A stretch of DNA of 64,000 nt from Callorhinchus milii (Eukaryota): contig NW_024704743.1 in the NCBI RefSeq assembly GCF_018977255.1, positions 15,254,001 to 15,318,000 on the forward strand, in the 5' to 3' direction. The notes under the pieces are model-generated. The model was given only the letters and a program-made list of their open reading frames with translations. It did not search any database and was not told the DNA's origin. How positions within the stretch are numbered: position 1 is the stretch's first letter; every line of letters begins with the position of its first letter. This document shows, piece after piece, positions 1 to 64,000 of the stretch. The position numbers were made by a program, and so were the translations under genes.

Positions 1-198
1 TTTCCATTTACTTTTAACCAACATGTCAGTCTGTTAATAATTTAATAGCTAATTATTATTAATATTAACCTCACTCACAACCCCACTAATCACTATTTTG
101 TTGTTATTGTTATTTTTCAATTTATGAGATCTGTGCCCCAGACCCTATCACCCGTGCCCCCCCTGTCCCCCCCCCAAGCTGCTCTCCTTAGCCCCTCT

Positions 199-270
199 CC
201 CCATGTCAACCCCCTCCCCATGTCAACTCCCCCCTCCCCATGTCAACCCCCCCCCCTCCCCATGTCACCC
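199..270 (+). repeat. Short minisatellite CCCCATGTCAAC(C)n, about 4 copies
   Basis: Visible tandem repeat. Confidence 0.8.
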
Positions 271-284
271 ACATATCACCATTT

Positions 285-490
285 GTTGTTAGTCGATTGG
301 TAGTTCGCTTTCTGGAGGTAATAATCCCTTCAAAAATAAACAATAATAATAATTTGGTCACTCAATCCATGACTGTTTGTGGGACACTGGTATGCGCAAT
401 TGGGTGCCGTGTTTCGTCCACAAGATCCACACTTTACAGTATATTCTGTGAAGCGCTTTGAGAAATTTTGACGACTTGAAAAGGCGCTAC
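285..490 (+). mobile_element. 3' part of the abundant tRNA-derived SINE family
   Basis: Body matches the copies at 46190-46525 and 55250-55530 (gttagtcgattgg...gtaataatccc...gtgggacactg...ctgtgaagcgctttgag). Confidence 0.8.
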
Positions 491-1028
491 AACAACAACA
501 ACAACAACTGCATTTATATAGTCCCCAGCCCATCATGCCGGTTAGCGTCCCGGAGTGCTTGACACTGGCGGAAACTGACCCCGAGCCATGGGAGAGGGAG
601 GGGGGAGGTGACTATAAATACGATCAAGAGGAAGGTCTTTAGGTGTGATTTGAAAGTGGTGGGGGGGTGGGGGGCAAGGCGAAGGGATTGGGGAAGAGAG
701 TACCAGAGCTTCGCACAGGTTCAGTGAATCTTGAGGGAGATCCCAGGGAAGTTGAGTTCGGACACGCAAGAAGGAAGACGTTGACAGGAGCCAAAGGGTA
801 TGGCTTCCATTTTGCTGAAGTTCAGCTGCAGGAAATTTGCGCTCATTCAGAACATTAGCGGACGAGGAGATGCAGCTGGAGAAGAAAGGGAAATAAATTT
901 GGGAATCATCCGCATACATGTGGAAGTTGACCTCATGTCTGCAGATGACATCGCCGAGAGGGAGTGTGTAAAAGATGAAAAGAAGGGGCCTAGGATGGAG
1001 CCTTGGGGTACCCCGCAGGTGACCAGGC
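488..1028 (-). mobile_element. L2-clade LINE fragment with internal deletions
   Basis: Minus-strand [10 protein letters not shown] and FHMYADD RT motifs; (TTG)n tail. Confidence 0.88.
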
Positions 1029-1109
1029 AAGTAATATTATTATTTTTGAAGGCTGTAGTTGCAAGATCAAATGGATTATTTAAAAGGGATATGCATACAC
1101 ACATATATA

Positions 1110-1190
1110 CAGTGGAAAACTATTAAGCCAGACACATCGGGCCCGGCTGGATTGTCCGGCTTAAACGGCGTCCGAGGTTAACCAAAGTCC
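1110..1190 (+). mobile_element. Possible left end of a Tigger/pogo-like DNA transposon relic
   Basis: TA|CAGTGGAAAACTATTAAG end followed by subterminal imperfect inverted repeats; no matching right TIR found. Confidence 0.3.
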
Positions 1191-1659
1191 CATTACCCCT
1201 TCTCGCCCAGCAAGGAGGCAGTGGCCCGTCATCCATCCCATTGCCGTCTCCATTTAACGGGAAAGGGACCAATTAGCAGCGGCTTCAAAGTTATTGACGG
1301 CCTGAAGCCGCTTGTGAATGTTCGGACTCCACCCATTCACAAGAGGCTCGGCTGTCAATCAATCACAAGTTAACGCCTTCCATTCCCTCTCTTGTTTCTT
1401 CCCCGTTCCTGCGACCCCCCCCCTCACTAACCAACAGCTCAACTCCAGCCGCTTGTGAATGGCTGGAGTCCACTGTCTAATCAATCGCAATTTGACTCCT
1501 CCAAACTCCATTCTGGAGCCACTCATGGCTGAATGTAGCTGCTCCGAAGACCCAAATGAGTACTTTCAGCAGTGACCAGCGTGGCATTTTGTCCAAATTA
1601 ATTGGATTGTTGTAAGAATTAATCGGCATACTTAAAACTGGTAAGAATAGAAATAAATA

Positions 1660-2620
1660 GGCGTGGGTGGGGGGTGTTGGAATCAGGGAGGGGGAAGGGC
1701 AGAGAGGGTAGGAGGATGGCCAAAGGCACGGTTGAAGAGGAGAGTCTTCAGGTGTGCCTTGAAGGAGGCAAGAGAGGGAGCGAGGCAAAGGGAATGTGGG
1801 ACGAAGTTCCAGAGGGTGGTGGCAGAGAGGCTGAAGGCTCAATCGCCTATGGTGGGCGGGCCGGGCGGGGGACATGGAGCAGGGCAGAGCCTGCTGAGCG
1901 GAGCCTGCTGGGAGTGGACAGGTTGATAAGGGGTTAACAGGTCGGAGAGGTAGGAGGGGACAAGGCCATGGAGGGCCTTGAAAGTGAGGATGAGAATTTT
2001 GAACTCAATCCTCTGAGAGATAGGGAGCCAGTGGAGCCGGGCGATGGTGGGTGTGATGGGATCATGGAGCCTCGTGCAGGAGAGGACACGGGCTGCAGAG
2101 TTCTGGATGATTTGCAGTTTGTGGAGGGAAGAGTTGGGAAGGCCGACAAGCAGGGAGTTGGCATAGTCGAGTCTGGTTGTAATGAAGGCATGTATGAGGG
2201 TTTCGGCGGCCTGAGGGGTGAGGCAGTGGTGCAGTCGGGCAACGTTGTGGTGGTGGGGAAAGGCAGCGCGGGGTCATGGAATGGATGTGGGGGAGAAACG
2301 ACAGTTGAAGGTTGAACAAGATGCCTAGATTCCTGACTGGCTTGGTGAGGCGGAGTGGTCGTCCGTGAATGCTGATGTTGCCAGTGCCTGAGGTGTGGAG
2401 GCGCTGGCGCGAGCCAACCAGTGGAGCCTCGGTCGTTAAAATGTAGAAAGTTGGCTCTCATCCAGTAGTTGATGTCTGACAGGCAGTCTGCCTGGACATC
2501 AGTGGTCCTGGGGCCGAGGGTGGAGACAGAGAGATAAAGTTGGGTGTTATCGCGTATGTGTGGAAGTTGACCCCATGTCTGCAGATGATGTCACCAACGA
2601 CCGAGACATTGGAGAGAGAC
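1660..2620 (-). mobile_element. L2-clade LINE 3' fragment
   Basis: Minus-strand DIICRHGVNFHTYA, MRANFL and LHWLP-type motifs; similar to the copy at 14240-15980. Confidence 0.9.
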
Positions 2621-3330
2621 TGAAAAAAACACAGGAGCGTACAAAGACCTATTATCTGCACTGTTTTTATATCCACAATGAACCCAGTCCCAATTAATGC
2701 AGATATAAGACTCTCTACTGTTCATATATGAGATGCATGACCATCCACATTCATACATAACAGGGAAACATTAGATTAAATAATTTGCCATGATCCAATA
2801 AAATGGCTGAACAGATCCATCAGGCTTAGTAACATACTTCCCTTCCTATGAAATGCCTTATGAAAATCCAAATTAATATAAATGCAGCATAATTCTTGCC
2901 TACTAATTTAGTTCCTTAGTGATTTCTGTGTTTGTTTTCAGGCTATATTGTTAACACCCATAAAATACTCTTTAACTTTTCCCTACTGGTCGTTGTGTTA
3001 AATCTTGTTCATAAACCATAAGCAATTATTTTTTTAAGTGCTTTTAAGTGATGGTTATCAGGTGCCTTTTATTTTAATATTGCTTCTTCTTTATTTAGGC
3101 AGCACATAAACTCATGTACCAGTCTGAGCCATTGTAAGTGATCTAGAAGTTCCCAGGTTTCACTGGTGGTCTGTGCTGAGTTACTTTACCTGAACCAAGC
3201 CTATTGTGCAAGACACAGAATCCCTGACTTAGGAAAGTCAGGTTTTCCACCATTGATCAGTATTTATTGACTTGCTGGAATATTTGTGTGTGTAAATGTA
3301 ATTCCATTACTTTTCTCTTGTATTTGGTAG

Positions 3331-3547
3331 GCCAGTGGTGGAGTTGCTGATATCCGAGGCAGTGGAGATGCCAGTGAATCTGGACTAACTGGTGTGGACA
3401 AGACTTCACTACTTAATACCGCAATCCAGCGCGCAAGCCCACGACCACGCGATTATAGTCCTTTCAACTATTCTGATAATACGTCTGTAAATAAATCTGC
3501 TTTAAAGGAAGCCATGTTTGATGATGATGCTGAGCAGTTCCCTGACG
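3331..3547 (+). CDS. CLASP2: CLASP2 internal coding exon (linker before the C-terminal CLIP-interacting domain)
   Basis: ttggtag|GCC acceptor and GAC G|gtatgt donor; translates ASGGVADIRGSGDASESG...SPRPRDYSPFNYSD...KSALKEAMFDDDAEQFPD; phase 1 joins the exon at 7867. Confidence 0.93.
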
Positions 3548-4689
3548 GTATGTACCGAGCAGTAAGAATTGTTATTTGATCATGATCAAAGCAACTGGTC
3601 ATAGAAAGTTTACAACACAAAAAGCAGCTATTTCAAATCACTGTATCCACTCTGATGGTAGCCTTTCTATTGAAGGATCCTGTCCTAAAGAACTCTTCCT
3701 GCTAATCCTTTCCAGTTGTTAAGATAAAGGAGGATAAAAGAATGGTCAAGTGATCTGAAATAGAAAATGAGATTAAGTTTTTAGGAAATGTACAATCACA
3801 TTTTAAAAGGCTTTTAGTTGTCTATTTACAGCAATTAGGTTAAGGAAACAGTAGTACTCCTGATGGATCCAAAAGGGGGACATGATATTGAATAACATTG
3901 GGTCACAGGAAAATTGAGAGTTTTCCTAAGTGGAGTTAAAATTTGCGAAATAAGAGAAATTTTAAGAACAATAGATATTTTGATTAATGAAATGGACTGA
4001 AGACCCAGACCCATGAAAAGATTTCAATGACCAGGATTAAGTGTACACAGGGTTACAGAAAGAAGGAAGATGAAATAACAGAGCACCTAAAGTTATAAGA
4101 GGAGTTAACATGGCTACTGGGGGTGACTGGGTGACCAATCGATTGGAGCTGATACAAAGCTGGAGGTATTCCCTCCCTCCCAAGTGACTGGAAATGGTTT
4201 GGTCAAGTATAAAAACTTGGCTAGATGAGGGAGTTGGTCTGACGAGTGTTAAATTATGTTTAATGTTGACTAATGAGGAGTAATAATTTTAGGAAAAAAT
4301 AATGAAGAGGTGGAATATAAACGAGTATTAGTTAGTTTGGGCACACAGCACAGGGAACAAACTTGAGTACTGTACTTGTGGAAAGATTGATTAAATTATC
4401 CAAACTCTGTGCAGCAGAAATAAAGGGAGCAAACAAATTATTAAGTTGTTGGTTCCAATAACAACAATCCTTACATTTGGTTTTGTGCCTTTCACTGCAG
4501 TAGGTTATCTCAAAGCTTCACATAATATACTGTGAGCTGAGTGTCTGTTTTGTGGGTGAGAGCAGCAACCAATTTGCACACAGCAGTGTCTCACCAATAG
4601 CCATGACGTGCATGACCAATTATATACGGGGGATTGTTGGCTGGGTCACTGGGAGAAACTATCTTGTGGGGGATGACCGTAGGTACGGT

Positions 4690-5340
4690 CGAAGAGGAAG
4701 GTTTTAAGGCACAACCTGAAGATGGGTAGGAAGGGCAAGACGGAGGGAATGAGGGAGAGTTTTCCAGAGTTTCAGGACGTAGTGGCTCTAAGCTTGGACG
4801 CCAATGATGGAACGAAGGGCACAAGAGACAAATAGGAGGCAGTAACCAATTGAGCGGCAGCAACAGGTTGTGAATTGGAGAGTAAGCAAGTCGCAGAAGA
4901 ATTTGAAGATGAATATGAGGATCTTGAAATCGATCTGTTCAGTGATAAGGAGCCAGTGGAGCCTGGTAAGAACTGGTGTGGTGGGGGTACGAAGTTTAGT
5001 GCAGGTGAGTACACAGTTTGTGGACTGAAGCTGGGGAGCCTGGTGAGGAGGGCATTGGAGTAGTCAAGGCGGAAGGTAACGATCCCATGGATGAGGGTTT
5101 CGGCTGCATTTGGGGTCAGATACAGTCTTAGGTGGGCATTGTGACGGAGTTGAGTGAGGTCATGGTCAGAGACAGGATGTGTGGTAGGAAGGACAGCTGT
5201 GGGTCGAACCCAACATCTAAGTTGCGCTTGGTTCGATGAGTCTGAGGGATAGGTTGGGGAGGTCAGAGTCACAGGTAAGAAGACGTTGACAGAAGCCAAG
5301 TAGTATGGCTTCCATCTTGTCAACGTTCATCTGCAGGAAG
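4690..5340 (-). mobile_element. Degraded L2-clade LINE fragment
   Basis: [25 protein letters not shown] motif on the minus strand. Confidence 0.85.
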
Positions 5341-5427
5341 AGGATTTCCCCCCTTGCACTCCTTTCCCCTCACTCCCCCCTGACGTTCCTTCCCCCTCGT
5401 TTACTCCTTCCCAATTGTTTCCCCATC

Positions 5428-5866
5428 GCTTCAGTTATGAGGAGAGGCTAGAGAAGCTAGGATTATTCTCCTTGGAGCAGAGATGGTTAAGAGGAGACTT
5501 AATAGAAGTTTTGAAAAGTATGAGGGGATTTGATAGGGTGAACAAGGAGAAACTATTTTCACTGGCGGGTGGGTCGGTAACCCGAGGACACCGATTTAAA
5601 ATAGTTGTTGAAGGAAGCATAGGGGAGGTGAGGAGAAATTTTTTTACACAGCGAGTTGTTCGGATCTGGAATGCATTGCTTGAAAGGGTGGCGGAAGCCG
5701 ATTCAATAACAGCTTTAAAGAGAGAAGCAGATAATTATTTGGGGAGGACAAGTTTGCAGGGCTATGGGGAGAGAGCGGGGGTGTGGGATTAAATTGAATA
5801 GCTCTTTTCAAAGAGCCGGCACAGACACAATGGGCCAAATGGCCTCCTTTTGTGCTAATTCTATGA
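5428..5866 (+). mobile_element. CR1-clade LINE 3' end
   Basis: SYEERLEKLGLFSLEQRWLRGDLIEV...TRGHRFK...FFTQRVVRIWNAL followed by the CR1 tail gggccaaatggcctcct...ttctatga. Confidence 0.92.
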
Positions 5867-7866
5867 TGAATGTATTTTCCTCTTTAGGAGGATACGTCCT
5901 GTTTCGGTTAGTGCTTTTATGTAGTGTCTTATAAGGGGTAATCATGTGGACAATATGACGTCAAGGCAGATTTATGAAAAATTACTCCAATAAATCTCAC
6001 CTTTCCAGGCAAATGTCCGTTGATTGTCAATGGGATCCAGTTACATACTGTAACCGTATCTGGAAGATGTCAGTAATGAAAGAACTAAAATGACCCAGAA
6101 AGATAGGAAATCTCTCTTCAAGGATTAGCTTTCTGAATGTAATGCAGGAGGTGGATGTGTTGTGCAACTAACATATAACTAGTTGTGGCCAGTTTCAATG
6201 CAAGGTCAATATTGAGGCCGTCAGTATATGAATGTGCCTTTACCTATATTTGATGTATGTATGTTGACATGTTTACACCAGAAACACGGGTCAGGTAATA
6301 CTGTGTTGACAAAATATTTTGGCCAGCAGATGCAATGTTGAAAGCTGACACCGGCATCAGTCAGTGTAATTTGTTGTTGTGTGGAACTTCTGAAGACATT
6401 GTTTTATATTTACACATTTGGGAAAAATGATAGGGGAAGCCATGTACACTTTTCTTTGCAGAATGGGTTTAGTGACACCATTGAGTTTGTTCCCCATCCT
6501 CATTGCAGAACTAAAACACTATAAATTTGAAACATTGTCAGTTTATTTTGGGAAATTTTCAGTGCTACTGTTTCTTTTGACAGTTTTACCCCTCTTTTAA
6601 TAGTAAAGAACCCTAAATAAAATATATGCTATTACACAAATCACCACCTGCGTAAACTTTGGAGTTGGAGGATCTCAAATATTCTTAAAACTCTGAACTA
6701 AAGATAAAATTGCCATGTAAGAATGCAATACAGTGCTTGTCCAGGTAGAACCACCCAACTTGTTATGGTTTCAGTTTGCAGGGTTGAGACTATGTCTACA
6801 TTTCCAAGATCTCATTGGCAAGTCAAACAGGTTGGTGCCTTGTGTTTGTGCCGACTTGCCTGGCTCTCACAAGCTTAACCATTCAGTCAAGTATTCCCTA
6901 ATCTTATATTGCATAAACATTTGTCTTCAGACCAGTTCTCATTTTCTTCCGTCATTGGCAGCATTGTTATGGGTCTTTCCAAATGGAAAATAATCTTTCC
7001 CGCTCCTGAATAAGCAAGAAGTATGATCTTTGTCAATTTGATGTTCCTACACTTATCTGTTCCAAACTTCCAGTTTTGCATATTTCTTTACAGGATTTTT
7101 ATAACTTGATGCCAGCAAAGTGGCTTTATTCACTGCATCTTCATTAAGGGCAAACTTGAGAACTGAATTTTCAGTCAAGATATGGAAAAGACGAACAAGC
7201 TGTCCACCTCAGAACTTTATCAAATGGGCAGGGGGAAAACAAATCAGTAGCTAATCAGTTTCATTCATTCACAATTTGTGCGTGTATGTGTCTCTCTCTC
7301 TGGCACATTCTTCCTTTGACTTGTTCATGCTTCAGTGGAAATAATCTGAATACATTGCAGTAATTTGCTCTCCCCAAAAAAGGTATATTTGCAATATTAT
7401 AATTTCTGAATTTAATATGTAGATATAATACTTTCCATTGTCTGTCTAATATTTAAGACTTCAGACTGAATTATTAAGCTTGAAAAGCCTTTTCCATGAC
7501 CTTGATCGCTTCATTGACTTTGGAAGTCAGAAATCTAATACCCAAAGGTTTTCCAAAACATTCAGTTATTGTATGCCATTGAGTCCATGGTTCATGAACT
7601 GCTTGTGTTGGAATTAATTGGAAATACTGTATTTTGCTAGTGTTTGTATTTTTGACTGCACCTTCTGAAAGTTGAAGTGCTGTTTCTTTCCAACCGATTT
7701 ATTTTCTAGCCTTACCTGCTATTATTAAGAATGTCATAACTTTAAATATCGTTGAAGTTCTGGATTCCTCTTTGAATATTTCACACTCTTTTTTTTCTTT
7801 CTTGAATCATTTAGCATTTTTTTCGCAAACATTAATATTGGTGTATTTTTTTTTGCACAACAACAG

Positions 7867-8060
7867 ATCTTGCTTTGGATCAGTCTGATTTGGTTGCAGA
7901 ACTACTGAAGGAACTGTCCAATCACAATGAACGAGTAGAAGAGCGTAAAGCAGCAATGTATGAGCTCCTGAAATCTATTCGAGAAGAGTCTTTGGGAGTG
8001 TGGGATGAGCATTTCAAAACTGTTCTATTGCTGCTTCTTGAGACACTTGGGGATAGAGAG
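7867..8060 (+). CDS. CLASP2: CLASP2 coding exon
   Basis: caacag|AT and GAG|gtaaag; (D)LALDQSDLVAELLKELSNHNERVEERKAAMYELLKSIREESLGVWDEHFKTVLLLLLETLGDRE, recognisable CLASP C-terminal domain. Confidence 0.96.
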
Positions 8061-8141
8061 GTAAAGTAGCATGATTATCATTTTAAGAATCGGCATATAA
8101 AATTAAATAAAAATTTCCAGCCTTTTCAAGTTCTATTCTTC

Positions 8142-8728
8142 TCTAAACTAATAAAGACAGAATACAATAATCGACTGACATAGAGACATGATTTATATCT
8201 CATTGGAAAGGTCTTGCATGGAGAGTGCCATGGGCATATTTTTGTTGGGGGGGAATCTCCTATCGTTGATGTGCTATATTAAAAATATATTTAAAAATGC
8301 TTTAATTAAGCCTCCAAAAAGGTTTACATGTATTCTGCAACAAAGTAGCAACAGGTCACACATTCTTCTGGAGAGATACGTCTATACTAATAAAGACAAA
8401 ATGTCTGTGTGTGTCAGGAGTCCTCCCAACCCGGAGTCCTCTCACTGAGTCCTCCCACTTAATCCTCCCACTCAGCCCTCCCATTGTATCTTCCCACTGA
8501 GTCCTCCCAATAGGACTCCTCCCACAGAAATCCTCCCAAAAGGATATGTGTGAAAATATGTGAACAAAGGATGCTAACGAGTTCAGTAGCACATGTTCTT
8601 AATCTTAAGGGATAAAGATGCCTAAGAAGCGAAGATCAAGCCTTTCAAGGACAAATAAAAGTTCAAGGAGAAAGGGAAAAGGATTAAATTAAACTAGTTG
8701 CAACTGTAGCTGCAACGGGTACAGCTAG
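8142..8728 (+). mobile_element. Probable non-autonomous Helitron-like element containing a GAGTCCTCCCACT minisatellite (8417-8538)
   Basis: TCTA(A/T)ACTAATAAAG starts at 8142 and 8381; ends ...gcaacgggtacagCTAG|T; second copy begins at 32406. Confidence 0.5.
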
Positions 8729-9002
8729 TAGTAATTAAAGAGCTCCCAGTGTTATTGCCAGTCAATGCTTCGTTGGAGATGACCACTTAGAATGTTTTTA
8801 TTCTCTGTGGTAATTGCCGAGGTTCTAATTGGCCACTTCCTATTGGAACGCTTCAAGAAATAATGATAATAATCCTTGCATTTGACGTAGTACCCGTAAT
8901 ATAAAACATCTCAAAACATTTCCTAGGGAAGTCAAGTGCAATGTCTATTTTTTGTAGAGAAATACAGCATCCATTTTGCACACAACTGACACAAACAGCT
9001 GT

Positions 9003-9850
9003 GTTTGATAACACCCAACTCTATGTCTCCGCCTCCACCCTCGATTCCAGGACCACTGCTGTCCTGACAAAATGTATGTCAGACATCAAGTCCTGGATGA
9101 GAGCTAACTTTCTACAGTTGAATGTCAACAAGACCGAGGCTCTCCTAATTGGCTCCTCCACACCTCAGGCGCTGACAGTATCACCATCCAGGGATGCACA
9201 CTCCACCTCATCGAGCCAGTCCAGAATCTTGATGTCTTGTTTGACCCTCAACTGACCTTTCTACCCCACATCCTTGCCATGATCTGCTCTGCCTTCCCCT
9301 ACTTCCACAACATCGCCCGGCTTCGCCATTGCCTCACCCCTCAGGATGCCGAAACCCCCATCCACGCATTAATCACATCTAGGCTCAACTACGCCAACTC
9401 TGTGCTTGTCGGCCTTCCCAACTCTTCACTCCACAAGGTGCAAATCATCAATAACTGCAGCTCCTATCCTATCCTATCCTGCACCAGGCTCCGTAACCCC
9501 ATCACTCCCACCCTTCCCCAGCTCCACTGGCTCTCCATCCCCCACAGGGTAGAGTTCAAAATCCTGATTCTTGCCTTCAAGGCCCTCCACAGCCTTGCTC
9601 CTCCATACCTCTGAGTCCTGCTGACCTCATATCACAGCTCAGTAGGCTGTGGCCTGCTTCACATTCCCGCCTGTCCCATCCCACAATCAGTGGTCGGGCC
9701 TTTAGCCTTTCTGCCCCCACCCTATGGAACTCCATCCCACATTCCCTTCGCCTCATTACTTCCCTTGCTTCCTTTAAGGCGCGTCTCAAAACCCTCCTCT
9801 TCAACCAAGCCTTTAGCCACCCTCCCCGATCCTGACCCTCAGCTCGGGTC
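9003..9850 (+). mobile_element. L2-clade LINE 3' fragment, followed by a SINE tail to ~9970
   Basis: DNTQLY, WMRANFLQLNVNKTE and LHWLSIPHRVEFKIL motifs. Confidence 0.9.
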
Positions 9851-10231
9851 CAAATCCCTGACGTTTCGCCCAGAAAATACAGTCAATTCACTTTGCCGTA
9901 TATTCTGTGAAACACTTTGAAATGTCTCGAAGATGTGATGAGGCGCTTTATCAAATGGAAGGATTATTATTCATTATAATGATAGGTGTTATATAAATGT
10001 AACTTCCCATCGGTCTCCGTGATGCCTCAGCCCACAGAACAACGGAAAGAGAGCTGGATCGAGTGGTATGAGGCAGTGTGGAGAGCAACGGGAAGAGAGC
10101 TGGAGTGGGAGGTATTTATACAGTGGTGTAACTAGGAATGGAAATTTGCCTACCCAAATTTCCACTCCCAGCTCTGCCACAGCTGGAAAAATGTTAATTC
10201 TTAGTTTTAACGGTTTTACATTTCTTTACAG

Positions 10232-10360
10232 CATACAATCAGAGCGTTAGCATTAAGAGTTTTGAGGGAGATTTTAAAAAACCAGCCAGAAAGATTCAAA
10301 AATTATGCCGAACTCACGATCATAAGGACCTTGGAAGCCCATAAAGATCCGCACAAAGAG
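10232..10360 (+). CDS. CLASP2: CLASP2 coding exon (not in the ORF track)
   Basis: tttacag|CAT and GAG|gttagt; 129 nt; HTIRALALRVLREILKNQPERFKNYAELTIIRTLEAHKDPHKE. Confidence 0.96.
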
Positions 10361-10549
10361 GTTAGTCTTTACTGATTCTCTAAATATATAAGGAATAAGA
10401 TAGTTTGTTCTTTCAACGGTTTAATGTAGTTGTCGCTCTTGTTTAAATTAATTGCTGGTGAAAACATCTTTGGATGGGGAGGGAGGTATGATCTAGCAAT
10501 ACCAAACTCACCGGAGGATGGGGAACGAAGGGTGGTCGTTATGGTAATA

Positions 10550-10991
10550 CAGTAAACTCCAGATAACTCGACCCTTGCTTAACTCGTCACTTTAAATCGT
10601 CTTTCCCTCAATTTAAAGACCGCTTCCCATCTAAACTATTAATAAGGGACATTGCTTTACTCGTTTCTCTGCTTAACACATGACTCATCGCATTGCAGAA
10701 ATTCTTGTAAGTACTTGCAATATAAAATTGATTGGATAACGTGTCCTATAAGATGGTCCCTTGCATCGCAGAGACCTCCCTCCCTATCCTGTGACTGATG
10801 TGGGCACTCGTGGAGGTTGGGCACACATGCTCAGATGCGATGTCCGCAGCAAGCCTGTGCTGGCTGAGCAAGCGATAGAGTGTTGCCAAGCAGCTGGGAG
10901 CATGGCGGGGAACTATGGCTAACTCATCACATCAGATAATTTGTCACTGGTTCCTTTTTCCTTGAAGTGACAAGTTATCCGGAGTTTACTG
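10550..10991. mobile_element. Complete Tigger/pogo-like (Tc1/mariner superfamily) MITE, 442 bp
   Basis: 21-bp TIRs CAGTAAACTCC(A/G)GATAACT(C/T)G with 2 mismatches; TA on both sides. Confidence 0.85.
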
Positions 10992-11501
10992 TATTTGGGC
11001 CCACGTCTTATAAATAAGACCAAACAAAGATTGAATCTCATTCTTCCTGCTTGGCAGATAGAACAGAATTAGCAGTTTCCACATATTTGGGGTGGGGGGA
11101 GGGGGAGGAACATGTTTCCACATCTGAGGGATGCACCTACATGTAGCCATGAGGGATTATCATATCAACATTTTGGAATTCCCTTCAATTTAAGATTGAA
11201 ATTCCTCTGGGAAAACAACAAATAGACAAATTCCTAGGTTTGGTGGTAATCTTGTCCCTGTTAGTACACCGGTTTCCACCAGGAAAAAAAATCTTTGCAT
11301 TTGATGAACCGTTTGATGATGAACCATCTGATGCAGGAACCCATAGCCCAATAGCTTTAAAGCTTGAGACAGTTTTTAAAAAAGGAACTCTCCAACCCAC
11401 ACCATCTCAAGCAATGATAGTATAATTCTTATAATATAATTTCTTAAGTGAGGGGGGTGGGGCCAGTCAAGTAATTATAGTGCAGTAATTTAAGTTGGAA
11501 T

Positions 11502-12020
11502 CAAGCCAGCCCTCTGTGGCGGTCTCGGTGGTCCAGTTCCTGAGCCAGGTGGGTTCGCAGTATTCCAGGGCACTGGTGATGATAGCACAGGACCTGGCTC
11601 ATCGGCAGGACCTGGGAGGACAGTTCAGGCTCTGGGGGTAGGGAGTCATCCCACTCAGCTGCTGTTAACCCTGCAAGCCAAAGCGCTAACGGGTATGTAT
11701 GGTGGTCCTAACAGGAAAGGTTGCCAGACAGCAATATCAATGGCAAGTTATGTGGTTTTAGCTGGTTAGACTCTAGCAGTATCCCAACGCACCTCCGGGG
11801 TCCCCAGGCCTTGGCTTTTGCCAACCTGCACCTAATACTTTCCGGAATTAGATAAGCAGATGCGTCCCTCCAGGGGGAGAGTGCACATTCCATTCCAACA
11901 ATTTTTCTCTGGGATTTCTATGTGTAGGTGGAATGCATGGAATTCTTAGTTTGGTTTGGATACTTTTAAGCATGGTGATGGGTTTCCACACATGTCAGAC
12001 ACTCGGCTGACCAAAAAAAA
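11502..12020 (+). mobile_element. Unclassified poly(A)-tailed retroposon, longest copy in the window
   Basis: Ends GTCAGacactcggCTGACc-A8; homologous pieces at ~25012-25430(-), 31310-31395(+), 35289-35740(-), 38188-38363(+), 47132-47410(-), 47720-47970(+), 49200-49352(+), 55710-55925(-). Confidence 0.75.
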
Positions 12021-13069
12021 GAGTTGGCTCTCAAAGCTTGTTCCCAGTCGAAGATTGAGGGGTTTTGGTGCGAGTCTTCCTCCCTAACAATCCTGAGAGA
12101 TGACCATCCATAGGATTGTTCAGTAACAAGAAATGCAGGGTTGATATTTGATATTTGCGCATCTCACTTTTTGCTCAAAATAAGTGAGACTCTAGAAATG
12201 TGAGTTTGTGGATGATTTTAGCCATTCATGATCTCAAGAGCACGTACAAAATGTCAAATTTGGAATTAGCATATTGATCTTTTCTGGGAAGGCCATGTTT
12301 GTTTATAAGCCCTTGAAAGGACATAGTTCAGTGTTACCTAATATGTTTATCCCTGCCCCCCACCCCCATCAAGTCCAAAATTTTAATGTGCAGTCAGCCG
12401 CCTTGAGATAGTTTTGAAGTTTGAAACGCAAGATGTGAATTTTTAAACTAGTTCCTGGATTTAACATCTTTAAATTGGATAGGTTTTGTTAGATCTGACC
12501 ACAAGATGCACTTGTTAGTGGTGAAAAGTCTCTAACCCCTGGAATTCTGGAACTCCCTGGCTTAATCCCACCACTTTGCCTCCTCATTCTTTAAATCCCA
12601 CTTTAATAGGTCTTCCCCTTCTCCCTTGTTCAGCATCTAATTTCACCACTGTGCAGCTTTCCAAGATGTTATCCTGAATGAGGGGAGCTATGTAAATGCA
12701 AGTTGTTGAAGGAATTAAGTGAAGTTCAAAGACATAAATATGAGAATATCCTGTGGCCCATGGAACCATTAGCTAAAATTGTTTTAATATATAATTGCTC
12801 ATCTGTTTTAAACGGTCCTATAGTGCTTATATTTCAGTGGGATTGTGTGTAAGACTGGAAATAAGACATTTGCAGCAACATTAATATGTCATTCATTCTT
12901 GCCTTAGTAAGATGTCCAATGTATTGTAAAACATAGTAGTGCTAAGTGCTCTGAGGCATCGTCCTGCCATGAAAAGCACTATATGAATGTGAATTATAAT
13001 GTTTGGACCGTGCATGAGAGAACTGCTCACCAGCTGTGTCCTTGCTACTACATTGTGCTAGTTCACCTT

Positions 13070-13490
13070 ACGGTTCAAGAACCTGGTCCTCACCTTCAAA
13101 GCCCTCCACAGCCTTGCTCCCCCCTACCTCTGCAACCTCCTATCCCTCTATCATCATGCCCACTCCCTCCGGACAGCGGGTTCTGGCTTGCTTCACACCC
13201 CCCACCACGCCTGCCCTACCATTGGTGGTCGAGCCTTCAGCCAGTCTGCTCTACCCCCTGGAACTCCATCGCTCAGTCCCTCTGCCTCGCCTCCTCCCTT
13301 GCCTCCTTCAAGAACCATCTCAAGACCCTCCTCTTCAACCGTGCTTTCGATCACCCTGCTTCCCCCCCTGCCCTCCACCATCCCCAATCCCGACCCCCAG
13401 CTTCTGTCCGAAACACTGACTGTCCAGCGCCTTGGGACGTCCTCCCGACTTGAAAGGCGCTATACAAATGTAATTTTGTTGTTGTTGTAG
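13070..13490 (+). mobile_element. L2-clade LINE 3' end
   Basis: PTIGGRAFS and SFKNHLKTLLF motifs; (TTG)n tail. Confidence 0.88.
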
Positions 13491-13747
13491 TATAGTATAA
13501 TTCCAATCATCACAGCTAGGGCTGCCCTGTAACCGGGTCACAGTTCCTTTGACTTTATGGCTAATTATTTACTTGTGATTATCAGTTAAAATCCGAAAAA
13601 CTGCAGAATATGGAAAAATTTAATAGGAGAGCAAAATTGTCGAAACAATTCTTTTAATCTGCTGCATTGGTTTTATTGTCCTCTCAATATCCACATTTTC
13701 CTACTAACACAAGTATGTTACCAACCCAACCTGACTTCAAATTATTA

Positions 13748-14004
13748 CCAAAAAAACGGAAAATACTGCAGATGCTGGAAATCTGAAAACAAAAGCAGAA
13801 GTCGCTGGGAACACTCAGCAGGTCAGGCAGCATCTATGGAGAAAGGAAAGTGAGTCAACGTTTTGGGTCCACAACCCTTCATCAGAACTGGGGCATGTTG
13901 GGAGGGAAAGGCTTTTAAGGGCTAAAAGCCTCTCCCTCCCAACATACACCAGCTAGACCCGAAACATTGACTCACTTTCCTTTCTCCATAGATGCTGCCT
14001 GACC
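13748..14004. mobile_element. Penelope-like-element-derived fold-back with a degenerate minimal hammerhead motif
   Basis: Arms 13821-13917 and 13923-14004 are reverse complements; minus-strand agtt-CTGATGA-agggttgtggaccc-AAAAC-GTT-gact at 13853-13889; flanked by cttcaaat(t/g)atta direct repeats. Confidence 0.6.
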
Positions 14005-14244
14005 TTCAAATGATTATAGCTGCTGCTGATTAATCTCCTTTCAGCTCCTCTAGCTCGCCCTGAAATAGTTTTAACACCCCACTCTCCCGTGCAGCTTCCA
14101 GATCGCTTGCTCTTCTGTTCTTTCAGAGATAAAACAAACTAATGCCAAGGAAGAAAAGCGTCTATTAAAACTAATGCACTAGTTTTGATGGAGCACCGGC
14201 ACACTTGTTCAGATAGCTCCCCTGTTATTATGTTTCTTTGTTTC

Positions 14245-15980
14245 CCCACCCTCTGTCACCAAACTCATCCTATCCCTAAAACCAACCACCTGCTCCCTTG
14301 ACCCCATCCCCACTCCACTCCTTATCTCCCAGCTCCACTTTCTTGCCCCACATATCACCGACATCATCAACCTCTCCCTCTCCTCTGGCTCTGTCCCCAT
14401 TCCCTTAAAAACTGCCACCATCACGCCCACCCTGAAAAAACCCTCCCTTGATGCGTCGCAGCTATCAAGCTACCGGCCCATCTCCAACCTCCCCTTTCTC
14501 TCCAAGGTCCTGGAAAGAGTTGTCGCCTCCCAACTGCGCTCTTTCCTTTCCACCCATTCACTTTTCGAACCCCTTCAGTCAGGTTTCCGTGCTGCCCATA
14601 GCACAGAAACTGCCCTGGTCAAGGTCACCAATGATATCCTGACCATCTGTGACCAGGGCTCCCTCTGCCTCCTCGTCCTCCTCGACCTATCGGCAGCATT
14701 CGATACGGTCGACCACGCTATCCTACTCCACCGCTTGTCCTCCCACCTCAACCTTCAAGGCACTGTCCTTGAGTGGTTTAGGTCGTACCTTTCTCACCGT
14801 CTTCACTTTGTCTCGACGAATGGCTTCTCCTCCACCCCCCGTACTGTCTCATGTGGTGTCCCTCAGGGCTCTGTCCTCGGTCCCCTCCTCTTCACCCTCT
14901 ATATGCTCCCCCTGTGGTGACATCATCCGCAGACATGGAGTTAACTTCCACATGTATGCGGATGACACCCAACTCTACCTTTCCTCCTCTACTCTCAACT
15001 CCACGACCACCGATGTCCGACATCGAGTCCTGGACGAGAGACAACTTTCTTCAGCTCAACGTGCGAAAAACCGAGGCCCTCCTGATTGGCTCACGTCAGC
15101 GCCTCCGCACCTCAGGCGCTGACACCATCAGCATCCAAGGCTGCACTCTCCACCTCTCAAAGCCAGTCAGGAACCTCGGCGTTTTGTTCGACCCTGAGCT
15201 GTCCTTTCTCCCTCACATCCGCACCACAACTGGCACCGCCTTCCATCACCTCCGGAACATCGCCAGACTACGGCACTACCTCACCCCTCACGCTGCTGAA
15301 ACCCTGGTCCACGCCTTTGTCACCTCAAGGCTGGACTATGGGAACTCTCTCCTCGCCGGCCTTCCCGCCACCTCCCTCCACAAGCTGCAGGTCATTCAGA
15401 ACTCTGCAGCTCGTGTACTGTCCCGCACCAGGCTTCGCGACCACATCACTCCCACCCTCGCTCGCCTCCACTGGCTCCCCATCCCCCAGAGGATTGATTT
15501 CAAGATCCTCATCCTCACCTACAAGGCCATTCACGGCCTTGCTCCCTCCTACCTCTCCGACCTACTATCCCCCTACCTACCTGCCCGTACCCTCCGTTCC
15601 TCCGGCTCCGGTCTGCTCCACGTCCCCCGCCCCAACCGCCCTACCATCGGTGGTCGGGCCTTCAGCCTCTCAGGCCCCCGGCTCTGGAACTCCATCCCCC
15701 AGTGCCTTCGCCGCCTCCTCCCTTTCCTCCTTCAAGGCCGGTCTCAAAACCTTTCTCTTTGACCGAGCCTTCAGCTCCCCTCTCGACTCTCTTCCCCCTC
15801 CTCGCTCCCTCCCTTCCCTCCCCTCACCATTTCCCCCCTCCTCGCTCCCTCCCTTCCCTCCCCTCAACCTGACCATTTCCCCCCTGCTCGGGTCATGACC
15901 CAACTGTGCAGCGCCTTGGGACGTCCTCCTGACGTGAAAGGCGCTTTATAAATGGAATCTTGTTGTTGTTGTTGTTGTTT
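14245..15980 (+). mobile_element. Young 5'-truncated L2-clade LINE with nearly intact RT domain and 3' tail
   Basis: [50 protein letters not shown] and LARLHWLP motifs with a few frameshifts; (TTG)n tail. Confidence 0.95.
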
Positions 15981-16778
15981 TCTCTTGCTCACCAGAAGAG
16001 CAAGCGATCTGGAAGCTGCACGGGAGAGTGGGGTGTTAAAACTATTTCAGGACAAGCTAGAGAAGCTGAAAGGAGATTAATCAGCAGCAGCTATAATCAT
16101 TTGAAGGTCAGGCCGCATCTATGGAGAAAGGAAAGTGAAGGAGAAAATAAGCGCTGAACCACTCAGGCAATGCCACAGCCAGGTGGGCTGCGAAGACTAA
16201 ATATTTCATTTGATTAAGTTTTGCAACGTTATCTGAGAATTTTTAGCCGTGGAGGTGCATAAACAGAGGCTCCCCAAAAAATTGAAACCGCTTTCAGTGC
16301 TCATATTTTGTGTTTGGATGTCACTTGTCTCTTCATGAATCTGTGTTTTCAGAATTTATTTAAAATACAAATTGATGGTTGTGAGGTATAGTGGGCTGAT
16401 GGGGGGAGATTGGGTTGAAAGTTCTGCCCTAGATGATTTCCTTGGAGAACTAGAAGGGAGTAAGGTATAGAATAGCAAGTTCTAAAACAGTAGGAAAGAA
16501 GAAAATGCCCACTACCAAGTGCATTCCTTGCAGCTGTCAATGACTGATGGTTCGCATGGTAGAAAATAATCTTTGCAAACAAATAAGTGTTTGCATTTTA
16601 ATCACATCTATCTGCATACCAGCAAAGGACCTTTGTATGTGTACATTATATCCATATTATCTTCGCAGTGTCATGTGAAGTATGATTTTTTTCAATGCAG
16701 GGAGATTACAAAGCAGAGTGATGGTTAAACAAATGCTGATAGGATTTGTAGATTTAATGTCCTTTTATTGATCTTTAG

Positions 16779-16985
16779 GTGGTGAGAGCTGCAGAAGAAG
16801 CTGCCTCAGCCATGGCCTCATCCATCAACCCTGAACAGTGCATTAAAGTGCTTTGTCCTATCATCCAAACTGCAGAATGTCCTATCAATCTGGCAGCAAT
16901 CAAAATGCAAACCAAGATCATAGAGAGAATCTCGAAAGAAACCCTCAACATGTTGTTGCCTGAAATTATTCCTGGTCTGCTAATG
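16779..16985 (+). CDS. CLASP2: CLASP2 coding exon
   Basis: ctttag|GTG and ATG|gtatgt; 207 nt; VVRAAEEAASAMASSINPEQCIKVLCPIIQTAECPINLAAIKMQTKIIERISKETLNMLLPEIIPGLLM. Confidence 0.96.
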
Positions 16986-17011
16986 GTATGTGACGAGATA
17001 AACTTCTAAGT

Positions 17012-17039
17012 ATAATAATAATAATAATAATAATAATAA
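17012..17039. repeat. (TAA)n microsatellite
   Basis: Visible trinucleotide run. Confidence 0.9.
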
Positions 17040-17497
17040 GTATAGGCAGTTAGGTAGATGGGCTTGAAATGTGAAATGATTTTGATGCAAATTTGATGAA
17101 TTAAAACAATTAGAATTGAAAAAGAATTGTAGTTTGAGAATGATAAATCTATTGAAAATGCAGAAATATCCAAAAAGCATTCAGGAAACATACTGAATTG
17201 TGAGTAAATATGAAATAGGAATTAAATACCTTAAAATAAGATTGTGAGATCTTTATTACAACTTATAATAACCGTATTTATTATAATTGTATTTTTAAAA
17301 ATAATCTTTTAGGTTCTCAAAACATATTTTACCTGTTTCATTAAGCAGTTGTTTCCTTGATTGTGTGGCATATATTTAATATGATTGAAAATTGGTGCTT
17401 TGCATTACTGCTCAGACTGAGGACATTATTTAACATAATGTAACTTTCACAATTCTCCTCTAATATAGCTGTGTGTTTAAATAAATGGCTTTTTCAG

Positions 17498-17614
17498 GGT
17501 TATGACAATTCAGAGAGCGGTGTTCGCAAAGCAAGTGTATTTTGCCTTGTTGCCATCTATTCAGTTATTGGTGAAGACCTTAAACCACACCTTGGTCAAC
17601 TCACTGTCAGTAAG
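17498..17614 (+). CDS. CLASP2: CLASP2 penultimate coding exon
   Basis: ttttcag|GGT and AAG|gtaagt; 117 nt; GYDNSESGVRKASVFCLVAIYSVIGEDLKPHLGQLTVSK. Confidence 0.96.
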
Positions 17615-17689
17615 GTAAGTTCCTTTTAATTCCTTGTGTCTTTTACACCAGTTGTCAGGGATCTCAGATTAGATATTTATTTTGTGTTG

Positions 17690-18010
17690 CTTAATTTATA
17701 AGCATTCCTCGCCTGTCTCCCGAGTTCCACCACCCAGAAGGTCCGGCTCATCAAAACTCCACTGCCCATGTTCTCACCTGTACCAAATCTGCCTATCACA
17801 CCAATTCTCACTCGGCTCCATTGGCTCTCCATCTCCGAAAGGAACATCTTCAAGATCCTCATTCTCACAAATAAATCCTTTCATGGCCTAGCACCTCCCT
17901 ACTTCTCTGACATACTTGTACCCCACTCTTCTGCCCACCCATTTCACTCAGCTAACACAGGCCTGCTGCGCATCCCTTGACCCGTCCGTGCCTTCAACCA
18001 TGACAGACCT
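17690..18010 (+). mobile_element. Degraded L2 fragment
   Basis: ITPILTRLHWLSI...FKILIL motif. Confidence 0.8.
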
Positions 18011-19419
18011 ACCCTTAGAACTCAGCATAGCCTCCGCTTTATTTTAAGCATTCCAAGATTCTACCACTTGTGAAGGGCACCTATAAGGCTGTTGTTTTGT
18101 TGTTAATCTCGTTCACTTTAAGACCTATCTCTTCAACTATGTCAATAGTCAATTCCCCCCTTCTCTGTTGCTCAGTGTCAAACCCTGAAGTGCTCTGAAA
18201 TGCTATCCTGAATGAAGGGGGCTATGTAAATCCAAGTAGTTATATCCAATATACAGTTCTAATTTTATTCATTAATTCCCACTGGTCCTTTCTGGAAAAA
18301 AAACACTTTGATAAGCTACAGACATGGTGAATACAGTCCTTTACAAGTTGTTCTTCTAAAACTAAGTCTGGCAGCTCACAGTGGGGAGGTTATTGGGATG
18401 CTACAAATTAGCCTCGACACTCTGTGCGAGAGAGGGAAAATTAGTCAGGGTTTCCACTCTGACTGCTAGCTCAGATGTAAAGCTAGTGAATACAAATTCA
18501 TCCACAAAATACACTTTACAGTGTATACCCTGAAGCACTTTGACACATCTCAACTACATAAACATTATATCAAATAGAAGAATTATTATCTGTATAACAG
18601 GTTGCCACCATTTACCATCAAGGCTGACATGTAAATGATGGATTCGGCAGAGGGAGAGTGAAATTAAACTTTTAACTGCTTGCCTTGTTGTTTGTATATA
18701 CTGTTAGTCTTCTTCCCTATACTCTACCCTCTTTTTATTATTTCTTATTTCTAGTTAAAAACTTTCACATGGAAGAATCCAGTTCCCACTGGAAATGCTC
18801 AAGCACAGCAGATTGACAGGGCAGCATTAGCACAATAACAATTAATTAATTAATTAATTAGCAATTAAAAATAGGTCAATAAGCACTCACAGGACCTCCT
18901 GCTGAACTGGTAGCAAACATAAAGGACTTTTGTGCACCATTGGAACCCATCAGTGTTTCCTTTTCACCTCTTTTCCCAATTAACCAGATTATTTTTTAGT
19001 TGATGCTATAAGCAAAGTATATTCTGAAAACTTCTCTGTCTCTCTCCTCTATTGTTGCTGGAGACAATTCATAACAATTTCTTCCCTATATTAGATATGA
19101 AATGTTAACAGATAGCAATTTCACCATTCAGCAAATGGAAATATTGGAATGGATATTTGACAAACTCATAGGTGACATGAAATTCATTCAGTGGGATCAT
19201 ATACATAATGCAGCTGCAAGTCACGGTGTACCTGCTATCCGTTGTAAGAGGATAATCTTCAGGTGCAGCTGTGTTTACTTCATTGCAAAACCTGAAGTCT
19301 CCATCTCATTTTACAGTACTATTATTATTATTTGCAATAGAACATCCTGAATATTAACATTTCTATGTTTGTTGAGGAGGGTGAACACTGGTTGTCTCCA
19401 GAATAAGAATTCTATTATT

Positions 19420-19615
19420 ATAGTGTTGTTACGGTCTGGACCACCTGAAAGGGTGGTGGAAGCAGATTCGATAATAGCTTTCAAAAGGTACTTAAAAAGG
19501 AAGAATTTGCAGGGTTGTGGGAAAGTGTGGGGGAGCGGGACTGGTTAGTAGCTCTTTCAAAGAGCCGGCACAGGCACGATGGGCCAAATGGCCTCTATCA
19601 GTGCTGTAAAATTCT
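19420..19615 (+). mobile_element. CR1 3' tail fragment
   Basis: Matches 5660-5860 (gctctttcaaagagccggcacaggcacgatgggccaaatggcct). Confidence 0.8.
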
Positions 19616-20235
19616 GATTATCATGTGAAGCACTTTGCAAGAATTGAATGGATTCCATCTCTTGAGATCAGAGTAAAGGTGAAGCTGTTTCCTGTAATAT
19701 TAAGCGTCCTCTGAATGAAGCACAATTGCCTTATATTTTTACTCAAGAAAGAGGAAAGTTGATAATGCTGTTATTCTGAACTAATATTATGTTGCTACAA
19801 AGGTTTACAAAGAATGTGCAGCATGGAAAAAAGCAAATTGTTTGTGTCCGTTTATATTCCACGAGTCGTCACCCATTCCTTACTCCCTCCCAATCCCTTC
19901 TATTCCCCTCTCCCTCATGTGAACAACTAGCTTCCTCTTAAACAACCACACTCTCTGATTCAACCACCACTGAGTATTATGTTGTTATATTAGCTAATGT
20001 TCTAAACAATTTGAAACAAACGTTATTTCTAGAATGCCCATTTTGGAATTAATTTCTTAATTTGCGAATCATTTTATTATTGTTTTAAAAAGAGTAGCCT
20101 TACATAATTGTTGATTGTTACAATTATCAGCCTTATTCATATGTGAATTGATATTTTAATTATATTCTCTCAATGTTTACAGCAATTTTTAAGTGTTATA
20201 TAATGAAGACCTATTTCACACCTTTTGTATTACAG

Positions 20236-20322
20236 ATGAAATTATTAAACTTGTACATTAAACGTGCACAAACTGGCTCCAGCACAACTGGCTCAACATC
20301 AGACCTGGCTGGTCAAAGCTAG
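20236..20322 (+). CDS. CLASP2: CLASP2 last coding exon with stop codon
   Basis: tacag|ATG; MKLLNLYIKRAQTGSSTTGSTSDLAGQS*; the AQTGS...GQS tail resembles CLASP2 rather than CLASP1, and adjacency to UBP1 agrees. Confidence 0.94.
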   Translation: MKLLNLYIKRAQTGSSTTGSTSDLAGQS

Positions 20323-21930
20323 AGATAGCAGTTATTTTACAGTAGAAAGTGTCCTGAGGAAGGAACAACCAGTTTTTCAAGATCAGACTCTCCTTTGGAA
20401 TTTGTTTCATCACACGTGTATGCAACAAACTGCTTCCCTCAGCCTGCATGTGACTGTTGCACCAGAATTTATTCCGGAATAGAGGGGACAGTATTAAAGT
20501 CAATCCAGATAAATAAATCACTTCAGCTTCTTGCTCAAACTCCAGTGTGTCTTCTCATTAACATTTACCAGTGTTACAATTATATAAATAAAATGCTAAT
20601 TATGATTAAAAAGCAATGCTTTAACCTTCGGAAACGTTTTTTGCTTCTATTACAACTGCATTACAACCTCCTTTAATTATGTTATTTATTTCTTAAGTTT
20701 CACAATCATCTGTAAACAGCTTTTAAATCAGAGCAGAACCAGATTGAACTGTCACCCACAACTCTTTTGTTTTTGGGTGTATGCTATGACAACAAACCTT
20801 TTAGGATTATAACTCCATGTCATTGCAATAGAGCTGGAATTGTCTGGTTCTGCGGCTGTTACTTGCCTGATCTCTGATTTACTCTGCTGTTCCCTCAATA
20901 AAAGTAATGTGCACTAAACAGACGAAAGCTAGAAGTGCCGGGCATTCCTGAGTAGCAGAGAACTGGCTCTGTTTCCTGCATCACAGTGGTCAGTTTAAGT
21001 GACTCGGTACTAGTTCTGTTTTGAGGCTCGTGCCATTACTAAATGGACATGAACCATACTTGTCATCACGCCTTCTTCAAGCAGGATCCATCGGAGTGGA
21101 GTGCTCTACACAAGCACACTCAGTATGTAACCTGTTTGTGTTTAGTATGAATTTCTAGTACAGTTCTAGTAAATGCACATACATTCATCAGGCAGTCAGT
21201 TTTCAGGAGATATACCCCAATTGTGTTGATGTACTACTGGGCTATTGAACTGAACGTTTGTCTATGTGCGCGATGGTGGCTTTGTGATAGCCTTTGCAGG
21301 ACGCTTAACATGTGTAGCTACTACATGTAAATGTCAAGTTTTTTTTTATGTTGGTGTCCACTTAGCAAGGAAAATGAGAAGGATCATTAGGGAGCTATCA
21401 GCATGGTGCATTAGTGTTCTCTCTACCTCTTGTTGCAGACAGGTATTCTTTCAACCTGCTTTCTTTGAAAAAGTCTACTTTAACTGGTTGCTCGTATTGG
21501 TCATAAAAATCCTTTATAATGACTAACATTCAGTGATATGTGCTAAGTCGATATTGGAAATAGTTTTGTTGCCAGTTGTTATGTGATGGTGATGCTCGTG
21601 GAGACAGACACACAAAGTCCAAAACAAAGTGAATGCATCCAACATGAATCTAACTGAGAAAGCAGGTCCTGCTCATTCTGTTGTTTTGCTGCTGTTGCAA
21701 AGTTGCCCTTTTTTTGTTTCATGAAAACTTTGTAGAAATGTATTTAAAGATTTTAAGGGAACAGTCTCTTTATCGGTCACTGGCTTTTTTTTAGCAGCTG
21801 CATCAAGGATATAGTGTTATGTGAATGTAACATTTTAGTTTTACACTGTATTATTACGTATTTATAGTTATGTGCTTACAATTGTGCATACACTGGCAAT
21901 AAACTGTATATAACATTAACTAATTAATGA
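20323..21930 (+). other. CLASP2: CLASP2 3' UTR (end approximate)
   Basis: About 1.6 kb after the stop with no recognisable repeats, ending near AATAAA at 21898 with T/GT-rich sequence downstream. Confidence 0.6.
21898..21903 (+). terminator. Likely CLASP2 polyadenylation signal (alternative AATAAA at 20587 and 20897)
   Basis: AATAAA preceded by TGTA motifs and followed by T/GT-rich sequence. Confidence 0.55.
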
Positions 21931-22784
21931 ATCGCCAAAGTTGATTATTTTGTCTTCTGTGTTCATGATTTTTTTCAAGACTAATGTGTGTCATCCTGAA
22001 TTTTTAAAAATCCTTAAGTAGCATTCTGTTTAAAAGATGCTGCAATGTTATTTCTGTTACCGTTACAACAAAAATCTGATTCTTCCATTGATATCAGATA
22101 ATTCTGGATTTTTATACGGGCTTAGAGGCTCGAGTTAGTCTTTATAAAGCGTCTGGGGGTCTGTGCGAGCATCATTTAATCAATGGTCTTTAAACTGATC
22201 TGGCTTCACTGAAGAAAAAAATGAAGATACTGTGCACCAGTCATGACCAAGCCAATGTTCTCCAGATGTAGGGAAGGTGAAATTAATTGAGAGAACATCT
22301 GCAGTATAATTGCAAATTTCAGGTGTTCAATCTGCAGCAGGGTTTGAATAGTATTATGAATAATTGGACCAGTTAGCACTTGGATATGTAATGTTAACAT
22401 AATTCTCATCCCCAATCCCACAGTATCCTGACAAAAATGTGCTGTCCAATTATATGTGGGGATTTGTCTGTTTCTGCAGATATTTCCTGTGGCTTTAGGC
22501 AGCATGAACTTTCTAAAGAAATTCATTGAAATTACACCACAGAGGGCCATTGATCGGCTAGTGATAGCTTTTCATTTGGAGCTTTATCTGCAATTTTAAC
22601 ACCTTGCTTTTCCCCCAAAATTTGTAAAGTTCTTATAATACAATCATGGTATGTTAATTCCAGTCCATCCTGTTTGGTACAAAAAAAATTCAGTCAGTTC
22701 ACTTCAGAGTATATACTGTGAAGCGCTTTGAGACGTCTCAAAGACGTAATAAGGCACTATATCAAATGCAAGGATTATTATTAT

Positions 22785-24270
22785 AATGTGCAGCACGGAA
22801 ACAGGCCACTTGGCCAAACTAGTCTGTGCTGGTGTTTATACTCCACCCATATCTTACTCCCTCTCGTACCCTTCTATTCCCCTCTCCCTCATCTGAAGGT
22901 CCAGCTTCTGAAATGCATCTAACCCATCTGATTCAACCACCTCTCCAGGCAGCGACTTCCACAATCTCACTAACTTCTGGGTGATGTCGCTCCTCCTAAA
23001 TTCATTTTTAGATCCCCCAGTAGCTATCTTATATTTGTGTCCCCTGGTTGCAGACTCCCCAGCTAGTAAAAACAGTTATGTTCATCTTATCAAATCTTTT
23101 ATAATTATAAACACTTATTTTAGGTCCCTCCTTTAAACATCTCTTCTCTCGCGAAAAAAGGCCTAATATATCGAGTCTATCCTAATAGCAGTAACCTCCA
23201 GTCCTGGTATCCTTGTATACTTACGTTGTAATAATAATAATAATCCTTGCATTTGATATACTGCCTGCATACTCTTTGGCTCCCGGCAACGTCTTCACTC
23301 CTGCAGATCTGAACTCCTCAACCTCCCTGGGCTCTCCCTCAGACTCACCGAACCAATGCGCAACCTGGGCATCCGGTTCGACCCCCAGCTGTCCTTCCTC
23401 CCCACATCCTGTCCCTGACCACGACCGCCTTCCTCCACCTCCGCCACATTGCCCGCCTCCAACTGTACCTCACCCCAAATGCAGCCGAAACCCTTGTGCT
23501 TGCGTTTGTCACCTCCGACCTGGATTACTCCCAATGCACTCCTCGCCGGCCTCTCCAGCTCCACTATTCAAAAATCCAGCTCATTCAGAATTCTGCCACC
23601 TGCATACTGACCCGGACCAAGCTCCATACCCACATCTCACCAGTTCTGGCCAGACTCCACTGGCTCCCCATCACCGAACAGATCGATTTCAAGATCCTCA
23701 CACGTGTTCAAATCCATTCACTGCCTGGCACCTCCCTACTTCTCTCCCCAATCCACCACCCAGGGCCTCTGCTCGACTGGCACCGGCTTTCCATTTGTCC
23801 CTCACACCCTCCACTCCACCATTGGAGGTCAGCTTTCAGCCATTACATCCCCAAACTGTTGAATACTCCCTCCCTTAATCCCTCTGCCTTGTCCCCTCCC
23901 CTTTTTCAAATCCCACCTGAAAACCTTCCTTTTTGACCGTGCTTATGGTCACCTCCCCCCCCCCCCCCCCAGTTGTTGCCTTATCACATCTTCGAGACGT
24001 CTCAAAGCACTTCATGGAATATATTGTAAAGTGAATTGACTATATTTTATGGTTGAAACGCGACAGCCAGTTGTACTCTTTTGATCAAATACTAAATCCT
24101 TTTTTAGACTGGAGACCAGAATTAAACACAATACTCCAAATGTGGTCTAACCAAGGTTTGTATAAATTCAACATCACTTCCTCACTTTTATGTTTTTATC
24201 TCTCGTGATATAAAGGGTTAGGGTTAGTGTTGGACCCTATTTGACCTTTTTAAAGCCTTATTTATCTCCC
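22785..24270 (-). mobile_element. Old CR1 fragment (minus strand) interrupted by an L2 piece (+, ~23270-23960) and a SINE tail
   Basis: CR1-like sequence at 22785-23210 resumes at ~24090 (gaccagaattaaacacaatactccaaatgtggtctaacca); L2 motif [12 protein letters not shown] lies between. Confidence 0.65.
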
Positions 24271-27044
24271 TGTGTGCTATACAGAGCATGTGAATAAATC
24301 CAACTCTGTTCCCAGTGCAGTACTTTAAAATGCAGTTCATTCAGAATAATTGTAAGAGGAGAATTACACAATATTGCAAGATAATAAAAGTAAACAAGTA
24401 GATATGCCCTCTATAATTTGGAAAGTAAACCTTCAGTAGAAGTGTGCATTTGTACACTACCGGCTTTTGTATGAAATTTTAATCTGATCACAATATAAAA
24501 TTTGAGTAAAGACATTCTCAGTAATCATTGGTTAGTTCTTGTAAACTGGTACATAATAGATCCCAATGCGAAGGACAGGTACAAAAAAAAAGGGAAGGAT
24601 AAATTGCTCTGCTGACCCGTTTGAAATCAGCACTGGAAGATGTTATCTGCCCGTCTTGGAATAGCGTGTTTTTTTTCCCCCCATTGCTAAAGATTGCTAA
24701 ATTTGGATATGATTCCTAAAGACTTCAAAGTGACTTTCAAAACTCCATCATTCACAAAAGGATCAAGAGATGTAACTGGTTTCTGAACATGTTTATCAGT
24801 TGTGAACACTTCAGAAAGCATAATTTATCTAAAAGACATACAGGAAGGGAGTTTGTACTTAAGTAAATTATTGTTATATTTTGAAAATATTACTTGACGT
24901 AAAATCAAAACAATTAAACATTAAAAATTGTATTATGGAACCAATGGCCAAGCCACAGCTATTTTGTAAGCTTAATGCATTCTTCAGTAAGTGACCTTTA
25001 ACTGCAATTGATTTTTTTTGATCAGTTGGATGTCTGACACATGTGGAAACCCATCTCTATGCTTCAGAGTAACCAAACCAGACACAGTCCCATGTATGCC
25101 AACCTCACATGAAATTTTCTGTGTCTGGAAATTGAATGCCCACGTTCTCCTGAGAAGGACCAACTGTGTTTACCTAAGTCTGGAGAGTATTAGGTACAGA
25201 TTGGCAAGAGACAGGGCTTTGGGAACCCAGAATGTGTTTTGTGATGCTGTTGGAGTTTACCCAGTTAAAGTCACATAGCTGCCATTCAAAGCACTGTCTC
25301 GCAAGCTTCCAGTTGCCTAAACAGTTAGGACCATGACCCATCAGGACTCTGGCTTTCAGGACTAACTGGAGTGGGAAGAATCCCTGCCCAGTCTGCCCAT
25401 CCAAGTCCTGTTGATGAGCCATGGCTGATGGCATAATCGGAACTTCTAAATACAAGCAAAAAGTGACAAACTCTAGGGAAAGACGTCCACGGGCAGGAAC
25501 AGCATGGTGTGAGGGTTTACTGCAGGTTTTCTGGATGTTTCTGGATGTATTGGGTCTTGCAGGACCCTGGTAGTCAGGTTTAATTTATATCTCCACCTTT
25601 CATTTGCACAAGAAAGGAATCAGTCACAAGCATCCTGGATTTGTGCCCCAATTCACTTAACGGTTTATTCTGTGAAGTGCTTTGAGATGTTTCAACGACG
25701 TGAAAAGGCTCTGTATCAAATGCAAGGATTATTATTACTATGTTCAGTGCACAGTCTCCATGGTAACCTAATTGGAGTTTAAAGCACTAAACAATAATGA
25801 TAATCGTGCATCTTAGCAGCACAAAGTCCCAGATGGAGCTTTGGACACAAGAACACATCTGCACTTCTAAATCTTGGATTAGCCGACAGCTAGCCAACCA
25901 ACAGCAGGGTCTCAGATTATTACATTCCTGTCGATCTCTTCTGAGTAGAGGGTGATTTTGGGGGGAATTGTACTCGTTTGAAGAGTGGACCTACAAGAAT
26001 CTAAACCTCTCATCTTCTAGTCTTGAGTCCAATGCTCAATAACTTCAGTTATCCAGAATGTCACAAATGAACTGTAGCTTCTAACAGTGCAGCCAATGAT
26101 CTAGCTCTTTCAGGAGAAGATTAATAGTTGGACAGACCATACTATTAAATGGGGTGGGAATTGTGTGCACCATTGAGATGGAGTTTATTACTTAAAAGTA
26201 TCTTCCAGATATAGATTCAGAATCTCCCAGTGGGTACATTTCCCACGCTTGTCAAGGAATCAATCATTTTATACAGTGCTGGGGTTCAGTCTAATATCAG
26301 GAATACACCTGAAAACATCCTCTTTAGGGATACATAATTTCTTGATCGCCCTTCGCCTTTGAACAGATGCATTGTCCATAGTGAACAACTATGTGCACTT
26401 TCTCAACATAGGGAAGAGATGTAAGAAGTTGATTGATTAAATCTGCATAGTGAAGGCAAGTGAAACCACCAAGATAGCGTTCAATCCTTTACAACACCCT
26501 TCTTTACCTTCAGCAGTGTGCAGACATAGCTAACAATGAGATTGCTGCGCTGCAACCTTAAGTTTTCAATCACACTTGTTGCAGACTACAAGAATAAGGG
26601 ACCAGAATTGAGACTAAGTTTATTCTATTGCTTTGCACAGCCAGTATCTTGCCAATTTAGCGATTTTGTTGCTAGATCACGTGACTGTTTAGGTCTGTTG
26701 GAGATTTCTTAAGCTTTGCTGCAACAACTCGCAAAATTGCAACTTTTAATGATGACATTCTGGCGACTTTTTGGAATTGGTTACTTCCCGCCTTCATGAG
26801 CCAAGGCGGTGTGTGTGGAGAGAGGGGGATGGAGAGAGCAAGCACATGCCTAGCCAGCTGCCCATCCTCACGGTGCTCCCTGAGAGCTGTAGTCTAGAGC
26901 CCGCCCCCAATGTCCAGACAAAACACACGGTCGAATTATAAGTGGGGCCACACAAAATCACGCTGGTATAGCGGCCACGTTGGAGAAACACTGGTCTAAA
27001 CTGTGAGCTCAAAATTGTTATGGAGTACTTCAACCCAACCTAAA

Positions 27045-27180
27045 ATAAAGGGATTTGATAGGGTAGATACAGAGAAACTATTTCCTCTGGTGGGGGAATC
27101 CAGAACAAGGGGACATAATCTTAAAATTAGAGCTAGGCCATTTAGGAGTGAAATCAGGAGGCAGATTTTCACCCAAAGGT
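27045..27180 (+). mobile_element. CR1 fragment
   Basis: KGFDRVDTEKLFPLVGESRTRGHNLKIR...FTQR. Confidence 0.85.
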
Positions 27181-27401
27181 GAAAATAAACCTCTGATTGA
27201 CTGAAGCTTCCCAATTTGCTTTAATTTAAATAACAATTGGTAGTACCTGTCGACGTGGAAGGATTTATTAGTCAAGTTACACCTAGTTATAGGGACTTGC
27301 GCTCATTAATGAGGATTGAACACAGAGGCCACTCAGTACACTCTGCGAAGCGGAAGCGAGACATATCATGGGTGTACGTATAGGGGTGTAAGAACTGTCT
27401 C
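27181..27401. repeat. Interspersed repeat, partial copy of 34341-34730
   Basis: About 220 bp closely similar to 34510-34730. Confidence 0.8.
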
Positions 27402-28639
27402 ACCTCTTTATTTTATCAATTTTGTTTAGCAATGTAAAATGTGAAACATCCAGTCTTTACGTCAGTTCAAAGTACAATGACTCAGGATTAATCACGCTCT
27501 TAATTACAGGATCTGAACTGTGATCAGAATTTTATGTGGCCTTGAAGCATGCAGACACAAATAATGTGGTTACATGAATATTATTGTATGAGTTTTCATT
27601 ACATGAGACATACAATTAATTGCCAATTGCAGCAGTGGTCTGGGTGGGGTGGAAGGGGATGTGGGTGGGTGGGGTTTGTTGAGTGCTGCTGCAGTGCCTT
27701 GGGTGTATGTTTTCTCAGATGTTTTAAGATCTAGGATGAGCAGACGGTGGTGACCACCATTCACAGAGACAGGAGCCTGCTGAACCCGAATCCACCCTCT
27801 GCATCTTAATCAATATTTATGTAGATATACGCATATATCCACCCACAGGCCATGAACCTGCTGTAACAAGAAACCAACTCTGGATCCACAACCTTTCCTG
27901 CAAACAGCCACAAAACCATTACGTGTAATTTTCATGGTCTTAAATTCCCTTTCATCCCCCACAAAATGCTCTCAAAAATTATTATTAAATAGTACTACAA
28001 TAATAATTTGTGCATTTGATAAAGCATTAAAATGTTAATGCTTCAAAGTGCTTCACATTTAATTTCTGTCAAGTGGATTAAACAAATGAGTGCAACTAGC
28101 CAAATAAGGTAGCAGGTACTGCATCCACTTCCTGCTCCCTATTTCCTCCCGCCCTTCATTCCACAATTAGTGGCCACACCTTCGGCCACTACACCCGAAG
28201 CTTCCTCTAACTTTCTGGCTTTCCCTCTTCTTCCCCATCTTCAGGTCGCTCCTGAAGACCTTCCTCTTCGATCATGCCTTCAGTCACCTCCCCACGGCTC
28301 GGCATGGTGCTCCATCATTGTTAAGCGCTCTGGGACGTTACCTGGCTTGAGGGGAGCTATATAAATGCAATTTTTTGTTGTTGAACACACAGGTCCATAA
28401 AATGACCTTGAAGTGAATGACCAATTTATCCGATGGATTGTTGGCCAGTCTTTTTCCCAATAGTGACCATTAATTAATGGCCACTAGGACAGGTTAAACT
28501 GGACTTTGCTATGATGTCTCATCTGAAGGTTGACACTTCTGAAAATACAACGCTCCCCAGACTAGATTATGAGTGCAAAGTATATGAGACTTTCAGGTGT
28601 CTGTGTGGCCAGTTGTTGCTCGAGGACCTCCGCACCTAC

Positions 28640-30545
28640 CACCTCTCCCTTTCACAGGCCAGAACTCACTTTTGCTCCAAAGTCATCGTGGAGGCAAACA
28701 ACAAGCCAAAGACACTGTTTTCTATCATCCATCATCTCCCCTGTGCACTCCCTCAAGCTCCCTCCATCCTCACATCAAATGCCAAGTGGGAAGAGGTCCT
28801 AGACTTCTTCATCTCAAAGATTAGAAACATCCACTTGGCTGCATCATCCTCCCACCCATGTCCCCTTTCACCCCATCCAGATCATCTCCACCATCTCCCT
28901 CCACCACGGCTCCTACCACTCTCCCCTCCTTACACTCCTTGGCCCCCATTTCTCCCTCCTCCCTCTCAACCCCAATCACCCGGATGAAGTTCACCACCTG
29001 CTGCCTTGAGCCCTCCCCACTCAGCTGCTGGTCACTCAACTCTCCCTCCTCTCCCCTCTGCTGGCCGACACGGTCCTTCTCCTCAGGCACTGTTCCACTG
29101 CCCTGAAAACCATTGTCAAAACACCCTCAATCCCTCTAATCTCTCACACTACCATCCTACCATTTCCAACCTACCCTTCTTTGCCAAAGTCCTGGAACAC
29201 ATTCGATCAACTTTGGTCACACCTCTCCCTCCACTCCCTCCTCGAGCCCCCGCCCTACCCACAGTATAGAGACAGCGCTTGTCAAAGTCACAAAAAGACT
29301 TCCTCTCTATCTGTGGCAAGGGCTCCCTCTGCCTCCTTGTCCTCCTGGATCTCTCAGCCACTTTCGACACAGTCGACCAAGCCATCCTCCTCCATTGGCT
29401 CTCCTCCCTTACCCACCTTAGTGGGACCGCACTCGCATGGTTCGAGACCTACTTAACCAACTGCCTCCATTTCATCTCGGCAAATGGTTTCTCCTCCCGC
29501 CCCCGCACGGTCACCTGCGGGGTACCTCAGTGCTCCATCCTTGGCCCTCTTCTTTTCCTTATCTATATGCTCCCTCTGGGCGATGTCAACTGCAGACACG
29601 TAAATTTCCTTCTGTATGAGGATAACACAGAAATCTACTTTGTCTCCTCTAGTGCCAACTCCATGTTGCCGATGTTCTATCAGCTTGTCTGGCAGACATC
29701 AAAGCCTGGATAAGAGTAAACTTCCTGCAGCTGAATGTAGACAAGATGGAAGCCGTACTCCTTGGCTGCCATCAACATCTCCTGCAGATCTGAACTCCTC
29801 AACCTCCCTGGGCTCTCCCGCACATGCATCAAACCAGTGTGCAATCTAGGCATCCGGTTCAACCCCCAGCTGTTCTTCCTCCCCCATGTTCAAGTCGTTG
29901 ACCAGGATCGCCTTGTTCCATCTCTGCCACATTGCCTGCCTCCGACCATACCTTGCCCCAAATAAAGCCGATAGCCTTGTGCTTGCGTTTGTCACCTCCC
30001 GCCTGGATTACTCAAACGTACTTCTCGTCGGTCTCCCCAGCTCCACTATTCAAAAGATCCAGCTTATTCAGAACCCTGCTGCCCGCTTACTGACCCGGAC
30101 CAAACTCTGTACCCACATCTCACCAGTTCTGGCCAGGCTCCACTGGATCCCCATCAACGAAAAGATTGACTTCAAGATCCTCACACTTGTGTTCAAAAAT
30201 CCTTTCACTGCCTGGCATCTCCCTACCTCTCCGACCTGCTCACTCCCCAATCCACACCCCTGCGCCTCCGCTTGACTGGCACCAGCCTCCTGCTCCTCCC
30301 TTGCACCCCACTATCGGAGGTCGCCCTTTCAGTCACTACACCCCGAAACTCTGGAACACTCTCCATCAATCCCTCCGCCTTGCCCCCCCTCTTCCCCTTT
30401 TCAAGTCCCACCTGAAAACCTTCCTCTTTGACCACCTCTCGATCCAGCCTCCCGACTCGGAGTCAGGCACTGACACTATTAAGGCTCTGAGACGTTACCC
30501 TACATGGCAGGTGCTATATAAATGCAAGTTGTTGTTGCTGTTGTC
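28640..30545 (+). mobile_element. Degraded ~1.9 kb L2-clade LINE (second subfamily)
   Basis: [32 protein letters not shown] and LARLHWIP motifs; (TTG)n tail. Confidence 0.92.
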
Positions 30546-31427
30546 TTGAAGACATGATAAGACCCTATATCAAATGCCAGGATTATTATTATTAAAGTCC
30601 CAATGTGGGTACATGTCCATAGTCTGAATGTGCTGTAGTAATAATAATAATAATTATCCTTGCATATAGTGCCTTATCACATCATTGAAATGTTTCAATC
30701 TCTTTGGTAAACCGATCACAATTTATATATGGACTGTGGAAGAAAAGTGAAAATTATGTTCGTTTCTCAAAAGAATTTCAAAGCACAAAATTCACTGCTA
30801 AAGATCAGCTCCTTAACATAGTGTATGAGCTCCATTCAAGTGGGTGTTTGATGACTTCAATGCAGGGAGCTGAGAAGCTCCTCTTTTTTTGCCTTCTTGC
30901 AGCTGGAAAAGTTACCTCCTTTGTGTGGAGAAATATTTACTGTTGAACCATACCAAATAAGTTGTGTGTAATGTATACTTCAGAAAATTCACCAGCCAGT
31001 TGTACCTGTTTCTTGGCAGACAATGCAGCTGAAAACACTCAGCAATAACTGTGGCTAACCAGAACAGTTGCTGTAAAACACTGAGTTATAGTGACCAGAC
31101 ATCAGGCTAGTCAGAATTGCCCAACATGTCTCAAATATAATGAACAACACTTTCCATTCCAAAACTGAGAAAGCTTCAACTTTATTCTCAGTTCATAGCC
31201 TCTCCCTGTACTCCATCCTCTCTCTGGGATTTGAAACCTCAAGGCATTTTTCATTGCATTTTCTAGATCACACGATTCACCTGAACAACAATCACCTGAA
31301 GTTATGTCTCGGTAGTCAGGCAGGTCCGCAGTATTCCAGGGAACTGCTGATGACAGCACAGGCTCATCGGCAGGATCTGGAAGGGCAGACCACTCACTAG
31401 TGGGGTTGATAGATTTCTAAGGATAAA

Positions 31428-31731
31428 TATAATAATCCTTGCATTTGATATAGCGTTTTTCACATCTTCTAGACATCTTAAAGTGCTTCACAGAATAAAC
31501 TGTAAAGTGAATTGATTGTATATTTGTGGGCGTAACTCAGCAGCCATTTGCGCACAGCAGTGTCCCACAAACAGTCATGGATTGAAATGACCAATTTATT
31601 ATTGGTTTTTTGAGGGATTATTATCAGGCGTGTGGAGTAAGGAAACTTGCCCAAGGTTTCACCCTGCCGGGAATCGAACCCAGGTCTCTCACTGGCAAAG
31701 CGAGTGCTCTAACCACTGAGCTACAGGACTC
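31428..31731 (-). mobile_element. tRNA-derived SINE with intact Pol III boxes, inserted into a CR1 3' end (31400-31872)
   Basis: Minus-strand A box TAGCTCAGTGG and B box GGGTTCGATTCCC; (TTA)n tail; CR1 tail continues at 31735-31872. Confidence 0.88.
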
Positions 31732-32049
31732 CACGATAGAGGGATTAAGGGATATGGGGATAGGGTGGGTAAATGGAATTAGGTTAGAAGATCAGCCATG
31801 ATCTTATTAAATGGCGGGGCAAGCTTGAGGGGCCGAATGGCCTACTCCTGCTCCTACGTCTTATGGTCTTATACATTGTGAAAATAAGAGCCAGTAGTAT
31901 TTAGCTGTTAATGAAGCTATGGAAAGGTTTATATTAGTTTTGGCGGATCTCTTTTCCGCTTCTTTATAATTTGCAGTATGTAAATGACATTATTTCTAAA
32001 TAGCTAAGAAGATTGATGTAAATTAGCCATGAAATGGAGGAGGATGATA

Positions 32050-32400
32050 ATAATAATAATCCTTGCTTTTGATATAGTGCTTTATCATGTCTTCTAGATG
32101 TCTCAAAGTGCTTCACATAATATACTGTAAAGTGGATTGACTGTATATTTTGTGGGTGAAACATGGCCCAGCAGGTGTCCCACAAACATAATTAATTTTT
32201 AATTTTTTTTTGAAGGGATTATTACTCCTGGAAATCAACTAACAACCAAGTTCCTACTTACTGCTAGGTAAACAGAAGCGTGTGGAGTAAGGAAACATGC
32301 CCAAAGTTTCGCCCTGACCAGAAATCGAAACCAGGTCCTCTGCTTGTGAGGCAAAAGCTCTAACCACAAAGCTACAGGATTTCACTAAGCTACAGGACTC
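32050..32400 (-). mobile_element. tRNA-derived SINE, same family
   Basis: Head, body and tail match 31428-31731. Confidence 0.85.
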
Positions 32401-32405
32401 CATCA

Positions 32406-32935
32406 TCTATACTAATAAAGTTGAAATGTCTGTCTATGCGTGTGTATCTGACAACCACGCAATAACCGATTGACGTAGAGACATGATTTATACTTCATCG
32501 GAAAGGACTTTCATCTAGCTGTGTCATTACCATATTTTGGGGGGGGGATCTCCTATTGTTGGTGAGCTATATTAAAATAATCTTTAATTAAGCCCCAAAG
32601 TATGAGGTAGTGATGGAGGAAAGCACACACTGATCAGAGAGATACATCTATATTCTGCAACACATGTATGGCTTTTTTTTGGTTGTTATAGGAGCTAGAG
32701 TATTCCCATGTGGAATAGACAGAGAGAGACACAAAGAGACTGTGAGATAGAGTATATTATAAAGTGTGGTGACTATGTGTTTTGTGGGAGGGACACAGAA
32801 AGACTGAGCGAGAGAAAGACTGTGCTAGTGAGAGAGACTGAAAGAGAGAGAGAGAGACTGGAAGACTGTGAGAGAGACACTGAGAGAGACTGAAAGAGAC
32901 TGTGAGAGAAAATATGTTTAAAGGAGTCCTCCCAG
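32406..32935 (+). mobile_element. Second copy of the Helitron-like family (right end uncertain), with a GA-rich low-complexity insert
   Basis: A|TCTATACTAATAAAG start; shares agagacatgatttata...ggaaagg...atctcctat...ctatattaaaa and gagtcctccca with 8142-8540. Confidence 0.5.
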
Positions 32936-33004
32936 CTTGGTATAGATAAATACAAAAAGTCAGTGTCTGTCTGTGTGTCAATCTACATTCTAAATTGCAT
33001 CCTT

Positions 33005-33220
33005 TGGTTGCAAGCGAATCCTCTCTGGGATAGGCAGCCAGTGCAGTCTGGCAAGGACTTGGGTGATCGGGGAGCGGAGTTTCGTCCGGGTGTCAATGTG
33101 GGCGGCAGAGTTTTGAATGATTTGGATTTTATGGATGGTAGTGGATGGGAGACTGGCGAGGAGGGCGTTAGAGTAGTCCAGCCGAGAGGTGACAAAGGCA
33201 TGGACCAGAGTTTCAGCGGC
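33005..33220 (-). mobile_element. L2 fragment
   Basis: Similar to other L2 3' regions in the window. Confidence 0.8.
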
Positions 33221-34340
33221 TTTTTCAGGACACTATCTTGGGATTGTTACAATCCTTTGGTTTAACATCTCTGCTGAAGGATGGCACTTTTAATAATGCA
33301 GAGCTCCTCCAGCGCTGAATTGGAACATCAGCCTGGACTGTGAGCTCAAAATCAAAGCTTGGGGGGGGGGGTTGAACCCACATCTGTCTGACTCATAGTA
33401 ATAGTCAAGGCACTAGAGGTAAGTTTTTGTCTGACACAATGTTTTATTTTAAAACTGTAGTACTACAGCATACAATAAGAATGCACAGGTCCAGAAAAGA
33501 CCATTGGAGTCTATCCAACCTGTATTGTCATTAAAAAAAACAACATATAAAAAAACTTCACATATAAACAGAGATTAGAATTTAACTCTAAGATGGCCTC
33601 AACATCTGAGTATCAACAAAGCAGTATCTCCATCTCTATGTGTCTATCCATTTATTTTGGTTGTGCTGCGTGTTGATACTGATACTCTGCTTGTTGTTTG
33701 TAGTTTAATCAAACTGGCTTCAGGACTTTATTTTCTTGTTACACAAAGCAGTGTGTACAAATTGAGATCGGTCACGGTCACCACTTTGCTTCCTATGTTT
33801 AAAATATGTTCTGTAAAGTTCACTAAAAGCATTAGCCGGTGTGAGTGCCGTTACTAATCACCGATTGCGCTCTGGGAAACTTGGAAAAAGTCATGAAGTT
33901 CAGTAGAACTGGCGCTTGCGCATTATAAATATATTGAGTAGCCCTTCAAATACATATTTTTTAATGCATTCAAAGTTTTTGATACTTATGGTGCCAACAT
34001 GTCTGACTGTAGCATCTATTGCAACAATTTGGTGGGGCAACTGACTATCTACAATTTGCATAAGTGAAGGGGGAAGGTGTACTGTTTTCATATTAGGTCA
34101 CTTAAAAGATGATTTTGATTGGACCATTGGGTACCCTAATTTGGGGAGGGGCTCAATGTACATAAAAGAATAAGCACCATGTGCTTGTGGGGGTCACTAT
34201 TTTTCTTCTAGAAAACAGCAGGAGGTGTGTGCTTTGACTGTTGATGAGCAGTAGTCAGAGGTTGGTTCTTCGTGCACTTTACATTAACTTCATTACAAGG
34301 GGCTGCTAACGTGTGTAGTTTAAGTGTGATTAATGTTTGT

Positions 34341-34730
34341 TGTCTCATAGTTGCTTTTCTTTATATTTATCGTGTCGTTTAAGATTTAATGCCGAGGGTT
34401 GCGGATTTCATCGAAGCTACAATAAAATTCTGTGCCTTCTCGAGCTTTCTGGAAATCAAAGAAGGAGGCAATGCACAAACAGGTTCAGCCTAGGTCACAG
34501 AGGTGTTCGAAAATAAACCTGATTAACTGAAGCTTCCCAATTTGCTTTAACTTAAATAGCAGTTGGTAGTATATGTCGACATGGAAGAACTCATTAGTCA
34601 AGTTATACCTAGTTATAGGGACTTGCATTCATTAGTGAGGATTGAACACAGAAGCCACCCAGTACACTCTGCGAGGAGGAAGCGAGACATATTGTGGGTG
34701 TACATATAAGGGGGTGTAAGAAGCATCTCA
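34341..34730. mobile_element. Interspersed repeat, possibly a solo LTR (~390 bp)
   Basis: Can be delimited TG...CA, contains AATAAA, partial second copy at 27181-27401 shares the right end; no TSD found. Confidence 0.35.
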
Positions 34731-34780
34731 GATTGTAGCCTCAAATGAAACCCATGAGTTATGTGGCGTTCCCCACGTAT

Positions 34781-34957
34781 AACAACAACAAGATTACATT
34801 TATAGAGTGCCTTTCATGTCGGGAGGACGTCCCAGGGCGCTGGACAGTTGGGCTGGGACCTGAGCAGGGGGGAAATGGTCAGGGTGAAGGGAGGGAAGGA
34901 GCGAGGAGAGGGTAGAGCGTCGAGAGGGGAGCTGAAGGCACGGTTGAAGAGAACCGT
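34781..34957 (-). mobile_element. L2 3' tail of the same subfamily as 14245-15980
   Basis: Reverse complement matches 15755-15975. Confidence 0.88.
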
Positions 34958-37004
34958 GCTTTTTATCATTGCAGATAACCAAAACCATCTTAGAAATAAC
35001 ATCGCCATTTAAATCATTTTCCTTATTGTCCAGCAAACCTTGTTTATATTATTGATAATAATTTATACGCAATGGCACTGAGGAATGCTCGATTATCTCT
35101 TTAAAATGATTCCTTTTGATTTGCAAAAATAATTTTTAATAACAGGCCTGCAGGCCAACTAGAATAAGCAGTCAATTGTTTATATATTAAAAGAGGTTTC
35201 TTGCAATAAACTGAATTAGGATTGGGGGACTAAAATGTGGAACAGGAATACTTAACAGGAAATTTGAGGGTGCAAATGGCAACTTCCCTTTTTTTATGGA
35301 TAGCCGGGTGTCTGACACATGTGGAAACTCATCACCGTGGTTATCAAAGCCAAAATGACAGTTCCGTGCATTCAACCTACACGTGGAAATTCCTATTTAT
35401 TGGAATGGAATTTGTGCTCTCTCCCTGGAGGGATGTATCCTGTTTAACTAATTCCGGAAAGTACTAGGCACAGGTTGGTAAGAACCAAGACTTGGGGATC
35501 CTAGAGTGTGTATTGGAGTCTAACCAACTAAAACTATATAGCTTGCCATTGAGAGCATTGCCTCCCAAGCTTCCCTGCTGCTTGCCCGGCGAGGACCACC
35601 CTTGTATTTAAAGGTTTGGCTTACAGGGTTAATCAGAGCTGAGTGGGTGGATTTCCTGCCCCAGTGACAGCTGCCCCTTCATGTCCTACTTATAAACCAG
35701 TCTGGGATCAGCACTGCCAGTTCAGCTCCAAAGAGACCCTACTTACCCCCCACCAACCTCCCCTCCAAGGAGGACTTCCCTGATTAGAGGGAATTCTGTT
35801 CCAATGCAGTCTATGGCTGGAGGAGATTTCCCCCGAGTTATGGGGAATTTAAATGACATTGCTTATTGAAGAGTTCCAGAAATTGCATGATTTTAGCATT
35901 CCATCAGTGACTTTTTTACCCACAAAATATACAGTCAATTCACTCTACAGTATATTCTGTGAAGCGCTTTGAGACGTCTCAATCATGTGCTAAGGTGCCA
36001 TATCAAATGCAAGAATTATTATTTGCTAAGAAAAAAATTGCTACACACCGTTTCAATTAAAATCCTGCATCTTCAATGTTTTCATAAAAATAGCATTAGG
36101 CAAACAGTTAATGTCTGGACATTTTATTTTAAAAAGGCACATAATAAACTGATAATTGTAATGTAATGACAGGCACAGTGAGTTAGTTATTATTGTTTAG
36201 ATAGGCAACCGTGGATTCTCCACACACACAGCGCCCTCTGCTTTCTAGTACCCAGAAACCAGCTCCTTTGCAAATGCAAAATGCAATCCTGCAATAATCA
36301 GTCATATACGGTAATACTAAATAAATCAGGGGAAAACAACTATTAAAAACACCCAAAAGTAGAGGCAAGTCGTTTAATCCAACTCCAAGATGTGTGTACG
36401 TGATATACGATTTAAGAAAGTGAGTGAAACTCTGTATAAGATTGCCCCTCAGCAATCACACAGAAGCCATCGGAATTGTAATTCTGAAGTTGTTTGTACC
36501 AGATGTAAGTTTTGGACAGGTTGCTGAATGATTGATGTGTAGTGTGTGTCTATGTGTGAATGCCCTTATCTCCACTGGGTTTAGCTCTGACACTGACGTC
36601 AGATAAAGGTAATAAAGCAAGTGGTTCTCAGGTAACACCACCCACCGCTTCCTCTCTCTCAGGATATGTGTGATGTGCGTTTAAACCCAACTTTGTTTTG
36701 CTTTTTATCATTGCAGCGAGCTCTCGACTGAACACTCCGGACCGCACCACAAAATGTTGTTCTGGCACTCCCAACCCGAGCAGTACCATCAGTACCCAAG
36801 CAGTAACAGTTACCTCCGGTAAGCCATTCTGCCTGCCTTCACTTTACATTGCTTTGCCCTTTGCTCACCTCTCTCTGGGGGTGCAACTGAACACAACCAG
36901 CTCCAGCCTCTGTACACATGGCTTCTGCTCATCATCAGGCACTTTAAGTACTCTTTGATGTCTGCTACCAAAACCCATGCAGAATATTGCAGGTTAATAA
37001 TGGA

Positions 37005-37172
37005 CTCTTGCAGATAGTGGCTAGTGTGCTTGCCTCGCAAGCAAGAGGACCAGGGTTTGCTTCCTGAGCGGGACAAAACCTTAAGTTCCTTACTCCACAC
37101 GCCTCTATTTAGCGAGCAGTAAGTAGGAACCCGGTTGTGAGTCGATTGGCAGATCGCTTTCCCCAGGTAATA
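37005..37172 (+). mobile_element. tRNA-SINE 5' portion
   Basis: Degenerate head plus ttccttactccacacgcc...agtaagtaggaacccgg. Confidence 0.75.
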
Positions 37173-37664
37173 ATCCAATATTTTATTTAATGGATACAAA
37201 ACTGTGCTTAGATATTAATCATATTTTGCACACAAAAAAAAGTCACTGGATTTTACAGTAAATCCTGCCAAAATGCTTTGGGGCACACCCCCAACATGAA
37301 GGGTATTTTCCATAGTATATTTTAATGGTAATAATCATCCTTGCATTTGATATAGCGCTTCATTGCTTTGTCTAGTTGTCTCAAATTGCTTAACGGGATG
37401 TACTGTAAAGTGATATGGTAATGATAAGAGCATTAACCTGACAGAACACACTGTGCATTAATTATTGTTGTACAAGGTTTCTCTTTGTCAAATATATGTC
37501 AAAACCTAGCATTTGACATTTCGTGTAGAGCACTTTGACATCACACATACAGATATACACTACTTGCTACCCTAGAGACACCCATAGAACAGGAAGAATG
37601 TTTGGTATGGTTCTTTGTTGATTGACAGACAATTGTAATCTGATTTTACTGTAGTTTTTTTTAA

Positions 37665-37955
37665 AAAGGGATGGGGGAAGAATCATTGACTTGAGGGACA
37701 TAGATATAAGTTTGTCACAAGAAGAATGGAAGGAAAGTTAGGAGAATTTTTTTTACTCAGAGAGCTGTTGGGACTCCTGCCAAGTGGTAGAGGCAGTGTC
37801 CATTGTGGGTTTCAAGAGGGAAGTTGAGAGAAAAATGAAAGATAGAGGATATGGCGTTCCTGTGGGATTGGATGGACAACTTAATTTGAGAGCCGCTGCC
37901 GACTTCGTGAGCTGAATGTTCTCTTTCTGTGCTGTGAATTTTTATGATTCTACGA
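37665..37955 (+). mobile_element. Old CR1 3' end
   Basis: gagggacatagatataag...tttttactcagagag...ctttctgtgctgtgaatttttatgattcta. Confidence 0.7.
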
Positions 37956-38449
37956 TGATTATATACGGGTCACTTATTATAACCAACAATCGCTCATTTT
38001 GATTTCCAAATATTGCATTATTTTAAAGCGTGAAACTTATTTCAAAAGAGAAAAAAGCATTTACATGTTTAAATGGACTTGCAATCCACAGTACAGTACT
38101 GGATATAGATGTTCTTAATATTAATAAGTGTTATGAATTAATATATTAATATTAATTAATATGTTAATGTAATAAATAATGAACATGTCCCAGAATTAAG
38201 TAAGCAGGATGCGTCCCTCCAGGGAGAGAGTGCGCATCCCATACCAACAATCTCTCCAGGATTTCCGTGTGTTGATGGGATGAGTGGAACTCGCAGTTTG
38301 GTTTGGATACTCTTAAGCACGGAGATGGGTTTCGGTACGTGTCAGACACCCGGCTGACAAAAACATACGCTTAATATTGTTTGCCTACAAAATAACAAGG
38401 TCAGGGCACTTGATAGTGTAACCTCCTCCCGATGTGCAGGGTGATATAA

Positions 38450-38640
38450 TAACAACAACAATTTGCACTTGTGTAACGCCCTCCACGCAAGGGTAGCGCC
38501 TCAGAGCGCCTCACAGTGGCGGAGCTTGACTCCGAGCCGGGGTGGGTGGCGGGGGAGGAGAGATGGCCGGAAGCACGGCCGAAGAGGGAGGTTTTCAGGC
38601 GGGACTTGAAAAAGGGCAGAGAGGGGGCCGCGCAGTGAGA
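38450..38640 (-). mobile_element. L2 3' tail abutting the upstream minisatellite
   Basis: aacaacaacaatttgcacttgtgtaacgccctccacgc...; same tail as 45315-45466 in the opposite orientation. Confidence 0.8.
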
Positions 38641-38666
38641 GTGTGGAGGAGTACATTAGCAGCAGG

Positions 38667-41600
38667 TGTAGCCCCCCCAGCCCCTCTCACCTCACACTGT
38701 AGCCCCCTCTCACCTCACACTGTAGCCCCCTCTCACCTCACACTGTAGCCCCCCCTCTCACCTCACACTGTAGCCCCCTCTCACCTCACACTGTAGCCCC
38801 CTCTCACCTCACACTGTAACTCCCCTCTCTCTCACCTCATACTGTAGCCCCACCTCTCTCACCTCACACTGTAGCCCCCCTCACCTCACACTGTAGCCCC
38901 CTCTCACCTCACACTGTAGCCCCCCTCACCTCACACTGTAGCCCCCCCACCTCACACTGTAGCCCCCCCTCACCTCACACTGTAGCCCCCTCTCACCTCA
39001 CACTGTAGCCCCCTCTCACCTCACACTGTAGCCCCCTCTCACCTCACACTGTAGCCCCTCTCACCTCACACTGTAGCCCCCTCTCACCTCACACTGTAGC
39101 CCCCTCTCACCTCACACTGTAGCCCCCCTCACTCACACTGTAGCCCCCCTCTCACCTCACACTGTAGTGCCCCCTCTCACCTCACTGTAGCCCCCTCTCA
39201 CCTCACACTGTAGCCCCCCTCACCTCACACTGTAGCCCCCTCTCACCTCACACTGTAGCCCCCTCTCACCTCACACTGTAGCCCCCCTCTCACCTCACAC
39301 TGTAGTCCCCCCTCTCACCTCACACTGTAGTCCCCCCTCTCACCTCACACTGTAGCCCCCCCTCTCACCTCACACTGTAGCCCCCCCTCTCACCTCACAC
39401 TGTAGCCCCCTCTCACCTCACACTGTAGCCCCCTCTCACCTCACACTGTAGCCCCCTCTCACCTCACACTGTAGCCCCCTCTCACCTCACACTGTAGCCC
39501 CCTCTCACCTCACACTGTAGTCCCCCCTCTCACCTCACACTGTAGTCCCCCCTCTCACCTCACACTGTAGCCCCCCCTCTCACCTCACACTGTAGCCCCC
39601 ACCCCTCTCACCTCACACTGTAGCCCCCCACCCCTCTCACCTCACGCTGTAGCCCCCCACCCCTCACCTCACACTGTAGTCCCCCTCTCACCTCACACTG
39701 TAGTCCCCCCCTCTCTCACCTCACACTGTAGTCCCCCCTCTCACCTCACACTGTAGCCCCCCCTCACCTCATACTGTAGCCCCCCCACCCCTTTCACCTC
39801 ACACTGTAGCCCCCCCCACCCCTCTCACCTCACACTGTAGCCACCCACCCCTCTCACCTCACACTGTAGCCCCTCTCACCTCACACTGTAGCCCCTCTCA
39901 CCTCACACTGTAGCCCCCCCCCTCTCACCTCACACTGTAGCCCCCCCCTCTCACCTCACACTGTAGCCCCCCCACCCCTCTCACCTCACACTGTAGCCCC
40001 CCACCCCTCTCACCTCACACTGTAGCCCCCCACCCCTCACACTGTAGCCCCTCTCACCTCACACTGTAGCCCCCCCACCCTCTCACCTCACACTGTAGCC
40101 CCCCCACCCCACTCACCTCACACTGTAGCCCCCCACCCCTCTCACCTCACACTGTAGCCCCCCCACCCCTCTCACCTCACACTGTAGCCCCCCCACCCTC
40201 TCACCTCACACTGTAGCCCCTCTCACCTCACACTGTAGCCCCCCCCACCCCTCTCACCTCACACTGTAGCCCCCCACCCCTCTCACCTCACACTGTAGCC
40301 CCCCCACCCCTCTCACCTCACACTGTAGCCCCCCACCCCTCTCACCTCACACTGTAGCCCCCCCACCCCTCTCACCTCACACTGTAGCCCCCCCCACCCC
40401 TTCACCTCACACTGTAGCCCACCCCACCTCACACTGTAGCCCCCCCCTCACACTGTAGCCCCCCACCTCACACTGTAGCCCCCACCCCTCTCACCTCACA
40501 CTGTAGCCCCCCCACCCCTATCACCTCACACTGTAGCCCCCCCACCCCTCACACTGTAGCCCCCCCCACCCCTCACACTGTAGCCCCCCCACCCTCACAC
40601 TGTAGCCCCCCACCCCTCTCACCTCACACTGTAGCCCCCCCACCCTCACACTGTAGCCCCCCACCCCTGTCACCTCACACTGTAGCCCCCCCCACCCCTC
40701 TCACCTCACACTGTAGCCCCTCTCACCTCACACTGTAGCCCCCCCACCCCTCTCACCTCACACTGTAGCCCCCCCACCCTCTCACCTCACACTGTAGCCC
40801 CCCCACCCCTCTCACCTCACACTGTAGCCCACCCACCCTCTCACCTCACACTGTAGCCCCCCCACCCCTCTCACCTCACACTGTAGCCCCCCCACCCCTC
40901 TCACCTCACACTGTAGCCCCCCACCCTCTCACCTCACACTGTAGCCCCTCTCACCTCACACTGTAGCCCCCCACCCCTCTCACCTCACACTGTAGCCCCC
41001 CCACCCCTCTCACCTCACACTGTAGCCCCCCACCCTCTCACCTCACACTGTAGCCCCCCCACCCCTCTCACCTCACACTGTAGCCCACCCCACCCCTCAC
41101 ACTGTAGCCCCCCCACCCCTCACACTGTAGCCCCCCACCCCTCTCACCTCACACTGTAGCCCCCATCCCTCACACTGTAGCCCCCACCCCTCACACTGTA
41201 GCCCCCCACCCCTCTCACCTCACACTGTAGCCCCCCCACCCTCACACTGTAGCCCCCCCACCCCTCACACTGTAGCCCCCCCACCCTCACACTGTAGCCC
41301 CCCCCACCCTCTCACCTCACACTGTAGCCCCTCTCACCTCACACTGTAGCCCCCCCACCCCTCTCACCTCACACTGTAGCCCCCTCACCTCACACTGTAG
41401 CCCCCACACCTCACACTGTAGCCCCCCCACCCCTCACCTCACACTGTAGCCCCCCACCTCACACTGTAGCCCCCCCACACCTCACACTGTAGCCCCCCAC
41501 CCCTCTCACCTCACACTGTAGCCCCTCACCTCACACTGTAGCCCCCTCTCACCTCACACTGTAGCCCCCTCACCTCACACTGTAGCCCCCCCTCACCTCA

Positions 41601-42792
41601 CACTGTAGCCCCCCCTCACCTCACACTGTAGCCCCTCTCACCTCACACTGTAGCCCCCTCTCACCTCACACTGTAGCCCCTCTCACCTCACACTGTAGCC
41701 CCCTCTCACCTCACACTGTAGCCCCCTCTCACCTCACACTGTAGCCCCCTCTCACCTCACACTGTAGCCCCCCCTCACCTCACACTGTAGTCCCCCCTCT
41801 CACCTCACACTGTAGTGCCCCCTCTCACCTCACTGTAGCCCCCTCTCACCTCACACTGTAGCCCCCTCTCACCTCACACTGTAGCCCCCTCTCACCTCAC
41901 ACTGTAGCCCCCTCTCACCTCACACTGTAGCCCCCCCCCCTCTCACCTCACACTGTAGCCCCCTCTCACCTCACACTGTAGCCCCCTCTCACCTCACACT
42001 GTAGCCCCCCTCTCACCTCACACTGTAGCCCCCCTCTCACCTCACACTGTAGCCCCTCTCACCTCACACTGTAGCCCCCCTCACCTCACACTGTAGCCCC
42101 CTCTCACCTCACACTGTAGCCCCCTCTCACCTCACACTGTAGCCCCTCTCACCTCACACTGTAGCCCCCTCTCACCTCACACTGTAGTCCCCCCTCTCAC
42201 CTCACACTGTAGTCCCCCCTCTCACCTCACACTGTAGCCCCCCCCTCTCACCTCACACTGTAGCCCCCCACCCTCTCACCTCACGCTGTAGCCCCCCCAC
42301 CCCCTCACCTCACGCTGCAGCCCCCACCCCTCTCACCTCACACTGTAGTCCCCCCTCTCACCTCACACTGTAGTCCCCCCCTCTCACCTCACACTGTAGT
42401 CCCCCCCTCTCACCTCACACTGTAGTCCCCCTCTCACCTCACACTGTAGCCCCCACCCTCACCTCACACTGTAGCCCCCCACCCCTCTCACCTCACACTG
42501 TAGCCCCACCCACCCTCTCACCTCACACTGTAAGCCCCTCTCACCTCACACTGTAGCCCTCTCACCTCACACTGTAGCCCCCCCCCCTCTCACCTCACAC
42601 TGTAGCCCCCCCCCTCTCACCTCACACTGTAGCCCCCCACCCCTCTCACCTCACACTGTAGCCCCCCCCACCCCTCTCACCTCACACTGTAGCCCCCCCA
42701 CCTCACACTGTAGCCCTCTCACCTCACACTGTAGCCCCCCCACCCCTCTCACACTCACACTGTAGCCCCCCCACCCCACTCACCTCACACTG
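38667..42792 (-). repeat. ~4.1 kb minisatellite, + strand unit (C)n-TCTCACCTCACACTGTAG, ~22-28 bp, roughly 160-170 units
   Basis: Directly visible tandem array; reverse complement is GGGGGCTACAGTGTGAGGTGAGA; copy number estimated from length. Confidence 0.98.
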
Positions 42793-43383
42793 GGCTGTAA
42801 CTCACCCAGGAGGGCGGGCTCTGATTGGCTGTAACTCACCCAGGAGGGCGGGCTCTGATTGACTGAACGAGGCAGTCACTCAGCAGGGAGGGCAGATTCT
42901 GCGTGATGATTGGCTAAAGCTATGTGTCACTCAGCCCCGGGGAGGGCGTGCTCCGGACTCAGATTGGTTGGTCCAAGCTATCAAGTCAGCGGGACCGGGA
43001 CGGCTGCTGTGCGCAGGCGCGGTTTTGGGGTCGGCGGCTGGGTGGAGGGTGACGAGCGGCCATGTTTGTGCCGGAGTCGGTGTGGGATCGGGAAGGGAAC
43101 GGAGGAGGCGGCGACGACGACAGCAACCGCAGCTCCGGGGGCGCGGGCAGCGCGTGAGGCGAGAGCCGGGAGTGGGGGCGTGGAGCCGCGTCTGTGGGCG
43201 GCGCTGGGATCAGCCGCCAGTGCGTGTCTGTCAGCCCGTCCGTGTGTGTGTGTGTGTCTGTGCGGCACCATGGCCCAGTGAGCGGGGCCCGGCCCCGGGC
43301 CTGTCACAGCACCGCCCTCCACACACACACACACACACACACAGCCCGGGCCGGGGCCGGGGCCGGGCTCGGCCTCCCTCACC
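42793..43383 (+). promoter_or_regulatory. UBP1: UBP1 CpG-island promoter and 5' leader with GC boxes and inverted CCAAT boxes
   Basis: Most CpG-dense non-repeat segment in the window; GGGCGG at 42812 and 42846; ATTGG at 42824, 42909 and 42963; directly upstream of the ATG at 43384. Confidence 0.85.
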
Positions 43384-43496
43384 ATGGCCTGGGTGCTGAA
43401 GATGGACGACGCCATCGAGTCCGGCCTCGTGCACGACTTCGACGCCAGTTTGTCCGGAATCGGCCAAGAGCTGGGGGCCGGGGCCTACAGTATGAG
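43384..43496 (+). CDS. UBP1: UBP1 (upstream binding protein 1 / LBP-1, CP2/Grainyhead family) coding exon 1
   Basis: Kozak accATGg; [37 protein letters not shown](S); the MAWVLKMD start distinguishes UBP1 from TFCP2 (MAWALKLPLAD); donor AG|gtgaga. Confidence 0.96.
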
Positions 43497-45200
43497 GTGA
43501 GAGAGAGGGGGGCTACAGTATGAGGTGAGAGAGGGGGGGGCTACTGTATGAGGTGAGAGAGAGAGGGGCTACAGTATGAGGTGAGAGGGGAGTTACTGTA
43601 TGAGGTGAGAGGGGGGGGGCTACAGTATGAGGTGAGAGAGAGAGGGGTCTACAGTATGAGGTGAGAGGGGGCTACTGTATGAGGTGAGAGGGGGGCTACT
43701 GTATGAGGTGAGAGGGGCTACTTATGAGGTGAGAGGGGGCTACTGTATGAGGTGAGAGAGAGAGGGGTCTACGGTATGAGGTGAGAGGGGCTACGGTATG
43801 AGGTGAGAGGGGGCTACTGTATGAGGTGAGAGGGGGGTAGGTGAGGTGAGAGGGGGCTACTGTATGAGGTGAGAGGGGGTTACTGTATGAGGTGAGAGGG
43901 GGGCTACTGTATGAGGTGAGAGGGGGCTACTGTATGAGGTGAGAGGGGGCTACTGTATGAGGTGAGAGGGGGCTACTGTATGAGGTGAGAGGGGGTTACT
44001 GTATGAGGTGAGAGGGGGTTACTGTATGAGGTGAGAGGGGGTTACTGTATGAGGTGAGAGGGGGGCTACTGTATGAGGTGAGAGGGGGGCTACTGTATGA
44101 GGTGAGAGGGGGGCTACTGTATGAGGTGAGAGGGGGCTACTGTATGAGGTGAGAGGGGGTTACTGTATGAGGTGAGAGGGGGTTACTGTATGAGGTGAGA
44201 GGGGGTTACTGTATGAGGTGAGAGGGGGCTACTGTATGAGGTGAGAGGGGGGCTACTGTATGAGGTGAGAGGGGGGGCTACAGTATGAGGTGAGAGGGGG
44301 GCTACTGTATGAGGTGAGAGGGGGGCTACTGTATGAGGTGAGAGGGGGCTACTGTATGAGGTGAGAGGGGGCTACTGTATGAGGTGAGAGAGGGGATTAT
44401 AGTATGAGGTGAGAGGAGGACTGCAGTATGAGGTGTGGGAGGGGCTACAGTATGAGGTGAGAGAGGGGTGGGGGCTACAGTATGAGGTGAGAGTGAGGGG
44501 GGCTACAGTATGAGGTGAGAGGGGGGCTGCAGTATGAGGTGAGAGAGGGGTGGGGGCTACAGTATGAGGTGAGAGTGAGGGGGGCTACAGTATGAGGTGA
44601 GAGGGGGCCGCAGTATGAGGTGTGGGGGGGCTACAGTATGAGGTAAGAGGGGGGGGCTACAGTATGAGGTGAGAGGGGGGGGCTACAGTATGAGGTGAGA
44701 GAGGGGCTACAGTATGAGGTGAGAGAGGGGCTATAGTATGAGGTGAGATGGGGCTGCAGTATGAGGTGAGAGAGGGGGGGCTGCAATATGAGGTGTGGGG
44801 GGGGGCTACAGTATGAGGTGAGAGGGGGGGGGCTACAGTATGAGGTGAGAGAGGGGCTATAGTATGAGGTGAGAGGGGGCTGCAGTATGAGGTGAGAGAG
44901 GGGGGGCTGCAATATGAGGTGTGGGGGGGGGCTACAGTATGAGGTGAGAGAGATGGGGGCTACAGTATGAGGTGAGAGAGAGTGGGCTACAGTATGAGGT
45001 GAGAGAGGGGTGGGGGGGGCTACAGTATGAGGTGAGAGAGAGGGGGGGCTACAGTATGAGGTGCGAGAGAGGTGGGGCTACAATATGAAGTGAGAGTGGG
45101 GGGCTACAATGTTAGAATGAGAGAGGGAGGGGGCTACAGTATGAGGTAAGAAGTGGAGGTGACTACAATATTAGGTGAGAGTGGGGTCTATAGTATGAGT
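43480..45200 (+). repeat. ~1.7 kb minisatellite, unit (G)n-CTAC(A/T)GTATGAGGTGAGA, roughly 70 units; degenerate units resume at ~45520-45700
   Basis: Directly visible tandem array whose first unit is the UBP1 exon 1/intron 1 junction. Confidence 0.98.
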
Positions 45201-45219
45201 TCAGAGAGGGGGCCTTACA

Positions 45220-45520
45220 GTAATAGTAATAATCCTTGCATTTGATATAATGCGTTATCAAGTCTTGAGCTGTCTCCAGGTTCTTCAAAGGTTATACTGT
45301 AAAGTGTGGTGAAAATTTTCCTCTTCAACCGTGCTTATAGCCAACTCTCCCTCCTCCCCCCCCCACCCACCCCGGCACAGAATCAGGCTCCGCACTGTTA
45401 AGCGCTCTGAGACGCTACCCTGCGTGGGGCGGAGGGGGGCGCTACATAAGTGCAAGTTGTTGTTGTAGAGACTTTTGTGGGCAAAACACGGCAGCTAATT
45501 GCACACAGCAGTGTCCCACA
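45220..45520. mobile_element. SINE tail (-) with a nested L2 tail (+, 45315-45466), interrupting the intron-1 minisatellite
   Basis: Recognisable SINE and L2 tails; degenerate minisatellite units resume at ~45520. Confidence 0.75.
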
Positions 45521-46189
45521 GTATGAGGTTAGAGAGAGTGGGGGGACTACAGTTTGGGGTGTGAGAGCGGGGAGGGCAACAGTATGAGGTATCTAAGAGA
45601 GAGATGGGGGGGAGGGGCTATAGTATGAGGTGAGAGAGATTGTGAGGGTGCCTACAACATGAGGGGAGAGAGAGAGTGGGGGGGGGGGGGCTACAGTAAT
45701 GATAGAGAGATGGGGAGAGAGGGGGGAAAGGGTTCAGAGTGGGGGGAAGGGCAGTGGGGGAAGTGGAGTGAATGAGTGAGGGGCAGAGGTAGAAGGAAAA
45801 TGAGAAGTTGTTTACAGTAGAAAGCAGAAAACATGTTTTTGAATACAGAATGAGGCCTTTTAGCCTATTATGTTTGTATAACTGACAGCTTTTTTGTCAC
45901 TTTAAAAATTAATTGGCTCTTCTCCCTGTATTCCTAAATTATTTAGTACCTAGGTGATTATCCAGTTCCCTTTTAGGATTCAAGGTCAGTACTGTTTGTT
46001 TCTCTGTCTGCGCTTGCCACAGCTGTCATTGGCATACAAACAATTTGCAGAGTCATCCACACAGACTTAGTCTCAATTCCTGGTGTCAGACACTAATCTA
46101 CGTTGGTACCACCTAGATCAGAAAATCTTATTTTATTTAAAAAAAGTTATTGACAAACCCCTTCTCCCAACAACTTTTAGTGACTATAT

Positions 46190-46900
46190 TTATCACTAGA
46201 GGACTCGCCTTGCAAAGCGAGAGGACCCAAGTTCAATTCATGGGCAGGACAACACCTCAGGCAACTCTCCTGTTTACCTAGCAGTAAGTAGGAACCTGGT
46301 TGTTAGTCAATTGGCAAATCGCTTTCTGGGGGTAATAATCCCTTCCAAAAATAATAATAATAATTTGGTCACTCAATCCACGGCTGTTTTCGTGGGACAC
46401 TGCTGTGTGGAATTGGCTCCTGCGTTTCGCCCACAAAATATCAGTCAATCCACTTTACAGTATACTCTGTGAAGTGCTTTGAAGTCTGTGATGTAATACG
46501 TCGCTATAACATGCAAGGTATTACAATACGTTTGGACTTTTTTTAAACTATCTTTTATACCTATTGCGTGTGCTTTAAAGGAAGTGAAGTTTCAATTGGG
46601 AGTTGGCTAGCTACTCCATTTGGCGAAAAATTGATTGAAGATATGAGAAGTAACATGTGGCATGTTTTTTGCTTTGGAACAATAATGTTTTTTTCTGTTC
46701 CTGTACATTATTTATTAAAATAATAATAAATCGGGTCACTTCAATCCACGACTGTATGTGGGACACTGCTGATCGCAATAGGCTGCCGTGTTTCGCCCAC
46801 AAAATATGTAGTCAATTCACTTTATAATATATTTTGTGAAGTACTTTGAGATGTCTTGAAGACGTGAAAGGCGCTGTATCAAATCTGAGGATTATTATTC
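46190..46900 (+). mobile_element. Two tRNA-SINE copies (46190-46525 and 46720-46900)
   Basis: Same family as 31428-31731. Confidence 0.8.
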
Positions 46901-47984
46901 CTATTTGGGTACCCAAAGTGCAGTATGACAATTACCGTATGATTAGACATTGGTTGAGGGGTGTAAACAGACTGAATTAACCTGCCATTCCCTGGGGGTG
47001 TAAACAGATTGAATTTAGCCTGCCATTCCAGAAAGCAGATGTTTTGTTCTTGCCATTCCCAGTAAGCAGATGATTTGTTCCTGTCATTCCTGGAAAACAG
47101 GTGTTTTTATTTTTATAGATTGATAAATACATTTTTTTGGTCAGCCAGGTGTCTGATGCATGCGGAAACCCATCACCCATGCTTAAGAGCATCAAAACTA
47201 AACCTGGAAATTCCAGAGATGTTTATTGGAATGGAATGCTTGGCAGGCTTTCCTGGTGTTTGTCCAGCTGGGACCGCCCTACTTGTTAGGACTTTGTTTT
47301 GCAAGGTTAACAGAAGCTGAGTAGAGAGAGGGAGTCCCTGCCACCAGTGACTGGTCTGTCCTTCCGTGTCCTACATGTGAGCCAGTCTGGATGTGCTGTC
47401 ATCAGCAGCGTCCTGTCATCAGAAATGTGTCAAGAGTATTTCCACCATCCTGCCCACAGCTCCTACACATGTCCCTCCCTTCCCAATAAGCAATGGTTCC
47501 ACTATTTGGAGGTGCCTTTTAACCTTTCCACCATTTGGAGGTCACCTTTTTAAATGATATCTGAAGCCCGAACCTCCATATTTATTTTTCTGGTTTAGAC
47601 AAGAGACCCCCACCCCCTTCCTTCTTTGTCACGACCAGCGAGTATGACTTGTTGCAATTCATGCGTATAAATTACTAGAGAGATTACTTTTGATATGACT
47701 TGTAGATGATAATTGTAAACGGTCCTCCGTTAGGGTCTTCTTGGAGCTGAACTGACTCCAAGGTGACATGTCTGGCAGTGGAATGTCGGAATCGAGCCAG
47801 CCCTCTGTTGCGGTCTTGGTAGTAGTCCGGTTCCTGAGCCGGGCGGGTCCGCAGTATTCTAGGGCACTACTAATGACAGCACAGTCAGCCTGGCTCATCG
47901 GCGGGACCTGGAAGGTCAGACCAGTCACTGGGAGCAGGAAGTCATCTAACTCAACTCCTGTTAGCCCTGTTATCAGTAAATATA

Positions 47985-49195
47985 GTGTAAAGTTTACCAC
48001 CTGCTGCCTCAATCCCCTTCTCACCCAGCTGCTGGTCACTCAGCTCCCCCTCCTCTCCCTACTGCTACCGTCCCATTTCTAACCTACCCTTCCTTGTCAA
48101 AGTCCTGGAATGCATTATTGCAGGTCAACTTCGGTCACACCTCTCCCTGCACTCCCTCCTCAAGCCTCTGCAGTCTGGTTTTCGCCCCGTCCACAGCACA
48201 GAGACACTTGTCAAAGTCACAAACAACATCCTCGCTATCTGTGACCAGTGCTCCCTCTGTCTCCTTGTCCTCCTGGATCTCTCTGCTGTGTTCGACACAG
48301 TCGACCACGCCATCCTCCCCCATTGCCTCTCCTCTCTCATCCATCTTAGTGCGACAGCACTCGCATGGTTCAAGTCCTACTTAACCAACCGCCTTCATTT
48401 CATGTTTTCTCCTCCCGCCCCCGTCCAGTCACCTGCAGGGTACCACAAAGCTCCATCCTTGGCTCCCTTTTCCTTATCATCCTTCTGGATGATGTCATTT
48501 GCAGACACGGAGTAAACTTCCACATGTATGCGGACAACATACAAATCTACTTTGCCTCTTCCAGTACTAACTCTAGGTCCGTCGATGTTCTTCGACCTCT
48601 GCCACATTGCCTGCCTCCGAACACACATTACCCCAAATACAGCCAAAACCCTTGTGCACGTGTTTGTCACCTCCTGCCTGGATTACTCAAACTTACTCCT
48701 CGCTGGTTTCCCCAGCTCACTCAAAAGACCTAGCTCATTCAGAACTCTGCCGCCTTACCCAGACCAAACTCTGCACCCACATCTCACCCATTCTGGCCAG
48801 GCTCCACTGCCTCCCCATCACCGAATAGATCGACTTCAACATCCTCACACTAGTGTTCAAATCCCTTCACTCTCTGGAACCTCCCCACCTCTCTGACCTC
48901 CTCACTCTCCAATCCACCACCTGGCGCCTCCGATCGACTGGCACCGGCCTCCTGCTCATCCCGCTCACCCTCTGCCCCACTATCATTGGTTGCGCTTATA
49001 GCCACTACACCCCGTAACTCTGGAACACTCTCCCTCAATCCCTCCTCCTTGCTCCCTTCCCTTTTTCAAGTCCTGCCTGAAGACCTTCCTCTTTGACCGT
49101 GCCTACGGCCACTTCCTCCCCCCCCCCCGGCTCTGCCATTCCGCTCTGAGACACTACTCTGCGTGGAGGGCGCTATATAAGTGCGAGTTGTTGTT
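47985..49195 (+). mobile_element. Degraded L2 LINE; a further L2 tail at 49355-49625
   Basis: [20 protein letters not shown] and ILARLHCLP motifs. Confidence 0.9.
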
Positions 49196-50514
49196 AGCCC
49201 TGCCCTAGCTGGACAAGCAGTGGGAAAGCTTACCAGACTGCAGAATCAGTGGCAAGCTATGCGTTTTTAGCTGCTTAGACTTTAGCAGTACTCCAATGCA
49301 CACTCTGAGGTCCCCAAGCCTTGGTTCTTGCCAACCTGCGCCTAATACTTTATGTCTTTCTGCCACTCTGCCCCCACCCTTTGGAACTCCATCCCGCAGT
49401 TCCTCCACCTTGCCCCGTCCTTTGCCTCCTTCAAGACCCATCTCAAGACCCTCCTCTTCGACTCGTGCATTCGATCACCCTGCTTCCCCCCCCGCCCTCC
49501 ACCCTTCCCAATCCCGACCCCTAGCTCGGGTGCAAAACTCTGATTGTCCAGCGCCTTGGGACGTCCTCCCGATCTGAAAGATGTCCCCCCCATGTAAAAA
49601 TTTATTTTATTGTTGCTGCTGTTGTTTCGCTAGAAAATTGAGAAAAACAAGCAAATATTTAAAAATCTGCTGTTGAAAGTGTTTATTAGGTGTTATTAGG
49701 TGTTACAACTGTTTTGGGTTGGCTGAGAATTTTAGTATTGTGCTGTAAGACGGATTTAGGATTCGTCTGGTCTGACTATTTTAAAAGTGAATAAAAACTT
49801 TCAGTGGTTGGCATGGAGTTGTCCTGAGGACCCCTATGGTGTCTCGTGCTTTTACAAATTCCTTACGTAATTCTTGTTTTTCAGATAGATATTAAATCTT
49901 AGCACTTGGTAGCCAGAGGGTAACTTAATACTTAACTGACCTGCTGTGACTTTAAATTACTGGAGAGATTGCTTTTGGTATGACTTGTAGGGTGATACTT
50001 ATAAACTTATCAAGAAATTATGTTCGTTTCAGACAAGATCAGGTTTACCTAAGCCATTTCAATGATAGCTAAATTATTTGCTTCTATTATTTATCCTTTT
50101 GAGGTTGAGCAAATAAGTCTTAAAATGTTCCTCCTTCATTACAATAAATAGACCTTAATATCAAGTTAGTTGAGCTTTAAATGTATTGAAAGCTTAGGTT
50201 TGATAAATTTGTACATTCTGTTAAATACAGGAATACCAGATCTGATGCGCCTTGCTATAATGTGAGTACGTAATCTGATTGGGTTGTGGATCTTGACATT
50301 TCCTTACCTCAAAATCTCAACATTGTTCCAACCACATTACATTATCTTAACAACATAAATGAAGTGCACTGAGGTTTTTTTGAAGCAGTCCAACATTAGA
50401 GCAGTCAGCTGGCTTTCTGTGCACGTGTTCAGTGATGGTAAGGATCTTATGGTTAGTGAGGTTGCATTGCTGCGTCTGATCATGCCTTGATTTTATGTGG
50501 GTTATAATTATCAG

Positions 50515-50930
50515 TTTGGCTCAGTTGGTACCATTCTTCCCTCTGAGTCAAAAGGTTGTGGGTTCAAACCCCATGTCAAGACTTAGAACCCATATAGTCT
50601 ATGTTGCATTGCTGTGCTATATTGTTGGAGGTGCAATCCTTCTGATGGGCTGTTAAATGGGGTTCGTTCTTCCTGTCTGGGTAGATGCTAAAGATCTCAT
50701 GGCATTATTTGAAAGGAGAAAGGAGTTTATCCCTGTGTCCTGGCCAACAGTCCTCCAAATAAAATGGATTATTCTCTTCATCCTCCTGGAAAGCTGAGGA
50801 GAGGAGCTGTTTGTGGGACATTGCTGTGCACAAATAGACTGCTACATGTGCCCACAAAATACACATAGTCCCACCGTTTTACAGCATCTTAATGATGTGA
50901 TAAGGTGATAATCAAGTAAAATGATTATTA
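50515..50930 (+). mobile_element. DeuSINE-type (SacSINE1/AmnSINE1-like) SINE
   Basis: tRNA-like head tggctcagttgg...gggttcaaaccc, then Deu-domain-like ggaggtgc...ctgatg...taaagatctcatggcattatttgaa...tgtcctggccaa; family recognised from memory, not by search. Confidence 0.65.
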
Positions 50931-51061
50931 TTCTATAATGATGTTGACCTACTTTATTTTACATTTAAATATTAGTCTTTTCCTGTTACACATTGTATTG
51001 ATAGCCATCTTTTTCTTGGAGTGGGTAGATTGTATTGATATTCTTATTCCTGATTTTGCAG

Positions 51062-51213
51062 TGATGTCTTAGCCCTACCCATTTTCAAGCAAGAAGACTC
51101 GAGCCTTCCATCAGAGAATGAGACAAAACATCCACCATATCAGTATGTGCTCTGTACAGCCACATCTCCTGCAGTGAAACTGCACGATGAAACCCTCACA
51201 TACTTGAACCAAG
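51062..51213 (+). CDS. UBP1: UBP1 coding exon 2
   Basis: ttttgcag|T and G|gtatgt; [50 protein letters not shown]. Confidence 0.96.
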
Positions 51214-51609
51214 GTATGTTTAAATGTATTCAGTTATGAATCCAGTTTGGCTTATCTGCGTGCTTGTACATGTATAGGGAAAGAGATGAATTTTTATTTT
51301 CTTTATTACCTTATAACGGTTTGAATTAACTCTTGTCAAGAATGTGAGCAAAATAGCAGCCGAGACAGACTCAGTCCTCCAAATAAAATCAGTTACTCTC
51401 TCCATCCTGCTGGAAAGCTGAGTAGGAGAGGAGCTGTTTTTATGGGAGTCCGAGTCTAATCTGCGACTGTTTTCAATTTGAAATTATCACTTGCTTTCAA
51501 AAGGTACATTCTAATGCCAAACGAGCAAAGGCAGTTCATGGATGAGGAAGACCTTGTAATGCGGTGGGAGATTTGGGATGCATCTTGTTACGTTCAGTGA
51601 GAATTATGT

Positions 51610-52210
51610 GCGCAACTTAGGCATCAGGTTCATTTCCCAGCTGTTCTTTCCATCCCACATCTGGTCCCTGACCAGGACTGTTTTCCTCCATTTCTGCCAC
51701 ATTGCCTACGTCTGACCACACCGCAAGCCCAAAACTGAAAGCCTCATCCACGCATTCGTCACTTCCCACCACGATTTTTCAAATACCCTCATTGCTGGTC
51801 TCCCCAGCTCCACCGCCCCCAAAATCCAAACAATCCAAAACTCCACCACCTTTATTCTTGCCCATACCAGGCTCCACACCCCATCATCCCAGTCTTTGCG
51901 AGGCTCCACTGGCTATCCATGGCAGAACAGATCGATTTCAAGATCCTCACACTTGTGTACAAATTAGTTCTTTTACAGTCCCTCATCCCCTCCGATTCAC
52001 CATTGGTGGCCCTGCTTTCAGTCAATAAGCTCTGAAAGTCTGGAAATCTGCCTCAGTTCCTCCAGTTTTCCCCCTTCCTTGCCCGTCTTCACATCGCACC
52101 TGAAGATGTTCCTCTTTGACCTGCGGTAATCTCTCCCCACCTCGCTTTCAAGCTCCGTGACTGTTGAGCATTGTGAGACACTACCCACATAAGTGAAAGC
52201 TGTTGTTGTG
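51610..52210 (+). mobile_element. Degraded L2 3' fragment; another L2 tail (-) at 52355-52510
   Basis: aggctccactggct...gaacagatcgatttcaagatcctcacact. Confidence 0.8.
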
Positions 52211-53034
52211 GTGATCCTTTATCCTGTTGGAAGCTGAATAGGAAAAGATGTGGAGTCTTGAAGGATTTGTAAATATGAGTTCTGCCTGGAAGGAATGAAG
52301 TTGTTAAAAAGTGATCTGTGTCAGCGACAGTCTTGTCGATCACCAGATAATACAACAATAATTTGGGCTTATATAGCGAACTCCACCCAGGGTAGTGTCT
52401 CAGAGCGCTTAACAGTGGCGGAGCCTGACTTTGAGCCGGGGTGGGGGGAGGTGACCATAAGTACGGTTGAAAAGGAAGGTTTTCAGGTGGGACTTGAAAA
52501 GGGGGAGGGAAGGCTTCCTAGTTTCCTGATAGTCTGCTTTGGGGATGTGAAGGGAATGATGTGCTGTCAGAAAAGTGCTATTGCTTACCTCCTTGCCTCA
52601 GGATAGTTGTGAAAGTTGAGTCTTGCTTTCAGGCAGTGAGCTTCATCTATAGAGAGCCTTGGGAGATCCTCCAGACATGAAAGGCACTATAATTTGTTTA
52701 TATTGTTGTTCATCTTAGAAGTTTGGAAGTCTTGAACCCCTCCCTTTTTTAAAAACAAACAAACTGGGAGTTGCATTCTCTCTGTGAAAGAATCTGAAAG
52801 TATGCTTGTTCAGGTCCTCAAATGATAAGATGGGATGTTTCAATGCTTCATCTGTAAAGGGGGAAGGGCAAATGAAGGTTAGCTAACAGAGCCAATGCTC
52901 TTAAGTTTTGTGAGCTGCTTCGCACCTTTACAGATTATATTGAAAAGTACTGGTAATAATAATCTTTGCATTTGATAATCTGTCTTTCACGACAGGAGGC
53001 CATCTCAAAATGCTTCACAGGATGAAATAATAAT

Positions 53035-53390
53035 AGTAATAATAATAATTCTTACATTTGGTATTGCGGCTTTCATGTCAGGTGGACATCTTGCAGCACT
53101 TTATATGATATACTTTAAAGCGCATTGACTGTGTACTTTTTTGTGGGCAAACGAGGCAGCTAATGTATGCACAGCAGTGTCCCTAATTGTTTTTCCAATA
53201 GCATGGGATCTTTAACGTCCACCTGAACAGGCAGATGGGGCCTTGGTTCAGCTTCTCATCCAAAGGATGACACCTCCAACAATGCATTGGAGTTGTCATC
53301 TTAGACTGTATGAGTTCCAAGACCCGATGTGGGGCTCGAACCCACAACCTTCTGACTCAGAGATGAGAGTGCTACTGACTGAGCCAGCCT
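53035..53390 (-). mobile_element. DeuSINE-type SINE (minus strand)
   Basis: Reverse complement similar to 50515-50930. Confidence 0.65.
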
Positions 53391-55249
53391 GACACACAAA
53401 AAATATGCTGTAAAGTGTTGTGACTGCACTTTATAAGTCAATGCCTACGCTGCTAACAGTAATTGTCGTGAAAGACAGAATATCAAATGCAAAGATTATT
53501 ATTACCAGTACTTTTCATGGAGCCATTTCAGTTCCAAAAACAATTGCTATGATTAATTTGTTTACTAATTAATTCAGTCTGTCTTGGGTTCTGTGCAATC
53601 CTCACAGCTTTGAAATTTACCATTAATTGCTGTCCAGAAAGATATGCTGCTGTTGCTGCTCAAGTTCAGTATCAGAGGCTGTAAGTGTATAGGCAGAATT
53701 AAGTTACTGAATTTAATAGCGTTGGCTTAGTTGGTGGGAAGAAAGTAGTTTTGGTTATAGATGTGACCTGACTGACTCACACCGCAGACTGAAACATTTC
53801 TATAAATAGTTTTTTNCACGTACTTGTATACAAAGATGCAAAAGATAGTGCAGTTTCCCTATTTTGTTCTTTAGTTTTATTAAGTCTTTAAATTGTTCAC
53901 CTTTATAATGTATGTTCATTTTTAATAGCAGAGAGCCGACTGTTTAAACCAGTGCTAAAGGTAGGTTTTTAAGAGGGTTTTGAAAGCAGACGGTGGGTTT
54001 TAAGCAGAGGGATTCAGGAAGCGTAGTTGTTAAAAGCTCAGTGATTGGACAAGTAGACCAGAGTTATGCAGTCCTGGCCTGCGTTTGCAGAGCAGAGGGA
54101 ATGGGCAAGAGACTGGGGTTGAAGAAGATTGTAGAGGTAGGGTGGGGCGAGGGAGTGGATGGACTTGAATGCCATAATGAAAATCTTGAAGCTGATTTGC
54201 TGCAGAACAGGAAGACAGTGGCATGAATTAGGGTTTCAGAGTCACAACTTTTCAAACAAATTTTCTTGCAGAAATTCTGGGGATGGTCTGGACAGGGCAG
54301 GGAGTGCAGCTGAGCTCTCGGAATAACAGGTGGTCATTGCACCTGAAAACAGTGGGAGTAAAGTAAACTGTTTACTTTATCATCTGACGCAGTAGGATAA
54401 TGAAGCATTTGTCCACTTTCAATGAATATGAGATTGGGTTAATGTGGTTTGAGTTTTACAGTGTGTATTGGTGAGTTCACAATGTTGAAGCATATTGGTG
54501 TTGCAAGAAAGTGAACTGTTATACTGTTCATAAAATTTGTACTCGCAGATACTTGTTGCTGCCCATCCTTGGAACTCCTGTTGGTGGTGTAAATGAGGCT
54601 GTGCTGGAGGCACTATTTAAAATGAGAGCAGGTGCATACACTAACAAAAAGGGTGGGGTGGGGGGCGTGGAGTTGAGCAGCTGCTGACTTCAAAGAGAAA
54701 CTTTACTGCCAGTTGCAGCTTCAGGTTCTGATGCAGACATTACTACATTAACAGAAAGTGGTTGAACAGCATGTGCTCAGTTATTTGTTGTCTCCAGGTT
54801 AAACATTATGATCTAATTATTTTGCTACACATATGTTTTGGCTGTATGCCAGTCATTAAATGTCTGCTCTACAATTTTCAAACTACCCCCAAATACTTTA
54901 CCATACATTTTATTCTGGAATGTTGAGTTTTCCTGTTCAATTATTACTTTTCCTTGGAGCAGACGCATCTGCCCAACTTCTGTAAGAGTGAAAGCACTTG
55001 ACACAGCTGAGATAGTTAGAACTCAGGTCAGGAAACATTTCTTCACACAGTAATTACTGTGCCCCACAAAGCTGTAAAGATGGAATCAATAGGAATGTTC
55101 AAAGGAGAGATGGAAACACATTGGGTTGTAGAGATATTAAGGGGAATAGTGCCTTGGGACGTCCTCCCGACATGAAAGGCTTTTCACATGTAATTTGTTG
55201 GTTGTTGTGTAGTGAAAGGTGGGCAATAGTATTAAAAGGTCTGCAAGAA

Positions 55250-55532
55250 ACATTAGGGAAGTTTCCTTACTCCACATGCCTCTGTTTACCCGGCAGTGAG
55301 TAAGAACCCGGTTGTAGTCGATTGGTGGATCGCTTATTCGGGGTTGATAATTCCTCCAAAAATTTTCTTTAAAAAATAATAATTTGGTCACTCAATCCAC
55401 GACTGTTTGTGGGACCATGCTGTGCGTAATTGGTTCCCATGTTTAGCCCACAAAATATGCAGTCAATTTGCTGTACAGTAAATTCTGTGAAGTGTTTTGA
55501 GGCGTCATATCAAATGCAAGGATTATTATTAT
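55250..55532 (+). mobile_element. tRNA-SINE body and tail
   Basis: Same family as 31428-31731. Confidence 0.8.
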
Positions 55533-56129
55533 TAAGATTGATAAATTGGTGTAGCAGGCTTGATTATATCAATGTGATCCTCCTGTTCTATGTCTTCAAA
55601 ATGTAATAGAAGAGCAGAGATACTCAGCACTGAGCATTGTAACCTATAGTAAGAAAATAGAACTTGTCTTTTTATAGAGCTTATAAGGCTGAACATTTTT
55701 CTTTGGAAAGGCGGGTGTCTGACACACGGGGGAAACCATACCATGCTTAAAAGTATCCAAACCAAACTGAGTTTCATGCATCCCACACGGAAATTCCAGA
55801 AATATTTGTTGGAATAGAATGCACACTCTCTCCCTGAAGGGATGCATCCTGTTTACCTAACTTCAGAAAGTATTACGTGCAGGTTGGCAAGAACCAAGGC
55901 TTTGGGACCCTAGAATGTGCGCAGGCGCTTCCTGTGTTTGTCACAAATCCACCTCACTACTTGATCCTGGACTTTGTAAATAGACCGTTGGAAGCGTATC
56001 TGCTGTATCCCCAGGAGCTCTGATCCACAAAGGGAGACTGTTTGCACACAGGTTTTATATGCTGCGTCTGGGATCTTGCTGTCCCTGGAGAACGCATCAT
56101 TGATGCATCAATCCAAGATGAAATGCTAG

Positions 56130-56475
56130 ACTAAAAAGAGACCAAGGTCCATCTAGTTCACCTTCCTGGCCGTCGCATGCACATATGTCCCTATATACTA
56201 TATCCCATAATGTTATTTTCTAAAAGAAAATTTATCTAATCTGTGTTTGAAAGAATCAACATTTCCTGCTTCAACCGTCTCCCTAGGAAGCCTATTCCAC
56301 AGGTTCACTATTCGCTCACTGAAATAGTGTTTGGCTAGATTCGCTCTGAACCCCTTCAATCGCAGGGCATGTCCTCTGGTTCTACTATTCTGGACCAGTT
56401 TTAAACAGTCTGTCATGATCTATATTGTCTCGCCTCTTTAGAATCTTAAAGACAGCAATCATGTCGCCTCTCAAT
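56130..56475 (-). mobile_element. CR1 3' fragment
   Basis: TRGHALRLKG...KHYFSERIVNLWNRLP...SFKHRLDKF. Confidence 0.85.
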
Positions 56476-57054
56476 ATAAGAACATATGTATTCCCACGGC
56501 TTCCAGTTTCACCATGAGGCAGTAGGTCGGAAGTCTTGTGGAAATCGATCAACATAAGTGGGTCTACTTAGCCTTATAATCCTCTGCGATCTCGTACAAA
56601 ACATCTCAAAAGCATTTTGCAGTAATTTCGAGTATAGTGACTATTTTGTACATAAACTTTGTAGCCAACTAACTGACAAATGATCAATTTATCTGGATGG
56701 TGTTCACCAGGACACCAGAAGAAACTCTTCTCTTGGGATTTAGTACCTTGAGATCTTTAGCATTTGTCTGAACTCAGGCAGATAAACTTCAGTTAAATGT
56801 TTAATATGGAGGACGGCATTTCCAACTCTTCCCTCCCCTGCAGTTTGAACTGAGCAATTACAAAGATTTAGTACTTGACTACATTCTTAACAATGCTGTG
56901 TTTGAATAACATAGTTATCAGGGATATGAATATGGGGCGCACTGCTGTTTTGCAATACATCCATTAAGATGTATGTTGTTTTGTAAACACATATTTGAAC
57001 TAAAATCACACTGATTCTCAATTGGGCTTTTGTGTGACTTCTTAATTTCAACAG

Positions 57055-57131
57055 GTCAATCTTACGAAGTCCGAATGTTGGATAACCAAAAAATGGAAGA
57101 TTTACCAGAGTTAAATGAGAAGATGGTTAAG
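57055..57131 (+). CDS. UBP1: UBP1 coding exon 3
   Basis: caacag|GT and AAG|gtgagt; [26 protein letters not shown]. Confidence 0.95.
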
Positions 57132-58233
57132 GTGAGTAACTTTTTTGTTAAATGGCAGATGGTGGTTTTGTAAGCGTCGTTGAGAACTGCTGGATGGTGA
57201 ACCCTAATTTTATTTGAATGCAGTGAGAATCCTCTGTTTGAGGCAATCTGTAATGCCCATCAACACTGAAATAAGCAATTTGCCAGCTTCAAACAATATT
57301 CTTTGCTACATAAATTTTCCATACTCATAGTAAACTCTTATGCAGCTAGGCAACTAAATTCACATTTTACAGCGCTCTATTTTTCAAAGTTATAGATTTT
57401 TGTCATGAAATGAACAGATGGAAATACTTAGCTGCCAGCCAAAAAGTCTAGTGTTTTTTTTTAAGTCCCACACCTATTGGGTATGATTCGCCCATTATTT
57501 ATCAGGGCTGCCAGATAGAATGCCACTAAGTTGGGGGAAGTGATTTAACTAATAATTATGTGTAGGATGGTTGAATGGCAAAAATGCTGCCTAATAATAA
57601 TAATTCTTAAATTTGATATAAGCCTCTCACGTCAGGGAATGTCTCAAAGTGCTTCACAGGATTATTGTAAAGTATAGCGACTATTTAGTAGGAAAACAAT
57701 ATTTAACCATAATGTAAGAGCAGTAAAATAAAGACAAAATTGACTGATATTAAACTGTTTCGTGCTTTCAAAAGAAAATGCTCATCACTTACAGAAGATT
57801 CACAGTAGAACTGGTGAAACCAGAATTTTTTTTAAGGAAAAAAAAGCACGAAACACATGCAGCCAGGTGTTAGTATCTGGAAAATGTTGAGCCCTATTCC
57901 ATCAGTATGTCTCAGGTGCCTGAATTGACTTGGTTTTGAGGCTTAGGTTCTTGTATTACCTTGTGTGGCAACACTGAACAGTAACATCTACTGGCAAAAA
58001 CAAGCTTTAAAAAATACATTCTGTGTTTGTGTAGAGAGGGACCATAAAGAAATAAAAACTGGAATGTTAATTAACTTGTTCTTCTTGTCACAGGGAAAAC
58101 ATGTTATGCCTGAAAACCTAAATCATTCAGGCTATAGGAACACATCTACCTTTGTACATTGTCCAGTGGCGTAGAAAAATGAGATTGCTACAAATCACTG
58201 ATTTTTGTGTTTATTATTGTAACCTTTGACTAG

Positions 58234-58339
58234 AGTATTGTGCGGGTTGTGTTCCATGACCGAAGGCTACAGTACACAGAGCACCAGCAGCTGGAAGGGT
58301 GGAAGTGGAATAGGCCTGGTGATCGACTTCTTGATTTGG
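58234..58339 (+). CDS. UBP1: UBP1 coding exon 4 (CP2 DNA-binding domain)
   Basis: gactag|AGT and G|gtaatt; [35 protein letters not shown]. Confidence 0.96.
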
Positions 58340-58666
58340 GTAATTTTTGTTTTCTGTTCTTTGTGCCTGTCCCTCTTTATTTTCCTTCTGCGGTACATTG
58401 TTTAGAAGCTATTCTATCAAGTTAAAATTAGATTCAAATGCCCTGCAGTGAGTTTTGTCCTCAGTCATGTTAGAGTTGGGGTTGATTTGTTCTGATTATC
58501 ACAGTTAATGATTATCCAAATAATTTGGGAGTTAATGCTGGCTTTAAATATTGCAATCTATTATATGTAATGTTTGTTTCTATCGTTTGTAGTGTATTAG
58601 GTATTGTAACCTTTCCTGCTTGCCCTTTAGTGATCTAATATTTTTTGTATAAAAAACACTTCACAG

Positions 58667-58773
58667 ATATTCCAATGTCTGTTGGAATTATTGACCCCAA
58701 GACAAATCCTGCACAGCTGAATTCAATTGAATTCTTATGGGATCCGACAAAACGTTCATCTGCTTTTATTCAG
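58667..58773 (+). CDS. UBP1: UBP1 coding exon 5
   Basis: tcacag|AT and CAG|gttcgt; [36 protein letters not shown]. Confidence 0.96.
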
Positions 58774-59643
58774 GTTCGTTCGAACATTTCTATTCTTATA
58801 GAAAAAGTAGTTAGATAGAATATCTGAGAGGATCCCATACTAGTTTGTACTATCCTAATATCTGGTTGTATAAAATATTCTGTTTTGTTCATGGAATTGT
58901 TTCATTCTTGAGTGAATGTAATGAAAACCACCAGTAAAATGGGCAGGCAGAGCAGATTAAATGGTTATTTGATGGAAGTGCAAAATCTACATGCTCTAAC
59001 ATGAGTGTAACAGTTAACTTTCTCCTTGAGCTCTCATTGCATGGATCACAGTTGTGGAGGGTGCTGGCAGTATGTGCATCTTTATGTCTGTCAGTTCTGT
59101 TCTTAAGACTGGCACAATGATTGATATAGGGGAGAGTCCTTAGGTAACTTCTTTCGATAAAGTAGTCTCTGATCCTCACAGTTGTACAATTGAGATTAGT
59201 GTAACAAAACAGCATCCTGCTGTTCACCTCAGGATAAATTACTACTTTATACATTTGCTTAATGCAGCAGTCAAAACTCTGATTAAAAACTGAGGAACAA
59301 CAACTTGTACTTTTGTAGCGCATTCCCTGTAAAAAGTTTAAAAATATTTGATTGTAGTTTCCTGACATGAAAGGTGCTATACAAATGTAATTTGTTATTG
59401 TTGTTGTAGTTCTGGGAAAGTGTTTTGTGCATTTTAAATGTTCTTCCATTCATTCATTGGAACAGTCCAAATTGCCAGTGATGTCTGAAAGGCGTAAAAA
59501 CTGCTGAATCTGAAATGAACCATTTGTTGCTTTCAACATATCATGTTGTACCATATGCTGGAAATGCAACATGTTCTGCCAGTGGTTTGTGGCATTGTTG
59601 ATTTTTAATTTCTAATGTGATAATAAACAACATTTTCTTACAG

Positions 59644-59796
59644 GTACATTGTATTAGCACAGAGTTTACTCCCAGAAAGCATGGGGGTGAAAAGGGGGTT
59701 CCATTCAGGATCCAGATTGACACATTTAAACCGAATGAGGCTGGAGAATACACAGAACATCTTCACTCAGCCAGCTGCCAAATCAAAGTTTTTAAG
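59644..59796 (+). CDS. UBP1: UBP1 coding exon 6
   Basis: ttacag|GTA and AAG|gtatta; [51 protein letters not shown]. Confidence 0.97.
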
Positions 59797-60004
59797 GTAT
59801 TATTGTTTACACTTTTAAATTGTGGTGGTACTTGCACATAGTTTGTGAAAACCAAGTATTTATGCATCGTGTTTGTAATCTTTTGACAACTATACAGTAG
59901 ACCCTTTTTTAAATCCATGAGTCTTCACACCACTGTAAAAAGCTTTGAAATGCTTAAGCTTTTCATGTACTTCTCTCATTGACATTATTTTTATTACTGA
60001 GGAA

Positions 60005-60680
60005 TATAACAACTTGCATTTATATAGCGCCCTCCACGCCGGGCGGCATCTCAGAGCGCTTAACAATGGCAAAGGCCGAGTGGGGAAGGGGAAGGTGACA
60101 GTAGGCGCGGTCTAAGAGGAAGGTCTTCAGTCACGACCTGCAGATGGGGAAGGAAGGACGAGGCAAAGTGGTTGAGGGAGGGTGTTCCAAAGTTTTGGGT
60201 ATAGTGACTGAAGGCACGACCATCGATGGTGGAGCGGAGGATTCAGGGGACACGGAGTAGGCTGGAACCAATAGAGCAGAGGCAGCGGGTACTGCTGTGA
60301 GGAGAGAGGAGGTTAGAGAGCTGGGGGGGTGCCAAGGAATGGAGGGATTTAAACACTAGTGAGGATCTTGAAGTCGATCTGCTCTGTGACAGGGAGCCAG
60401 TGTAGTTTGGCAAGGACTGGAATAATCGGGGTAGGACGTTTGGTGCGGGTGAGAATGAGGGCAGTAGAGTTTTGAAAGAGCTGAATTTTGTGAATAGTGG
60501 AGGAGGGGAGTCCGGTGAGGAGGGCGTTAGAGTAGTCCAGCTGAGAGGTGACAAAGGCGTGGAAGCGAGAATAGAAGCCATTTGCAGAAATGTAATGCTG
60601 GCGGTTTGTGAGGTAGGACTTGAACCAAGCAAATGCGGACCGACTGAGATAGATGGTGGAGGACAACTCCATGCACTTGC
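60005..60680 (-). mobile_element. L2 fragment with an internal deletion
   Basis: WFKSYLTNR joined to [12 protein letters not shown]...LAKLHWLP. Confidence 0.88.
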
Positions 60681-62171
60681 TTCCAAAACACATTTTTTGT
60701 TCCTTCTTTTCAAACTGATCACAGGAATACGTTTCATATGTTTACTTCTTTGCATGTCTTTTGTGATTATCCATATTGTTTTAGAAAATAATTTGCGTAC
60801 AACAACAACTTGCATTTAAATAACAATCTCATAGGATAGTGTTTCAAAGAGCAAGGGTTGAGGAGTTGGCCAAAGGCATGTCTGAAGAGGTAGATTTTAC
60901 AGCTTGACTTGAGACCCAAGAAAAGGGATGGGAGAGGAAGGGAACTGCAGAGATCACTTGGGCAACTTTCTGAAGCTAATACTTTCGTCAGTATTCCGTG
61001 AATTAATTTGATGTCTATGATAGTGAAAAAGCAGTATTGATAGATTTTTCCTCATTCATCCAGGTCTGTGTGGACTTGCACCATGTGTACTTTTGGCTCA
61101 GTATCTGGCTCATATATCTATGCACAGGTCCAATAGAGGAGCAGTTGAGAAAATATTAATAAATTACAGAAGGCAAAAAAGTAAACAAGTTTTAAATAGG
61201 AAAACGGTCAAGCTTTTAAAAGCTAGTAATAGAAAGTAAGCAACATGCATAATTCTCTCCAAATGGGCTATATTCAAACGCTCTGAGATGCTACACTGCG
61301 TGGAGGGCGCTATATAAGTGCAAGTTGTTGTATATTCCATCATCTTGGAGGAGCATAAAAGCACATCAACCTGGCACCAGAGCCTGGAGTGTAGTGCATT
61401 GACATCCAGGCGAAAAGAGTGGATCGTTTGGACACATCATTTGGAATCCAAATGAGTTTCTGTCAAATCTCTACAATCTGCAATGCATTCATTCAGTCAT
61501 AATGCGTGTGATCCCCTAATCACGATACAATATTGTGTTTCATGTTGGGGCGCGCCTCAAAGCGACAATACGTGTTGGGCTCTCAAACTGGGGTGTGGGA
61601 ACTGAAGAGGGTGTGGATGGGAAAGATGACCAAATATTCCTAGGCCTGTGGATATTTTAGTAAAATGTGTAAGAGGGCACCAGCCTCGCCACCCCATCTT
61701 GTGTGAAACCTTACAATAATAATCCTTTCTTTGGTATAGCACCTTAACATATTATCAAAATGCTTCACAGGATTTTACTGTAAGGCGTAGTAACTGTATA
61801 TTTCCAGACGTATGAGGCTGCCAGTGTGGACACAGCAACGATTAAGGAGATCATAGGCAATATGGTTGAATCGATCCATTGTAGTTTGCTGAAGCTTTTG
61901 TCATATGGTCAAGAGATGAATGACCAATTTTTTTTGTCTGAGGGATTTTTACACAGAACACTGGGAGAAATTCCCTTTTGATTGCTGTCAACGGTCTGTA
62001 AGATGATTGCTTTTTCCAAACACACACACATACATATTTTGAAAGGGAACTGAGCTCAGTAGTTTTTTTAAAATGGAGAATTTTCCTCATGAAAGGAATG
62101 TAATTGTAATGAGATAGTCCTGACTTGATGACTGTTAGTTTTAGATGCTATTTATTTTCCTTATTTTCTAG

Positions 62172-62282
62172 CCAAAAGGAGCAGATAGAAAACAGAAAAC
62201 TGATAGAGAAAAAATAGAGAAACGAACACCTCAAGAAAAAGAAAAGTATCAACCTTCATATGAAACGACAATCCTGACTGAG
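62172..62282 (+). CDS. UBP1: UBP1 coding exon 7 (gene continues beyond the window)
   Basis: ttctag|CCA and GAG|gtaaaa; [37 protein letters not shown]. Confidence 0.96.
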
Positions 62283-63709
62283 GTAAAATACAAGATCGGC
62301 AGTTAAGGAAGAGCAATCAGAATGAAGCAGGTGCCGTTTTTCTGAAGGGAATCCTAATAACACAGTAAAACTAGAGTACTATAATCCCAATAATTCTCTA
62401 ATATAATTTGTATCTAATCTGCACCTATTGCCTTTAGTACTTGTATATAAAGATTGCAGTGGTCTTATCGTGCTGTTAATTTTCTGTCTTTTATCCTCTT
62501 TCATTTTGTATTTCTATTCTAGTTCTGTAGATTGTCTTTCCTTTTTTCTCTCCACCCTCTCTCTCTCTTCCCAAAAAATAATGCAATAATTTGTGGATGA
62601 ATAGGGAGGTAAACATTCAAGTATGGAACACTGAAAGGGCTTTTGGCACACAAAGCCCATTTCCACAGGCCTTGTATGATTTACATTAATCGTTGACTCC
62701 AGCGTTTATTTAAAATTTTGAAGGATATTTTTGAGTAATTTCCTGATCTTCAAAGGTAATCGAATAGACTAGCCATCCGTCTTGCTGCTGCTTCTGACTA
62801 ATTTTCACTGACCACTCTATCTTTTCACAAAATACAATTCTGTGGTGTTTCATGGAGGAGTTTGATTATCTCTCTCTTCCCGTATCCTTATAACTTTCAA
62901 TTCTGTTCCTCAAATTGAAGTATAGCCACCATTTTATTTATGAAGATGGTGATGTTATTTCCTGGGAGTCTCAGATTGCCACCCTGTGAAATTTCTTATC
63001 TCTTCTCCAGCTTGAAGGGCTTTATTTCGGACATATGTCCTCCAGTTCTATGCTCCTTGTCTGTGTTAAATAGTCTTCTTCCATCTACCCTGCGTATGGT
63101 TGAAGCATTTTATAAAGCATAATAATATTCTTTCTCAGTCATTAATTTTGTGAATGTTTCTTCATAAGTCAAGAGCTTTAGATTGGTGGCATTATTATTG
63201 ACATTCAGTCCTAACATCAATTTGTCATTAACTTTTGTACATAGGATCTACATCATTGGATCCATTATTTCAAATGTTATCATTGAGTTAATCAACTTGG
63301 GCAGATTTACTTAAAAAAGGCCTTGTTGGTCAGTTTTATATTGATAGGAAACATGGTTAAATGGTCAATAACAGAATTAAATTATTTTCTAATATTGCTT
63401 ATTGGACATTGTGCTTTATGTACCAATGTCCATTATCTTACATTCACTGTATCCACACTAAAGACCATTTCTTACACCAATCTGGCCTCTTATTTTTAAA
63501 ATATCATAAGTACATTTTTGTCTTATAACTCAATTTTAACATGTTGGTCTTCCCTGGCATGCTATGGTGGTGCATTGTGCTTCTAAAAAGAAAATCTTGG
63601 AACAAATTCCATCATCATCTTTCTCTCGATTTTCTACTTTATTTGTGAAGCCTCCTTCACTTCAAGTGTGTCATTTAGTTCTTCCAAAATCTAGTGAGTC
63701 CATACTGAC

Positions 63710-63950
63710 TTGAAGGTTACAGGTTTGAATGCACTGTTATCTGATCTCAGACAAGGCAACAGTTGAGACCCTACAATTGACCTCAGCAAGCCTGAGTTAG
63801 GAAGGGAAAATCAACCAGGTTTTCTGCTTGTATGCTGGTGGGTGTTTGTATGGACATCGGATGAAGTCAGGATGCCCCACAGTTGTACAGCTTGACGAAG
63901 ATCATACACAAATGATAGTCATTTAGGCAAGGTACTAGAGGGTGATCTTG
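63710..63950 (+). mobile_element. Ancient AmnSINE2-like SINE relic; related pieces at ~3135-3300 and ~18380-18470
   Basis: ctgatctcag...ctacaattgacctcag...gggaaaatcaaccagg; the three pieces resemble one another; family name recalled, not searched. Confidence 0.4.
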
Positions 63951-64000
63951 GAGCCATATCCCAGTAAAAGGGAAGAGGAGTCGAACATTTTTAGGGCAGA

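Follow-up and report, generated by a model that had tools for sequence, protein, structure and literature searches.

Inverted arrays of a splice-donor minisatellite enclose the internal promoter and exon 1 of UBP1 in Callorhinchus milii

The first exon of UBP1 in Callorhinchus milii lies between two kilobase tandem arrays of one minisatellite that run in opposite orientations. This raises the questions of what the repeat is, how it came to stand on both sides of a promoter, and whether its consequences are felt in DNA or in RNA. The window analyzed here is a stretch of 64,000 nucleotides of contig NW_024704743.1, and the following features form the core of the arrangement.

38667..42792, minus strand: upstream arm, with 161 donor-repeat cores, reversed and in the G form; antisense to the exon-1 donor in the long pre-mRNA
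42793..42860, plus strand: two perfect tandem copies of a 34-bp element, at the inner junction; the minus strand contains a unit-like word
42793..43479, plus strand: CpG-island spacer, with the internal promoter and exon 1's 5' portion; RNA-like contigs start at 43004 and 43050
43384..43496, plus strand: coding sequence of exon 1 in the short UBP1 isoforms, with 37/37 residues identical to C. milii UBP1
43480..45212, plus strand: intron arm, with 65 cores, each a copy of the exon end plus GT donor
45518..45700, plus strand: decayed units that continue the intron arm past an interrupting dispersed repeat

The two arms are reverse complements of each other, as the original prediction had it, and gapped blastn aligns them in reverse orientation with 76 to 80% identity over 1.7 to 2.1 kb. 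On the plus strand, the upstream arm is C-rich, with approximately 163 copies at a period of 23, and the intron arm is G-rich, with about 62 to 68 copies. Because unit cores of 10 and 14 letters are almost confined to the two arms (a stray 10-letter match lies at 29612), the mirror match is not due to chance. A single diagnostic base was said to distinguish the arms, and it does so nearly without exception (G in 159/161 upstream cores, A in 65/65 intron cores); the few upstream units expected to keep the intronic A proved to be two, at 38835 and 39767. That base is nevertheless not the only difference, since three bases before it T replaces A in 28/65 intron cores versus 0/161 upstream cores. 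Likewise, the spacer, described beforehand as about 690 bp of unique CpG island, has the expected size and composition (687 bp, GC content of 0.68, CpG observed/expected ratio of 0.80) but is not wholly unique, as runs of (GT)n/(CA)n occur in it together with the 34-bp duplication. Within the duplication are words that we take to be CCAAT-like and GC-box-like motifs. An Rfam search of positions 34000 to 52000 retrieved no families.

Homopolymer-rich tandem arrays are error-prone, which is one reason to consider whether either arm arose as an artifact of assembly or of fold-back reads; others are a 2,648-bp internal duplication in the upstream arm that could be a false join and the fact that the data used do not span the full arms. 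Such an artifact is nonetheless extremely improbable. Each arm carries near-fixed private variants, two runs with single-base differences from the window contain G-form units of other run lengths, and a contig from an independent run joins the unique outer flank (38637 to 38666) to the first unit. At the inner junction, none of the contigs listed bridges with 31 letters on each side. The original prediction had named misassembly as the finding that would overturn it, and the independent-run units and the outer-junction contig speak the other way. The inverted arrays around exon 1 are confirmed as real, even though the length of an array in the assembly may be wrong.

The repeat unit consists of the last codons of UBP1 exon 1 followed by its splice donor. 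The first unit of the intron arm overlaps codons 34 to 37 and the real donor GT at 43497, thus spanning the exon-intron boundary, and the eight-letter donor word is present in 58 exact copies among the 65 intron cores. In 2/2 runs that appear to be RNA, a status guessed by the software, contigs join exon 1 to exon 2 from 43496 and use only the first donor, the authentic site; assembled contigs drop rare forms. No run listed as containing the sequence is recorded as RNA. Both DNA-like runs show run-length differences at the level of single units. Because its unit is the end of exon 1 plus the splice donor, the intron arm is a splice-junction minisatellite of the "mirage" or F7 type. The human F7 IVS7 variable-number repeat (PMC1557585) and the amphioxus mirages (PMC3087553) also have tandem units across the exon-intron boundary, with the real donor in the first unit, the signal kept in later copies, and the first site used by the mRNA. 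These arrays are direct repeats found only beside the junction, whereas UBP1 has a larger, reversed second array across the exon and promoter, within the intron of another isoform. That upstream arm, reversed and 687 bp from the junction, appears to derive from the splice-junction array but is not itself one.

Could the mirror symmetry be a coincidence, either because the unit comes from a dispersed family of minisatellites or because the upstream arm grew independently from the unit-like word of the promoter? The 34-bp promoter element does have such a word, on the minus strand and at the inner junction, and a loose form of the unit pattern is also seen in two LINE copies within the window. 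However, the end of a protein-coding exon matches 22 of the 23 letters of the unit, the arms share rare variants, and no similar stretch was found in the other windows scanned. At 88% likeness, a level at which diverged copies would escape, none of the 25 and 18 contigs from two whole DNA-like runs had foreign flanks. We therefore regard coincidence as very unlikely. A single sequence match in the other scanned windows shared 2/104 words and was rejected as unrelated.

The overall shape, in which a unique middle domain is flanked by long inverted arms that are unequal and built of tandem subrepeats, resembles that of Foldback transposons such as Tetris (PMC4079207), in which modular inverted arms would enclose a captured center. 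This origin is effectively refuted. Foldback elements have an 8- to 10-bp target-site duplication, whereas none of at least 4 letters was found at five candidate right ends in UBP1; the outer flanking domain is absent, the arm unit is the end of a host exon, and no dispersed copies were seen among 43 contigs from two runs, although diverged copies would escape. Outside the arms stand inverted LINE ends, but these score 54 bits to each other versus 130 bits to another copy and so are not mutual best matches. The idea that these ends were part of the duplication was rejected as well, as the upstream one matches another copy better.

The evidence instead supports the upstream arm as a probable younger, backwards copy of the intronic donor repeat that expanded separately, in agreement with the original proposal. 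The direction of copying is fixed by the unit itself, because it encodes residues conserved across vertebrate UBP1. The upstream cores are far more uniform (154/161 versus 23/65 identical to the reference of their own arm, and 0.10 versus 1.24 mean pairwise differences), and two features at the outer end bear on the origin.

38448..38671, minus strand: LINE-like 3' end in the outer flank; the array starts on a 5-letter microhomology in the LINE register
38820..38874, minus strand: intron-like relic patch, units 153 to 154 of 160 from the promoter, in the A form and with a longer AG run

Unit 154 of the relic patch has three intron-type features, including a rare variant seen once in each arm. 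The two A-form units may alternatively be later conversions or polishing errors rather than relics, and for the 39767 unit the internal duplication contains a G-form counterpart. The LINE-like flank is presumably of the L2/CR1 type, and the junction word lies 58 nt before a LINE landmark, compared with 57, 59, and 61 nt in the three other copies that reach that far. The inner junction presents the unit-like word next to a fresh 34-bp duplication, and a clean shared word is absent there. A nearby donor copied in reverse fits a templated insertion, and the templated inverted insertions of PMC11724301 similarly have a local donor, inverted orientation, and short microhomology at a junction. Those events are mostly 5 to 34 bp and remain single, whereas in UBP1 the seed would have been a tandem unit, which then expanded to 4.1 kb. 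A PRDM9-less promoter hotspot was considered as the driver of the expansions, as an idea only; the status of PRDM9 in C. milii is disputed, as PMC5519329 describes it as partial, evolving slowly, and undetected in testis RNA, and PMC8892340 counts it as complete.

The consequences of this arrangement depend on which transcripts contain the arms, and four further exons are relevant here.

21043..21122, plus strand: candidate coding exon A of a long UBP1 isoform, phase 2 and in frame with exon B
34244..34260, plus strand: coding part of the alternative upstream exon A' of the long isoform; C. milii proteins P0123, P0126, and P0132 begin with the residues it encodes
36717..36818, plus strand: exon B of the long isoforms, with AG and GTAAG boundaries, spliced directly to exon 2
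51062..51213, plus strand: UBP1 exon 2, with the acceptor common to exon 1 and exon B

Candidate exon A is 85% identical over 20 residues to the N terminus of Chiloscyllium isoforms and also matches the N termini of Narcine and Hemiscyllium; its donor is weak by U1 pairing, and it is absent from the C. milii models retrieved. Exon A' is followed by GT, in phase 2. Exon B matches isoform X3 of C. milii UBP1 with 100% identity and Chiloscyllium with 88%, and it is found in 4/11 members of the C. milii cluster and 3/10 members of the shark and ray cluster. Long isoforms are annotated in C. milii, Chiloscyllium, Hemiscyllium, and Narcine, and on this protein annotation they appear to be conserved in sharks and rays. 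The exons of the upstream gene were not named by Pfam at its cutoff. Since exon B is annotated as spliced directly to exon 2, positions 36819 to 51061 form one intron that contains both arms. The placement of the larger array upstream of the promoter thus holds for the short isoform, but for the long isoforms this arm is intronic. With both arms in one intron, the main predicted consequence is an RNA duplex and not a DNA switch.

Folding of the 2.8 kb from 41700 to 44500 predicts that 41/42 donors are paired to the upstream arm, compared with 1/42 when the upstream arm is removed. In this fold 882/1,021 bases of the intron arm are paired, and the diagnostic A stands opposite C in 35/37 units. 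A 300-nt duplex reached -470 kcal/mol, versus -232 ± 10 kcal/mol in 20 shuffles. The arms are therefore predicted to pair in the long pre-mRNA and hide the donors, leaving an A-C mismatch at the diagnostic A, although protein coating or fast splicing could block this pairing. Such mismatches are preferred editing sites in ADAR substrates (PMC11019749). In human genes, exons looped out by complementary regions show lower inclusion (PMC8052449); there, as in UBP1, an exon lies between two complementary intronic stretches of one transcript, which cover splice sites. Those looping pairs are defined by conservation, whereas the UBP1 pairing is predicted from the sequence of one species, and the UBP1 arms, unlike the looping regions, are kilobase tandem arrays of the splice donor itself, both present in one isoform only.

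The predicted masking suggests a function, in which selection would have kept and enlarged the upstream arm for masking the exon-1 donor along with about 60 decoys and thereby securing the splice from exon B to exon 2, while the short transcript, which starts downstream, would be unaffected. A kilobase hairpin would then form in far-promoter transcripts, with the internal first exon and all decoys hidden by it, and ADAR editing of the one A-C mismatch per unit would tighten it; internal-promoter transcripts would escape, because they start inside the loop. The geometry is exact, as the long transcript includes the arm and the short one does not, and besides the predicted masking and the human looped-out exons, the exon-1 donor outpairs the exon B donor with U1 in a simple duplex model (-9.7 versus -8.2 kcal/mol). 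We consider such selection unlikely, with a small share of the probability. The long isoform is made by sharks and rays too, and decoy donors are silent without an antisense arm both in F7 (PMC1557585) and in the short UBP1 transcript. The arm is also 2.4 times longer than the intron arm, its pairing target; it does not track the T variant of 28/65 intron units, and it adds 161 C-rich acceptor-like words on the sense strand.

The original prediction placed the effect in DNA, with G-rich nontemplate strands favoring R-loops and G-quadruplexes and recombination between the arms flipping the promoter together with exon 1. The orientation claim stands, as the G-rich strands face away from the exon-1 promoter and the GC skew is mirrored about the CpG island (about -0.75 and +0.75). 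The quadruplex claim is weak, as G4Hunter scores are at least 1.2 in 74% and 47% of the windows in the two arms, compared with 2% elsewhere, but canonical motifs with loops of 1 to 7 number zero in both arms (loops of up to 12 give seven upstream and none in the intron arm). The divergent strand holds 138 donor words, with AATAAA and ATTAAA absent over 5.4 kb, which fits an action at the DNA level; positions 42690 to 43003 are not covered by the two RNA-like contigs, which are uninformative on divergent or read-through transcription. Inversion of the promoter is not supported. The arms are approximately 80% identical, their longest perfect match is 30 nt (within the relic patch), and 25-nt perfect matches begin at only 26/1,709 positions. 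In yeast, according to PMC10164571, inverted repeats that are divergent and far apart still fold back as single strands, but in double-stranded DNA 75% identity cut rearrangement about 1,000-fold and a 100-bp spacer cut recombination 300-fold. On the haplotype of the window there is no mosaic of exchanged private forms, with G in 0/65 intron cores and the T variant in 0/161 upstream cores, and no strand-changing joint was found near the spacer in contigs, although crossovers deep in the arms would escape. Action at the DNA level is thus distinctly improbable.

The explanation that we find most probable, with reasonable though incomplete confidence, is that an approximately 65-fold donor repeat arose in the intron, that a few of its units were likely pasted backwards 0.7 kb upstream by a template switch and expanded to about 161, and that both arms now lie in one long-isoform intron and are predicted to pair, most likely as an unselected side effect. 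The unit is the UBP1 exon end plus donor. A short stretch of the intron arm would have been reverse-copied into a break between the LINE end and the 34-bp element of the promoter, and an A-to-G change in one unit would then have swept through the new array. The short mRNA, judging from the contigs, begins inside the spacer and takes the first donor, and the long isoforms, by annotation, read through both arms. There, a duplex of up to 1.7 kb would loop out the promoter and exon 1, hide the real donor together with the decoys, and offer one A-C mismatch per unit to ADAR. Masking by the arms would not be needed, because relatives also make the long isoform. Neutrality of the arrays is here the default and not a result.

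The ingredients of this explanation are all known: minisatellites at splice junctions, templated copies made in reverse, and pre-mRNA pairing over long distances. A literature search, with subscription papers mostly outside its reach, found direct arrays and, among the papers listed, no precedent for the paired arrangement. The UBP1 locus offers a natural test bed with an internal control: its two pre-mRNAs share 65 donors, which are accessible in one of them and, by prediction, masked in the other. Within one cell, it can thereby be compared how U1 scans, how decoy donors are silenced, and how ADAR hyper-edits a periodic A-C substrate. If the arm is a selected mask, the balance between the two UBP1 N termini would be tuned by how long the repeat is on one side or the other, and a regulatory RNA structure would have been built wholly from the mutational by-products of a splice site; if it is not, the locus is a clear record of repeat accumulation on both sides of a CpG-island promoter. 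At the inner junction, a contig over positions 42798 to 42861 has raised depth in both DNA-like runs.

Both arrays of the 23-nt repeat built on the UBP1 exon 1 donor were located where the original prediction had placed them, as follows:

38667-42792, C-rich on the + strand: upstream arm
43480-45212, G-rich on the + strand: intron arm

Self-blastn bore out that the arms are reverse complements, with 76-80% identity over 1.7-2.1 kb. The spacer between them (42793-43479), which holds the internal promoter and exon 1's 5' portion, measures 687 bp (CpG o/e 0.80, GC 0.68) and contains a 34-bp duplication free of mismatches as well as tracts of (GT)n/(CA)n. The base described as diagnostic within the core of the unit is indeed A in 65/65 intron-arm cores and G in 159/161 upstream cores, with two A-form upstream units at 38835 and 39767. 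It is not the sole difference: a T for A three bases before it (the T variant) occurs in 28/65 intron cores and 0/161 upstream cores. Two rare unit variants at 39162-39190 recur at 41810-41838, marking a large internal duplication of 2648 bp that inflates the upstream arm and could stem from genuine growth or from an erroneous join.

The reading frame at 43384 matches Callorhinchus milii UBP1 in 37/37 residues; six more exons were placed at 51062-62288 by sequence matching, and the protein contains CP2, SAM, and GRHL1_C domains. The repeat unit comprises the GT donor at 43497 and the final codons of exon 1, and the residues it encodes are conserved among the vertebrate UBP1 proteins retrieved, which indicates that the unit originated at the exon end. 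Since it spans the exon end and the donor, the intron arm belongs with the splice-junction minisatellites, a group that includes the human F7 intron-7 repeat (PMC1557585) and the amphioxus mirages (PMC3087553). The literature search, which covered few subscription papers, retrieved direct junction arrays only and no paired inverted arrangement. Both of two RNA-like runs (a predicted run type) yielded one contig, with its 5' end at 43004 or 43050 and an exit at 43496 into exon 2, showing use of the first donor, in contigs that lose rare forms. In the exon 1 5' UTR, a three-codon upstream frame at 43270 lies between tracts of (GT)n and (CA)n in inverted orientation (features within 43235-43389), and it has a 10-letter start context identical to that of the true UBP1 start.

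Contigs covering 42690-43620 were obtained from two complete DNA-like runs (25 and 18 contigs); positions 43132 and 43026 differ from the window, and repeat units beside the spacer have differing run lengths. One contig links the unique outer flank (loose end at 38637-38666) to a first unit. These contigs speak for a genuine upstream arm and against the read artefact that the original prediction named as its refutation. Loose ends among the 25 and 18 contigs never run into a foreign flank, evidence against a dispersed repeat family at a likeness of at least 88%. On the other side, among the contigs listed, none crosses the inner junction, where the upstream arm faces the spacer, with 31 letters on both sides of it; arm lengths are as assembled in the window, none of the contigs covering a whole arm.

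Cores of the upstream arm differ pairwise by a mean of 0.10 versus 1.24 in the intron arm, and the far end of the intron arm has decayed, so the upstream arm expanded later. An intron-like patch at upstream units 153-154 of 160 combines the A form, a longer AG run (found in 19/64 intron units), and a rare variant that occurs once per arm; the longest stretch shared by the two arms without a mismatch (30 nt) also falls in this patch. The upstream A units could alternatively be later conversions or polishing errors. The outer junction, facing the LINE, sits on a 5-letter word in common with the LINE 3' end, 58 nt before a LINE landmark; in the three other copies long enough to compare, the distance is 57, 59, and 61 nt (a truncated copy and a false anchor being excluded). 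The inner junction adjoins the 34-bp duplication, which has a unit-like word on its minus strand. A microhomology-aided template switch probably pasted a few donor units backwards, and an A-to-G change and separate expansion would have followed. Such an event resembles the short inverted insertions at yeast breaks that are assigned to microhomology-aided template switching (PMC11724301). The paired arrangement is read, with fair confidence, as most likely an unselected product of copying and expansion. A foldback transposon (PMC4079207) was rejected: no target-site duplication of 4 or more letters was found at 5 candidate right ends, and the repeat unit is host derived. Two ends of an abundant LINE-like family (38448-38600 and 45330-45470) flank the arms in inverted orientation and are not reciprocal best matches.

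The intronic position of both arms in long UBP1 isoforms was overlooked in the original prediction. Exon B (36717-36818, + strand) matches C. milii UBP1 isoform X3 at 100% identity and Chiloscyllium isoforms at 88%. In the C. milii cluster 4/11 members carry it, as do 3/10 in the cluster of sharks and rays; most of the remaining members start with exon 1. One accession of the long-isoform evidence is presumably cDNA derived. By annotation, proteins bearing exon B continue directly into exon 2, so 36819-51061 is a single intron of the long isoforms, containing the upstream arm, internal promoter, exon 1, and intron arm. Still earlier exons lie in frame at 34244-34260 and 21043-21122. The latter is a coding exon whose sequence is conserved in the long isoforms of sharks and rays. 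It follows the upstream gene's stop codon by 0.7 kb and is bracketed by candidate poly(A) signals (20897 and 21898); the far start of UBP1 may therefore overlap the 3' UTR of that gene. Several exon B isoforms are labeled "transcription factor CP2-like protein 1" in RefSeq, which suggests an ancestral gene with both N-terminal exons, different ones being retained later by TFCP2L1 and by UBP1/TFCP2.

Pairing of the arms in the long pre-mRNA is strongly predicted. In an RNA fold limited to the 2.8 kb of 41700-44500, 882/1021 intron-arm bases pair with the upstream arm and 41/42 donors are buried, the real one among them, compared with 1/42 paired when the short pre-mRNA (43004-44500) is folded. 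A 300-nt arm duplex reaches -470 kcal/mol versus -232 +/- 10 for shuffled arms (n = 20). The diagnostic A faces C in 35/37 units of the predicted fold, a pairing favored by ADARs and in which editing stabilizes the helix (PMC11019749); edited T-variant units would carry a 10-letter word found on neither strand of the window. In human genes, exons looped out by complementary regions show lower inclusion (PMC8052449). The upstream arm might be pictured as a selected, isoform-specific splicing shield, but this is improbable: relatives produce the long isoform too, the decoy donors stay silent in the unshielded short transcript, the upstream arm lacks the T variant and so has not tracked its target, and its sense strand contributes 161 additional C-rich words resembling acceptors.

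At the DNA level, GC skew forms a mirror image around the CpG island, in agreement with the proposal that G-rich strands are mirrored about the promoter. The accompanying G-quadruplex claim is weak: G4Hunter scores of at least 1.2 cover 74% and 47% of windows in the arms versus 2% elsewhere, but neither arm has a canonical short-loop motif. The divergent strand contains 138 donor words and neither AATAAA nor ATTAAA before 37326; judged from these words, a stabilized divergent transcript is possible. The suggested inversion of promoter and exon 1 looks unlikely because arm identity is ~80%, the longest match is 30 nt, and no mosaic arms were found in the window. In yeast double-stranded DNA, comparable divergence and spacing lower rearrangement by orders of magnitude, with no such reduction in long single-stranded DNA (PMC10164571); by analogy, fold-back during resection is possible.

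Upstream of UBP1, 16780-20323 (+ strand) holds the last exons of a HEAT-repeat gene, presumably CLASP2 by synteny; its leads are the CLASP_N and XMAP215_CLASP_TOG clusters (Atlas), and its exons gave no Pfam match at the cut-off. A 224-bp direct repeat (27181-27402 and 34509-34730; 87.5% identity, 7.3 kb apart) is dissimilar to common dispersed families. A 146-bp stretch recurs inverted with 97% identity (13972-14117 and 15993-16138) on either side of a 1.9-kb LINE-like copy.

Follow-up and report, generated by a model that had tools for sequence, protein, structure and literature searches.

UBP1 first exons and their surroundings

The window, by which we mean the whole 64-kb stretch of Callorhinchus milii DNA analysed here, contains the 5' part of the UBP1 gene. 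Exon 2 (51062-51213, plus strand) is 100% identical to C. milii UBP1, and its acceptor at 51062, which had been placed there in an earlier note made from the sequence, was confirmed by RNA contigs and is common to both first-exon forms of the gene. Exon 1b (43004-43496, plus strand), in which the RNA contigs start between 43004 and 43050, carries coding sequence from 43384 (MAWVLK...GAYSM-S) and ends in the authentic donor GAG|GTGAGA (43494-43502, plus strand). The cut falls after 43496, where the contigs of all three RNA-type runs continue with the letters of exon 2. Read-through from the ATG at 43384 ends in ...GAYSMR-stop, and translation bore out the previously described 38-residue frame with its stop at 43498-43500.

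Exon 1b had been presented as the sole first exon of UBP1, a view contradicted by further UBP1 exons upstream at 34244-34260 and 36717-36818 (both on the plus strand). The former is the coding end (MSSSQ) of the most upstream exon of the annotated isoform X3 and is followed by a weak donor, GAG|GTTGGT. The latter, exon A, is an upstream alternative exon encoding the N-terminus MLFWH...SYLR, with a donor CG|GTAAGC in the same phase as that of exon 1b. Joined to exon 2, these two segments encode a sequence that matches C. milii isoform X3 (P0003) exactly over its first 91 residues. MLFW-type N-termini are present in 21 of the 120 best UBP1 hits, including coelacanth, teleosts and birds (22 were counted by pattern before the doubtful row P0027 was dropped), and other starts were found in 34 hits. 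Judged by these protein matches, exon A is a conserved upstream alternative first exon of UBP1, and it may also be usable as a first exon itself, from the ATG of MLFWH. The sequence just 5' of exon A (36560-36700, plus strand) is AT-rich in part and contains GATA-like words.

A 34-bp sequence that includes GC-box-like and CCAAT-like words is directly duplicated upstream of the exon 1b start (42793-42865) and is a putative promoter element. The region 42793-42980 contains two near-perfect 34-base modules of this kind together with looser copies, again with GC-box-like and CCAAT-like words, and on the minus strand each module has one donor-like TGG|GTGAGT. The 5' UTR of exon 1b includes two upstream ATGs, both inside the RNA contigs, which open a 31-codon frame (43062-43157, plus strand) and a short M-A-Q-stop frame (43270-43281, plus strand). 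The ATG of the short frame has the same context as the main start, CACCATGGCC. This three-codon frame is enclosed by pairable (TG)n and (CA)n tracts (43225-43386, plus strand), whose hairpin is only marginally better than that of shuffled sequences (z -1.88; 10 of 200 shuffles fold as well).

An Rfam search of the window gave a single match, a tRNA at 31659-31730, and nothing over the arrays described below; the matching sequence is tRNA-Ala(TGC)-like (minus strand, 53.8 bits) and may be either a tRNA gene or a repeat derived from one. Decayed RT-like LINE fragments are numerous on both strands (14189-15900 and many shorter stretches).

The donor array and its inverted sister

The end of exon 1b lies within a minisatellite (43480-45212, plus strand) of about 68 units of 20-33 bases, in which the unit consists of the last 12-17 bases of the exon and the first bases of the intron. 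Tandem Repeats Finder (TRF) returned the same limits with a period of 23 and 68.1 copies, in agreement with the roughly 70-fold intron 1 array described previously, and 67-68 unit cores were detected at 2-3 mismatches. There are 65 donor-like TGAG|GT sites including the real one, of which 58 read GAG|GTGAGA, four GTGTGG, two GTAAGA and one GTGCGA. The claim that each unit carries an intact GAG|GTGAGA site is therefore correct for 58 sites, with seven of the 65 departing from it. The coding bases for Y-S-M-S, said to be present in every unit, are altered in 28 of 65 units, which carry TACTGT for TACAGT (Y-C for Y-S); the exact exon 1b end, CTACAGTATGAG, is found in 23 of 65. At the thirteenth base upstream of the cut, exon 1b has C, whereas the array units mostly have G and some have T. 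An ATG-AG precedes 64 of the 65 donor sites and after splicing is in frame with exon 2 (M-S-D-V-L), and the array contains 57 ATG-AGG-TGA mini-frames. The centre of the array is homogeneous and young, and its far end is decayed. A LINE 3' tail follows (45310-45470, plus strand), beyond which lie four more decayed units (45514-45670, plus strand).

A second, larger array of the same kind lies in inverted orientation just upstream of the exon 1b promoter (38681-42792, minus strand). It is made up of about 161-164 units of the form GCTACAGTGTGAG|GTGAGAG(G)n and has 149 donor-like sites antisense to UBP1. Its unit is the donor-array unit reversed with one substitution, ATG to GTG: 139 of the 149 sites have the GTG core and two (near 39797 and 38862) the ancestral ATG, and the two arrays have sub-variants in common. 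About 700 bases separate the start of the sister array from the real donor, and this start lies within a promoter module that has a similar TACAG word. At its distal end it abuts another LINE 3' tail (38452-38670, minus strand), relative to which the tail at 45310 is inverted, with a CTACAC microhomology at the joint that is suggestive only. Both tails are L2-like, and we take them to be L2 from sequence features (RT-like ORF fragments) rather than from a repeat library. Co-duplication of the flanking tails with the array was considered but is not supported, as they are 77% alike, no closer than an unrelated copy at 52451 (78%) or other copies in the window. Read on the sense strand (38681-42792, plus strand), the sister units are pyrimidine-rich and end in an acceptor-like TAG|C.

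Two blocks of the sister array, at 38880-39690 and 41490-42340, can be recognised by rare variants of the unit, which lie at 39171 and 41819. This block duplication, with a spacing of 2.65 kb, is identical at 823 of 828 aligned bases, compared with 786 of 797 and more than twice as many gaps for the best control. It could be a real higher-order repeat or an assembly duplication.

The protein end encoded at the junction is conserved. YSMS stands directly before DVLALP in 64 of the 120 best UBP1 hits, and 52 of these read GAGAYSMS, which upholds the conservation that the earlier note had stated for this motif in UBP1. In another vertebrate, one UBP1-like and one TFCP2-like locus, the second of which we take to be TFCP2, have the donor at the same position, once each. 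No array was found in 405 and 2750 intron bases of these two loci or in 709 and 3026 bases upstream; both came from one metagenome scan, bear labels taken from their N-termini, and neither is a chimaera orthologue. 

The chance of finding an in-register Y-S-M-AG|GT in a random word is about 2e-7 per register. The junction 18-mer, allowing up to four mismatches, has no match in the 64-kb window outside both arrays. Among nine UBP1 donors mapped in the window, the 43496 donor alone is followed by copies within 2 kb, 62 in number. For four of the other donors the junction word was placed one or two bases away from the true donor site, an offset without effect on this count. An index search, a weak test, returned no look-alike windows for either array. 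On this comparative evidence, the exon end is older than the donor array. Because the protein end is conserved, the donor is single-copy in the two other loci and a chance match has a probability of only about 2e-7, the sequences indicate that the donor array grew from the UBP1 exon 1b junction, so that the exon junction, already proposed as the seed, retains this role. The sister array appears to be derived from the donor array, because ATG is the conserved codon and GTG the change, and it probably arose by template switching at short homologies.

It is extremely unlikely that the unit is a genome-wide satellite matching the junction by chance or that the arrays are assembly artefacts. The presence of a second array with the unit nearby, a 2.65-kb-spaced block duplication that could be assembly-made, and a DNA-type run that covers just the proximal 33 bases of the sister array and none of 43489-43558 would be in keeping with such an origin, but the match to conserved coding sequence is in register, the unit has no copies elsewhere in the window and no look-alikes in the (weak) index search, and the arrays show unit variants in ordered blocks as well as decayed edges, as real minisatellites do. 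The array lengths given here are taken from the assembly alone.

Donor choice and the predicted duplex

For the analysis of splicing, four of the 20 listed runs were aligned to 42760-43558, namely X1-X3 (contigs from one study, classed as RNA by guess) and X15 (DNA-type); X4-X6, X16-X18 and ten runs whose word share did not exceed 0.04 were left out. X1, X2 and X3 have one contig each, which runs from 43004-43050 to 43496 and continues in exon 2 from 51062. None of the contigs in these three runs extends over 43516-43558 (donors 2-3), and none lies upstream of 43004, where absent cover proves nothing. The aligned stretch includes donors 1-3 of the 65, and contigs drop rare or NMD-degraded forms. 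The same junction of exon 1b to exon 2 at the 43496 donor is present in four C. milii protein entries (P0002, P0004-P0006). X15 covers the proximal 33 bases of the sister array and has no contig over 43489-43558. A divergent spliced transcript from the minus-strand donors at 42784, 42806 and 42840 was also considered and set aside, with no RNA contig upstream of 43004 in the three runs.

According to the earlier note, the array copies may be poison donors or U1 sinks whose number could tune UBP1 output, a model that we now regard as quite improbable. The 58 of 65 sites identical to the real donor are in its favour, and splicing from any array donor would leave the stop at 43498-43500 in place. 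The 38-residue product expected from downstream donors may be only part of the outcome, however, since the in-frame ATG-AG of the units could allow restart. Such an mRNA would carry a 38-residue upstream frame and could in principle yield, from a restart, UBP1 that lacks residues 1-36. The N-terminal part of UBP1 presumably holds an activation domain. When the junctions into 51062, whose mapping the earlier note had proposed, were examined at the contig level, 43496 was the only donor used in all three RNA-type contigs (one study), and no contig entered donors 2-3, so that a working bank of poison donors is not supported by these data. Donors 2-3 correspond to the two neighbouring donors that are also used in human 6-16 and CBS, whereas the identical downstream pseudo-sites of F7 are functional and yet do not compete, according to the available text of the source (PMC1557585). 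In ABCA7, VNTR length has been associated with aberrant splicing, in which use of donors within intron 18 leads to premature stops, although in an RNA cohort splicing could not be correlated with VNTR length (available text of PMC13747324). The RNA contigs speak against a major poison-donor role; NMD and contig assembly would mask array-donor transcripts, and minor use of array donors may be compatible with the contig data.

Both arrays lie between exon A (ending at 36818) and exon 2, and the annotated long pre-mRNA would hold both of them because exon A is upstream of both. Within this predicted transcript of the annotated upstream isoform, complementary arms flank exon 1b as an inverted repeat. 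In a fold of 41300-45230, 1314 of 1574 pairs connect the sister array to the main array and leave exon 1b as the loop; seven or more of the nine bases are paired in 53 of 65 donors, and the first unit of the sister array pairs with the real donor. The mean unpaired probability of the donor 9-mers decreases from 0.57 for 43004-44200 to 0.08 for 42100-44200, and that of the real donor from 0.62 to 0.11, in folds that take no account of G-quadruplexes, proteins or co-transcriptional timing. The real donor and most of its copies are thus predicted to be hidden by a duplex of about 1,300 pairs, in the long transcript only.

This duplex could be an isoform-specific antisense mask, with the sister array covering by base pairing the donor of exon 1b and the copies of that donor in the long pre-mRNA; we consider this unlikely. 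Exon A would then splice cleanly to exon 2, the short transcript would keep its donor free as it lacks the antisense arm, and the sister array would be kept for neutralising the donor array. The placement of both arrays between exon A and exon 2, the predominance of sister-to-main pairs (1314 of 1574), the largely paired state of 53 of 65 donors, and the predicted loss of accessibility (0.57 to 0.08 for all donors and 0.62 to 0.11 for the real one) are consistent with masking, as are the conservation of the upstream N-terminus (21 of 120 best UBP1 hits) and the association of inverted-repeat duplexes with exon skipping in primates, as far as the available text goes (PMC13019944). However, any inverted copy pairs automatically, and pairing is no evidence of function. 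The three contigs cross the exon 2 junction unbroken, and the long isoform is known here from annotation; the same two first exons occur in other vertebrates, and an array is absent from both of the loci compared. Moreover, the upstream-first selection known from F7 would let the exon A donor win unmasked, and the commonest substitutions of both arrays weaken the duplex and therefore argue against selection for pairing. It is unlikely that promoter choice sets donor availability through the sense and antisense arrays that have grown from the gene's own donor on either side of an internal promoter; in this reading, the antisense array would compensate for the sense array as a sequence-specific mask built from the very repeat it silences.

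A role at the DNA level, in which G-rich non-template strands flanking the exon 1b promoter would act via R-loops or G-quadruplexes on the state of that promoter and the splice signals would be incidental, is very unlikely. It would fit the GC skew of about -0.75 upstream and about +0.75 downstream and the mean G4Hunter-type scores of 1.18 and -1.42 (-0.11 for the rest of the intron), but no RNA contig upstream of 43004 and no divergent transcript were seen, and the skew could equally be a cause of repeat growth.

We favour a neutral explanation, which is probably correct: the exon 1b junction was copied about 65 times head to tail and about 160 times backwards, the first donor is used, and the arrays are neutral, with the hairpin as a side effect. 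A short duplication across the junction would have seeded slippage or unequal exchange, perhaps helped by the G-runs. An inverted copy of the donor array, probably made by template switching at short homologies, would then have grown independently into the sister array. By analogy with F7, the most upstream of the identical donors would win and the others would be silent spares. In the annotated upstream-promoter isoform, both arrays would be transcribed and are predicted to pair, hiding the exon 1b donors.

The A-to-T core change in 28 of 65 units and the far-end decay suggest free turnover of the arrays rather than constraint, and so does the fact that the fixed change of the sister array and the A-to-T change each break a duplex pair. 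The neutral explanation has known precedents with silent copies: the real donor alone is used in F7, lamin B2 and PDGF (PMC1557585), and splicing is reported as undisturbed in the amphioxus mirages of Adh3 and the globins BflGb6 and BflGb9 (PMC3087553), both according to the available text. Against neutrality stand the 58 of 65 donors that are intact, though youth alone explains that, and a tidy layout in which the predicted pairing partner of the real donor is the first unit of the sister array, about 700 bases away. The weak point of the neutral explanation is that its splicing evidence comes from three contigs of one study with a guessed RNA status.

Relation to known systems

The donor array resembles a group of human minisatellites comprising the F7 IVS7 37-bp VNTR, 6-16 (IFI6), CBS intron 13, lamin B2 and PDGF intron 4, whose first unit spans an exon-intron boundary (available text of PMC1557585). 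At UBP1, the first unit likewise lies over the real boundary, 58 of 65 donors are identical, the units are mostly 20-33 bases long, and donor 1 is used in all three RNA-type contigs (one study). As in the F7 group, identical donors are repeated into the intron and the most upstream one is used. In contrast to that group, UBP1 has 65 donors rather than 5-26, the affected exon is a first exon rather than an internal one, and each unit has an ATG in frame with the next exon. An inverted sister array is present at UBP1, whereas none is mentioned in the available text on the human loci (PMC1557585). The unusually long UBP1 minisatellite offers a ready-made test of how the spliceosome chooses among 65 near-identical donors in a first exon.

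Exon-intron boundaries duplicated in tandem are also known from amphioxus, as mirages that recur at several genes of one genome (available text of PMC3087553); at UBP1 the unit is shorter, the copies are far more numerous, a mirrored copy lies upstream, and the host is a vertebrate. The ABCA7 VNTR, which exemplifies the model of the earlier note, similarly has a unit of about 25 bases beside a donor, but differs in that intronic donor use and length variation are reported for it (available text of PMC13747324). Limited searches revealed no precedent for a mirrored donor array, and limited searches likewise found no literature linking a C. milii minisatellite with intron splicing. The available parts of three further papers (PMC10078293, PMC6213935, PMC12768278) contain nothing on donor-bearing units, the N-terminal domain or UBP1 first-exon isoforms.

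The closest parallel for the paired arrays is provided by inverted Alu elements, whose duplexes have been linked to exon skipping and which likewise flank an exon with complementary arms within a single pre-mRNA and are predicted to loop it out (available text of PMC13019944). Unlike these pairs, the UBP1 arms are locus-born tandem copies of the gene's own donor rather than dispersed transposable-element copies, their predicted pairing involves the splice site itself, what they enclose is an alternative first exon, and the duplex is known from folding prediction only. The mirrored array therefore represents a natural experiment in which the donors are free in one transcript and predicted to be buried in the other. 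If the duplex matters, an antisense splice mask specific to one isoform would have been made by repeat growth and one inversion. Otherwise, the locus still shows that a gene's own sequence can give rise to kilobase-scale intronic duplexes in a fish genome with no pair of transposons involved. Thus, the donor array is a member of the known class of boundary-spanning donor minisatellites, and the mirrored antisense array inside the longer isoform is its new part.
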